Shown: positions 1 to 64,000, counted from the stretch's first letter. The stretch: 64,000 bases of DNA from Prorocentrum cordatum (GCA_963575745.1 CAUYUJ010000214.1:62001-126000); one strand, 5' to 3'. Made by a program: numbers and translations. The notes: generated by a model not told the origin, from the sequence alone.

Positions 1-1984
1 TCAGACGGCTGTCTCACAATGTGGCACTTCCCGCAATGAATTGCATGTCTGTATGGCTCTATGAACAGAGAACTTGGAGGGAGGGTTTATTGCAGCATCG
101 TGGACGCGTCATGGGTTACAGTGCTCCTACTCCTCCAACGCTTCTCGATGAAAGACGATGGCTCCGCGGCGCGGTGCCGACATGCACGCGCGGCTCCTCC
201 CCCTTCCCCCTCCTCATCACCGGGCCCCGTCGTTGAAGAGCGTGCCCCACGCGGACGAAGAAACCTCTGAAACCCTGCCGTCTTATCTTCTTCTCCCTGG
301 GGCGTCGGAGGTCTGGGGGCGTTTGCCGAGACAAGGGGGCTCCTCACCCCACGGGCTTCCGACATAATGATGCACCACCGAGCTGTGTCGGCTTGCCCGG
401 ACCGAGCCCAATATCAAGGGCGGAGGGAGTGGGGGGAAACGAACGATGCGCGCTACTATCCGCGCCAGGTGGCGCACCATTGTGTCGACGCACCATATGA
501 AGAGGGAAGTTGGAGGGAAGGTGTATTGCAACGTCGTTCACGCGTCTTGGGGTTTCACTGGTCCATCGTTCCTTTTCCTTGTAGATAACTCCTCCCTGTC
601 GCGCCCCGAGGCCAGTCGAAAAAGCGGGCCAGGCGTTTCGCTTGAAACTTTCTCACCTTTGATGATCCTGCACTGAAAAATTCGGCCACAGATTTACAGA
701 TGGAGGGCGGGTGGTTTTGAACATGTGGCTCTCGCTTTAGCGTCGTGCACACTCGTATTAAACCTTACATCAAAGTACGGAAACAAATCCAGGCCAACGC
801 TTTTACAGAGGCTCCTGGAGTCTGGATAAGGTTCCACATATCCTGAGCGGGTGTGCAGTTTATCGTGAGCTCCCAAATTGGTTTCGAACGTTTCCCGGAC
901 CTGTTTAGAATTGTTGCTGAACATGTATCGGATCTTGGAACATTATTCGAAATGTTATCGATGTGTTGTTTCAAGCTTTGTCCACATTCATTTACAACAT
1001 TTGAACTTGTTCGGTCCCACCTGGACTTTCGAACTTGTTTCGGGCTTTTGCTTTCCGTGGTTTCCGAGCTCGAGCTTCTAATTCTTTCCTCGCCCGAACC
1101 ACAGCCCTAGTTTTTTACGTGTTCCAGCGAAGCCCATCTCGCCCCTCACCAGCCAATTCCAACCTTAGCGTCGTGCGCATTCGTATTACGAAATGCATTT
1201 TTTTTGCGGATTCAGGGAGGGTCGTTTTCAACACGTGGTTCTCGCGTTAACGCCGCGCACATTCTCTTTAAACGTCAGCAGCAGTTTCACGGATTGTGGG
1301 CGGTTCCGTTTCAGATTGTGGTTCTCGTTTTAGTGCCGCGCACATTCGTTTTAAGATTTCGTGAGAGTTTTCTTGATTGTCATGCTTAGCGTGACAGAGA
1401 TTGTGTTTTGGAAGGATGCAAGATTGTCAGGGCGCAACAGTCACGCCGATTCGCGGTGTTGCAGTCCCAGGAGTGGTGTTCTGGCACGATTCAGGAACGC
1501 CAAGACGTACCAGTCATATTGATTCGTGGCGTAGAACTCTTGAGAACAATGTTTTGGCACGCTTCAGGATTTTCACACGGTTGTCCCCCTACGGAGCAAT
1601 TCCTTCAGTGGCAATGAACCTTTTGTAGAGACCTTGAAGAGGGAGCTTGGAGGCACGGTGTATTCCAACATTGTTGATGAGTCTTGGGTTGACACTGGTC
1701 TTCTTCTTCTTCTCCCTCCTCCTCCTCCTTTTCCTTCCCCACCCTTCCTCCTCCATCCGACTTTTGAGCGCTTTGAGACAGTGGGTTTGGCGACTCGATA
1801 GCGTGCACCGCTGCTCGTCAGCTTGGTTTCGGCAGTTAGTGTGAGCAAGTGATGTTAGGGTTTTAGGACCCTGTTAACAGTGGGCAGGCTGGTGGCCTGC
1901 ACTTCGCGGCCGTTGGGTCGGCCCCAGGGCGTGTCTTGTCTCACGAAGCGGACATTGGCCCCAATGGGTGTCTGATCAGATTCT

Positions 1985-2382
1985 CCTCCATCGCGTCCTC
2001 CTCCTCGTCCGCCGCCTCTTCCGCCGCCTCCTCCGCCTCATCCTCCTCCTTCTCCGCCTTCTCCGCCTTCTCCGCCTCCCTCCTCCTCCTCCCCCTCCTA
2101 CCCCATCCCTCCTCCTCCATCCCTCCTCCTCTCCCATCCCTCCTCCTCCTCCTCCTCCTCCTTCGCCTCCTCCCTAATCCTTTCCCCTCCATCCCTGCTC
2201 CTCACCCATGCCTCCTCCTCCTCCTCCTCCTCCTCCTCCTACTCCTCCTCGTTCTCCTCCTTCTCCTCCTCCTCCTCCATCTCCATCCTCATCCCTCCAT
2301 CATCCTCCTCCATCCTCCTCCTCCTCCTCTCCTCCTCCTCCTCATCCTCATCCTCATCCTCATCCTCTCATCATCATCATCA

Positions 2383-2432
<50 letters not shown>

Positions 2433-2730
2433 TCATCATCCCCCAAACCCTCCTCCTCCTCTCTCTCTTCGTTCTCCCTCGCCTCCTCCCCATCCTTTGT
2501 CCCTCCTCCCCCATCCCCCATCCCATCTCCTTTTCCTTCCTCCTCTCTCCGTTCTCTCCTCCCCATCCTCCTCCTCCTCCTCCTCCTCCTCCCTCCCATC
2601 TCCTCCCCTCCTCCTCCTCCTCCTCCTCCTCCTCCTCCTCCTCCTCCTCTCCTCCTCCTTCCTCCTCCTCATCCTCCTCCTCCTCCCCCATCCTTTTTCC
2701 TCTCCCATCCCTCCTCCTCACGTCCTCCTC
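1985..2730. repeat. Degenerate (CCT)n/(CAT)n microsatellite
   Basis: Direct reading. Confidence 0.95.
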
Positions 2731-4214
2731 CGCAGCCGCGCGCCCACCTGCCGGGGCCGGGCGCGAGGCCCGCGCCCGTCGGCCTCCGGGGCTCCTTCCC
2801 TCTCTCGGGCGCGCCGGCGCCCATGGTGGCCATGGCGCACCTCGGGGAGCCGCGCGGGCGACGAGCTGTTGCAGTGCAAAATAAGTATTGTTGATCCCCC
2901 CCCTCCGGTGACCATGCGGTATTTTTTTGATATAAATAAGTGCTTCCCCCAGGGCTCGCACCCCGTTTCTCATCAGGGGAAGTTACGGGGCTCAAAGTGG
3001 GCCCCCGGGCGCCCGGTTTACATCAACAGCGGCTCCCGCCTGATACTTCCTCACAATTTACTTATGCGACCGCCCTGCGGGCGATAAGGAGGTTGGGGGG
3101 GATTGGGATCAAATGCCCACCCTGACTGACCTCCAGCCTCCTGACCCTGAATTGATGGATTGGGTTGGGTGGATTGGATTGGATGGGATTAGATGGATTG
3201 GATAATATAAGATGGGTTGGATAGGAAGAAATGTATTGGATAAGATAAGGTGGATTGGATTGGCCCGCCGCAGGCGCAGAAGCAAATGAATTGATGGATT
3301 GGGTTGGGTGGGATAAGATAAGATGGGGCAATATGGGTTCGACAAGATGGATTGGATTGGACAAGATGGATTGGATTGGATAAGATAAGCTGGATTGGAT
3401 AAGAAAGCCCGCCGCAGGCGCCGAAACAAACTAATTATGAAATTAGCGACATGCGTTAGCGCCGGGACGCTCGGGACACCCGGGACACCCGGGACAGCGC
3501 CCGACCCAACTGGGACACCTCCTGGCCACCGGCGGACGGGAAACGGACTTTCGCTCCTTCTTCGGCATAGGTACACGAGGATCACGCGCAGCTTCGCCCC
3601 GCCCGCACGCACGACACGAACACGAAAGCGAAACCGATTTCACGGTGGGGGGTCTCCGTTTCACTGCGATGTCACCCCCCAACCTCCGATTCCCAAATCG
3701 CGCTCTCGCGCGGGACTCCCTCACAACTTGTATACGAATCGCGCTCTCGCGTGGGACTTCCTCGCAGTTTATTCAGACGATGCGCCCTCGGCGCTCAGGA
3801 ATCACGCTCTCGCCTTGGCTTTTCGAGCGATTTACTTGGGAATCCCTCTATCGCTCGAGACTTCCTCGCGATTCATACAGGACCCACGCTTTACGCTTCA
3901 GCAGCCCGCCTGCTCGACCTGGTCGCCTGGGCCCGCCTTCCCGACCTGCCCGCTATGGGTCTGCCCATCCGATCTGCCAGTCTGGTTCTACCAGTGGTTG
4001 TCTGCTGTAGTTCTCTCGTGCTCCATTATTCTCCCTTCCCCTTCCGCCCGTCTTCTCTTCCCCTGTTTTAGGGGCTGCACTAAAGGCACGTGGCAGGTAA
4101 GGAAGATATACCCCCAAGGGGGTACGATCTAAGACGACGGGGGTGGGTACCGAGGGCTTGGGATATACGTATTGCTTGGCACGAGAGCAGATAAAAGCGA
4201 ACAGTCTTAAACTG

Positions 4215-4233
4215 ATTGTTGTTGTTGTTGATG

Positions 4234-4275
<42 letters not shown>

Positions 4276-6050
4276 GAACATTATTCCTTCTAAAGAATTA
4301 TTATTGTTGGGACCCCTGGTGCGCGACCTCTGCGCCGCGCCTAGGCCGCAGCTACATTTTCATCATTTTTTCGCGAAAGCTTCAGAAAAGTGGATGAGCT
4401 CCGGATCCGGTTTTTTGTTGACGCTCGTTTTCCCTTGCAAAAAACAATAGAAAATGAAAATTCTTGTTTTTACTTGATCAAATTGCAAGAATCCCTTGCA
4501 AAAAATAAGGTAAAGTGGACATTCGTGCGCGCAAGACGAAATCCTTCCAAAACCTTAGGTTTCGTAGCGATTTTAACATAAAAACATCAAAAACCCAATG
4601 GTTTTCTCAGAAAAAATTGTCAAAATGTCCTTCCGCGCGCTCTTGCGGATTCCTAGGAAACCCACCAGATTTTAAACATTTCTGTTAAAAGGGCCTTTGC
4701 GAGGAACCTTTTCAGGTGCTTCGACCTTCTGCAACAACGGTTGCGAGCCTACGAGGGCCACCATCCCTTGCAAAAAATGACACGAAGTGCACATGCGCGC
4801 GGCCGCCGCGCGCGCGTGCCGAAATCCTGCCAAACATAATGTGATTTCAATAATTTCAAGATGCGATGTTCCGAAATTTCAAGATGCATGTTCTATCTCT
4901 CTCTCCACTGGCTCTCTGTCTTGCTCTCTCTCTCTCTCTCTCTCTGTCTCTCTGTACTATGTATGTCATACGCAACAAATGCACCATGCGGGGCACATGC
5001 GGGGCCCAAACAAGTGATCAACCTCTGCGGGTGTGTACTCCACGCCAGTGTAGTATCCACGATCGTCCGCGCGCCACGAAGTGAAGTGTCCTGACGTCAT
5101 AGGGCGGGAAGCTGGGTGTGGGTGGTTCCCGAGAGTCGTGTGGATGTTTGGTAGAGCTTGCATTGCCCCCCCACGAAGTGGGGGTATTGGCTGGCGTCGC
5201 ATGAAAACCCTGGCACTGGGGAGAACACTGAGCGTTCGGGTAAAATGATTGTTGTTATTGTTATTGTTGTTGTTGTTGTTGAACATGATTAATTCTAAAG
5301 AATAATTATTGTTGGGCCCCCTGGTGCACGCCCCCCCCCCCGCGCCTAGGCCGCAGCCACATTTTCATAATTTTCGTGAGGAAGTCTCAGGTAAAACGAT
5401 GTCATCCAGATCCGGTTGTTTTGTTGACGCCCGCTTTCCCTGTCAAAAACACTATAAAATGACATGTCTTGTTCTAACATAACCAAACTTCAAGAATCCT
5501 TTGCAAAAAATGACACGAAATGCACACTCGCGCGCGCAAGATGAAATCCTTCCAAAACCTTAGTTTTCGTAGCGATTTTAACATAAAAACATGAAAAACC
5601 CAATGGTTTTTCAAAAAAAAAGTTTCAACAAATCATCTTGCGCGCTCTTGCGGATTTCTGAGGAAACCCAATATTTTTTCAACATTTCTGTCAAACGGGC
5701 TCTTGCGAGCAACTTTTTCACGTGCTTCGAACTTCTGCAACAACGGTTGCGCGCATGCCAGGGCCATCATCCCTGTCAAATAATACCATATTGGACACAT
5801 TCGTTTTTTCTTCGCGCGCGCACGCCGTCGTCGTCGGCCGCGGGGCCCTGAATAGTAGCCACGGTCGTCCGCATGCCACGAAGTGAAGTGTCCGAACGTC
5901 ATAGGGCGGGAAGCTGGGTGTGGGTGGTGGCGAAGAGTCGTATGGAAATTTGGTAGAGCTTGAACCGGCCCCCCCACAAAGTGGGGGTATTGCCCGCCTC
6001 TTATGAAAACCCTGGCACTGGTGAGAACGGAGTGTCCCCAGTCTTAAATG

Positions 6051-6083
<33 letters not shown>

Positions 6084-6130
6084 AAAAATCGCAGTTCTGA
6101 AGAATAATTATTATTGGTCCCCCCTTACCG
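4215..6130. repeat. Diverged tandem 0.8-1.0 kb non-coding repeat units separated by (GTT)n
   Basis: Units start after (GTT)n at about 4277, 5281 and 6082 (TTCTAAAGAAT.ATTATTGTTGGG.CCCC). Units 1 and 2 share internal blocks such as AATCCTTCCAAAACCTTAG.TTTCGTAGCGATTTTAACATAAAAACAT. Confidence 0.85.
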
Positions 6131-6780
6131 GTGCATATTGTTTTTTCTCCATCAACGTGTCCCCCTCGACGCTCGCACCCTTTCTTTTGACAGGGAAAGT
6201 CTTGATGCTCAAACTGCGCCCCTGGCCCCAGGTTTCAACAACAACGGCTCCCGCCTGAGACGTCTTCACAATGTAGCCAGGACCCCCGCTCCCGCCTGAG
6301 ACTTCCTCGCAGTTTATTCAGGAATCGCGCTCTCGCTTGGGACTTCCTTACAATTTGTTCAGGAATCGCTCTCCCAGCGCTCTGGAGTCGCGCTCTCGCT
6401 GGAGACTTGCGTGCAATTTACTAAACAAGAGCGCCCTTACGTTGGAATGTCCTGCAATTTACTCAAGCGCCGCGCTCCCGACACCCAGGCACCCAGGAGT
6501 CGCGCCCGTCGTGGCCCCATGTGCATGCCCTTCGTGGCCCCGCTGTCGCCCTTCGTGGCCCCTTCGCTGTCCTACGTTGCCCAGTTGCTACCCTCAGTGG
6601 CCCCGTCGTTGCCTTCTGTGGCCCCGCATTATCTGCCCTTCGTGGCCCCCGCTCGTTTGCGCTCTTCGTGGCCCCATACGCATTCCCTTCGTGTCCCCGC
6701 TGTCGCCCTTCGTGGCCTACTTCGTGCCCTTCGTGGCCCTGCTGTCGTTCTCTCTCTCTCTCTCTCTCTCTCGCTTTCGC

Positions 6781-6847
<67 letters not shown>

Positions 6848-7099
6848 GGTGGTCGGTCCCCTGTCCGTCCCTCTTAGCGTTGGGTTGCCGCCGATCAGCG
6901 CTGCCGCTGGCCAGGTCGACGGCCCGCGGGCTCCCCGCCGCTTGCCGGGGCCTGGCCTGCAGGGAAGAAAGGTATGACCCCCAAAAGGGGTACGATCGAA
7001 GACGAAGAGGGCGGGTATCGAGTGTTTCGGAAATCGGTTCACAGACGCTCGAGCAGATGAACGCGAACAGTCTCAACATGATTGTTGTTCTTATTGTGG

Positions 7100-7143
<44 letters not shown>

Positions 7144-7192
7144 GCTGCTGCTGCTGCTGTTGTTGTTGTTGTTGTTGTTGTTGTCGTTGTCG

Positions 7193-7240
<48 letters not shown>

Positions 7241-7683
7241 GTTGTCCTTTGTTGGTGTAGTAATTCCCCATATCCTAAGGATTGGGGTTCTTGCTATTAC
7301 TCTGACGCCTCCCACTCCTCCTCCTTCCTCCCGCCTCCCGCCTCCCTCCTCCCAATGATAATCACCAGATAAGACAAGACACTATAAGATACTACAATAT
7401 AAGATAAGATAGCACAATATATGATGAGGTAAGATAAGATATATGACACTGTAGGATAATATATAAGATAAGACAGCCCATGGAGTAATACGATAAGACA
7501 AGACATGATTCGATAATATGAGTTGATATAAGATAAGCTAAGACAAGATAAGAAATTTCAAGAAAAGATAAGATAGAGGGCAATAAAGGTAAGATAAGAT
7601 AGGACTCGATAAGATAAGATGAGACTCACTCTCACTCAGACTCACTCACAGTCACATTCACTCACACTCACACTCTCTCATGA

Positions 7684-8490
7684 TCACAAAACGCTGCCAG
7701 GGGCATCACTTGGGAGCCCCAAGGGGGAGCCACCCTGGCTGATCTCACGAGCCCGTTCGCGCCGATTTTGGTGGGACGCCTCAGCTAGAATTGCCGTTTG
7801 GCGTCCCCAACATGTATCTCTTGAGAGCCTCATGGTCACAAAACGCTGCCAGGGGCATCATTTGGGAGCCCCAAGGGGGAGCCACCCTGGCTGATCTCAC
7901 GAGCCCGTTCGCGCCGATTTTGGTGGGACGTCTCAGCTAGAATTGCCGTTTGGCGCCCCCAACATGTATCTCTTGAGAGCCTCATGGTCACAAAACGCTG
8001 CCAGGGGCATCATTTGGGAGCCCCAAGGGGGAGCCACCCTGGCTGATCTCACGAGCCCGTTCGCGCCGATTTTGGTGGGACGCCTCAGCTAGAATTGCCG
8101 TTTGGCGTCCCCAACATGTATCTCTTGAGAGCCTCATGGTCACAAAACGCTGCCAGGGGCATCATTGGGGAGCCCCAAGGGGGAGCCACCCTGGCTGATC
8201 TCACGAGCCCGTTCGCGCCGATTTTGGTGGGACGCCTCAGCTAGAATTGCCGTTTGGCCTCCCCAACATGTACCTCTTGAGAGCCTCATGGTCACAAAAC
8301 GCTGCCAGGGGCATCATTTGGGAGCCCCAAGGGGGAGCCACCCTGGCTGATCTCACGAGCCCGTTCGCGCCGATTTTGGTGGGACGCCTCAGCTAGAATT
8401 GCCGTTTGGCGTCCCCAACATGTATCTCTTGAGAGCCTCATGGTCACAAAACGCTGCCAGGGGCATCATTTGGGAGCCCCAGGGGGGGTC
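7684..8490. repeat. 152-bp tandem satellite, about 5.3 near-identical copies, with degenerate partial copies to about 8600
   Basis: TCACAAAACGCTGCCAGGGGCATCA recurs at 7684, 7836, 7988, 8140, 8292 and 8444. Confidence 0.97.
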
Positions 8491-8749
8491 CACCAGGGGC
8501 TTCATAGTCACCAAACGCTGCCAGGGGCAGCATTTTGGCTTCCCAAAGAGGAGTCGACCCGGGCCTCCTAGTCGCCAGACACTGCCAGGGGCACCATTGG
8601 GATTCAGACTCGCACCCAGACTCACTCATACACAAGCTCACTCACACTCAGATTCATTTCTTCAGAGTCAGGCACACACAGACGTACCCATACTCAGACT
8701 CACCCACACTCAGGCTCACCTAACCCAGACTCCGTCAGAAGCCAGTAGC

Positions 8750-8760
8750 GAAGAGAGCAG

Positions 8761-8801
<41 letters not shown>

Positions 8802-8866
8802 GGAGAGAGCGAGAGAGAGAGAGAGAGCGCGCGAGCGCGAGCGCGAGCGCGAGCGCGAGCGCGAGC

Positions 8867-8912
<46 letters not shown>

Positions 8913-8953
8913 GCGAGCGAGAGAGAGAGAGCGAGAGAGAGAGAGAGAGAGAA

Positions 8954-8997
<44 letters not shown>

Positions 8998-9034
8998 AAG
9001 AGAGAGAGAGAGAGGAAGCGAGAGAGAGGGAGAG

Positions 9035-9068
<34 letters not shown>

Positions 9069-9186
9069 TTGAGAGAGGAGACAGGCGAGAGAGAGGAGAC
9101 AGGCGAAGAAGAGAGAAGAGAGAGAAAGAGAGAGAGAGAGAGGAGAGAGAGAAGAGAGAGAGATGAGAGAAGAGAGAGAGAGAGAT

Positions 9187-9257
<71 letters not shown>

Positions 9258-9279
9258 GAGAGAGAGAGAGGGGGGGGGG

Positions 9280-9344
<65 letters not shown>

Positions 9345-9559
9345 AGAGCGAAGAGAGAGAAGAGAGAGAGATAGAGAGAGAGAGAGAGAGCGAGAGACGA
9401 GAGAGAGAGAGAGCAGAGAGAGAGAGAGAGAGAGAGAGAGCGGGAGAGAGCGAGGGAGAGCGAGAGAGAGCGAGAGAGAGCGAGTGAGAGCGAGAGAGAG
9501 AGAGAGAGAGCGAGAGAGAGCGACAGAGAGCGAGAGAGAGCAAGAGAGAGCGAGAGAGC

Positions 9560-9647
<88 letters not shown>

Positions 9648-9674
9648 AAGAGAAGAGAAGAGAAGAGAGAGAGC

Positions 9675-9707
<33 letters not shown>

Positions 9708-9948
9708 GAGAGAGCAGAGAGAGAATAGAGAGAAGAGAGAGAGGAGAGAGAGAGAGAGAGAGAGAGCAGAGATAGAGGCAGAGAGAGAGAGGCACAGAGA
9801 GAGAGGCAGAGAGAGAGAGAGAGGCAGAGAGAGAGAGGCAGAGAGAGAGGCAGAGAGAGAGAGAGAGGCAGGGAAAGAGAGGCAGAGACAGAGAGAGGGC
9901 AGAGAGAGAGAGAGAGACAGAGAGAGCAGAGAGAGCAGAGAGAGAGGC
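8750..9948. repeat. (GA)n microsatellite, degenerate, about 1.2 kb
   Basis: Direct reading. Confidence 0.97.
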
Positions 9949-10082
9949 AGCTCAGTCACACTTAAATCCAGATTCGTCCTCACCGAGTCCCACCACCAAG
10001 GGAGCGCCAGCAAGGAGATGCACATATGGGGATCCCCACGCAGTGAATAATTGTTGTTGTTGCTGCTCTTGCTGCTGCAGCT

Positions 10083-10134
<52 letters not shown>

Positions 10135-10193
10135 TTGCTGTTGTTGTTGCTGTTGTTGCTGCTGTTGGTTGTTGTTGCTGCTGCTGTTGTTGC

Positions 10194-10229
<36 letters not shown>

Positions 10230-10254
10230 CGTTTGAAGTCTCCCAGCTTTTTCC

Positions 10255-12770
10255 CTCTCGATCTCGGCCTCTGGGGCCCGTTCTCGGGCTTCAGGGCCAT
10301 CAGAAACGGATCCGGGATGCAACGCCTACCCCGGGGAACGGGTCGAGACCTGCGGGGTCGCGGATGGAAGGAAGCACGCTGGAGGATGTCTGTCGCGCGG
10401 GGCGGCGCAGGGGCGACCAAAAATGAAGGTGTTTGCGTGCCAGGGCATTTTCTTTTGCGGAGTTGGGCGCCCTGGCGCGGACGGCCGAACGATTCCTGCA
10501 GCGGGACACCCTGGCCACGCGGTCGCCGCCGCAAAAACTGCCCGTTCAAGGCTGGCGCCGCGCAAAGAGGGCGCCGAACGACGCCGCGCACGGGGATGGC
10601 GATGGTCAGGACGATGACGACCGGCGATGGCGGTGATGACGACTGCGACGAAATGCTTTTCCCTAGTCCCATGGCGCCAACATCGCAGAGCGGATCTCGC
10701 TCGGGAATCAATGGGGATGGGCCCAGATTGTCCTGGATGAGTACGTTCCAGATTTCGAAGTGAATTTCGTGCGGGATTTTTTTGGCCAGAAACGAAGACT
10801 AAGAATCAGAGTGAAGGGGCCGACCGGCCATTCATTGTCCCTGGGCGCGTGGCTAAATAGGGCATTTGTAATGAACATTCCGCTTTTGCGCTGTTGTGGT
10901 TGTTGCTGTTGTTTGTTGTCGTCGTCCCACCCGCGACCCGCCCGCGACCCACCCCGCGACCCACCCCGCGACCAACCCCGCGACCCACCCCGCGACCCAC
11001 CCAGCGACCCACCTCGCGACCCACCCCGCGACCCACCCGCGACCAAACCCGCGACCTACCCAGCGACCCACCCCGCGACCCACCCGCGACCCACCCGCGA
11101 CCCACCCGCGACCCACCCCGCGACCCACCCGCGACTCACCCGCGACCAAACCCGCGACCCATCCGCGAACAATCCGCGACCCACCCGCGACCCACCTCGC
11201 GACCCACCCGCGACCCACTTCGCGACCCACCCTCAAAGGAGGAAAAACCACCCAGACCCGACAATTGACGCTTACTAAGCGATCTTGGGCGTTTACTGAA
11301 CAGCCCTGCCCTGTTCGATTCACTCCTTGTGTGCGTTTACTAAACGGCTTCGCTTGTCGGGGTGATTATTATGGGATGGATTTTCTGCCCTCTTCGCCCG
11401 CGACCCAACAGCGACCCAACCACGACCCACCCGCGACCCATTTGCGACCCATCCGCGACCTACCCGCGACCTACCCACATTGGTTTAACGAAAAATTCGG
11501 CGCATGCGGCGGGCTCCTGTGGAACTTTGGCGCCTGTGGCGGGCTTCTCCAGAGTCTCGCAAATTGCCGACGTCCCCACCGCCCCCTCACTCTTATCCGC
11601 ATCTGCGGGGTGCTACGTAACCCACGTGAAATTAACTTCGTTTTTCGCTGTTTTTTTATGGGTTCTGTATAAACGGAAATCCACGCAAAATTCCGCTGCA
11701 GCACATCCGCAAGGTCGGTGCAGTGACTAATCGCGTTCCGCCAGAGGGTTCTCATGGATGTAAGCAAGGACCACGCAAGCGTCCCACAGGAGGGGGGGCG
11801 GGGAGCACATGACCGCGGGCGGAGATCTTTTGGTCCAGCAGCCGTTTCGCCTGAGACGATCCTTGCAGTTTATTGGGGAATCATGCTCTCGCCTCAATTC
11901 GGCCACGCGCTGGGGTGTGGGGGGAGGTGGGAGGGCTTCTTAGAAGCACCCCTGCTTCTTAGAAGGCGCGGGCCTTATCTATAGATGTGAGGCCGGCGCC
12001 TTCTAAGAAGCAGCCTCCTTCTAAGAAGCCCTCCCCCCTCCCTCCACCCCCTTGTGCGAGCCGCCAATCAATGCTGGCCAGGATCCCGGGCAAGAGGGGA
12101 ATCCGAGCTGCCATTCGAGGCTTTTCCCCCGAAGATGGCTCCCGAGACCGCCAGCAAGGCCCCAAGGGTACCCCAAGAGGTCCCCAGAGGCCCCCCAAGA
12201 CATCCCCGAGAGGCCTCAAGAGGCTCCCAGGAGGCCCCTCAGTGCCGCCACGAGGCCCCCGAGAGTCTTCCAATAGACCACAACAGGCCTGCTAATGAGG
12301 CCTCTTGTCCACGACCCAGTCTGGCCGAAGGCCACTGAGCACAACATACAGTACAGGCCAGCGGAATGAGCGAAGCGATTGAATGCACTAAGGTGCACAT
12401 GGCCGTCCTCTTACACCTGTCCTGGCTGCACCTTTCTGAGCAGTCCCTAGAAATACCTAGGAATGGACGTTTTCTCTGGCGGACCTGCGACTCCTCGACG
12501 CGCCTCTTTACTTGTGCTGCAGTTAGGTTACCTTGCCGGGGTAGTTTAAGTTGATTCCCGTTCTTCTGTTTGTTTTGATTTCGACCTCCTGGGCCCGTTA
12601 TCGGTCCCTTGGGTCATCAAAATGGATTTGGGGCGACAAACTACCCCTGGGGAAGGGGTCGGGACCTGTGGGGCCGCGGATTGAAACAATTACACTGGAG
12701 GATGTCTGGGACGACGATGGCGATGCTGATGACGACCGGCAATGGCGGTGATGACGACGACGACGATGAC
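10255..12770 (+). repeat. Two diverged copies of a dispersed repeat (10255-10645 and 12575-12760); the first carries an insert of about 200 bp
   Basis: Shared GGGCCCGTT.TCGG...CTACCCC.GGGGAA.GGGTCG.GACCTG.GGGG.CGCGGAT...CTGGAGGATGTCTG, then GATGACGACCGGC.ATGGCGGTGATGACGAC. Confidence 0.7.
10926..11232. repeat. 11-12-bp minisatellite (CCGCGACCCAC[C])n, with degenerate copies at 11397-11478
   Basis: Direct reading. Confidence 0.95.
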
Positions 12771-12940
12771 GGCGATGGAGGTGATGGCGACGTTGGTGAT
12801 GGCAAGGGGACTGGGTAGTGGTGATGGCGACGGCGGTGGTGATGGTCTCGTGGTGTTGCTGCTGCTGCTCATTCGCCGTGGGGGTCTGGGAGGGAGGGGT
12901 CCTGGGGTGGAGGGGGCGCAGAGAGGGGCGTCGTCCTCAG

Positions 12941-13009
12941 GAGCACCTCGGGGTCCGAATGGGCTGCCCACGCGCGGGGACCTCGTTCGCCGCTGAGCTC
13001 ATGAACCAG
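12941..13009 (+). CDS. Candidate host micro-exon (EHLGVRMGCPRAGTSFAAELMNQ)
   Basis: CAG|G acceptor, CAG|GT donor, 69 nt, phase 0. Confidence 0.4.
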
Positions 13010-13189
13010 GTGGGGTGGTGGAGCGCCGCGCTGGGCTCGCTCACACTACCCAGAACCAATTCACCAATTCTGGTTCGGGTGGCCCGTTGTTCGGCCCCCG
13101 AAAGGTCAGATATCGATCCTGCATGAAAAACTGGCCAGGATGCATCCCAGGAGGGGTCCATGTACCATCTTGAGCGGATTCTGGGCTAG

Positions 13190-13396
13190 TGGAGGGAGGA
13201 GAGGGGTGAGAAGGAGCAGGAGGAGGAGCAGGATCAGGAGGAGGAGGAGGAGGAGCAGAAGGAGGAGGAGGATGAGCAGGAGGAGGAGGAGGAGGAGGAG
13301 GAGGAGCAGGAGGAGTATGAGGGGGGATGGGGGAGGGTAAGGATGAGGATGAAGATGAGGCGACGAACATGGTGATGACGGCTGCGGTGATGATGC

Positions 13397-13479
<83 letters not shown>

Positions 13480-13607
13480 GTAATGCTGATGCTGATGCTG
13501 ATACTTATGCTAATGCTGATGCTGATGCTGATGCTGCTGAGGATGCTGATTTTCATGATGCTGGTGATGCTGGTGATGCTGGTAATTATGTTGAGGATGA
13601 CGACGGC

Positions 13608-13677
<70 letters not shown>

Positions 13678-13794
13678 ATGATGATGATGAGGATGAGGAT
13701 GATGATGATGATGATGCTGATGCTGATGCTGATGCTGGTGATGATGATGCTGATGTTGCTGCTGCTGCTGATGCTGATGATGATGATGCTGATT

Positions 13795-13872
<78 letters not shown>

Positions 13873-14065
13873 CTGATGATGACGATGATGATGATGAGGA
13901 TGATGAGGATGATGATGATTATGATGGTGATGATGGTGGTGGTGATGATGAGGCATATGCTGATGACGATGGCGATGGTGATGATAGTTTTGGTGAAGCT
14001 TACTTCGATGATGACTTTGGTCGCGATGGTGTTTACAATGATGATGATGATGATGTCGATGATGT
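13190..14065. repeat. Compound (GGA)n-(GAT)n microsatellite
   Basis: Direct reading. Confidence 0.95.
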
Positions 14066-15959
14066 TGGACACGGGAGGATGGTGGTGAGGAGGCGGCGGA
14101 GTTCTGGGAGGCTCTGGAAGGCTCTAGGATGTCCTGGGCTTCCGAAGGGCTAGGATGCTGAAGAGGAGGTGGGGGAGGGATGCTTAGATATTGAACGCTC
14201 TGGCGCGCCACGCTGAGCCACAGGCGAGGGGAGGGTGGACAACGGGGGAGTGGACTGGCGGGCGCCTGGCTGGTGGACGAGCGAATGCCTGCAGGCACTG
14301 CGTGTTGCGCCTCCTTCCCCTCCTGCTGCTCCTCCCTCGGCCTCGGCCCCCCCTGCGCCCTAGTATGCTTCGGGGGCCCGCGCCGTCGCAGGTCCACGGC
14401 GCCGGAGGCCATGACAGGCCGTGAGCTTCCAAGGGGCGGCCCTTCGCCGGTGCAAGACGTCCTCTCGGCGGGGGGCACCCTGGCGCGCAACCTGACCTCC
14501 CTCGGACCCCTCTCTGGTGGCCCGCGCCCTTCTGCCCCCCCCCCACCCCTTCTGCTGCCCCTCCTCCGGAGGCTGGGCCACGCAGAGGTCAAGGCACAGG
14601 CTGGCTCGACGTCGTCTTTCCTGCCACGCTCGGTTGGGCGCTGACGAGCCCCCCAATGCGGCGCTCGCTGCGCCTGCCTGAGGAAGGGTCGCGTGATGGT
14701 GATCGGCCGCCGCCAGATCGCAACCAGCCGTCACCTGGGCGCCCTGCCGTTGGCGCTCGTGAGCAGCACGTGCGCGGCTGCCCGCGGCACGCCCCGCCAG
14801 CCAGCCCTGACCGCACGGCTCTGCCCTGGAACCGCAGGGAAACGCTGCTCCTCCCGCCTCCCTCACGTTTTTTGCGTTGGGCGGACTCTGGTTGCAAAGC
14901 CTGCAGCGTTCTCCTGGTGGCACAGACAAAGCAGACCCCCCATGAGTGCAGACCCAGCGGCGCAGGAGGTGCGAAGAGACATGGAGCACGGAAGAGGAGC
15001 CAGCGAGGGCATGGAGCATCAGACCTGCAGGCGTCGGCAGGGTAGTCCCCCCCACAATCCTCCCACAATCCTCCACTTCCTGCCGCGCCTCCTCGTCTCC
15101 CTCTCCCTCCTCCCCCTCCTGGTCCCCGGTTGGCGCACCGGGTCCCGCTGCCGCAGCGCGTGGCACGACCCCCTCACTCGCCCCCCTTGCGCCCCTCTCT
15201 TCGCTCACACCCATCCTTCCAGCCCTCGTCCTCGCCCGCCTCCTCCCTCACGCCTCCTCCCTCACCTCTCCTCCCTCCCGCCTCCCTCCCGCCTCCTCCT
15301 TCCTCGCGGCGTGGCCGCGAGGGCAGCGGCGCGAGGGCGCAACACCAGAGCAGCGAAGCGGGCCGGGGGGGCTCGCCGCCCTCGCGGCGGCTCGCGAGGG
15401 CGCGGCGGCGGGCGGGGGAGCGCCGGCGGCGGCGGCGGGGCCTCTCGTCGGGGGGCGTCGGCTGCAGTCAAGACGCGGAGCTGAGAGCCGCTCTGGGCGC
15501 AGGAGGAGCTCCGGCGGTCGGGCCGCTCCGCACACGGGTGTCGTGGAGCTGGCGGCGGCGCGCGGCGGGGAGAGGACGGGGCCTCTCGTCGGGCGTCGGT
15601 CGGCTGCAGTCGAGGCGCGGAGCCGAGGACCGCTCTGGGCTCCGGAGGGGCTCGAGGCTTGCGGCCCGTGCCTCGCGCTGCGGGTGTCGTGGAGCTCGGG
15701 CGTGGCCGAGGCCCGCCGTGGCCGGGCGGGCCCCTTTCGTTCCTGACGTCTGCGTGCCTCGTGTTGGCAAGCTGGCGGTGGCCACCTCGCGGCTCCAGGG
15801 CAGGCCTCGGGACAAAAAACAAAGCGGCGGGCACCCTAGTGCCACGTGCACCTGCCGATGTTCAAAGTTTGCGGTGGGTCTGGTGAGCTGCACTTCGGCC
15901 GCAGTCTCCTACTCCGCGCGTGCCAGGTTTGAGTTTTGGGGGGAGGGGGAGTGCTCGGT

Positions 15960-16600
15960 CATCGTTTCCCTCTGCCAGAGCGTACAGTCTCCAGCGCAGC
16001 AGTCTGACATCCCGTCCCGCGCAAGAGCACAATTTCGAACATGGGCCGCCCACCATCCATATAGCCGGAGGGCACAGAGCTTGGACGATCACATCGAATA
16101 GGTTCAACACGCGAGCAAAACTCCAAACGATGATGTGTGCCCGTGCTTTCCACCGATGGAATCACCTATTGTTTCGCCGTGCGTGCACTGTGACTGAGCC
16201 AGTCGGGAGCAATGTTTTGAAGAGCAGCCGCATGCGCATGTTGGATGTGTTATAAGTAACACCCAGGAGCGCCATATGTTATATAGGGCTTCCACGCTGC
16301 AGGATCAACGCGTTCACGGGAGTCTCAGGTGATATCAAGAGTTTGACAGCCGTCTACCTCCATCCGTGTACTCGTTGGAAGTCCAAGTGGCACGCTCCGA
16401 GTTTTATGCCGTCCCAGGTGAGGCCATATCTGAACACGACCTGCCTTTCGTGAGTTTGCTTTTTGATATTTTGGGGAAGGTTAAGTTAGCAGGAACAGTG
16501 AGGAAGTCTCAGGCGAGGACCATACCCTCCTTCCAGTTACTTAGCTCCAATCTCGAGAGCAACGTCCAGGCTGCTTTCCCGACGCGCCTTGCGGTGCGCT
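15960..16600 (-). pseudogene. Possible highly decayed non-LTR RT thumb-region relic
   Basis: One minus-strand frame reads ...HMALLGVTY...FHRWKARAHI...RVLNLFDVIV with stops. Resemblance is weak. Confidence 0.25.
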
Positions 16601-16953
16601 GCGGAGGATGAGTCACGAGGGTGAGCGATTGGGGAACAGTAGGAGGAGGAGGAGGAGGAGGAGGAGGAGGAGGAGGAGGAGGAGGAGGAGGAGGAGGAGG
16701 AGGAGGAGGAGGAGGAGGAGGAGGAGGAGGAGGAGGGGGAGAAGGAGGAGGAGGAGGAGGAGGAGGCGGGGCAGGTGGAGGGGGAGAAGGAGGAGGAGGA
16801 GGAGGAGGCGGGGCAGGTGGAGGAGGAGAAGAAGTAGGAGGATGAGGTGGAGGAGTTGGAGGAGGAGGAGGAGCAGGAGGAGGTGGTGGAGGTGGAGGAA
16901 GAGAAGGAGGCGGGACCCGCCGGCGGCGGAGCGCGACAGAGATCGGCGGGCAG

Positions 16954-17010
16954 ATCAACATGTCCTACGACCAGCAGGGCTGGAAGATGCCAGCGCCGCA
17001 GCTAGAGGAG
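16954..17010 (+). CDS. Candidate host micro-exon (INMSYDQQGWKMPAPQLEE)
   Basis: CAG acceptor, GAG|GT donor, 57 nt, GC-rich third codon positions. Confidence 0.4.
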
Positions 17011-17326
17011 GTGTGCGGGGGGGAGCTCGCCGCGCCGCCGTTCTCCACGCTCGGGCCTCGTGTCTGCTTGCACCAGCCTCGGCGGACGAGCACAGCTGTG
17101 CCCGCCGCTCGCTGAAGGGAAGGGCTCTTTGGGCGCCTCGGGCTCGGGACGCACGGCCCCTCCACCCCTCTCCAGCTGTGGGCCCCGGCCGGCATGTCAT
17201 TTCTCTCCAGGGCCCCGCCCTGAGCCCACGGCCAGAATGCTCTCGGGACGCGGCCGGCCGATCTGGCCCCCTCCTCCTCTTCGGCAGCCCCACACTGCGC
17301 GCGCGCGGGGCCTCGCCCCTCCCCAG

Positions 17327-17349
17327 GTGGACGTCAACGAGCTGATAGA
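17327..17349 (+). CDS. Candidate host micro-exon (VDVNELI..); donor uncertain
   Basis: CCCCAG|G acceptor. A GA-type donor would be required. Confidence 0.3.
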
Positions 17350-19039
17350 GAGGGGGAGGACGCCGCGCTTTGACGCTGGCGCTGCTGCAGCCCCTCCCTC
17401 CCTCCCTCCCTCCTTTCCACGCGGCGTCGACGGCTGCGGGCACTGCCGCCGCACCGTGTTCGCTGGTACCTTGCGTAGACATGGGAATCAGACCACGTCT
17501 AGTCTGTACCCATCTTCGCCATCGCCAGCACCACCCAGCACTGATTGCATGCGAGGCCTCCCCCCACCACCCGCCCTCTTTAACATTGGCGGCGGGCAGC
17601 CCTGCTCAGGAATCCTTCGAGGCACCTTGGCGCGCGGAGCAAGATAAGATCACGCGCAGCAGCACTGAAGGAGGGGGTGAAAAGGACCTTTGCAGCTGGG
17701 GGCGCGCGTGTGCACAGGAGCTCCCGGGACTCGGACTCTCCCCCCTCGCGGATGACCGCCCCGACCTGCGCAGCGGCTCGAGCTCAGTGTCCACCCACCG
17801 TGGCATCGTGCCGCCCCTGGCGCGCCATCCCTCCAAAGGAAGAAAGCGAGTGACGAACCCCAAAAAACGAAAAAGGAACAGCAAACCGAAAATTGTGAAA
17901 TCGCAGGGGGGGGGGATTCGCCCCCGAACCCCATCGTGCCGCCATGGTGCGCCATCCCATGGAGCTGCGCGAGACCTGGGACGCTCACGGCGAGCCCACA
18001 GCTGCACAGCGAGCCGTGAGCGAAGGTCCGCCCGGCGAGGGGCCCAACTCCGCGCGGTTGCGTGTCTGGCGCGAGGCGTAGGGAGCTCCCCACGGGGCAC
18101 GATTGCAGTCAAGACGCCTCAGGTGAGGCTCGCCTCGGGCTCGGGCGGGGCTCTGGTCTCGCAGCCGTCCCATAGACCTCTGTCTTGGAACCCCTTCGCG
18201 GCCGGCGCTTGCCGTTGTCGGGAACGCCGACGCTGGAGAGCTGCCAGCGGGGAGGAGAGGAGGATCTGGGCTGCGGGGAGCCGAGGGCGGGACCCGCGGC
18301 GCCGCGGAGGGAAAGCGAGGACCCAACATCGGCATCATCCACGCTCGCTTAGACGCTGTGCGTGTCGGCTTCCCGGTGGCGACGCGCTTGCCCGGAGCTC
18401 GTGCAGGCTACGCACGGAAGCGGGCGCTTTCTGGCAAACCGCCTGGGTATTTCTTTGTTCGTCAGCGTGGGCCCCAAGCAGTGTGTCGTATGCGTAATAG
18501 GTTGTGCAGTCAGTGCGGTTCAATATATGTTGTGCATTTTATGCGGTGCAATCCATGTGGTGCAATTAATTTCTGTTCGCATTGAGTTGTCAACTCCAGT
18601 GCTCGCGCAATGATCCCACCCACCCACCCGCAACTTGGTTTGCATAAACCCATGCGGCGGCGATTTCGATGAGTGCTTGGTGTTGTCTGGTGCATCTCTG
18701 CGGCTGCGCTAGCCCACGCATGCACGTGCGCGCAGCGGCCGAGCCGCCCGACGCGCAAGCTAGTTTGGCGCGACCGACGCGGCCGCGGTGGTGCTGATCG
18801 CTGGGCACTTCCCAGCGGGCACGGCAGTGCGAGTCGACGACTTCGGTGGGCGCGGTATTATGGTAACGGCGACAACGGTAGACACGAGGATTATATTAGC
18901 GATGCACGATGACGGCGTCCTCGCGTCGGTGATGGGTTTTGGAACGAGTTCGACCTGCGCGCGCGCGGCCGACGCGCGAACGGAGCCCGCATGGTGTTAT
19001 TTCGCCCCCCCCAGCACGCGAGCAAAGGGCGTTCGGATG

Positions 19040-19620
19040 ATTTCGGCATGCGGTGCGAGAGGCCAGCTTGGCAGAACTTAATGAACGTGTTGGAAAAACT
19101 TTGGCTGTCTTTACAATTCGCAGGAGCGCGAGCGCAATTGTTTCAACCGACAAACATATAACAACGGATGGTGCAACACCATGTGTTGTAGATGTTTTCT
19201 GTGACGTTCGATTTTGAATTCCCTACAACACCCGCGGTTGTTAAAAGAGCTCGGCATGCGCGCGCGACGACGCGCGCGTGTGCGCTTCGTCCAGTTTTTG
19301 TTCAAACGAATCTTGCAACACCACGCGCAAGGGCGTGCGAACGACTTCGACATGCGCGCGCGAAACGCACATTTCATAGCATGTCCTGGGAATGTTGGAA
19401 TTCCTCAGTGATTGTTCTATGAACTCGCAAAAACGCGAGCGCAGGTTTTCGTTGTGTCTGAGAATTTGTTCTGCGAGACCATGGGTTGTATATGTTTCCG
19501 TGACAGCCGGTTTTTGAATACATTACGAAACATGGGATTTGACGGATTCCGGCATGCGCCCGCGACGACGCGCGCGTGTGCATTTGTTCGTGTTGTTTTG
19601 CAAACGGGGTTATTGGAATT
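19040..19620 (-). repeat. Diverged inverted copy of the 4.2-6.1 kb repeat family
   Basis: 19544-19605 resembles the reverse complement of 4768-4828; 19050-19135 resembles the reverse complement of 5635-5710. Confidence 0.6.
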
Positions 19621-20500
19621 GGATGTTTTTTATCAACGAGTGTGCGCGCATATCATCTTCTGATCGGGAAAAAGGGGTGTGTCGATACCGTTTCGGCAGG
19701 GATGGTGCGGATTCATTTGGAGAGCGAGCAATGAGGCAACAGCATATGTGAGTTGCCATACCCCGGGAGGCGGCTGATAAGTCTGGGGGGGGGGTCATGG
19801 GTGTAGAATCTAATTGTTCAGGAGATGACAACTTGAAGTGGCGCCGTCCATGTGATCCAGGTTACGGTCGGTGGCGAGGCGGCGACGGGGCGGCGACGGC
19901 GGCCACATAGCCGCGAGACCGCCGAGCAGGCCCAGACGACGGGCGGCCACGGGGCGACGACGGCGGCTACATAGCCGACAGACCGCCAGACAGGCCCAGT
20001 TCCTTGGTACGCTCCGGTTTGAGAAGTAAGACCCCCTACTTGCAAGCACCGTTGGGCAATAACATCAGGCATCTGCTTTGTCGGATCGGTTCGGACGCGC
20101 GCTTCCCCATGCCGGCAGCATGCTGATACCAACCAGAAGGGACCACCCTTACACCAGCCTTGCAGCCTCGCTTGAGGACACGGCCTTTCGACCTCGGCTC
20201 TGCTGATGTTTTCTGCTGCTGCTGCCTGCCGCTGCTGATCTTCTCGAGTTCGCCCCCTGTCCCCCCCTCCGTGCCCCATGCCACCGGGCGAACATCCAGA
20301 GTACTCCGCCAATCCTTTGTCAAGCAAGCGAGGACCCCTTAGTGCAACCTTTTGTTGGTACATCTTTTTCTATGTCTGTTTTCATTGCCGCCTGCGCCAT
20401 CCCCCTCCACTTCCCCCGTCTCCCTGGGATCAAAGTAGATGCTTAGGTTTGTGCCGCTTGTCGGACCAAGACCCCTCGCAAGCAAACATGTCCCGCTCAG

Positions 20501-20555
20501 CGACCTGACTGCGGTGAGCAACAAGGTGCACAGGCTCCAGGAGCAGCTGGATCAG
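20501..20555 (+). CDS. Candidate host micro-exon (DLTAVSNKVHRLQEQLDQ)
   Basis: CAG acceptor, CAG|GTGAG donor, coiled-coil-like peptide. Confidence 0.45.
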
Positions 20556-20719
20556 GTGAGGTGGGGTGTGGGGCCTAGTGGTTGGGTGCGACAGACTCTT
20601 GCCAAGGAGCAGGGTTGGTTAGGGGGTAGGGAGAGTGTATGAGAGAAGCGGCGCCGCGAATGTATGGATATTGCGCCACAGGAGGATTGCTGGAGGACTG
20701 TCAGGAGAATCAGGAGGAC

Positions 20720-22108
20720 AAGGTAAAGGAGGAGGAGGATCAGGTGGATGACGCTGGATAGAAGGGAGGATGATGATGAGGAAGAGGAGAAGGAGGAGCA
20801 GGAGAAGGCGAAGGAAGAGGAGGTTGAGAAGGAGGTGGAGGAGGAGGAGGAGGCGGCTGCGGAAGAGGAGGTGGAGGAGGACTACGAGGAGGAGGAGGAG
20901 GAAGAGGAGGAGGAGGAAGAGAAAGAGGAGGAGTCGGCGGCGGATGATGATGATAATGATGATGCTGATGATGATGCTGCTGATGATGATGATGATGAGG
21001 AGGAGGAGGAGGAGGAGGAATCGGATGCGGATGCGGATGCGGATGCGGAGGACGAGGAGGATGAGGACTCAGAGGAGGAGGAGGAGGAGAAGGAGGAGGA
21101 GGAGAACGATGAGGAGGAATATGAGGAGGAGGACGAGGAGTAGGAGGAGGAAGAGCAGGAGGAGGAGGAGGGAGGAGGAGGAAGATGAGGATGAGGAGGA
21201 CGATGATGAGGATGAGGAGGACGAGGACGAGGAGGATGAGGAGGACGAGGACGAGGAGGATGAGGAGGAGGACGGAGGATGACGGAGGATGATAAAGGAG
21301 GATGGAGTAGGAGTAGGAGGAGGAGGAGGAGGGGGAGGAGGAGGAGGAGGAGGGGGAGAAGGAGGAGGAGGTGGTGGAGGAGGAGGGTGATATGGAGGAG
21401 GAGGAGGAGGAGGAGGAGGAGCAGGAGGAGGAGTAGGCAGAGTAAGAGGAGGAGGAGAAGGAGGAGGAGGAGGAGATAGAGGAGGAAGATGAGCTAGAGG
21501 AGGAGGATGAGGAGGAGGAGGAGGAGGAGGAGATGAGGATGATGATGATGATGATGACGCTGCTGCTGATGATGCTGCTGCTGATGATGATCATGATGCA
21601 GATGATGATGCTGGTGCTGCTGCTGCTGATGATGATGATACTGATACTGATGATGATGATGATGATGCTGATGATGATGATTATGATGATGCTGATGCTG
21701 ATTCTGCTGCTGTTGAGGATGATGCTGATGCTGCTGATGACGATGCTGATGATGCTGCTGATGCGGATGCTGATGCTGCTGCTGCTGCTGATGCTGATGA
21801 TGCTGATGATGATGCTGATGATGCTGATGATGATGCTGATGTTGATGATGATACTGCTGATGACGATGATGATGATGGTGATGATGATGAGGATGATGAT
21901 GAATACGATGATGCTGATGCTGCTGATTATGATGATACTGCTGCTGCTGATGATGATGACGATGATGATGATGCTGATGATGCTGATGCTGATGATGATG
22001 ATGATGATGATCATGATGATGATGATGCTGATGATGATGTTGACGATGATGATGCTGCTGCTGATGATGATGCTGATGATGATGTTGATGCTGATGCTGA
22101 TGATGATT

Positions 22109-22168
<60 letters not shown>

Positions 22169-22224
22169 CTGATGATGCTGATGATGCTGATGCTGATGAT
22201 GCTGATGCTGATGTGCTGCTTGAT

Positions 22225-22271
<47 letters not shown>

Positions 22272-22813
22272 GGAGGAGGAGGAGGAGGAGGAGAGGAGGA
22301 GGAGGAGGAGGAGGGGAGGGACGATGGAGGAGGAGACGGAAATAGGAGGAGTTGAGAAGAGGAGGGTAGGAAGAGGAAGAGCACGAGGAGGAGGACGAGG
22401 ACGAGGAGGATGAGGAGGAGGAGGAGGAGGTGGAGGAGAGGAGGAGGAGGAGGAGGAGGAAGGAAGGAGTAATGTTAGTTACATTAATACTGTTTTTTTG
22501 TACTACTAAGAAGAAGAGGAGGAGGATAAGGAGGAGGAGGAGGAGGAGGCGAAGGAGGCTGGAGGACGAGGAGGAGGAGGAGGAGGAGGGAGGAGGAGGA
22601 GGAGGAGGGAGGAGGAGGAGGGAGCAGGAGGAGGAGCAGGAGGAGGAGGAGGAGGAGGAGGAGGAGGAGGAGGAGGAGGAGGAGGAGGAGGAGGACTAGG
22701 ATGAGGGCTAGGAGGAGGAGGAGGAGGAGGAGGAGGAGGAGGAGGAGGAGGAGGAAGAGGAGGAGGAGGAGGAGGAGGAGGAGGAGGAGGAGGAGGAGGA
22801 GGAGGAGGAGGAG
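20720..22813. repeat. Compound (GGA)n-(GAT)n-(GGA)n microsatellite block
   Basis: Direct reading. Confidence 0.95.
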
Positions 22814-23104
22814 GGTGCTGAGGGTGCTGATGACGCGGACGGGTTCTCCCCGCCCCCGCCGGACGGGCCGCGGTAGGGGGGCGAACCTCTCCCTACCCAT
22901 CACCCGTCGCGGCACGCCAGGCCACGAAGGCCCAGCCGCGGCCCCAAAGGACCAACCCAGGAGGGGCCCACAAGGGCCACGGACCCAAGGAGCCCGAGGC
23001 GCGACGGGGTGGGACGGAATCGGTTCCCCCCCAGGGCCCATCGCGCCCCCCTGTCAAAACTTGCCCACGACGGGCTCGAAGTTCAGAAGGATGCGCCTCC
23101 TCGC

Positions 23105-23524
23105 TCAGTCCACGGAGCCCTCGCGGAGGGCCGGCATGTGGAGGAGCAATTTGCCGACGACGTCGCTCCCGAACCGGTTCTCCGCGATCTGCAGCAGCTC
23201 CTTCGTGGAGACGTGGTCGAAGCCGCCCCCCTCGGAGCCGCCGTGCTTGATCTCGCACTTGTGCTTGCCCTTGCCCTTGGCCTTGCTCTTCCCCTTGCCC
23301 TTGCCATTGCGCCCAGAGCGATGGCAGTCGAGCTTCTGCATGATGCCGGCACCAACGGCGCTAAAGTCGTCGTCGAGCTCATCGCAGTCGTCGCCAAGGG
23401 AGGCCGTGCTGGCGATCTCGTCCAAGACCTCGCCTGAGCCGACGGCGTCAACCACGCTCTTCAGCTCCACGTAGCTCATGTCCTTCTGCATGTCTTCCTC
23501 GTACTCCTTCACGGAAATACCTGG
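23105..23524 (-). pseudogene. 3' part of the same interrupted ORF (PG-ISVKEYEEDMQK...GKGKGK...SVD*)
   Basis: Removing the element and one TSD joins 33475-33168 to 23519-23105, giving 723 nt open in one frame. Confidence 0.7.
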
Positions 23525-23728
23525 TGTGAAGAGTGCAGCCTCTCTGCCCCTCTGCCGCCCTGTAGCGTCGTTACAGGCATGGATGCACGGATGGTGCGTT
23601 CTGTGCATAGTTTGCTTGCTTGCGGCGCGCACGCAGGCCGCCGCCGTTTGGCCCTAGTCCTAGGGCCCTGGGACTGCACCGAGCAGACTGGCCGCCGCGC
23701 GGCCCGCGTGAAAACATTCACATTCACA
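23525..23728 (+). repeat. 5' LTR (204 bp)
   Basis: Starts TGTGAA and ends TTCACA (6-bp terminal inverted repeat). Matches 32964-33167 with 3 differences by eye (first base plus two internal substitutions). Confidence 0.95.
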
Positions 23729-23729
23729 T

Positions 23730-23741
23730 TGGTAGCGGAGC
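23730..23741 (+). promoter_or_regulatory. Primer-binding site, tRNA-iMet-like (TGGTAGCGGAGC)
   Basis: Lies 1 nt after the 5' LTR. Starts TGG (complement of tRNA CCA) and resembles the initiator-Met PBS pattern TGGTAGCAGAG/TGGTATCAGAGC. Confidence 0.8.
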
Positions 23742-25325
23742 TTGTAAGCTCCAGCGGACGCACTGCGTGCTCTGCACGGGTGGCTGCGTCCACCCCGCGC
23801 GCCGCCATGGCTGGCAGCCACGACGGCTCTGACGCGGAGGCGGAGTCCTCCGCCGGCGCAGGTCCCCCAGACCTGCACGCGGTCCTGCGCGTGATGGCCG
23901 AGACCCAGCGGGAGCTCGTGGCCTTGCAGCGGGATCGCGGTGTCGACAGTGGTCCCAGACGTGCGCGTCTACTGCTGTCGCAGGTGAAGCTCCCGGAGTT
24001 CGACGGCGCCGTCGGCACAAGCACCAAGAAGTACCGGGAGTGGCGCAAGGCTGTGGAGGTCATCCGCAGCCTCAACCAGCTTTCCGATGTGGAGCTGGGC
24101 CTGATCATCTTCAGCCAGGTGACTGGTCGGGCCAAGGAGCTCATCGAGGTTCTCGACTCGGCGGACCTCCGGCGCGAGGACACGCTCGAGACCATCTTCG
24201 CCATCTACGACGACGCCTTCGAGAAGATGGACCACGAGCGCCTGGACCAGGTGCATCAGGAATGGGAGCGTGCACGCCGACGAGCAGGGCAGCCCATCAT
24301 GGACTGGACGACGTACCTGCGGAAGAAGCGCATGGAGCTGCAGCTCGAGGACCCCACCTCGGCGATCAGCGACCGCGCGCTGGCGAGCAAGATGCTCCGT
24401 GGTGCTGGGCTGTCGCAAAAGGAGCGCGCGCAGGTGCTCTTCAACTGCGGCGGTGTCTACGACTCGAAGCGCATGGAGGTCGTGTTGAAGGCCGCCTAGT
24501 CGAGGGTGCACGACACCGAGAAACGCTCTGTGCTTCCTCGCCGCTTGCCGTTTGCGGCGGCGCAGCGTGAGCACGGGCGCTCCTCCGGAAGCTCGGGTGG
24601 TCGCTTCCCGCCCCCTTCCCAGGCTCGTAGGCCATTCGCACTTCGAGGACGCCCTGTCCAACAGGTGCACGAGGTGGAGAACGGTGGCGACTACGACGAA
24701 CACGACGACGACCTGGAGGAGGGGCAGCACGACGAGGGAGAAGCAGACGACCAGGACGACGGAGACCCCGGCGGTGGCGAGGGGATCTTCGAGGACGGCG
24801 CCGAGGTCGACGACGAGCTGGGGCCGGACGACGACGGGTCCGACGACGAGGAGTACGAGGCACCGGAGGATCTACAGGAGGCGTTCTTGGCAGGCTGGAG
24901 GGCCAAGCAGAAGACGGCAGTACAGCGTCAGAAACGCGGTTTCGTTGCCCCTCGGCAGCGGGACCCCAAGATGATCAATGCCAGCGGCTCCTTCCAGGCT
25001 GGCCGCAAGACGACTGACCAGCGCAAAGCCAATAGCCGGTGCGCTGACTGTGATCAGTCCGGCCACTGGCGCGGCGACCCGGAGTGCCCCAAGGTGAAGA
25101 GTGGCGAGCGCGAGCCGTACAACAAGAGTGGCCCTAAGAGTGGCCAGCCGGCATCGTCCAACCAGCGGAGCTCAGCGAAGCCGCCGGTGCCAAGACAGGT
25201 GCACGGGCCGGTCATCCACTGGGTTGGCATGGTTGCCAGCGGAGAAGAGCGCCGCGGCCGCGTGCCATGGCGCCGCGCCCCTCTGTCGGTGCCTGCCCGG
25301 AGGCATTCGGGAGAGGTCCGAGCCG

Positions 25326-25353
25326 ATGTTCCCGGGAGTTCCGCCGGGAACAT
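25326..25353. repeat. 28-bp palindromic site 1, ATGTTCCCGG-GAGTTCCG-CCGGGAACAT
   Basis: Perfect 10-bp inverted arms with an 8-bp spacer, read directly. Confidence 0.9.
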
Positions 25354-26399
25354 TCGACGCCAGAGTGCGCCTGCAACGCGTTCACGCCAGAAAACCGACA
25401 ATGGCCCCGGACCCGGGCAGGGCAGTGATGAACTTGGACGTGCGCGCAGCCTTGCAAGGCGCGGCGAGGATCAGCATGGCGGTGCATGCGTGCGTTGCCA
25501 CCGCATCCTGGCCAACGCGCACGCCAAAGGCCACAGCGTGGAGTTGGAGTTTCCTGACCTTGCGATGGTCCACCACATCGTGGAGCGCGTGGAAAGCAAG
25601 AAGGTCATCTTCTTCAAGCAGGGCCGCTTCGAGGCCATCGACCTCGTCCAGGGCCGGCTCATCCGGCTGCAGCTGACCACGTCGAAGCCGTGTGCGGCGG
25701 CTGAGGTGGACATCGACGAGATCACCGCGACCATGCTCAAGATCGTGACGGGCGGCCGGGGCACCAAGCACCGCGACGATCAGCGCCGTGAGGGCGGAAG
25801 CCGTGACACCAAGCACCGCGACGATCAGCGCGGTGAGGGCGGAAACCGTGACACCAGGCATCGTGGCGATCTTCACCGAGATCGTCGTGACGATCGCCAC
25901 CGAGATCGTGGTGCTCTTCGCCGTGAGCATCGCGCCCCTCCTTCGCATGGCCGGTTCTCATCGCGTTCGAGGTCGCGGAGCGCGCCGGCAGGCCGCGGTG
26001 CGAAGGCAGAGAAGAGGAAGGCGAGGAGCAGCACGGAGGTGAAGAAGGAGGCCGAGGTGAAGAAGGAGGATGAGGCCAGCGAGGAGGATGAGGCCAGCGA
26101 GGACGATGAGGATCAGCGGCGCGAGGATAAGGAGCAGCCGTTCACGCCGGAGGAAATGGACGAGATCTTCTGCTGCTGGTACCCGCGCCAGGACATCTTT
26201 AGGGATTGCCTGACGCCGCCGGCGACCATCCACTTCATCACGAAAAACGACCGCATCGTGCGCCTCAGCCTTTACACGCGCCGCTGCGAGAAGCCGGACT
26301 TCTCTCCAACTAGTGGCCCTGCGAAGGCCCATCCGGTATTCGTGGTGGACGCCGCGGCGGCGCCGTCGGTGAGGGGGGCATCGAAGACGAAAGGATCAA

Positions 26400-26427
26400 A
26401 TGTTCCCGGGGGGCCTTCCGGGAACAT
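26400..26427. repeat. 28-bp palindromic site 2, ATGTTCCCGG-GGGGCCTT-CCGGGAACAT
   Basis: Perfect 10-bp inverted arms with an 8-bp spacer. Confidence 0.9.
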
Positions 26428-28146
26428 CCCAGACGGAGCTGCGCCAGGACAACCGCCCGCAGTGCCGACTGGGGAAGCCGCCGCCGCCCCGAAGGACGAG
26501 GACTGGGCCATGGCAGGAGCCTCCGAGGACGTGAGGAAGAGCGAGGAGAAGAGACGACTGGAGGTCTTGCAGCGTGACAAAGCCGAGCTGCTGGACCGCC
26601 TCGCGCTGATAGAGAAGCAGGAGTCGGAGATGCATGCCCGGCTGAACCCAGGCGAGGTCTACGACGGCTTGCAGAGGCGTCGCGGGCAGGCACCTCCGCC
26701 TGAGCGCGCTCTGCCTACATCTCCCGAGCAGCAGGGGGTCGGAAACGCGTGGAAGAACATGGAGGGAGTTCGACGACGTGCTCATCTTCCAGCGCCTCCA
26801 GGTGCGGCCAGCCCCGGAGCCGTGAACTCAGGTGCGCCTGCCGCTGCGACGGCACCTCCGGCTGCATCTGAAGCCCCGCGCGTAGTCACTGCATCTGGAC
26901 GGAGCTGCGTCATGAGTGCCGGCGCCACGCAGAGCGACCTGGAGAAGCAGCAGATGCATCGAGCTATGTACGACTCGCAGTTCGACGGCGAGAGGCTGGT
27001 CCCAGGTCCGAAGGCGAAGTTCGATCCAGAGCTCATGCAGCAGCAGGCTGCGTGTCCTCATCCGGCTGACGAGCTTAAGTGGCAGTCGAACGGCACCGTG
27101 ATCTTCGCGAAGTGCAAGAAGTGCTCGCTGAAGTCGGTGATCCACTACACGCTGGAGAAGCCCAAGGCGGATGAGGAGGACCCACTGCAGCGCGCGGACC
27201 CCTGGGCGGCAAAAGGGAGGATCTGCAACTCACGTGGTCACTCGCCGAGATGAGCGCCCTCGCGAGGCGATCGACGAGCAGTCCGTCATGCTTGTTGTCC
27301 TACCCGCGGGGCTGGTTATGATTGTCACGGGCTGCAAGCGGGCTGTCGGTGGACGTCCGTGGCACGTCGAGTTGCAGAAGACCTTGGATGCCATGAGCGC
27401 GCCGTACCACAGCATCAGCCAGCACGAGTACTTCAAGTTCGGTCCAGGTGTACCGCTCGTGTCAGACCGTGCGTGGTGCTACACTGTCGGCATCAACGGT
27501 GCGCAGTGCGAGGTTGTGATCTCCGAGGTCGATGCCGAGGTGCCCGGTCTCGTCGGCCCTGACGAGATGGCAGAGTGGGACGCGGCAATCAGCTTCAGGA
27601 ACGGAACTTTCACGGCGAACGGCGTGACCAAGCCGTTGGTCCCGGCTGCGTCCGGGCATCCGTGCGTGTCACTTCTGGATTTCCCGGCGCCGGTCGCGAG
27701 TGCCTTCCCCGTCGGGCAGCCAGAGGGGCAGGACGAGCTCGCCGACGAGATGTTCAGTGGCACTGCGAGCCACGAGGAAAAGGACGAATGCAGCGCTGCC
27801 GAGGCCGCCGAGGAGGGGGGCACGCACGAATTTGACAGCAACGATGGCGAGGACGCGGGCGATTCAGAGTTGAGCGCATCCCACTATCACACCAGCGACC
27901 CGGAGTCCTCGGAGACGGCATCGAGCGACGAGGAGGTCTTCATGGAGAACGCGGACAACGAGGCTTTCATGACGAAAGGTGCTCGCAGGCGTGTCCGGAG
28001 CAACATGAAGGAGCTGGAGGTTTTGATGATCGAGGAGATCGCGAACAGGAAGCTTCGGGCTGATCGGCAGGAGCAGGACGCCATCAAGCACTACCGGGAG
28101 GAACTCGTACTACCTCTTCGGCGGGAGACCCGGCGGCGACCGGGGC

Positions 28147-28690
28147 CCTGGAGGATTGTGGAAATCTTCGCATGGGCGTGCCAGCTCACGACCCTGGCGG
28201 CGAGTATGGGATGGGACGCCCACCAGCCCATCACAGCGCCAGCGTTCGACCTCCTGACGGTCCAGGGCAGGAGCGAGGCACGGGCGCACCTGGTTGCAGT
28301 TGATCCAGACTCCGTGGCCTTGTCCCCGCCTCGTACGGCGTGGAATCGACTGCAGCGCGTCGACCAGCGGAGGCCTATGCGAGTGCGCCGGCAACGACGA
28401 GAGCGGACTGAGTACCGCATGTTGCTCTCGTTCACAGACGAGGTGATGCAGTGGCAAGCTGCAGGAGGACGCGCAGCCATGGTAGTGGACCACGCGCAAT
28501 CGACAGCCTGGAGCCAGCCACCCATGAACGCAACGAAGTCGAACCCAGCATTCGAGGACGCGATCTGCCTCCAGAACACCACGCGGGTGTTGGCAAACCC
28601 TGAGGTTTGCACTGCTGCGCGCGGAAGCTGCGCGGAGGGGTTCGCCAAGGCTGTGATGACCGGTGCCGCGGATTACTTGGCCCGGCAGTG
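28147..28690 (+). other. Degenerate C5-cytosine methyltransferase-like domain inside copia pol
   Basis: Ordered motif remnants: RIVEIFAW (motif I, ELFxG-like), FDLL, LSPPRTAW (motif IV, SPPC with C>R), VDH at the motif VI (ENP) position, TTRVLAN, GFAKAV (motif X-like). Confidence 0.6.
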
Positions 28691-28770
28691 CGAGAACTCG
28701 AGCTTCCCTGCGGCGCACCTTCCGGGCCCCACGGAGGAGCCCAGGAGTTATGGACCAGAGCCCGCGGAGC

Positions 28771-28798
28771 ATGGTCCCGGAGAGGCTCCCGGGAACAT
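28771..28798. repeat. 28-bp palindromic site 3, ATGGTCCCGG-AGAGGCTC-CCGGGAACAT
   Basis: One mismatch to the arm consensus; 8-bp spacer. Confidence 0.88.
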
Positions 28799-29728
28799 TT
28801 CGGAAAGACCTGAGTGGGGCAAAACACCGCAGGAGATTCGAGCCGAGATTCGCGAGGCATTGCAGAAGACGGTGAAGGAGGAGTCCATGCAGCACCCCGC
28901 GGAGGAGGAGGAGGTTGCAGCCTCCTGGTCAGAGATGGAGCTCCCGGAGGTGGTGCGGCAGGACATCATGACGAAGATTCCCCGGAGTACGCGACGTGCC
29001 GTGCGGAAGGCCCATCGCGGTCTTGGACGCCCCAGCCGACCGACAGTCGTCAAGATGCTGCGTCTGGGCGGTGCCGCGCCCACCGCGATGGCATACGCGA
29101 AGCATTGGCAGTGCCCGACTTGCGCTGAGTCGGAGGCGCCGCCCCGTCCAGTGCAAGGGGCGGCGGACGTGCGACCATTCGGCTTCAACGTGGCGGTTGT
29201 GATCGACGTGAAGTACCTACGGGACGCGGCCAAGGAGCAGCTGGTGGTTCTCAGCATGGTGGACGCTGGCACGGGATGGCACTGCGCATGCCTTCTCAAG
29301 AATAGGACGGCCAAGCACATTGCGCGCCAGATCATGAGCGAGTGGTTCAAGCATTACGGCGTGCCAGAGAACATCGTGATCGATCAGGGCGGCGAGTTCG
29401 AGGGCTTCTTCAACGCGCTGATGGAGCAGTTCGGTATTAATGCGAAGACGACGGGAGCCCGTGCAGCATGGCAGCACGGCCTGGCAGAGCGCCACGGAGG
29501 CCTCCTCGGCACTATCTGGGGCAAGGTGGTGCGCGAGTTTCATGTCGAGGGCAAGTCGATGTCTACTGTGGCCCTGGCTGCTATCGTCAACGCGAAGAAT
29601 TCGACGATCTGCCGCAACGGGATGACCCCGGAGCGGGCTGTCTTCGGGCGGATCTTGAATTTCACGGAGGTGACCAACAGGGACGACGACGAGGTTCTCA
29701 TGTCGGTCCTCGGCGCTAAGGGCATAGC

Positions 29729-32700
29729 TTGGCGTTCGTCCCAAATCCGCACCGCAGCCAAAATGATGTTGCTGGAGCGCGACGCGACGGACAAGGTGCG
29801 GAGGGCGCTGCTGCGACAGGCGCCGACGGTCGTCGGCGATCTGCGCCCAGGATCGCGGGTGTTTTCTGGGCACCGAATCCGTTCAAGGGACGTCGTCGGC
29901 AAGATCCTGAAAGGTGGCGGGGTCCTGCGACTGTGATCGCGAAGGAATCCAACAGCCGGTATTACTTATCATGGCGTGGTCACGTGCTACTCGTTGCTCG
30001 TGAGCAGCTCCGGCACGCCTCCTCCCAGGAGGCCGCGGCCGCGGAGTCCATCCAGACGGACGTGCGGCTGACGCAGCAGCGAGATGATCGTGCCTTCCAC
30101 GACGTCGTGGACGTCACGCCCAAGGTGAAGGTCCAGAGGGTGAAGAAGACGTTCCTGAAGAAGCTACGCGAACGACACAGTGAGCTCGAGGGGTCCAGGC
30201 AGCCTCGCGTGGACCTGAAGGCCCTGAACGCCACCGAGGCGCAGGCTAAGGAGGAGGAGCCACCTGAGCAGGAGCAGTTGCCGCAGCTTCCACCTCCGAG
30301 GAGGGCCCGGTCTCGTTCCCCTCCAGGCCGGATGTCCTCTGGAACGTTCCCGGGAGCCTCTCCGGGGGCATCGGGCTCCGGTGGCCCTCCGGAGCCGCCG
30401 ATTCCCAGATGCGATTTCGAGCTCGAGCGGAAGCGGAAATTTCTGGTAGATGACGTGCCGAGCTGCATTAAGAGATCGCGTCTGCAGGCTGCCCCCACGA
30501 GTGGCTTGCCGGCCCTCCGCGAGGTTGCCATGAACGCTGTGGTGCACTCGGGGCCCCAGGAGTGGTTCGACCAGAACGCCTTGGATGGCATCTCCACGCT
30601 CGTTCAGAAGGTCGTGCGAGGAGTGCGTGTGCATCGAGAGCCGCGGCGGCGACTCTATGATCACGACCGTCACCGGGAGTGCAATCGCCTGTCGGTGATG
30701 CTCTCCGCCACGGGCCAGTGCGCCTACAAGGACGACGGCGCGAGCCGTACCAATCAGCGCATGGAGGACAGCTGGGTTGGCCTCGCGATCTTCTACCACG
30801 ACAAGCCGGATGCTCAGGCACAGGGTGTGTGCTATTTGGACACTCCGGATGGTCTTGTACGGCAGCCGCTGACTTACGAGGATTGGCTCAACGTGTCGTC
30901 CGTGTATGACACATGGCTGCAGGGGGCGCGGTACGAGTGCGACGTGTTCGCACTCGTGATGAAGCAGAACGCGAAGGAGCTAGACCCGCGTCACTTCGAC
31001 CAGCACGAGAAGGCTAAGTTCGACGAGGCCGATGCCGCCGAGTGGCGGCAGTGGATCGCCAACGACACGGTCGAGCTGGTCACCGAGGAGGAGGAGAGGA
31101 GCATTCCGAAGGACAAAATCATCTCGGTGCCCATGCGTTCGGTTCGCGCGAACCGGGTGCGAGGGTCAGAGTTGGAGGCGAAGTCGCGCTTGATTATCCC
31201 TGGCCATCTCGACCCGCAGCTTGGTCTATTCAGGACGGATTCGCTTGCCACCTCCCCTTTGGCCGTGCTGGTGTGTGCGTCTATCGCAATGGCGATGGAC
31301 TGGACATTCGAGTGCTTCGACGTAGCGACCGCGTTCCTGTCCGGGCTGAAGCTGGAGCGGGAGCTGTGCGTGAGGGCTCCTAAGGGCGGGCTTCCAGCCG
31401 TCGACGGCGCTGGATGGCCAGCTGTGCGGCCCTATGCGTTGCTTCGCTTGCTGAAGGGGGCGTGCGGTTTGACGGAGGCGCCTCGGTTGTGGTATCTCCG
31501 AGCCCGCCAGGTGCTGACGGACGAGGTCGGCTTCGTGGAGCTGCGCTGTGCTCGGGATGTCTTCGTTTACCGGGTGGCCAGCAAGTTGATTGCTATGTTG
31601 ACGATGCGCGTCGACGACGGCATGCTGTTTGGGGGCCCGCGCGACCCCCAGTGCTAGCAGGTGATGGCGAATATCAACAAGCGCTTCAACATCAAGCACT
31701 GGAAGGAGGGCAATGACACGGAGGCAGTCGCCTATCTCGGGGAGGAGTGGTGGCGCCACCCCGACCACATCGAGATCAGCATGCACGAGTACATCGGCAA
31801 GCTGACGAAGTACCCCCTTGCAAAGGAGGAGGACGAGGAGCGGGAGATGACCCCAGAAGAGCACCACGACTTCCGGAGCTTGCTCCAGAAGGTGCGCTGG
31901 CCTGTCGCACGCGTGGTGCCACAGCTCGCATACAGTGCGTCGGCGCTCGCACAGAAGGATCCGAAAGGTCGGCGGTTATTGCACCTGCGAGTGCTCAATG
32001 ACATCATCGACCGCCTCCAGGACTACGACAAGAGAGGTCTTGCGACTCTCCGGATCCGCCGCGTGGACATCGAGCGCTTGCAGGTGCTCACGCTCATGGG
32101 CGCTTCGTTCGCGAAGGAGCCCGGCTGTAAGAGCCAGATGGGGTTCATGAGCATGATTACGGACATGCGCGTGTTGAAGGAGTTAGCGGTGTGTTGTCTC
32201 GTGGAGTTCCAGAGCAGTACTATTACACGAGTTGTTGGATCCACGATGGCCGCAGAGTCTGCAGCTATGTCCGTTGCTTTGGATCGGCAGCTCTACCTCA
32301 GGCTGCTTATCGAGGCCATCTTGTACGGGGAGCCGCCCTTGCAAGGGGGCTGGAGGCTGGCGCTGAAGGTCCCTGGGGCGCTTGTGACGGATGCGAAGTC
32401 GCTCTACGATCACGCGTGCAAGATCGGTTCGATGTCGGTGTCTCGGCAGACCCTCATCGACCTGTTGGTGGCCAAGGACTTGATCGAGCAGGAGGCCATC
32501 AAGTTCAAGTGGCTGCCCAACAGCCACATGCTGGCGGACGTGCTGACGAAGGCCGTGCAGCCTAACGAGGTGCTGTTGCAGTTCCTCCGCCACGGAGTGT
32601 TCAGCATGGTGCCGACTGCCGAGCAGGAGGATGAGGAGGCGCACCGTCTGCGGCTGCGCCGCGGACAGCGTGAGAGAGCCAAGGAGCGGAAGGTCCAGCG

Positions 32701-32734
32701 CCGGGCCGCCGTTCCAGGGCCTGCGAGCCCATGA
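29729..32734 (+). pseudogene. pol: Copia pol part 2: reverse transcriptase and RNase H (in-frame TAG at 31655-31657)
   Basis: RT: KSRLIIPGHLDP, FDVATAFL, LLKGACGLTEAPRLW, RVDD (31607). RNase H: GASFA, MAAESAA, TDAKSLYD, MLADVLTK. ORFs 29729-31657 and 31661-32734 are in the same frame; the frameshift from integrase is near 29860. Confidence 0.92.
30344..30371. repeat. 28-bp palindromic site 4, ACGTTCCCGG-GAGCCTCT-CCGGGGGCAT
   Basis: Three mismatches to the arm consensus. Its spacer is the exact reverse complement of the site 3 spacer. Confidence 0.78.
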
Positions 32735-32963
32735 GGTCCTGTTGCAGCTGCTGCAGGGCCTGGTGGTGGCTACGGAGAGGTGTACACGTACATCGAGGTG
32801 ACTGTCTGGATCAGTGAGTCTGGACATCCATATTTCATATTCTGAGCCTCAGGCCGCACTTGTGCTTGAGGTGCTCCGGCCTGCGAGCCGGAAGAGGCGG
32901 TGGCGGCATGCGGCGTTTCACGCTTGTAGTAAGCGGCATCGGGGCAGCATTGTTCTCACCAAG

Positions 32964-33167
32964 GGTGAAGAGTGCAGCCTCTCTGCCCCTCTGCCGCCCT
33001 GTAGCGTCGTTACAGGCATGGATGCACGGATGGTGCGTTCTGTGCATAGTTTGCTTGCATGCGGCGCGCACGCAGGCCGCCGCCGTTTGGCCCTAGTCCT
33101 AGGTCCCTGGGACTGCACCGAGCAGACTGGCCGCCGCGCGGCCCGCGTGAAAACATTCACATTCACA
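32964..33167 (+). repeat. 3' LTR (204 bp; 5' edge may instead be 32951)
   Basis: Direct repeat of 23525-23728, ending TTCACA and followed by the TSD CCTGG. Confidence 0.93.
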
Positions 33168-34203
33168 CCTGGGTCGTCGAGCTCCTCGGGAACCGCGTTC
33201 GAGCCGATGTCGAAGCACTGCAACTCCCCGTTGCTCTTGTCCTTCTCGGGCTTCGGCGCGACGTCCTCCAGCGTCACACCCGCAACCTCATCCTCGTAGT
33301 CGCCGTCGCGTGACGCCGCGATGTCGCCTCCAGCCTGACTTGCCCGACGCCAAGCCATGAAGCTGAAGTCCATCACGTCGCGCTCGTAGCCGCCGTAGTC
33401 GTCGTAGTTGGTGCGTTGCAGCCGCCGTCGCTGTAGATATCGTACTGCTCGACGCTCAGCGGTGGATCTCCGCATCCACCCCCGCCAGGGGCGCCTCCAC
33501 GATCTCCTCCTTGTTGGCCGCCAGCCTCGATGACCATCGATTCCTTTTTGGCACCGGTGCCGGCGCCTCCTCCTGCATCTCCTCCTCGATCAGGTACGGG
33601 TCCCAGTCCACCTGGATGTTCTCCTTCACCTGGTTGTCCTCCTGCTGGTGCTGGTTCGGCTGCTCCGCGCAGGTCGCCTCCTGCACCAGCTCCGCTTGCT
33701 GCTGCTGAGTGCCAGCAGGCGGGAGACCCGCGCACGTCATGCAGTAGCCCCTGAAGCCGAAGTTGACGAAGCCGCAGTGGCCACACTTCCACTTGGGCAC
33801 GTGGTTCTTTGTCTTGCTGGCCGCTGCCGGCGATGCCATCGTCGCCAGCTGCCGCGGCCTCTTCCTGGGCTGGGCCCCCTGGCAGGAGCTCTCCCGAGCT
33901 GGTGACCAGGCGGCCGCCGATGCCTCCGCCCACAGCTTCTCCTTGGCTTCCTTGGCGTTCACGAAAGCCTCGCGGTTGATCATGCGCTGCTCCTGCTGGA
34001 ACTTCCTCTTGTACTGCTTCCTCTGGTTCGCACTGAGCTTCGAGCGCATCCACGGCACTCGGGCCCGCTGCGCGGGTGGCGTTCCCGAAAGCGTCGACAT
34101 TGAGCACGTAGACGCTGATCTCGGAGCCGCGAGCGATCTCGATGTCAGTCAGCAGCTTGCCAACCACCTGGCCGTCCGAGCTGTCCGCAATGAAGAATTT
34201 CAT
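33168..34203 (-). pseudogene. 5' part of a decayed ORF with a RanBP2-type zinc finger, interrupted by the copia insertion
   Basis: WKCGHCGFVNFGFRGYCMTC (33732-33791) fits W-x-C-x2-C-x3-N-x6-C-x2-C. Protein-like reading switches among three frames. The last segment ends ...EELDDPG at the TSD. Confidence 0.65.
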
Positions 34204-35800
34204 CACGACACCATCGCCCGCGCCGATGCGCGGCCTGGCTCGCGGGAGCTGCGCCCCCCCCACGCGCGCTCCCCGTCAGGGCCCCCCTCGGGCCCAGGAG
34301 GGGCTAGGAGGAGGAGGAGGAGGAGGAGGAGGAGGAGGAGGAGGAGGAGTGGAGTGGAGTGGACGCCATCACGATGTGATATTCTGAAACCGAAACTGCC
34401 GCCACTCAGAGGACGAAGAACAGGTGGAAGATGTAGAGGAGGACATAATTCCCCATCACCAGAGCTTTCACACAGGACCACGACTGGCAGCAGTAGCATA
34501 AAGTTACCGTGGTTGGAAACAACACGGCCCATTCGGAGAGCAGCGGGTTAAGCTGGTATGAATTCAATCCAATAAGGCCCTGCCCGAGCATGAAAGCGCG
34601 GAGCAAAATTCCAAGCAGCCACCACCTCGAGCATTGTCAGGCAACCCCACCCATCTCGAAAGAATAGGGATTAGTTATCTCCTCCACAGCCAGCCTCGCC
34701 CCTGCGAACAGAAACGCGCCTCACAGTACAATAAAATAATCACCGATTGTGCGAAATTCCACAGCTGCGATAGGGATTTTAAGTGAGCTCGAAGCCCGCG
34801 GCACCCCAAATACTGTAAAAGAGGAATGTAAGTGGGCTCGCAGCCCGCGGCACCCCATGCACCATAGAACACACTTGATGAACGAATTCAAAACAAGGTG
34901 CAGCAGCCCGAGGAACCAGTCGAAAACCGATTGGACCCGACCTAGCACCTGCACGAACAAGGAGAACGAGTACATGAAATTGAATTAGACCCCCCTTCGT
35001 CAACCCTGCTTGAATGCCGGTAGACCAGATTCAACGCGAAGGTGTCCCTCAAGCGCCGCGAGGAGGCGGGAGGCAGAGGAGCGGTGCTACATCCGAGAGC
35101 CCAAAGAGGTTGCTACGGCGCGCCGCTCCCCTGTGCTTGAGGGAGGAGGAGGAGGAGGAGGAGGAGGAGGAGGAGGAGGAGGAGGAGGAGGAGGAGGAGG
35201 AGGCGGAGAGGGGAGGAGGCGGAGGAGGAGGAGAGGGAGAGGAGGAGGATGAGGAGGATCGGGGGGGGGAGGGGGGGGGGGTGGGGGAATGAGGAGGAGG
35301 AGGGATGGAGTGAGGAGTAGTAAGAGAGGGGAAGGCGGAGGAGGAGATGAGGGAGGGAGGAGGAGGAGGAGGAGGGAGGAGGAGGTAGGAGGAGGAGGAG
35401 GAGGGAGGAGTAGGATTAGGAGGAGGAGAGAGGAGGAGGGGGAGGAAGGAGGAGAAGGGGAAGGACTCAGGAGGAGAGGATTATGATGGGATGAGGATGA
35501 GGAGGCGTAGGAAGTACATTAGGATGAGGAGGAGGCGGAGTCGTGCATTAGGGAGTGATGAGGATGCGGTGGAGGAGGAGGCAGGTGATCTTCTCTTGAG
35601 GCAGTATGCTTAGGAGAGTACGTAGGATTATGATGAGTAAACGTATGAGGAGGTGAGGGAGGAGTGAGTAGGTGGGAGGAGGAGGAGTAGGAGGAGTGAG
35701 GAGGAGGGGAGGAGGTATAGGTGGAGGAGGGCGGCGAGTGTGGGGGAGGGTACGTCAGCGGCGCGCAGGTGAGGAGGGAGAACCTGTGAGCGGCGCGCAG

Positions 35801-35842
35801 GTGAAGGAGAACCTTGACATCATGGACGAGTCCTACCAAAAG
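35801..35842 (+). CDS. Candidate host micro-exon (VKENLDIMDESYQK)
   Basis: CAG|G acceptor, AAG|GC donor, 42 nt, phase 0. Confidence 0.45.
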
Positions 35843-36679
35843 GCCTGGCCCACCCCTGAGCGTCCTTTCAAATCTTCTCCCCCGCGCTCTCCCTCTTTCC
35901 TTCCTTCCTCTCCTTCCTCTCCTCCGAGTGACGCTCGTCGGAGCTCGGTTGCGCTTGGCTGGAGGAAGCCGAGTGGCCTAGAAGCCCGACGATTGTACTT
36001 ATCCAGCCGGTTGGCGTGCTGTTTCTCCACAGAGTTTTTTTACCCCTCACCCGCTCGCGTGCCGATGCCCTCGCCGGGAGGACTTTCGTCCTCGGAGGGG
36101 ATCGGGGTCCCCCTTCGACTCCCGAGGCAGGATCGAGGAGCGATGATCGAGGAGGAGTCAAACATAGAAGTTCGTGGATGGATCGGGGACCAAGGAGGGA
36201 TCGAGGATCGAGGAGGGGATCGAGAATCCAGGAGGGATCGTGGAATGAGGATCGAGTGGGGGAGAAGTGCGCGGCAGAGCAGGCTGCGATCTAGCGCCCC
36301 CCCACCCCCCACCCCGGACAAGAGAGCACTCCAGCTCTCCACGGGCCATCCTGCATCTTCGGGCAGAGCAGCCAGGGGCAGATGCTGGTGCCTGCGTGTG
36401 GGCCCCTGGATGCCCAGAAGTCTGTACAAGTGGGAGTGACATGTTGTTCCTCCTCTCCTCCTTCTCCTCCTTTTCCTCCTCCTCCTCCTCCACCTCCAAC
36501 TTCTCCTCCTCCTCCTCCTCCTCCTCTTCTTCTTATTCTTCTTCTTCTTCTTATTCTTCATCCTCCTCCTCATTCTCCTCCTCCTTCTCCTTCTCCTCCT
36601 CCTCCTCCTCCTCCTCCTCCTCCTCCTCCTAGAGCCACTAGAGCCAAGCTCCTTCGCACTGCGGCCCTGCACTCTGAGC

Positions 36680-37030
36680 ATGCGTGTCCGCAGATTGCTG
36701 GAGATTTCGGTCAGTGCCGTAAGTGTGTGTTGGTGCCGTGCCAAGGCCTCGGAGCTCACGGCCTTCCTTGGGACCCCGTGCCGCCCGATGTTTTGGTCTG
36801 GGGCAGTGTTTAGGCCCAGTGGGGCCGTGTGTGTCCGCTCGAGGGAGGTGCACCCCACCCACCAGCTGTGTTTCTGGCCTGACAACGATGTCTTGTTTTG
36901 CATTGTGTGCGGTTGTTATAGCACTAACCAGTTGCGAGAATTGGCCTGCGTTTGCAGTTATAATCTCAGTCGAGCATGCTCCCAGAATCTGTCCAAGATA
37001 GGTAGGGGCCTCTTGCCTGGGAGCTGCGCT
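36680..37030 (+). mobile_element. Probable 5'-truncated retroelement fragment with a Cys/His zinc-binding motif
   Basis: VHPTHQL...FCIVCGCYS...LACVC...GRGLLPG, beginning just after a (CCT)n tract. The assignment to a LINE C-terminus is inference. Confidence 0.4.
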
Positions 37031-37488
37031 TGGGGCAGAGAGCGGCAGGAGCGGAGGGAGCGGGGGGGGCGGAGAGAGCGAGGGGAGAGCGCCGCGGCCA
37101 CGGCGCGACGGGCGGCGTTCGACCACGCCGCTGTCGCCATCTGCGGCATCAGGCGCCGCCCCGCTTCCGCCCCCCCCCCCCCCGCCCTGCTGCCGCTGCC
37201 CCGCCCTGACCCCCTTTTCCTACGGTCGCTGTTGACCTTGCCCTATATATCCTCCTCCTCTCCTCCTCCTCCTCCCTCCCTCCTCCTCTCCTCCTCCCTC
37301 CTCCCCATCCTCCTCTCCCCTCCTCCTCTTCCTCCTCCTCCTCCTCCTCCTCCTCCTCCTCCTCCCCTCCTCCTCCTCCTCCTCCTCCTCCTCCTCCTCC
37401 TCCTCCTCCTCCTCCTCCCCCTCCCCCCCCCCTCCTCCGAGACTTGCTTTGCTTACGTTGATTTTGCCTCTCTGCCGGGCCGCCCGTC

Positions 37489-38059
37489 AGCCGTCCTTCT
37501 GGGAGGGGCCCGGGGTTGGTTGTCTCTCTTTTGGCGGCAGCGGCGGTGCGCGGCTTCCCCCCCAAGGGTCGCATCCTCCCGAGGGGGGGGGGTCGACGTG
37601 CGAGGGGCGCGGACGACGAAGGGGTCCTCCCGAGGAGGAGATCCTCCTGGGGTGTTCCGATCCCCCCGAGCGGGATTCCTTGTGCCTTCTTTTGCCGTGG
37701 GCTGGCCGAAGTCCGACCTACCTCGGCTGCCTTCCTACGTCGTGCTTTTGCTGTTTCTGCCTGCCTGGTCCGAGCCGTCCTTCTGGGAGGGGCCCGGGGT
37801 TGGTTGTCTCTCTTTTGGCGGCAGCGGCGGTGCGCGGCTTCCCCCCCAAGGGTCGCATCCTCCCGAGGGGGGGGGGTCGACGTGCGAGGGGCGCGGACGA
37901 CGAAGGGGTCCTCCCGAGGAGGAGATCCTCCTGGGGTGTTCCGATCCCCCCGAGCGGGATTCCTTGTGCCTTCTTTTGCCGTGGGCTGGCCGAAGTCCGA
38001 CCTACCTCGGCTGCCTTCCTACGTCGTGCTTTTGCTGTTTCTGCCTGCCTGGTCCGAGC
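37489..38059. repeat. Exact 284-bp tandem duplication
   Basis: AGCCGTCCTTCTGGGAGGGG starts at 37489 and 37773. Copies are identical by eye, with AGC microhomology at the junctions. Confidence 0.95.
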
Positions 38060-40547
38060 GACATATGCCTGGCGCTTGGCGTTGGCTCTGTGGTATTTAC
38101 CTTGGCTGTTGTGGATGTTCGCTGGGCGATGTTGGATGTGCCGTCTTGGAGTGACGCCGCAGCGGCAGTACAGCCAAGAAGCTGAACTTTCAGGTGGGGC
38201 TCAGGCGAGGCCGTTCCTTGGATGTAGGTCGTCGTGGCCGAGGCTCGCCGTGGCCAGGAACGCCTCTGCGTTCCCTCTTGAGTGCGTCTCGTGATGGCGC
38301 GATGACCGCCGCGAGGGCCTGCGCGGCCGCGAGGCGCGGCTCGGCTGTCCTGTCATCTGTCTTACCCTTTCCTCCTCCCCCAGCTCCGTCCCCTCCTCCT
38401 CCGCCTCCTCCTTCTCCTCCTCCTCCTCCTCTCCTCCTCCTCATGTTCCTCCTGCCCCTTCTCCCTCCCCCTCCCCCCCCCCTCCCCCTCCCCCTCCTCC
38501 TCCTCCTCCTCCTCCTCCTCCTCCTCCTCCTCCTCCTCCTCATTTCTCATTTCTCGCTATGCAGCGTCTTGTCGCGCGCCCCGCGGGCGCGGAGCGCGCC
38601 GCAGCGGCCCTCCAGGGCCGTGCGGGCACTCGGACAGCGGCCCCGGGAACCCGACCCCGAGGAAAGCAGGGGGAACCAGGGACCAATTTAAACCTCAGAG
38701 GAGGGAGAAGGGGGGCCGGGTTTCAGCAAAAAGAAAAAAGGGGGCCCGTCAGGGCCCACGGGCGGGCGCCGCGCGCGCCCGTGCCAGCGGGCGTCAGCCA
38801 GCGCGGCGCGCGGCCAGGCCGTCGGCCTCTTTGTGGGCTGGCGGCCGCGTGGGTGGCGGCTGGGCTCCCTTCGGCGCCTCGCGCTGAGCCCAGCCGCCGT
38901 GGGGTCTTCGGGTGGCTGGCTGCCCCCAGCTGCGGCGGCCTCCACCCTTCGGCGCAGCGCGCTGTGGAGGCCCGCCGAGCCGCTCTTGGGCTCCAGCAGG
39001 TCTGCAGCGGCTGCTCTCGTCATCATGCCGATCAAGGCCGGCTGGCCTCGGCCCCTCGCATGCCACGCGAGGGCGACGGGGATACACCCTTCGGCGCCTG
39101 GCGCTGTGTATCCCTCGCCGAGGGGCAGGCCGCCCCTTCTCGTCGAGTACTCCATGTTGAACCTGCAGTGCTGCCTGACACTGTGGTGCTCGAACACGTA
39201 TCCCTCGTCCTAGCCGCGCTGGACGGGTTGGTACTCCTGCTTGATCCTGTCCAGTCTTGGTCGTACTGGTATTCACTAGCCGTAATGTCCGATGTCGTCA
39301 ATCATGCCACCCCCGCCTCTGCAGTACAGGAGGGTGCTGATCTCGGATGTTGTGGATGGCGGTCGTTTGTAGGGCTGAGTGCAGGGTGTGGAGCGTGCTG
39401 GTCAGGTCGTTGGGGGTCGGATCGTTGCTGGTGTTGCGTTGGTTGTGGGCTTCCAAGGCCTCCATGCACCGACTTCAAGTGGGGGTCTTGGCTGTCCCAC
39501 CTCGTCCCGCTATGGCTAGGGGTCACAGTGCCCTCGGTGGGGGCGAACCCCAGGCCTGGTACTTATTATCGTCGGAGTGGGATGTCTCGGCTGTCCTGTG
39601 CTTCGCCCACGGGCGCTCGGGTAGCTCCTCCTTCTCCATGGGAATGGTGGGGGTGGCGAGCTAGGGCGGACCGCGGGGGCGCAGGTAGTGGCCGTCCTAC
39701 CCCCCCCTGCCCCTCACCATCCCCGCTGGTGGGCGCGGGAAGTACTCGTCCTTCCCCCCCGCCCTTCGAGCCCGTCTCGAAGTTTGATCCTCACCAGGAC
39801 AGCGTTGACTTGACAGGAGGTGTGCGGGGTCGTGCTGGGTATGCTGTCGATGTCGGTCAGTAGTACGCCGGCGGCGTATGGACCGCCCGCTGCCAGCCAG
39901 CTGGCGCCGTCCAAGTTGTAGGTAGCCAGTCGCCGCCAGGGTACACAACAAAACGTGGCGACTTGTGCCTGGGGTGTTCCCTCGCATTCGGGGCTTCCCC
40001 AGGACTTGCGTTCTAACCAGGGCAAAACTTGGCGACGCTGCCTGAGGTCTTCCCTCGCATTCGGGGCTTCCTCAGGACTTAATCCATGGCACCGTAGTGC
40101 CTTGTCCAGGGCGCTGGATAATCATAGAAGTAAATACCAGTGTTGAAAGAAAGCCAATAAATCCAGAAAGTGCTCGAGGGCGGGGCACGCTCCGTCGCCA
40201 TTGAGGGATCGTGCCCACCCGTATGGGCGCTACGGGTCCCCCCCCCTCGAGTATGGCACGCAATCGCTGTCCAAGACGCAGCCGTGCCAATAACCCAGTA
40301 GCAATGCGGGTCTTGAGTACATACAGTAGGTGCGCTGATGCTGACGCGCCTGCTGCCACTCTGAAATATTACCCGACTGTACACAATTCTGTAATACCAA
40401 CTGCCCTCCAATCTGTAAGATGCCAATAGTCTGCGCCAAACTGCAAACCGATGGTCCCTTCCAGGGACTGGCCAGTATGAATAATCCTGAACCAATTAAA
40501 CTCGAATGTCTGTGCAGACAAAAGTAGTGCCGCTGCAGTGTCAGCTG

Positions 40548-43500
40548 CTAGCGCCGTTGGTTACCCCATGCCCTGTGACAGTCGTGGCCCAGCTGCTCTG
40601 GCTCGATGTAGTAGTCCAAGGGGGCGTAGAACCTGTGATAGCATTCATCCGTTTCGGCCCACATTGCCTCTTCGTCAGCAAGCTGTCCCCAGTGGGCTGC
40701 GAATGCAGTAGCCATTGCCTTGCACAGCCTTGAAGGATATTCTTTGAGGGGGGCGGTCCTCCAGCCGCCTTGGCCGTCTCGTCCGTAAGCTCTGTCATGT
40801 CCGTTATGTCGGCATAGCTGTCCCCCAGGTACCGCCCCCAGCTCCTGTGTAAGTTCACTGAGGTGTACCGCCATCAGGCATGTTGGCTTTCGCGCAGCCT
40901 GCCCAAACTGGCACTGGTCTATGTAGTGCAGCTCGACGCTCGTCTGCTGCAAAAGCCAGAGCGTCTCTGCTCGCTGCCAGCTGCTAGGCGCTTGAGGGCA
41001 CCAGGTGGCTGGGGCTGGAGCGGGATGCTCGAGTACGGCAGATACGTTGTACTGCAAGCCTGTGGTGATGAGTAGTAGAGCTGTCCTGTATAGCTCGTTG
41101 GCTAGTGCTATCTGTTGACGCTCCGCTTGATTGGCTGCTTGTATGCCCCAGGGGAAGTCGTGTGTACGTAGTGGCCGTGGAGCTTTCCCCTCGGCGGCAT
41201 GCCAGCGCGATGAGCACCACGTCTCGCAGGGGGGGCCCGCCACAATGCCAAATATTTTGCCCTGTCGTATCGCCGCGCACCAAAACTCGACGACGTCTGG
41301 CTTCGTCAGGTCTCCTTTGTCGGGGTCTATCTGCACGTCGATCGATAATACTACCAAACTGCATTCCCGAGTGTTCATCTCGAAGTGGTGCTGGAAATCC
41401 TCGGTTCGGCGTCTGCCTGAGAAAAGGTGCAGCAAGAACATAGCCGTAGTAACCATGGGCCTGCACGGTGCGAATACGCTTGCAGGTGGCGTCGCTGGTT
41501 GAGGGTCCGCTGCTGCAGGCGGCGCCGGCGAGAGCTGGAGCTGATGCTGCTCGATGTAGTCGGCAAGCTTGATATGTATGACCTGTTGGGCGGGCACCAG
41601 CGCCTGTGTAGCTCCATGCCCCATTGCCTTCCTCGTCGCCACAGCCTCTCGTTCCTCTTCTCGGCGTTCGGCTGCCTCCTGCAAATCCATTGGGACTTCG
41701 ATTGCTTGGAGTACAGCCAGGCACCTGGGGCACCTTCTCAGGTGCTTGAGTATGCGCGATCGCGTTATGAAGTTCTTCCCACACCCAGGGCAGGTAGTCG
41801 AACGGGCAAGCAATTCGGGGAGGTCGTAGCCGATGTGCTCCATGGTGCGATGGCGCTTCCATGCTCCCCGAGTTTTTAGGATCTTGCCACGCTCATAGCA
41901 TATGTAGCCACTGTGTTGTGCAGGCGGCAGTCCATCGAAGTTGGGCATGGTCAGTCCAAACTCTTGCGCTAGACGGTGTAACTGCCTTTGCCATATTCGA
42001 TGTCGGTATAAGTCGTGCTGCCATGCCTTGTGCCTGAGCCACGCACGCGTGATCATGGCTTGTGCGGCTTGCACTTGCTGTGTTCGTAACCATCGTACCA
42101 AGCCCCTGATGTCGCAGCCAATGTCCTCGTCGTCTAGTAGGAATCTTCTTATCCAGTCCAGATCCTCGACGATAAGGGCATTCCAGGCTTTATCATCCCC
42201 CCAAAGCTCGTCGATGAGGCGGTGGAGGAAGGGCGTGTCTGCATGCGCCATTCTGGCCAAGTACATCAGGCGCCGTCGGCGCAGGTACATGTGGATCGGT
42301 ACTTCATCACATATCAAGTATATTTCGTCGTCCAAAGTATGTACGTGCCCCGCACCGTGTCGCTGTTGCCGTGCGGCGGCCCGTAGGCTCGCCATATGTC
42401 TGCTCTGCAACATCTGTTTCTGCTGTGCTGTCAGCGGTCCCCATACTTCGCAGTCGTAGGTCAGCTTGCTCTGCGCCAGTGCCGTGAGATACAGCAACTT
42501 GGCTTTGAGGTCGGTGTGCGGCAGACGGAAGATGGACTTCTTCAAGGGACCCTCTGCGGATCTGTGGTCGATGATGCGTCTCATAAGGTTCGGCCCCTCC
42601 CCGCCATCACTTGCCACAATATTGCCCAATGTGAGCCCCTGGGTCGTGACCTCAGCCGTGGTGACATCAGTGCTGGTCGGCGGCTGGCATTCCTCGCGTT
42701 GCAACGTGATGGGGTTTGTCTTGAAAATCTTCGCCTTGATATGCTGTTTGGCGTGCCCATCAATATGCAGCAACGCTTTGGTCTTCTTGGGGTGTAGGTC
42801 ATGCCCAAAGATCTTGAGTCTCCTCGCAATGATGGGCAATATGTCAAAGATGCTGCTCTCGATTTTCGTGTTGTCCCTGAGTACGCACAGGAATGTCGCG
42901 TCGTCCATGAAGGATACTTCTGGCAGGGTCCCCTCAAGCCCTCGGAGCTGGCCTGACGTGGCAATGGCATGCTCTCCCGCCGGTGGTAGCTGTAATAAGT
43001 ACCCTCCTGAATGTAGCTCCTGCTCCAGCGGGCCCAGGGCGTGCGCGAAGCTGATGTTGAAGATGAGGTCAGCCAGGCCGTTACCTGGGCGTGTGCCCTT
43101 GCGGCTCTCCGCGCAAAGCTCATCTCCCCGCACTTGGAAGAATGTCGTGTCGTGTGCTTCTTCTAGCTGGAATCGCAGGTTCTCGTCTACGTCGTTGAGT
43201 GCTAAGTAGCCTGGTGCCGCGATCAACTGCTGGATGGCTGGCATGAGCCATTCAGGTGGGGCGCCTCCTGCCATCACCTTTAGGAGCCAAGGCTTCTCCC
43301 CCTCCCGTCCCAGCACGAACTCGCGAGTGACAGAGTAGAAGGCCTGTCGGAGGTCCAACAGGATGCCGACTGCGCTGAGACGTCTCCGCCTGCAGATCCC
43401 GAAGAACGCTTTGATGGTGTGAGTGGAGTGCGCGCCTGACTTCTTCGGGATTCCGCCATGCTGGGTAACTCTCAGCAGGCTGCTGCAGACCCTCAACGTC

Positions 43501-44865
43501 GTTGAGCGGAGCCACTTGTGGTAGTGCTTGGCCACGGTGTTGTTGAGGAGGATCGACCTGTAGTACTCCAGTAGGGCCCTCGTGCCGCTGCCCTTGTAAA
43601 GCTTCACTGCAATACCTGCCTTAAATTGGATCGGTTCGCGGCCTCGCAGTATCGTCTTCAGGGCGACAGGGTACCAGTGGCGGGCCGTCTCCTCGGGCGC
43701 GAGTTTGAGGATGTCGTCCAAATTGCCGTCGGGCCCTCCTGCTCGGCCCTTCTTGCCGTCCGCGAAGCTCTCCACCAGATCATTGAGTGTCATGTGCAGG
43801 TGCTGTGAAACCTCGTCGGGTGGTGATCTGTGGGTACGGCTGCCGTTGTAGCGGTCCGCGAGGTCGTATTTGTCCCTGATGTCTGCTGACTCGATCTTGG
43901 CGAAGTGCTGCAGCGTGGCGCGACTGATCTCGCACTGGCTGCCCATGACGGTGCCGTCGGGCTGCTGCATGGTGGGCAGCGCACTGACGTATTTTGGTTT
44001 GCGACCGCCATGGGTCATAATCTTCTTGGTCAGCTGCCACTCGGTCCTGGCGTGTCTTGCTGTTCTGCTGTCCGCCAATTTGCTGCCGAGGTCGTGAAAA
44101 TACTGGTTGCGGTCGATACTCAGCTGGTGCCTGAACGTGTCCCTGGTGTGGGCGATGAAAAGCCTCGCGGCGTCATGCGCGATGCCGAGGCAGTCGGTGG
44201 TGCGGCTGAGCTGGCAAGCGCCAGCAAGGGCTGCCACAGAGCAATACCAGCTATCTTCCACGCGGGCGTAGACCGACGCCTCGTAGCAGAGCCTCTTGCG
44301 GAAAACTTCTAGTGGTGCTGGGTCCCCGTTGTTCGTGTTGGTCCGCGTGGAGCTCTCAGCGTATCTGCGCAGCCTCAATAGACGCATGCTGGCCTCTGAG
44401 ATTGTGACGTTGCAAGGTGTAAGCGGGTCCCGTCCGAAATGCTGCTTCGTCTTCTCGACACTGAGTCCCGCCGTCCCGTGGTAATGGTCATTGACGTCTG
44501 CCTTCCACGGTGGTAAGCTGATGTTGTTCAGGTCCTGCTTGAATGCGGTGATGCACTCTGGGTTCTTGAGTTTGTTAGTGTCCAGTGGCGCGTTTCCCTT
44601 CAAATTTCGGTGGCGTCCGATGATGTCGCCCACGACTTCAACCAGCACGGGCAGGTGGTCTGTGGTCGTGTCGTAGCCGTTCTGGGCGTAGTTGCTCCTC
44701 TGCTTGCTGTGCTCGTTCTTCTTTTTGGCGGTCGGCTTTTGAAAGTCCCTCAGGACAGTGCAGGCCGCGACGCACTTGAACAGGCATGGAGCCATGGCGA
44801 CGTAGTCGATGCGGTTGGAGACCCCATCCTTGTGGTATGTGTAGTCGTCGCTGTTCCCGTAGTAG
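40548..44865 (-). pseudogene. LINE ORF2 C-terminal part: end of APE, reverse transcriptase, zinc fingers and C5-MTase-like domain
   Basis: APE: RIDYV, TDHLPV. RT: AGGPDG, LYKGSG..YRSILL, QHGG, LDLRQAFYSV, GTRPG, FMDD (about 42900). Zinc fingers: CYERGK..H..H and CPGCGKNF..H. Confidence 0.92.
40700..41440 (-). other. C5-cytosine methyltransferase-like domain at the LINE ORF2 C-terminus
   Basis: LHLFSG (motif I), LSID/GDL (II/III), AGPPCETW (IV, catalytic Cys intact), LEHP (VI), DQCQFG..RKPT (VII/VIII), YPSRLC (X), in canonical order. Confidence 0.8.
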
Positions 44866-47800
44866 TGTTGACGACGTGCAGGTGACAGCTGGCGACAGAC
44901 TCGTGGAATTCGTGTCCGTTCTTGTCTGTCAGCTGGTTTGGGCCCTTCTGGCCCAACCATTGTGCGTCCTCTCCGTCCTTGTGACTTAGCTTGGCGTTCG
45001 CGTCGATGAGCAGGATCTCTGGTTTCCACATGTCACACAGCTCTCTGAAGTGTTCCCACCAGCCGTTGATGTCCTTGGCCTTCTGGTACGGGGCGTGAGC
45101 AACGGCGATGACGTGGTGGAACAAAGGAGCCTGCACGCGGACGAAGAGGATCCTGGCCGAAGGGTACAGTTTTGTAAGCTGGGACTGCTTGAAGTACAGG
45201 TCTTTCCCTTTGAGCTGCCCGTACGGGATCTCGACGTTGAGTAGTAGTGCACATCCCCAGTTGCCGTCCTGCGCCTCACTCTGGCTGTTGATGAAACCTT
45301 GTCCTGTCCATATGGCCTCTTTACAGCGTGTCTCCTGCAGCCCCGCAACGTGGACCTGGTGATCCAAAAGTTGGGCTCTGACTAGAGCCCCCTTGCTGGA
45401 GATGTCCAGGTGCAGGTCTGTGGAGGTAAAGTCGCCCACCATGGACTGAGCGTTGTACTGCACGATGTTGAGCTTCAGCGTGCCCTTGTTGTAGCTATCT
45501 GCGGTAAGGTCGGGGATGTGGTCTGCGTCAGCCAGCTGGGGCAAGACGTGCTCCTCGAGCTGTCCATGCCTCCATGTTGGGTAAGCATGTAGGTCCTTGC
45601 GCGCAGGATTAGCCATCCAAGCCCATTCGAGTGTGCTGGTATACCGTACTATGTCAACTAGTTCTTCCGCGGGTGGTGGTGGCGCTGGTTGGAGCGCCGC
45701 ATATTTTGATAAAATATCTGCTGCTTCATTCCAGGGTGCATCTCGATGCGCATGTGTGTGCTCGAAGCTGATGGCCTTTGTGAGCTGTAGTTGCTGGAAT
45801 AATATACGTGTAAACCTCGCGAGAGGGCGGTTCCTACACGATCTGATCCGCGATGTTCCAGCTGCCGCTCCCAGAGCCGCGGTGTTGTCGCCGATAATGA
45901 CGATCTCCTGCTCACCGTCCTCCTGGATACATGCGATGCCTGCCCAGAGCAACGCTCCCAATTCGGGGCTGGTGCTGGAGGTGATGTTGTTGGCCATCTC
46001 CTCGCTGACAGACAGGGCGTGGTTGGAGTACATGTGCCTGTAGTAGGCGATGCCCTGGTCGTCTTCTCTCAGGTGTACCACTGCCCATGCCGATGTGCCA
46101 GGTGCTTTGGCGTGGTAGGAAGCGTCGGTGAAGTAGTAATGCCGCTTCACAGACGTCGAAGGTCTCGAGGGGGCAAGGTGCCTCACCGCCAGCCTGGTGT
46201 GCCCGTGCAGGTCGTGCTCCTCGAGGTCGTAATGCCATGTCAGCTTCTGGGTGTGTTGTTGAAGCTGCGTCGGTAGGAACTGTGGTGATCCAATGTTGAC
46301 AAAGCGTCGCTGCGTGCTGTTGCTGTCTCTGCGCAGGTCGGTTTTGTGCGCTTGCCCGTGTGTTGCTGGTCTAGTTCTTTGTCGTCGTCTCCTCCTGCGC
46401 TCCCAGCGTAGATAGTCGTCGCTGTACTCGCTGTCAGTGCTAGTGCGTTGGTTGTCTCGAGCGTCGTCCGCCGTTATGCTGCGCCTAGTTGGAATACGGA
46501 AGGGGTGCATGGCTGAGGTTGTGCGTCGTTGTGGTGCGGGGATGGGTTGTTGCTGTCCCGTCGGCTGCCCGCTAGCTCCGTGGTAGCTCCTGAACGGCAG
46601 CATTGCTCGTCGGGCTTGCACGTCCCTCTGGGGCTGGGGGTGTTGTCTGGTATTAGTCGTTGTGTCTGGGAGTGGTTGCTCGGTCTCCAAGTGGTCGGCT
46701 GGCTTGTAGGGCTTGGTCCCCGTCCGCGTCGTGCTCCTCTCCCGCGGGGTCGGTGGTCTTTGGCAGCACTTCTCATCGGCGTTCAAGTTGTCCGATCCAG
46801 CCCGCACGGCCTGACTGAACAGGGGCTCGTGTGATTGGGCATGGAGCATGCTGTCACGTAGGCGATGAGTTATGCCGCCAGGAGGGTCGCTTGGGTTCGG
46901 TGGTGGAAGGGTGAGTGGTACTGGCTCTGCCCGCTGCTCATGAGGGTCTAAGCTTGATTTGGCTGGTGTCGGTGGCGGGAGTGTAGATGATTGGTCCTCG
47001 TTGGACCTGGTTGAGCGCCCTAGCACGACATCGCTGACGCGAGAGCAAGGCGTCGACCACCCTCCCGTCGGAGGCATGCCCTCGCGTCTTCGCACCTGCA
47101 AGGGGGAGTCAACCCGCAGCTGCTCGGGGAGAGCAGGTCCGCCCGTCGACGGCCTTGCAGAGTGAGGCGACCCCGCGCTGACACGCCAACGCAGACAGGT
47201 CCTGGTCGGTACGTTGTGTTGTTTGGTCTCGTCAGAGCATTGAGTGTGCTCTGCTGCTGTGGACCGAGGCGCTGGCCTCCAAGTAGTACGCGACCTCGGG
47301 CAGCTGCTGCGGCGCTCTCGACTCGGGCACCCGCTGGCGAATTCCAAGTCCCGCTCTTCAGGGTGTTCCGCTCCAGGGGGCTGAGTGCTATCTGGCCGTG
47401 CGTCGTCCTCGCTGCTGCTGCTGTCCGCAAGCGCCTCGAAGGAGTTCTTGGTCAGCGTCACTCCAAGGTCTGGGCGCATCTCCGCCCTAAGCGCCTGTCT
47501 GAGTACTCTTTTGCGCCTCGCCACTCTTCTTGCTTTTGCAACTGCTGTGGCGTCGTTGAGGTGCGATTCTGCTGGTGTTGGGCTGATGCCTTTGCTGTCG
47601 AGGTATGTATCCTGTATTTGCTCTAGCTCGTAGGCTTGTATGGGTCCATGCTGTATCTGTCGGGTGTGGTCAGTGCTTGGTTGTGTCGTGGTATGTGCAT
47701 TTAATTTGGCTGTCGCTGGTGGACTAGCCAGCCCCCTAGGGGTCCTTATGCTTGCCATGTGGTCTGCTTGCGAGCCCAAGTGGCTGGTGTCGAGAGGTTG

Positions 47801-48214
47801 GCGAGAGGGCCAGGCTCCGTCGACTGCAAGAGTGGGATGCTCCCAGAGTACCCGGCGCTGGGAGACCTCCAGATGTGATAGATCCGATAGTCTCGACCTG
47901 CTGCCTGGGTCCTCCTTCGCGTGGCTGTGCTGCCAGGATTGCGACGCCGCATGGGCCGCCGCGGCTCCCGCGAAGTGGGGTGTCGATCCTGGCGTGGCCA
48001 AGGGGTGTCGCCTTGGTCCACGCTGTTGGCACTGCGGCTGGCTGCTCGAGTAGCTCTCCCACTCTTGTTGCAGCCTCACCCCGTCGCGGTGCTGGTTGCC
48101 TGCCTGGACCCCGCTGGCAGTGGGGCACGCGGCCTGAGGGAGTCGCTCAGGTCCGCGCTTGGGGCGCTCAAACTTGGTGTCGCCGTTCTGTGGGTGGTCC
48201 CCACCCTTGCCCAC
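44865..48214 (-). pseudogene. LINE ORF2 N-terminal part: disordered region, RNase H (about 45700-46145) and N-half of the APE endonuclease
   Basis: RNase H: YFTDASY, PELGAL, IIGDN, HTHAHRDAPWNEAAD. APE: IVQYNAQS, GLQETR, GCALLL, VAHAP, IDANA. One-base frameshift near 44865 (HVVNT | YYGNSDDYTY). Confidence 0.88.
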
Positions 48215-48366
48215 AGTTGCGGCGTCTAGGGAGCTAGTAATGCAGGTGGTTCGTCTGCTGCGTCTTTTGAGTCGGGGCTCCCTAGTAGAGCGTTGGTGGT
48301 TTGAAGCGGATGCGGCATCCCCCAGGCTCGCATCGGCTTGGACGTAGCTATGTAGTGTGATGGAGG

Positions 48367-51300
48367 CTAGGTGCGATCGTGTGCGTGCGGCCAGGGGCCG
48401 TGGGTGGGGGTCGTTGGGCGTAGGCTCGTCACCGCGCGGGTCTCTGAGTCTGGGCCCGATATCCCCGATGTCTTCTGGTGTGGCTGTCTGGACGCAGGTC
48501 TGGGCCAGTTGCCCCCCAGCCTGCGTGCTCCACCCCAGTTTTTTGACAGTCGACCCCCGTCGAGGACGCTCTCGCCGCTCTCTATGAAGGATGCCACCCT
48601 GTCGCCTGGGTCCGCGAAGCCATCGTCCGCGTCGCAGATCCTGACCTTTTTCGGCTGGCTCCTTGCCCTCCTGGGCTCCCTCCGCTGCTTCAGGTTACCT
48701 CTGCATGGAGGTGCCGAGCTCGTCCTCTCTGGCGTGCCCAAGTGGAATCGCGGTGGTGGCAGCCGTGGCTCGTGTGGCTCGGTGGGCGTGATGTCCTCAA
48801 TCGGCATCCGTGGAGGTGTGCTGGGGCAAGCCTCCTCGTCGCGGCTGAGGTCGATGAACAGCGTCGTCATGGGGGTTTTGGCTGGCTGTGATCGCGGTTG
48901 TGGGGTATTGTTTGGCGTGAGAGGCGTGACGGGCGGAAAAAGTATGTGTCTTGGCGTGGGCTGTTCTGTCGGGATGGGTGAGTCGGCTGGTATCGTTGGT
49001 GAGAGTGAGGCGAGGTCTGTCGGGGCTTCGTCCTCCTTCTCCTTGCGCAGGCCTTGGCGGATCTTCGTCTCTTCGTCCTGCAGGTCGGCGTCGTCGGATT
49101 CGCCAATTGGGATGCAGTCGCTGCTCGCCCGTACGTCGAGTAGCCCTGAGTGCGAGAATGAGCCGACGCTGTTGTGCTCCTCGATGTGCGGGCGCTGCTG
49201 AGGTGGTGGTGGAGGTAGCGGACACTCTTCGGCGGATGTCCTCGGCACGAAGCTTTGGTCCTGGAAGCTGAGGTCGTCGCACGACGAGAGGGTAGGCTCC
49301 TCTGGCGTTGGCATCGGCGATGTGTGGGACCTCTCTCCAAATCCCACCTCGGCCAACTCCTCGAGGTACGGCGGTAGTTCTGGGTGTGGAAGTTCGTACT
49401 GGCTAGGTAGTAGCCGAAGTAAGTCTGCCTCCAGTTGCTCCCTCTGGTACGCGCCCTCCTGCTCCGCCATGCCTTGGTCGCGCTCACTCGTGACTGGGTC
49501 TTCCATGAGGTCGTCCGTCATGTCGATTAGCAGGTCCTCGTCCACTTGTCCTCCTGCTCCCCAGGCGTCCCGTAGTGCGTTCTGGAGTCCTGCCGTTTGC
49601 AAATCATGTGCGCGTTGGAGGTCTTGTAGTTGCTGCTGCCTCTGTGCGTCGTTCATATACTGGTTGTGGGCGTAGTGCTGCGCCACGGCCTGCATCTCCT
49701 GCTGGTGCTGGTGCTGCAGAGTGCTGTGGTACTGCTGCGCCGCTTGGTTCTCCACCTCCTGCTGATGCTGTAGTGCCTGGAGCTCGCTTGTGGCCGCTGC
49801 TTGTCGCTGCAGTGCCACCCCCTCCATCCTTTGGGCTTTGTCCACCGCCTCCTGGTGCTCCCCGACGCGCTCCAGGTACTTGTCCTGCTCGTGTTGCATC
49901 TCGTATGCCTTCGCCTGGATGGCTGCGTGCTCCAGGTTCAGGACGACCCGCATCGCTTCGCGCCTGTTGGCTTCCTCCTGGTGCTCGTAGGCCATCTGCT
50001 GGTAGTTCACTGCGATCCGCAGCTCCTCATCTTTGTAAGCGCTGCGACGGGCGCATCGCTCCTGGTACTCCGCCTCCGCCATCTCCTGCGTCGCCTTTTC
50101 GTTGTGCTCCTGCGCCATCTTGTACCCCTGGGCCTCCTGAGCCGCCATCTGTCTCACAGCTTGCTCTTCCTGCCTGGCTTTCTGGACCTGCTGCGTGTAG
50201 ATGGCTGCTCTTCTCTGGTCTTCCTTGTGCATCTCCTCGCGTAGTGTCTTCTTTTCCAACTCAATATGCATTTGCAAGTCCACGCGCATCCCTTTGGCCC
50301 TTTCCTCCTGTGTCCTCTGGGTGCCTCTTTGTGCTTCGTATGCTTTCGCTTCCTCCTCCTCCAGCTTGGCGTTATGCTGCCGCTTGAGCGCGTTAACCTC
50401 CCATGTGTGCCACTCCTCCTGCTTGGCCAGCTGCACTTCGGTCGTGTGGTATATCTTTTGCGCCATGGTCTGCTCGTAGGCCTTCAGCTCGCTTTTGTGC
50501 TTGAGCTCTGCTTGTGCCAGCAGGTCGCTTTGCTGCTGTTCCTTTTTCTGCTGCGAGTCGAGCCTCTCGGTCAGTCTCCTGATGGCGTCTTTGATCTCGT
50601 CTGGTGCTGCTGGGGCTGGCCGTGGCTGCTGAGCTGCTGGGGCTGGCTGAGCTGTGGCTGGCTGGGCTGTGGCTGGTGCCGCTGGAGCTGCCGATGGGTC
50701 GCGCCTTCTCCTCGCGGCCGGGTGTGGCGTGCGTCCTCTGGTGGGATCATGGCTCCCCTCTTCCTCTGACGATTCCTCCTTTACGCCCGCCGACTTTGCC
50801 ATTTGATCTCTGGTTTCCCTCATCAGGGTCTTGTAGACCCTGATGGTTCTGGCGGCCGTCGCCTCCTGGTCGAGCATCTTGCTGAGCCGCTTCTCCATCT
50901 CGGCATGCTCCTCCTCCAGTTTTTCCAGCGTAGCCCTGAGCTGCTTCATGCGCTCTTTGTGGGGCAGGACGAAGGAGATGTTCGTGGCGGTGATCGCCGC
51001 TTCCTGCTCGAGGCTGGTTGTGCACAAGCCCGCCAGCCTAGCACCAGCGATGTTTTCGGAGAGGCGACCCAGCCTGTGGCACTTCGTCTTGTACCACACG
51101 AACCTCATCTCCTCGTCATCTGGTGGTGCGGACCAGCTCTCGTGCTCCATCGCGACGGCGAAGGAGACTGGCGTGATGCTGTCCAGGACTGCCTTCTGCT
51201 GGGGGCTGTACTGGAAGCTGCCGATGTAGGCTGCGGCAGGAGTGTCGAGCTGGTCCCTTCTTTTGCGCCTGCTGCTTCTCCTTCTGGCTGAGGCGCTCCT

Positions 51301-51786
51301 CCATGGTGCACTGTGCTTCCAGTGCTGGTCGCTGTCGCTTCGCTGCTGGTGCTGTGGGTGCTTTTGCTGGTGCTGGTGTTGGGCTGGCTGGTGGTGGTGC
51401 TTGTGGGTCTGAGGCTGCTGCTGCTTCTGCTGGCTGTGCTGCCGCCTCTGTGCATTGTGCTGCTGGTATCCGTTGCGCTGGCGCTGGTGGTGCTGGCTGT
51501 CATCGCGGGCCCACTCCCAGGGTCGCCCTCCGATGGCACCGATGTCTCCTGACCAGTCTCTGGCGCTGCTGCTGCGCCTGCGCTGGTGCTGCTGCTGCGC
51601 CTTCGTCGTCATCTCGCTGCTGCTGCGGCTGCGCTGGTGCTGCTGCTGGCGCTGGGGCTGCTGCGCTGAGTGGTGGCTGTTGAGGACGTTGGCCGCCTCC
51701 ACCACGCGCAGCAGGGCCCTCGCCGAGGAGCGGCGTGCCCTCTCCCGCCTGTGCCAGGCGGGCTCCAGAGGCGTCTGGCCCCACGT
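48367..51786 (-). CDS. LINE ORF1-like protein, Q/E/A-rich coiled coil with a disordered C-terminus
   Basis: The 1112-aa ORF stays open upstream to 51837. A possible mutated start, GCC-ACG, is at 51786, followed by PAWHRRERARRSSARALLRV...SHHS. Long heptad-like Q/E/K/A segments; position directly upstream of ORF2. Confidence 0.7.
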   Translation of the reverse strand, partial: TWGQTPLEPAWHRRERARRSSARALLRVVEAANVLNSHHSAQQPQRQQQHQRSRSSSEMTTKAQQQHQRRRSSSARDWSGDIGAIGGRPWEWARDDSQHHQRQRNGYQQHNAQRRQHSQQKQQQPQTHKHHHQPAQHQHQQKHPQHQQRSDSDQHWKHSAPWRSASARRRSSRRKRRDQLDTPAAAYIGSFQYSPQQKAVLDSITPVSFAVAMEHESWSAPPDDEEMRFVWYKTKCHRLGRLSENIAGARLAGLCTTSLEQEAAITATNISFVLPHKERMKQLRATLEKLEEEHAEMEKRLSKMLDQEATAARTIRVYKTLMRETRDQMAKSAGVKEESSEEEGSHDPTRGRTPHPAARRRRDPSAAPAAPATAQPATAQPAPAAQQPRPAPAAPDEIKDAIRRLTERLDSQQKKEQQQSDLLAQAELKHKSELKAYEQTMAQKIYHTTEVQLAKQEEWHTWEVNALKRQHNAKLEEEEAKAYEAQRGTQRTQEERAKGMRVDLQMHIELEKKTLREEMHKEDQRRAAIYTQQVQKARQEEQAVRQMAAQEAQGYKMAQEHNEKATQEMAEAEYQERCARRSAYKDEELRIAVNYQQMAYEHQEEANRREAMRVVLNLEHAAIQAKAYEMQHEQDKYLERVGEHQEAVDKAQRMEGVALQRQAAATSELQALQHQQEVENQAAQQYHSTLQHQHQQEMQAVAQHYAHNQYMNDAQRQQQLQDLQRAHDLQTAGLQNALRDAWGAGGQVDEDLLIDMTDDLMEDPVTSERDQGMAEQEGAYQREQLEADLLRLLPSQYELPHPELPPYLEELAEVGFGERSHTSPMPTPEEPTLSSCDDLSFQDQSFVPRTSAEECPLPPPPPQQRPHIEEHNSVGSFSHSGLLDVRASSDCIPIGESDDADLQDEETKIRQGLRKEKEDEAPTDLASLSPTIPADSPIPTEQPTPRHILFPPVTPLTPNNTPQPRSQPAKTPMTTLFIDLSRDEEACPSTPPRMPIEDITPTEPHEPRLPPPRFHLGTPERTSSAPPCRGNLKQRREPRRARSQPKKVRICDADDGFADPGDRVASFIESGESVLDGGRLSKNWGGARRLGGNWPRPASRQPHQKTSGISGPDSETRAVTSLRPTTPTHGPWPHAHDRT

Positions 51787-52213
51787 GGCGCGCCAGCGGG
51801 CGCGCAGCCAGGCGCAGGGTCGCGGCTGCGGCGTCGGCTATCGCCGACCCGCCGCGGCGCGCGAGCCCGGCCCCGCGGGCGGCCGATCACGATTGGCGTG
51901 AGTCGATCGGCGCGATCGAACGATCAGGCCGAACGGATGATCGTTCACGGCCCTGGCCCGCCAGAGGCCAGATGGGCTTCCTCCTCCTCCTCCTCCTCCT
52001 CCTCCTCCTCCTCCTCCTCCTCCTCCTCCTCCTCCCCCTCCTCCCCCTCCTCCTCTGCGTGCAGGGCAGCGACCTGCAAGGTTGCGCGCCTGGCCGCGGC
52101 GGGGGCGTGCTGTGTCGCTTGGGCCCGGGCTCGCGGAGCCCGAGGGCCCGCGGGCCGCAGGCGGCCGGCGGCAGGCTGCACTGGCTGGCTCGTGCCAGTG
52201 GTGGTGCCCCGTC

Positions 52214-52383
52214 GGGCGACGAAATCTATACATATCCACTGCTCCCTGACCATGCCCATCCTGAACCCAGGAGCTGTGTATGCGCCCTCCTGGCCAAGCC
52301 AGGAGGGCGTGGCGTAGACACCGCTGCGGGGTTGAGGATGGGCCTGGCCTGGGAGCAGTGGATATGTATAGATTTCGTCGCCC
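52214..52383. repeat. 170-bp foldback (long imperfect palindrome)
   Basis: Outer arms GGGCGACGAAATCTATACATATCCACTGCTCCC and its exact reverse complement; centre CGCCCTCCTGGC-CAA-GCCAGGAGGGCG. Confidence 0.93.
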
Positions 52384-52808
52384 TACCCCGGTGCGCAGGG
52401 GGCATCTCGGGGTGCAGCGACGGCGGCGGGCACAGGCCCTTGCGCCGACCGCACCTGCATGAGCGGCCGTGCGTCAGGGGCTCCATTTTAGGGGAGGGCA
52501 GGCGCAGGCTCGGGGGAGGACGCAGCGACCCCCCCGTCGCCCAGCCACTGCCCATGCTCCCTGGGGAGGTTGTGCAGCTCGCGCGCACGGTTCGTCTCCC
52601 AGCCCCCCTGTGGAGTTCCACGTTCACGCGGGGCGCCGCGTGATTCGATTTTGCCGTCGTCGGCCGCGACAGACTCAACATTGAGATTGGGGGTCCGGGG
52701 GGGGGTGTCAAGAGTTTGAATTTGAAAAAAACAGTTGCGCCATTTTTCCAAGGGGGGGGTCGGGCCCCATGGCCCACCCTGCTGAGGAGCGTACGGATTC
52801 GCTTTCAG

Positions 52809-52850
52809 GGGCCTATCGCCGATCCATCGGCGATGCATCGCCAGCTCAAG
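52809..52850 (+). CDS. Candidate host micro-exon (GPIADPSAMHRQLK)
   Basis: TTTCAG|G acceptor, AAG|GC donor, 42 nt. Confidence 0.3.
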
Positions 52851-53896
52851 GCCTATGTTTGCCTCCCTGGGACGGCCCCCCCCGACGTTCCACTTCGGTG
52901 TCGGCGGCGCCAGGTGCCAGCAGGGAGACGGTTGGGAGCGCGGGCCGACGGCCAGGCGTGGGCATCTCGCGCAGCAGGCACGTCGACCAAGAGTTCGGCC
53001 TGCCAGCAGGTTCCCTACGGAGGTGTCTTCTCTCCTGATGGCCCTGGGGACTCACAGAAGCGCTGGCATACCTGAGTACCCTCGAAGATCGACAAAGCAT
53101 GTGCCCCAGGGTTTCTTATAGCAGCGTTAGCCAGCGTGGGCCCAATCTTGCAACCTGTGCGGCGCAGTGTCGGTGGTGCAATCAGTGTGGTGCAATCTAG
53201 GTGGTGCAGTCAATCTGGTGCACTATTCGTGGTGCAACGCAATGCAAATCAATGCCAAGTAACGCAACATAATGCACAATCAGTGCACGTCAACGCAAAC
53301 ATGGAATGCAATGCACACCAATGCATTGCAAGGCACAGCAATGGAAGGCAATGCCAGGCAATGCATGCCAATGCAAAGCAATGCAAAGTCGACTCTCGCA
53401 ACATCAAAATCCGGACCAGGGACGACGGCGACGTGTCGCGACCTGCTGCCACAGGCTGGCCGGACCGACAACCAGGCCCAATTCCCCAGAAGAGAAGCGT
53501 GAGGCCCCAAGTGCAGGCACCGTGTGTGGGGGGAGGGTCTCCTGTCGTAGGTGTTTACTGCGCCCGTCAGACCAGCAACCAGCGCGCAGCCAGGCAGAGC
53601 GAGTCGGGCTGCAGCCAGCAGGCAGCAGGGCAGGCAGCGGCGGTGGTGGCGGCGGCGGCGGCGGCGGCAGCAGCGATGGGTGGCCAGCCGCCAGTCAACC
53701 AGGCAGCGGCGGCGGCGGCAGCAGCGCGCCACCTCCCTGAGGCGGTCGCGTTCAGTGCGGAGCTGCACGAGTCCTCCATGGGCGGCGGCGCGTCTGCTGC
53801 TGCAGTGGGCTGGGCTGGACGGCCGCTGTCTACGACAGGATGCTGGCCGCCACGAAGGCGTGGGGCTGCCACCTCTGAGCCAGGAGGGCGAGGTAC

Positions 53897-54832
53897 AGGA
53901 GGAGGAGGAGGAGTAGGAGGAGGAGGAGGAGGAGGAGGAGGAGGAGGCTGAGCATATAAACGAGGATATGCAGGGGGAGGAACAGAGGAATGACAACACA
54001 TATTAGGACGAGGATGAGGATGAGGATTCTGATTATGCTGCTGCTGATGATGACGATGATGATGCTGCTGATGATGATGCTGATGACGATGACGATGGCG
54101 ATGATCATGCTGATACTGATGCTGACGTTGCTGATGATGGCAATGCTGATAATGCTGCTGCTGATGATGCAGCTGCTGATGATGATCATGTCGGCGATGA
54201 TGACGATGCTGCTGCTCATGATGATGCTGCTGATGCTGATGACGATTGTAATATTGATGATGCTAATGCTGATGATGCAGAAGTCCTAGCCCAATCCCTA
54301 CTAATTGGTCCTTTGCCTCTCCCCTCCCTAGTTCCTATGCCTCCCCTAATTCCTATGGCTATGCCTATGCCTATGCTTCCCCCTAACTCCTATGCCTGAT
54401 CCTATGCCTATGCGTGCTTGCTTGCTTGCTTGCTTGCTTGCACGCTTGCTTGCTTGCTGAGTTGTGGATTCCAAGCATGCTTGATTCCTCTGATTCCTTG
54501 ATTTGAATCGTCTAATCTTTTTTGGAATCAACGCTGGCTGATATGATGACGATGACTATGCTGATGATGCTGCTGCTGCTACTACTGATGATGATGCTGT
54601 TGGTGGGTGGTGCTGATGATGCCGTCGATGATGCTGGTGATGATGATGATGCTCATGATGATGCTGCTGATGATGCTGATGATGAGTATGCTGATGCTAC
54701 TGATGGTGCGGATGCTGCTGACGATAACGTTGGTGATGCTGATGATGATAACGATGATAACGGTGCTGATGATGATGATGCTGCTGCTGATGCTGATAAT
54801 GCTGATGATGATGCTGATGATGGTGATGATGG

Positions 54833-54874
<42 letters not shown>

Positions 54875-55390
54875 GTATGATGAATATGATGATGATGGTG
54901 ATGATGATGACGATTGTGATGATGATGCTGATGCTGATGATGATGCTGATTATGATGATGCTGATGATGATGGTGATGAAGATCATGCTACGTTGGAGGA
55001 GTTGGTTAAGGAATAGTTCCAGGAGGCGGCAGACCCTGAATGATTCCTTATTCACAAAGGGCGGCGGTGATATCTATGGCCGGTCCACGATTGGAGTTCC
55101 TTTGGCTTCCAATCCCTGGATTCCTTATGATGGTGATTATGATGATTATGATGATGTTTATGATGCTGATGCTGATTCTGATGATTATGGTGCCGATGCT
55201 AATGATGCTGATGATGCTGATGTTGATGACGCTGACGGTGATGGTGATGATGATGGTGTTGATGATGATGAGGATGATGCTGATGATAATGCTGTGGATG
55301 TTGATGGTGAGGATGGTGATGATGCTGGTGATGATGCTGTTGGTGATGACGATGCAGATGAATGATGATGGTGATGATGATGATGCTGGC

Positions 55391-55437
<47 letters not shown>

Positions 55438-55803
55438 CGATGCTAATGCTGATGCTGAAGCTGACGATGGTGATGCTGACGATGGTGATGATGCTGATGA
55501 TGATGCTGATGATGCTGAGGTTGATGACACTGACGGTGATGATGATGCTGATGATGATGATGATGATGATGGTGTTGATGATGATGCTGATGATGATGCT
55601 GTGGATGTTGATGGTGAGGATGGTGATGATGCTGGTGATGATGCTGTTGATGATGAGGATGCTGATGGCTGATGATGGTGATGCTGATGGTGATGATGAT
55701 GATGATGACGATGCTAATGCTCAGGCTGATGTTGATGATGATGCTGATGATGATGATGCTGGTGATGATTATGATGATGATGACGATGCTGGTGATGATG
55801 ATA

Positions 55804-55857
<54 letters not shown>

Positions 55858-55966
55858 CTGATGGGGAAGAAGAGGAGGAGGAGAAGTAGGAGGAGGATGA
55901 GTAGGAGGCGGAGGAGGAGGAGGACGAGGAGCAGGAGGAGGAGGAGGAGGAGGAGGAGGAGGAGGA
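53897..55966. repeat. (GAT)n-dominated microsatellite block with short unique islands
   Basis: Direct reading. Confidence 0.95.
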
Positions 55967-57337
55967 ACTGGAGCATCGCGTGGAGAGAGGGGAGAAGGAT
56001 TTGGACTCTCCTTGTTCTCGCCCAGCGACCAGGTGGACAGGAAGCTTCTTGGCATTTGCAATTTCGTATGCGGCGCCAGATCAGAAACTTGCCTGCCAGC
56101 AGGTGTCCCAGGAAGTTGTCTCATCCCCCGATGGCCCTGGGAGTCCGCAGAACTCTCGGGGCAATCAAGGAAGCTCCTAGGTCATCGGCAAACGTGCCCC
56201 AATACAGGATCGCATGTGCTTGCTGGGTTGCGTCCCCGCGCTTGGACAGCTGTCTGCCCTACTTCTTGGACTGGGTCTACTTGGGTGGCGAACGGGAGCA
56301 GGAGAAATGGAGGAAGAGGGGGAAAAGGTGGTGGAAGAGGAGCACGAGGAGGAGAGGGAGGAGGGGAATGGGGAGGAGGAGGAGGGGGAGGAGGAGGAGG
56401 AGGAGAAGAAGGGGGAGGAGGAGGAGGAGGAGGAGGAGGAGGAGGGAGGAGGAGGAGAAGGAGGCGGAGGAGGAGGAGAAGGAGGAGGCTGAGGAGGAGA
56501 GGGAGGCTGGAGAGAGGGGAGGGTTGGGAGGGAGGAGACGGAGGAGGGGAATGGGGAGGCGGACGCGGAGGATGCGGCCTTGCGGCTGCGAGTAGGGGGC
56601 GCCAGTTAGAGCCCGATGCCCTTGCGCACGGCGTGGGATCGCGGGCGCCCGAGGCTCCAGGAGGGCTTCCTGGATGCCCAGGGGGGGCCCCAGGCCCGCG
56701 GCCGGACCGAGCACGAGATGGAAGGGTCCTCTCCGCCTCTTCTTGCCCTTGCCTTTTTCGGTTTCTCTTTATTTCTCCCCCTCTCTCTCTCTCCCTCTCT
56801 TCTCTCTCTCTCTCTCTCTCTCCCTTCTCCCTCTCTCTCCCTCCCCCTTTTCTGTTCTCCCCCTCTCCCTCCCTCTCTCTATCCCTCTCTTCTCTCTCTC
56901 TCTCTTCTCCCTCTCGCTCCCTCTCCCTCTCTAGCTTCCTCTCTATATCCCTCTCTATCTCCCTCTCGTGCTCCCTCTCTCGTTCCCTCAATCTTACTCC
57001 CTTTGTCTCCCTCTCTTGCTCTCTATTTCCGTTCCTCGCTCCCTCTCTTTCCCCCCCTCTCTCTTTCTCGAGTTGGTTTGAGGCGTGTTCAGGTGCGCCC
57101 CTGCTGCTCGGCCTCACATCCTGTTGCGCGCTGCGTGTTGTGTCTTGTACTGCCTACCGCGTATGGCGTGTTCGTGCTGCGAGGGTAGGCCGAAGAGGAG
57201 GAACGGGAGGCGGATGGCGAGGGGGGGGAGGGTGGTGGGGGCCGAGGCTGGGCGTGTCGAGGGGAGGCGTAGGAGGAACGAGGGAGGGGGACGTGGAGGA
57301 CGATGGTGGGGATCATGTGCTGGGGAGGCAGGGTTGC

Positions 57338-57792
57338 GATGATGACGACGAACATGATGGTGATGCCGCTGGTATGGATGACGCTGATGCTGCTGATGCT
57401 GATGATGATGATGACGACGAGCATGCTGATGCTGATGCTGAAGAGGGTGATGCTGCCGATGATGCGAACGATGAGGATGAAGACGATGCTGAGGATCACG
57501 GTACTGATGATGTTGTTGTTGATTATGGTACTGATTATGATGATGATGATGATGATGTTGATGATGATGATGATGATGATGCTGACGCAGATGATGATGA
57601 TGCTGATGGTGATGATGATCATGATGTTGATGATGATGCTGGTGATGATGATGCTGATGATGATGATGCTGATGGTGCTGTTGATGCTGATGGTGACGAT
57701 GATGACGATGGTGCTGATGTTCGTGATGCTGACGTTGGTGCTGCTGCTGCTGATGATGATGATGATTATGATGATGAGGATGATGATGATGC

Positions 57793-57833
<41 letters not shown>

Positions 57834-57987
57834 GCGAGGGTGCTGATGATGACGATGGTGATGCTGATCACGATTTTTGTGGTGGTAGTGATGGATTCTG
57901 TGGGGAAGGGTGAGGAGGAGAAAGGAGGATGAGGACGATGATGACCAGGATGATGCTGATGCTGATGCTGATGCTGCTGGTGATGAC

Positions 57988-58018
<31 letters not shown>

Positions 58019-58034
58019 CTGATGCTGATGTTGG

Positions 58035-58069
<35 letters not shown>

Positions 58070-58092
58070 CTGAAGCTGATGATGATGATGAC

Positions 58093-58134
<42 letters not shown>

Positions 58135-58304
58135 ACTGATGCTGCGACTGCTGCTGCTGCTGCTGATGATGATGATGCTGATGCTGCTGCTGATGATGAT
58201 GATGCTGATGATGCTGATGGTGATGATGATGGTGATGATGATGATGATGCTGCTGATGAGGATGATGTTGATGATGATGATGGTGATGATCGATGATGAT
58301 GATA

Positions 58305-58361
<57 letters not shown>

Positions 58362-58362
58362 T

Positions 58363-58400
<38 letters not shown>

Positions 58401-58442
58401 CTGCTGCTGATGATGATGCTGCTGATGATGATGATGCTGATA

Positions 58443-58491
<49 letters not shown>

Positions 58492-58571
58492 GATGATGAT
58501 GATGATGATGATTCTGATGGATGATGATGATGATGATGATGATGATGTGCTGACGATGCTGATGATGATGC

Positions 58572-58645
<74 letters not shown>

Positions 58646-58646
58646 C

Positions 58647-58716
<70 letters not shown>

Positions 58717-59855
58717 CGATGACGACGATGATAGTGATGGTGATGGCGAAGAGCAGCAGGGAGGAGGAGGAGGAGGAGGAGGAGGAGGAGGAGGAGGAGG
58801 AGGAGGAGAGGAGGAGGAGAGGAGGAGGAGGAGGACAGGGACGCACAGGGCGAGGAGGAGGAGGAGGAGGAGGAGGAGGAGGAGGAGGAGGAGGAGGAGG
58901 AGGAGGAGGAGGAGGAGGAGGAGGAGGAGGAGGCGGAGGAGGAGGAGGAGGAGGAGGAGGAGGAGGAGGAGGAGGAGGAGGAGGAGGAGGAGGAGGAGGA
59001 GGAGGAGGAGGAGGAGGAGGAGGGGGGAGGAGGAGGTGGAGGGAGGAGGAGGAGAGGAAGAGGAGAAGGAGGAGGAGGAGGAGGAGGAGGAGGAGGAGGA
59101 GGAGGAGGAGGAGGAGGAGGAGGAGGAGGAGGAGGATGGGAGGAGGCGGAGGAGGAGGAGGAAGAGAATGAGAAGGAGGTGAGAAGGAGGCGGAGGAGGA
59201 GGAGGTGGGGAGGAGGAGGAGGAGGAGGAGGAGGAGCAGCAGTGGCTGGAGCCGGAGGAGCAGGAGCAGATGCAGGAGCAGGAACAGAAGAATTAGCAGG
59301 AGCATAAGGTGGGAGGAGGAGATGAAGGAGCAGGAGCCGGTAAAGCAGGAGCATGATGAGGAGGCGGAGGAGGAGGAGGAGGAGGAGGAGGAGGAGGAGG
59401 AGGAGGAGGACGACGACGAGGGGGAGGACGAGGAGGAGGAGGAGGACCAGCAGCAGGATGAGCGCGGGAAGGAGCACCAGCGGTGCTCGGAGCCCGCCCC
59501 ACGAAGGCCTGGCCCTCGCCGCGGCACGGGCCGCGGCGCGCCAGCAGGGCGCCCGCCGCAGGCAGCCGCGCGTGGAGCGGGAGGGGCCACGATCAGGAAC
59601 TCGTGCGCAGCGTGTCGCCCCGCCAGTTCTGGGCCTCCCTTCCCGCGGAGCGGAGCGGCGTGCCTCGATAGCGTGTCGCCAGGGCTGACGAGAGACACGC
59701 TAAGCAGCAGGAGGAGGAGGAGGAGGAGGAGGAGGAGGAGGAGAAGGAGGAGGAGAAGGAGGACGAGGAGGAGGAGGAGGCGGAGGCGGAGGCGGAGAGG
59801 GAGGAGGAGGAGGCGGAGGATGATGAGGAGGAGGAGAAGGGATGATGATGACGAT

Positions 59856-59886
<31 letters not shown>

Positions 59887-60448
59887 ATGCTGATGATGCT
59901 GATGATGCTGATGATGATAATGAGGGTGATGGTGATGATGCTGATGATGATGAGGAGGAGGAGGAGGAGGAGGAGGAGGAGGCGGAGGCGGAGGAGGAGG
60001 AGGAGGAGGAGGAGGAGGAGGAGGAGGAGGAGGAGGAGGAGGAGGAGGAGGGTGGGGGGTGGGAGGAGTAGGAAGGAGGGTGTTTCGCGGTCGCGCTTTA
60101 GAGGGAGGGGAAGGGGTTACGACCACATTTCCCGCCCTCCTTCGTGAAAAAGGGGAATCCCAGTGCCTCGGTTGAATCCCCAGAAGAGGTCTTGAACCCC
60201 CCGAAAGGTTATGGTGATCATGATCGTGATGCTAATAATAATGATGCTGATGACGATGGTGTTGTTGTTGATGATGATATTGATGATGATGATGATGATG
60301 ATGATGGTGATGATGATGCTGATGATGATGATCGTGATGGTGATAGTGATGATGCTGCTGATGATGATGACGAGGATGACGATGACGACGATGGCGGTGA
60401 TGATGCTGACGATGATGCCGATGATGCTGCTGATGATGATGATGCTGC

Positions 60449-60481
<33 letters not shown>

Positions 60482-60700
60482 CGATGGTGCTGATGGTGAT
60501 TATACTGATTTTGCTGTTTTTGGTGATGATGTTGATGCTGATGCTGATGCTGCTGCTGAGGATGCTGATGAAGATGACGATTCTGGCGACCGTAATCATG
60601 AGGATGAGAAGGGCGAGGATGATGGTTTGAGGATGACGATTGTGCGGTTGGTGATTGTCATGGTGATGGTGTTGAGGAGGACCACTGTTTATGGTGGTGA
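57338..60700. repeat. (GAT)n/(GGA)n microsatellite block with short unique islands
   Basis: Direct reading. Confidence 0.95.
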
Positions 60701-62958
60701 TGAACACGAGCTCTCGCCCTTTCTGCGATATCCCTGGTCGCGCGAATGTGCTCTTGACTGTGACGCAGGCAGGCTCGCACCGTCCTCTCTCCGCTGCTGC
60801 TCTGCTTGCTCTGCCTTCTGCTCCTCGCTCGTGTCCCTGCTTCTCTTCTTCTCTCTTGCTCTTTCTCTTCCCTCCTTTTCAGCGTGCGCTCTCGGCGACC
60901 TCTCGTGTGACGTTCCCGGCGTGCCCAGTGGCCATAGGTCCCACGACGCGGTGCCACCTGTGCTGTGTATAGTGAGGGTAACCACAGCAAGCCCCCTTCT
61001 CCCTCTTATCGTTCCCGTTCCTTGCCATTCCATTCCTTCTCCTTTCACTCGCCGTCCGCGTCCAGATCATCGTTCCCTCTCCCTCTTCTCCCCTCTCCTA
61101 CCCTACTCTTCGTCACCCTTTCCATTTCTCGCCATGTTCTCACCTCTTCTGCCTCCCAAACCCTTCCCACAAACTTCCCCAATCCCTCCTCTCTCTCTCT
61201 CTGCCGCTGCCTCTTGTGGGTTTTGACGCGGTGGGGAGCACGGGCACGAGGAGAGGGAGCGTGACGTGCTGTGAGGGGCGGGTGGATGTCATCCTGCAGA
61301 GAGGAGGGGATGCGCGGGAGGAGGATGGTGCAACGGGCACGGGGGAGTTACGCGGAGATGGATGCAGGGGAAGTCGGTGCTGGACAGGACCCCCACCCCG
61401 ACACGGCGATGAGTGAATTGTCCGTTCACGGTTTTCGAGACGGCGCCGCGGCCGTCATCTTCCAGGCCTGCGCCCGCCAGGTTCGGGCCCGAGGACATTC
61501 TCACTAAGCCACGTTCTGCTAAAGGGGGCTCTGCCCATCCCCGAGGAAGGAGGTTCCTTGGACGGCCGCATGCCCCTCCCCACCTCCTTCGCCCGGGGCC
61601 CACGGCGTTCGGAGGCCGTTCGGGAAACTGGCCTTGGGGGGTCTCTTCCTGGGGCTTTTTGGGAGGCGGCGGGCTCCTGGGCGTGCCGTGGGCCTGGTTC
61701 GAGATCCTTCGGCAGCAAATCATGGGAGCCTTGTGCGCCCTCGCGAGTCTGTCTTTCGTGCCGGCTGGCTTGGCGTCGAGGAGCGTCTGGGAGTCGATGA
61801 GGTAGCGCCGATTCAGCGTCGGTTAGCGTCGATTTAGCGTCGATTTAGCGTCGACTGGCGTCGATTCGCAAGAGCCGACAAGATGGTAAGGGAGGCTCCC
61901 ATGAGTTGCCGCCGAAAGCTCCCCGTGCCAGAAAACCGTGGCCCTCGGAGGGGTGTCCCGAGGCATCGGCAAGAGTGAGGCAGGGACGGGCCAGCGTGGG
62001 GAGAGCGGAGCAGCGGCGTTCCGCCCCACCGCCCGGGCGGCCCAGGCGAGAGCGGAGTTCCTCTAGCGCTGCAGCGGCACCCGCCCCGCCGCGCCAGAAA
62101 AAGCAGCCCGGGCACGTGTGTTCCCCCCCTGCTCGGCGGCGGCGCGCCGCGGGGGGCCCGGGGGGGCGAGGGGGGCCGGGCCTCCTCGCTGGGCCTCTCA
62201 GAAGCCCTCGGGCTCATCTCGCCGAGCGCATTCCACTGCTCGGAAGTGCCCACTCGCAAGCGTCAGCAAAAGCGAGGGATGGTCGATGCGATGGGGCCTG
62301 TTGGCCCCGGGGAACCCTGGGGGGCCCCTCTTCCAATTCCTCCTCCTCCTCCTCCTCCTCCTCCTCCTCCTCCCCCTCCTCCTCCTCCTCCTCCTTCTCC
62401 TCCTCCTCCTCCTCCTCCTCCTCGGCCCTTGGGGGCCCTGGGGGCCCTGGGGCCCCTGGGTGGCCCTGGGGGGCCCTGGGGGGCCCTGGGGGGCCATTGC
62501 ACTGCATCGCGTGGCCCTCCCTCTTCAAATTCCTCCTCCTCCTCCTCCTCCTCCTTCTCCTCCTCCTCCTCCTCCTCCTTCTCTTTCTCCTCTCCCTCCT
62601 CCTCGGAGCCGTGGTACTCGCAGGACTCGCCGGCGAGGTCGGTTCGGTTCGGCCGGTTCGCTTCGGCGGGCCGGTTCGGTTCGGCCAGTTCGGTTCGGCG
62701 GGCCGGTTCGGTTCGGCCAGTTCGGTTCGGCGGACCGGTTCGGGCTCGTTCTGCCAGTTCCGGTCGAGGGCGGGTCCGGTTCGGCCAGTTCGGTTCGAGG
62801 ACCGGTTCTCTGTTTCCGGTCTGGTTCGCGGCCATACATGCCCGACCTTTATGGAGAGGAAGCATGCTGCCAAATGATTTCCTAACAGATGTTTCAAACA
62901 TGTTTTGAGTACGTGAAAAAGCATGGTTGATACATTTCTAGGACATGTCTTACACATG

Positions 62959-63566
62959 TGGGACACACAAATAAATACACACAAATAAAACACATTCCCC
63001 ATAGTTTCCCATATTTTCTGTTTTTTTTGTCTTCCCCACCACTTCCCATATTTTCCAAAAATTTCTGGGGAGTCCACGATTAATTGTGTCTGTGTGTTTC
63101 TTCCCCTCCTGAAGCACATCTTTAGTTCAATGATAGGACTGTCAGAGTGCCCACTGTCGATGCACCCACAACGCCGGCCCGTGCGCGCCGAAGCCGCGCG
63201 CTCCTCCCCCCCTCGACCCCCGCGGGGTCCCGCTGGCAGGGTCGGCTCCGCCGCGGGGCCCGTGGCCGCCCGAGGGGGCCAGCGGGCGAGCGCACCCCCT
63301 TGGCCGCCGCGGGCAGCAGACACGCAGAGAGGCCCCCGAGGCCCCACGGGAGGCTGCCGTCGAAGGCCCCGTGGACCCTCGGAGGAGGCCTCGAGAGCGC
63401 TCCTCTCTCTCAGGAGGGAAAGAAAACACACAGACACGATCAACCCTCTCGATTCCCCAGAAAAGAGGGGAAACTGTAGGAAGTGGGGGGGAAGACGAAA
63501 ACCCAGGAGATGTGGGAAAACATTGGGACTCCTGCGATTTGTGTGTACTTCTATTTGTGTGTCCCA
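62959..63566. mobile_element. MITE/foldback-like element with about 155-bp imperfect terminal inverted repeats
   Basis: TGGGACACACAAATA...TATTTGTGTGTCCCA ends. 62959-63113 is homologous to the reverse complement of 63408-63566. GC-rich non-coding centre; no TSD seen. Confidence 0.65.
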
Positions 63567-63804
63567 GGGCCCCCTTCATCCTCCCCTCGGTGGGCGGGTG
63601 CACTTCGGGTGCTGGTCTCGGGGAGGCGTCCCGTTTCCCTGCTCCCGCGGGAACGCAGCGCCCTCTGGGAGCGACCGCTCCGACCCGCACTTTCTCTCGG
63701 GCAGAGTTTTGTCGGCGGGGAGGAGGAGGAGGAGGAGGAGGAGGAGGAGGAGGAGGAGGAGGAGGAGGAGGAGGAGGAGGAGGAGGAGGAGGAGGAGGAG
63801 GAGG

Positions 63805-63888
<84 letters not shown>

Positions 63889-64000
63889 AGGAGGAGGAGG
63901 AGGAGGAGGAGGAGGAGGAGGAGGAGGAGGAGGAGGAGGAGGAGGAGGAGGGTGGGGCACCTTAGCGGTGTGCCCCCATCCGTCGCCTGGACTGAAGGCT

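What the first reader, a model, noticed from the sequence alone, without database searches (positions are those of the whole stretch)
25326..30371. Four recombinase-site-like 28-bp palindromes punctuate the copia polyprotein at domain boundaries
Seen: ATGTTCCCGG-N8-CCGGGAACAT occurs at 25326, 26400, 28771 and 30344, with conserved arms and a fixed-length but variable 8-bp spacer. I did not notice it elsewhere in the window. The sites lie after the gag zinc knuckle, inside the accessory region, between the MTase-like domain and integrase, and between integrase and RT. Sites 1-3 share a codon phase (xVPG...GNI) but site 4 is in another phase (TFPGASPGA), which points to DNA/RNA-level constraint. 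The spacers of sites 3 and 4 (AGAGGCTC and GAGCCTCT) are exact reverse complements and flank the integrase. Established: inverted arms around an asymmetric 8-bp spacer is the architecture of tyrosine-recombinase sites such as loxP and FRT. Inference: these could be sites for module exchange or inversion in a cargo-carrying LTR element, binding sites for a dimeric protein, repeated RNA hairpins (packaging or dimerisation), or CCGG-containing targets for the encoded methyltransferase. No recombinase is encoded in the window.
Basis: partly seen in the sequence, partly recalled or inferred. Interest (0 to 1): 0.8.

Follow-up and report, generated by a model that had tools for sequence, protein, structure and literature searches.

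The report
Four palindromes inside an algal retrotransposon
A copia-type jumping gene of a green alga carries four copies of one 28-base palindrome in the linker regions between its protein domains; they are real and conserved at the DNA/RNA level, but their purpose is unproven and nothing shows they are recombinase sites.

Summary
ATGTTCCCGG-N8-CCGGGAACAT occurs four times (0, 0, 1 and 3 mismatches), only inside one 9.6-kb Ty1/copia-type LTR retrotransposon; shuffles give none.

The constraint is on nucleotides, not on the peptide. In sites 1-3 all 15 third-codon positions of the arms are identical, while the spacers differ at 4-7 of 8 positions. The arms use rare codons. Site 4 is in another reading phase and is site 3 inverted.

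All four sites lie in poorly conserved linkers. They are specific to this family: relatives at 43-79% protein identity lack or erode sites 1, 3 and 4.

The recombinase reading has no support. No recombinase turned up in 48 ORFs. Spacers differ, except that 3 and 4 are inverted copies. No listed joint connects two sites or changes strand in four public runs.

My best guess (0.3) is plus-strand RNA stem-loops that can also pair between RNA molecules, like the Ty1 PAL1-PAL2 dimerisation hairpin. That would also make them template-switch hotspots. The strongest rival (0.25) is neutral relics of short palindromic insertions.

The host genome was not available, so the family-wide DNA test is still open.

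Side finding: the "MTase-like" domain has a true C5-DNMT fold and is widespread in related copia-like polyproteins.

The parts
23520..23524 (+). 5-bp target-site duplication CCTGG (left)
   Evidence: Read; identical to 33168-33172.
23525..23728 (+). 5' LTR (about 204 bp, TG...CA)
   Evidence: 2 mismatches over 203 aligned bases to the 3' LTR. Ends read.
23730..23741 (+). Primer-binding site TGGTAGCGGAGC (resembles the complement of the initiator tRNA-Met 3' end; that resemblance is recalled, not tested)
   Evidence: Read, one base after the LTR.
23807..27253 (+). gag-side ORF: ATG at 23807, in-frame TAG at 24497-24499, zinc-knuckle-like motif 25040-25087, unassigned module between sites 1 and 2, zinc ribbon 27053-27124
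25326..25353 (+). Palindrome site 1, ATGTTCCCGG-GAGTTCCG-CCGGGAACAT, 0 mismatches, encodes (D)VPGSSAGN(I)
   Evidence: Forms the hairpin in the in-context MFE fold.
26400..26427 (+). Palindrome site 2, spacer GGGGCCTT, 0 mismatches, encodes (N)VPGGPSGN(I)
   Evidence: Forms the hairpin in the in-context fold. A 79%-identical relative, P0015, keeps NVPGGPPGNI.
27141..29936 (+). ORF piece with protease (27318-27353; active-site position reads IVTG where relative P0005 has LDTG), degenerate DNMT-fold domain (28140-28688), integrase (zinc region 29013-29123, rve core about 29196-29453). Frameshift to the previous piece near 27200; other copies have one more base at 29862.
28771..28798 (+). Palindrome site 3, ATGGTCCCGG-AGAGGCTC-CCGGGAACAT, 1 mismatch, encodes (H)GPGEAPGN(I)
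   Evidence: Absent from the 71%-identical relative P0026 as part of an indel of about 35 aa.
30344..30371 (+). Palindrome site 4, ACGTTCCCGG-GAGCCTCT-CCGGGGGCAT, 3 mismatches, other codon phase (TFPGASPGAS). Its spacer is the reverse complement of site 3's.
   Evidence: 30367 reads A in contigs of all 4 laid runs, which is closer to the palindrome.
29720..32734 (+). ORF pieces with the reverse transcriptase (RVT_2 match about 31265-31633) and the RNase H region; in-frame TAG at 31655-31657
32964..33167 (+). 3' LTR
33168..33172 (+). Target-site duplication CCTGG (right)

Best explanation
The four 28-bp palindromes are a family-specific, nucleic-acid-level element of a Ty1/copia-type LTR retrotransposon. 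They are placed where the polyprotein tolerates them: in translated, poorly conserved Pro/Gly-rich linkers between domains.

Most likely they act on the plus-strand genomic RNA. Each is a 10-bp stem with an 8-nt loop, and its self-complementary arms can switch from a hairpin to a duplex with the same or another site on a second RNA. That would give contact points for genome dimerisation or packaging and, as a by-product, hotspots for reverse-transcriptase template switching.

Shown: the sites exist, are non-random, are constrained on nucleotides rather than on amino acids, and are confined to linkers of this family. Inferred: that the RNA rather than the DNA is the active form, and the dimerisation or template-switch role.
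For: 1. Non-random and element-specific: 4 matches against 0 in 100 shuffles, none in the other 54 kb of the window.

2. Nucleotide rather than peptide constraint. Among sites 1-3 the arms differ at 0-1 of 20 positions but the spacers at 4-7 of 8 (Fisher p = 6e-4, 5e-5 and 0.015). All 15 third-codon positions of the arms (positions 2, 5, 8, 23, 26 in three sites) are identical. The only arm change is non-synonymous (GTT to GGT).

3. Rare codons. The arms use GTT (0.13 of Val), CCC (0.20 of Pro), GGG (0.19 of Gly) and xAT (about 0.25). Under peptide-only selection that is about 1e-3 per site.

4. Site 4 keeps the nucleotides in another reading phase.

5. Hairpin stability. Isolated hairpins are stable (-17.2, -17.4, -12.2, -14.9 kcal/mol). 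Sites 1 and 2 form them in the MFE of 88-nt contexts.

6. Strand hint. In site 4, 2 of the 3 departures from the palindrome are G.U pairs on the plus strand only: 9 of 10 pairs and -14.9 kcal/mol, against -10.0 on the minus strand.

7. Inter-site pairing. Every pair of sites can form a duplex of -44 to -65 kcal/mol, the strongest being site 3 with site 4 (34 nt, 85% complementary).

8. The one arm change in the window that contigs of all four laid runs lack (30367) moves away from the palindrome (A in 4 of 4 runs).

9. Precedent. In Ty1 the PAL1 and PAL2 arms of hairpin SL1 pair between molecules to dimerise the genomic RNA (PMC6844567, abstract and passages read).
Against: In context, sites 3 and 4 do not form the expected hairpin in the MFE, and no fold is better than shuffles (z from -1.31 to +0.68).

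The sites are not conserved in sister lineages:
- 3 of 4 relatives at site 1 (74-78% identity) read DAPGS.AGNP, which breaks the outer arm positions without a compensating change;
- P0026 (71%) lacks site 3;
- P0005 (43%) shows neither the site 3 nor the site 4 peptide, and P0006 (61%) lacks site 4's;
- one X3 contig carries an eroded site 4.

No compensatory covariation could be tested, because no DNA of other copies was obtainable. No RNA holder was available to test structure or expression. Known retroelement dimerisation signals sit in the 5' UTR or gag, not spread over 5 kb of coding sequence. Nothing distinguishes RNA from double-stranded DNA function except the two G.U pairs, and A-to-G changes are among the commoner substitution types anyway (table 1).
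Confidence: 0.3

Rival explanations
1. Neutral relics of short palindromic DNA. A tiny inverted-repeat (mini-MITE or hairpin-type) element, or inverted copy-paste events, placed the 28-mer in either orientation. Only insertions in flexible linkers that kept the frame survived. The arms are alike because they were the mobile unit's terminal repeats, not because they work in the retrotransposon.
For: Sites 3 and 4 are the same 28-mer in opposite orientation (25 of 28 bases; spacer 8 of 8). All four sit in non-conserved linkers. Presence is lineage-specific, and erosion in relatives is at about the background rate. The palindrome has no stop codon in any frame on either strand (read), so it is harmless in an ORF. 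Palindromic elements inserted in frame into genes are known in Rickettsia (recalled; a search listing mentions them).
Against: There are no target-site duplications at any of the 4 sites (flanks read). 28 is not a multiple of 3. There are 0 copies in the 54 kb of the window outside the element. The 9 exact matches in the metagenome collection lie in unrelated contexts with no polyprotein homology. Four independent in-frame insertions into one master lineage is a lot. Arms perfect at sites 1 and 2 after a divergence that changed 5 of 8 spacer bases needs separate source subfamilies.
Confidence: 0.25
2. Binding sites on the double-stranded DNA copy for a dimeric protein, with each arm a half-site and a fixed 8-bp gap. 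The protein could be a host factor or a product of the element, such as its DNMT-fold domain or zinc-ribbon module. The effect would be on transcription, chromatin, methylation or integration.
For: Conserved arms with a fixed-length, free-sequence spacer is the classic layout for a dimeric binder. Each site holds two CCGG. The family encodes a C5-DNMT-fold domain.
Against: There is no candidate binder with a known matching specificity. The DNMT-fold domain of this copy has lost the conserved PC and ENP motifs. CpG and CCGG are everywhere in a 63-66% GC element. The sites erode in relatives that keep the domain. Two of the site 4 changes keep RNA pairing but not DNA symmetry.
Confidence: 0.15
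3. The peptide is what matters: a Pro-Gly-rich flexible linker or a protease processing site (hydrophobic-P-G-x-x-x-G) at the polyprotein junctions. On this view the DNA palindrome is a by-product of recent duplication of one linker cassette.
For: The sites fall where Gag/PR, PR-accessory/IN and IN/RT cleavage would be expected. All four encode x-P-G-x-x-x-G even in the different phase: VPG, VPG, GPG, FPG. Relatives keep PGSSAGN and PGGPPGN.
Against: Synonymous positions of the arms are invariant (15 of 15) while the spacers are scrambled. The only arm change is non-synonymous. Rare codons are used throughout. Site 4 gives a different peptide. Seventeen related polyproteins show no repeated junction motif. 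More distant relatives have unrelated linkers at these places.
Confidence: 0.1
4. Targets of a site-specific (tyrosine-type) recombinase supplied in trans, allowing inversion of the integrase segment (sites 3 and 4) or exchange of modules.
For: Inverted arms around an asymmetric 8-bp spacer. Sites 3 and 4 have the same spacer in inverted orientation around the integrase. One structural variant seen in two runs has a breakpoint inside the spacer of site 2 (joint 27174 to 26414, in frame).
Against: No recombinase family was found in 48 ORFs of the window, and the neighbouring retroelement is LINE-like, not DIRS. Spacers of sites 1, 2 and 3 differ, so they could not recombine with each other under the usual spacer-identity rule (recalled). 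None of the 15 listed joints (of 39) links two sites or changes strand. The other end of the 27174-26414 joint is not at a site. One of 30 listed joint ends falling in 112 of 9658 bases is about what chance gives (my arithmetic: 0.35 expected). Inverting the integrase would simply destroy the ORF.
Confidence: 0.04

Closest known systems
Ty1 SL1 hairpin (PAL1-PAL2 palindromes), the RNA dimerisation site of the yeast Ty1/copia retrotransposon (PMC6844567; abstract and passages read)
   Same: It is a stem-loop in a Ty1/copia-type genomic RNA. Its two self-complementary arms pair within one molecule in the monomer and between molecules in the dimer. Alternative palindromes can substitute for it.
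   Different: Ty1 has one such hairpin, with 6-7-nt arms and a 3-4-nt loop, in the 5' UTR. Here there are four copies of one 10+8+10 unit, spread over 5 kb of coding sequence, translated, and not conserved in sister lineages. No experimental evidence exists here.
loxP / FRT-type tyrosine-recombinase sites (architecture recalled, not from a call)
   Same: Inverted arms flank an asymmetric 8-bp spacer, and orientation is defined by the spacer.
   Different: The arms are 10 bp, not 13. No recombinase was found. Spacers differ among three of the four sites. No recombination products were seen.
Rickettsia palindromic elements and other short palindromic repeats that insert in frame into genes (recalled; search listing only: PMC1779305, PMC10969869)
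   Same: A palindromic repeat lies inside protein-coding sequence, is translated, is tolerated in surface or linker regions, and occurs in either orientation.
   Different: Those are 100-150 bp, bacterial, and dispersed across many genes. Here the unit is 28 bp, lies in a eukaryotic retrotransposon, and has no copy outside it in 54 kb.
Retrotransposons that captured a cytosine-5 DNA methyltransferase (PMC5890265; passages read)
   Same: The host element family carries a C5-DNMT-fold domain inside the polyprotein.
   Different: That paper reports DNMTs in LINE, DIRS and Gypsy elements and states that Symbiodinium Copia elements lack one. Here the domain sits between protease and integrase of copia-like elements, has no Pfam match, and lacks an obvious FxGxG motif I.

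Membership tests
Tyrosine-recombinase target site (loxP/FRT-like) | Inverted arms around a short asymmetric spacer | tested here: met
   10-bp arms and an 8-bp spacer at 4 sites.
Tyrosine-recombinase target site (loxP/FRT-like) | Cognate recombinase encoded with or near the sites | tested here: not met
   Pfam on 48 uninterrupted ORFs of 200 aa or more gave no recombinase family. Spliced genes and the rest of the genome were not testable.
Tyrosine-recombinase target site (loxP/FRT-like) | Partner sites share the spacer (crossover region) | tested here: not met
   Spacers of sites 1, 2 and 3 differ at 4-7 of 8 positions. Only sites 3 and 4 share one, in inverted orientation.
Tyrosine-recombinase target site (loxP/FRT-like) | Recombination products (inversion, deletion) with breakpoints in the spacers | tested here: inconclusive
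   15 of 39 joints are listed. None links two sites and none changes strand. One joint (27174 to 26414) ends in the site 2 spacer. Contigs only, no long reads.
Miniature inverted-repeat / short palindromic mobile element | Terminal inverted repeats | tested here: met
   10-bp arms.
Miniature inverted-repeat / short palindromic mobile element | Target-site duplication flanking each copy | tested here: not met
   The 2-3 flanking bases differ at all 4 sites.
Miniature inverted-repeat / short palindromic mobile element | Dispersed copies outside the host element | tested here: inconclusive
   0 copies in the other 54 kb of the window. No genome is held. The 9 metagenome matches are unrelated.
Retroelement RNA dimerisation/packaging hairpin (Ty1 PAL-like) | Self-complementary arms able to form a hairpin and an intermolecular duplex | tested here: met
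   Hairpins of -12 to -17 kcal/mol and duplexes of -44 to -65 kcal/mol. The in-context MFE shows the hairpin at sites 1 and 2 only.
Retroelement RNA dimerisation/packaging hairpin (Ty1 PAL-like) | Located in the 5' UTR / gag packaging region | tested here: not met
   The sites lie 1.5-6.5 kb downstream of the gag ATG at 23807.
Retroelement RNA dimerisation/packaging hairpin (Ty1 PAL-like) | Conserved, with covariation, among related elements | tested here: inconclusive
   Peptide evidence only. Site 2 is kept in P0015. Site 1 is eroded in 3 of 4 relatives. Site 3 is absent in P0026. No DNA of relatives was obtainable.
Retroelement RNA dimerisation/packaging hairpin (Ty1 PAL-like) | Mutations reduce dimerisation or mobility | not testable with these tools
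   Needs experiments.
Ty1/copia LTR retrotransposon (the host element) | LTRs with 5-bp TSD, PBS, domain order PR-IN-RT, copia-type RT | tested here: met
   LTRs and the CCTGG TSD. rve before RVT_2 (both below Pfam cut-off in this decayed copy). Relative P0006 scores 69.2 bits for RVT_2.
C5 DNA methyltransferase (accessory domain, tested on relative P0005) | DNMT fold | tested here: met
   AF2 model with pLDDT 95.7. Foldseek top hits are MET1, EhMeth, DNMT3A/B, DIM-2 and DNMT1, with probability 0.99-1.0, TM 0.38-0.55 and 9-13% identity.
C5 DNA methyltransferase (accessory domain, tested on relative P0005) | Catalytic and cofactor motifs (FxGxG, PC, ENV; motif names recalled) | tested here: inconclusive
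   The family consensus has AWPCTPWS and GENP but E.FTW where FxGxG is expected. 0 of 34 members match Pfam DNA_methylase. The window copy reads PR and DHA at the PC and ENP positions.

The most novel reading that the evidence does not exclude
The palindromes are built-in exchange joints. Identical self-complementary hairpins at module boundaries let reverse transcriptase (or an unlinked recombinase) jump between sites or between co-packaged RNAs, so whole modules are swapped, duplicated or dropped in frame.

Sites 1-3 share a codon phase, and it is the one phase that reads the same after inversion. Sites 3 and 4 can form a 28-34-nt duplex that loops out the integrase.

Weak hints:
- an in-frame 768-nt tandem-duplication variant in two runs has its junction inside the site 2 spacer;
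- a relative's homology breaks 4 nt before site 2.
Probability: 0.08. Interest if true: 0.85.

Novelty: new variant of a known kind. Interest (0 to 1): 0.5.

Why it matters
Cis-acting RNA signals of LTR retrotransposons are known from very few models (Ty1, Ty3, retroviruses). There they are single and lie near the 5' end.

A unit repeated four times, sequence-constrained and embedded in translated linkers across the polyprotein, would be a different design. If real, it could mean multi-point genome dimerisation or packaging, or programmed template switching.

It could also explain how large, cargo-carrying copia-like elements gain and shuffle modules. These elements carry a zinc ribbon, a DNMT-fold domain and unassigned modules.

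If the sites turn out to be relics of tiny palindromic insertions, that would be a rare eukaryotic nuclear counterpart of in-frame palindromic repeats known from bacteria.

Either answer needs only the host genome assembly and an alignment of family copies.

Tried and rejected
- Whole-genome scan for the motif: impossible, no genome is held.
- Exact-pattern scan of metagenome contigs: 9 loci, with GC from 0.42 to 0.69. Some are reverse-complement homologues of each other (L001/L006, L007/L008). There were 0 tblastn hits to the polyprotein, so they are unrelated hairpins.
- Exact-pattern scan of viral contigs: 0 matches.
- Protein-guided search for related loci: none in viral contigs (24 pattern matches, 0 confirmed) and none in prokaryote genome contigs (87 pattern matches, 0 confirmed). 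So no DNA of relatives was obtained, and arm covariation could not be tested.
- Sequencing runs: no RNA holder was listed, and all holders had small shares of 0.14 or less. X1, X2, X3 and X7 were laid as contigs only, so nothing can be said on expression, RNA ends or rare inversions. Only 40 of 1746 base differences, 12 of 98 indels, 15 of 39 joints and 24 of 403 loose ends were shown.
- Two loose ends abut sites (X2 at 26396, X3 at 30341). About 0.4 are expected among the 24 listed, so this is not convincing.
- Earlier findings of the scan: nothing by place, sequence or words.
- Other repeated palindromes in the window: none.
- Larger repeats around the sites: only a few flanking bases beyond the 28-mer.
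- Analogous repeated junction peptides in 17 related polyproteins: none.
- The module between sites 1 and 2: no Pfam match and no usable Atlas hit.
- DNMT-fold domain against PDB sequences: 0 hits.
- Literature: no paper describing such palindromes in copia polyproteins turned up in two searches.
- Rejected by inspection, or by comparison with motifs I recalled (no tool call): sequencing adapters, LTR-LTR circle junctions (the LTR ends TGTGAA/TTCACA do not match the arms), tRNA-derived sequence, 2A-type skipping peptides (no NPGP), mini-introns (no GT..AG of plausible length), E2F/STAT/Gal4-type sites.

Full report
**Observation**

The pattern ATGTTCCCGG-N8-CCGGGAACAT, allowing 3 mismatches, occurs exactly four times in the 64-kb window. 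The sites are at 25326 (0 mismatches), 26400 (0), 28771 (1) and 30344 (3). None occurred in 100 dinucleotide-preserving shuffles.

Half-sites do not occur elsewhere above chance: 8 matches, 7 of them in the four sites, with 4.39 expected. A relaxed scan (up to 6 of 20 mismatches, spacer 6-10) finds no decayed fifth site: 8 rows lie outside the sites, against 13 per shuffle. No other palindrome in the window is repeated.

The spacers are GAGTTCCG, GGGGCCTT, AGAGGCTC and GAGCCTCT. The last two are exact reverse complements, so site 4 is site 3 inverted (25 of 28 bases).

**Host element**

The sites lie in a complete LTR retrotransposon:
- 5-bp target-site duplication CCTGG at 23520-23524 and 33168-33172;
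- LTRs at 23525-23728 and 32964-33167, with 2 mismatches in 203 aligned bases;
- primer-binding site TGGTAGCGGAGC at 23730;
- gag ATG at 23807.

The coding region is broken in this copy. There is an in-frame TAG at 24497 and a frameshift near 27200. Other copies have one more base at 29862, and there is a TAG at 31655. The protease active-site position reads IVTG where relative P0005 has LDTG.

The domain order is zinc-knuckle-like motif, unassigned module, zinc ribbon, protease, accessory domain, integrase (rve), reverse transcriptase (RVT_2). That is a Ty1/copia layout.

Nine of the 13 short protein hits are EukProt entries named Pyramimonas sp., at 69-98% identity. The host is therefore probably a prasinophyte green alga of that kind.

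**Nucleotides or peptide?**

Sites 1-3 share one codon phase and read DVPGSSAGNI, NVPGGPSGNI and HGPGEAPGNI. Site 4 is in another phase and reads TFPGASPGAS.

Four observations reject a purely peptide-level cause.

1. Among sites 1-3 the arms differ at 0-1 of 20 positions while the spacers differ at 4-7 of 8 (Fisher p = 6e-4, 5e-5 and 0.015).
2. All 15 third-codon positions within the arms are identical. The single arm change is non-synonymous (GTT to GGT). This is the reverse of what peptide selection after duplication would leave.
3. The arm codons are minority codons in this element: GTT 0.13, CCC 0.20, GGG 0.19, xAT about 0.25.
4. Site 4 keeps the bases but not the phase.

CCCGG still yields Pro-Gly in both phases used. 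So all four sites encode a Pro/Gly-rich linker, which is probably why they are tolerated.

**Conservation**

More distant relatives have unrelated linkers at the places of sites 3 and 4: P0005 (43%) and P0009 (32%) at both, P0006 (61%), P0007 and P0008 where they cover them.

Closer relatives give mixed results.

| Site | Relative (identity) | State |
|---|---|---|
| 1 | P0019 (98%) | identical |
| 1 | P0020, P0021, P0023 (74-78%) | DAPGS.AGNP; outer arm positions changed, no compensating change visible |
| 2 | P0015 (79%) | kept as NVPGGPPGNI |
| 3 | P0026 (71%) | missing, within an indel of about 35 aa |

Seventeen related polyproteins show no analogous repeated junction motif.

In contigs of four public runs, position 30367 reads A in all four, so site 4 in those contigs is closer to the palindrome. 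No other position of the four sites is among the 40 best-supported differences (of 1746). One X3 contig carries an eroded site 4. Overall the sites belong to this family and are not strongly kept in sister lineages.

**Recombinase reading**

No recombinase family was found in 48 ORFs. The neighbouring retroelement on the minus strand (40551-51837) looks LINE-like, with weak Exo_endo_phos_2 and RVT_1 matches, not DIRS-like.

Three of the four spacers differ. None of the 15 listed joints (of 39) links two sites or changes strand.

One in-frame variant, seen in X3 and X7, joins 27174 to 26414 inside the site 2 spacer. Its other end is not at a site, and one such hit is about what chance gives. 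I rate this reading at 0.04.

**RNA reading**

Isolated hairpins are stable, at -12 to -17 kcal/mol. In 88-nt contexts only sites 1 and 2 form them, and z-scores are unremarkable.

Two of the three departures in site 4 are G.U pairs on the plus strand only. Any two sites can form duplexes of -44 to -65 kcal/mol. Site 3 with site 4 is the strongest (34 nt, 85% complementary).

The closest known mechanism is the Ty1 SL1 hairpin. Its PAL1 and PAL2 arms pair between molecules to dimerise the genomic RNA (PMC6844567).

I therefore prefer plus-strand RNA stem-loops serving as RNA-RNA contacts and template-switch hotspots (0.3). The rivals are:
- relics of short palindromic insertions (0.25);
- a dimeric DNA-binding protein (0.15);
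- a peptide linker or cleavage site (0.1).

The insertion rival is weakened by three points: no target-site duplications, a unit length that is not a multiple of 3, and no copies outside the element. Only the host genome can settle it.

**Side result**

The accessory domain called 'MTase-like' has no Pfam match (0 of 34 family members match DNA_methylase). It models with pLDDT 95.7, and its best structural matches are C5 DNA methyltransferases: MET1, DNMT3A/B, DNMT1, Dnmt2 and DIM-2, with probability 0.99-1.0.

It has 1917 representative relatives at E up to 1e-3. Many sit inside polyproteins of 1400-2900 aa with the same domain order.

The paper on DNMT capture by retrotransposons reports LINE, DIRS and Gypsy carriers and says Symbiodinium Copia elements lack one (PMC5890265, passages).

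**Limits**

No DNA of other family copies could be read. Only contig summaries were available. Supplements of the cited papers were not consulted.

Noticed in passing
window 28140-28688; relatives P0005 residues 478-716, P0009 residues 224-449: The accessory domain between protease and integrase has a C5 DNA-methyltransferase fold (AF2 pLDDT 95.7; Foldseek hits to MET1, DNMT3A/B and DNMT1). It has no Pfam match and no obvious FxGxG motif. It has 1917 representative relatives (E up to 1e-3), many inside long copia-like polyproteins. The window copy has lost the conserved PC and ENP motifs. A 2018 paper lists DNMT capture in LINE, DIRS and Gypsy elements but not in Copia.
   Followed up: partly
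window 24497-24499: A single in-frame TAG separates the first 230 codons of gag (ATG at 23807) from the rest of the long ORF. None of the listed read differences falls here. It could be a decay mutation or a read-through stop; this was not tested.
   Followed up: no
window 26414-27174: Contigs in two runs (X3 and X7, depth about 45-49) join 27174 back to 26414 with 7 extra bases (AGGGGAA or AGGGAAA). This is an in-frame 768-nt tandem duplication of the coiled/zinc-ribbon segment in a subfamily.
   Followed up: partly
window 40551-51837, minus strand: A second large retroelement: three long ORFs (1494, 1314 and 1156 aa) with only weak Pfam matches to RVT_1, Exo_endo_phos_2 and a C2H2 finger. 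It looks LINE-like and carries very large unassigned regions.
   Followed up: partly
window 25755-25930 and 26030-26110: Inside the module between sites 1 and 2 there are 45-nt tandem repeats encoding TKHRDDQR.EGG.RD units, and an acidic repeat run. Relatives vary here (P0022), and contig homology breaks at 26081-26115.
   Followed up: no
window 16500-17000, 20700-22700, 36400-38600: Long purine-rich or pyrimidine-rich triplet repeats (GGA/GAG and TCC types), hundreds of bases each, flank the element. There is also an exact 284-bp tandem duplication at 37489-38056.
   Followed up: no
window 27053-27124; P0005 residues 89-119: A conserved C..H...C..C zinc-ribbon segment just upstream of the protease is shared by all long relatives. 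It has a faint match to a transposase zinc ribbon (Zn_ribbon_IS1595, E = 0.39).
   Followed up: no
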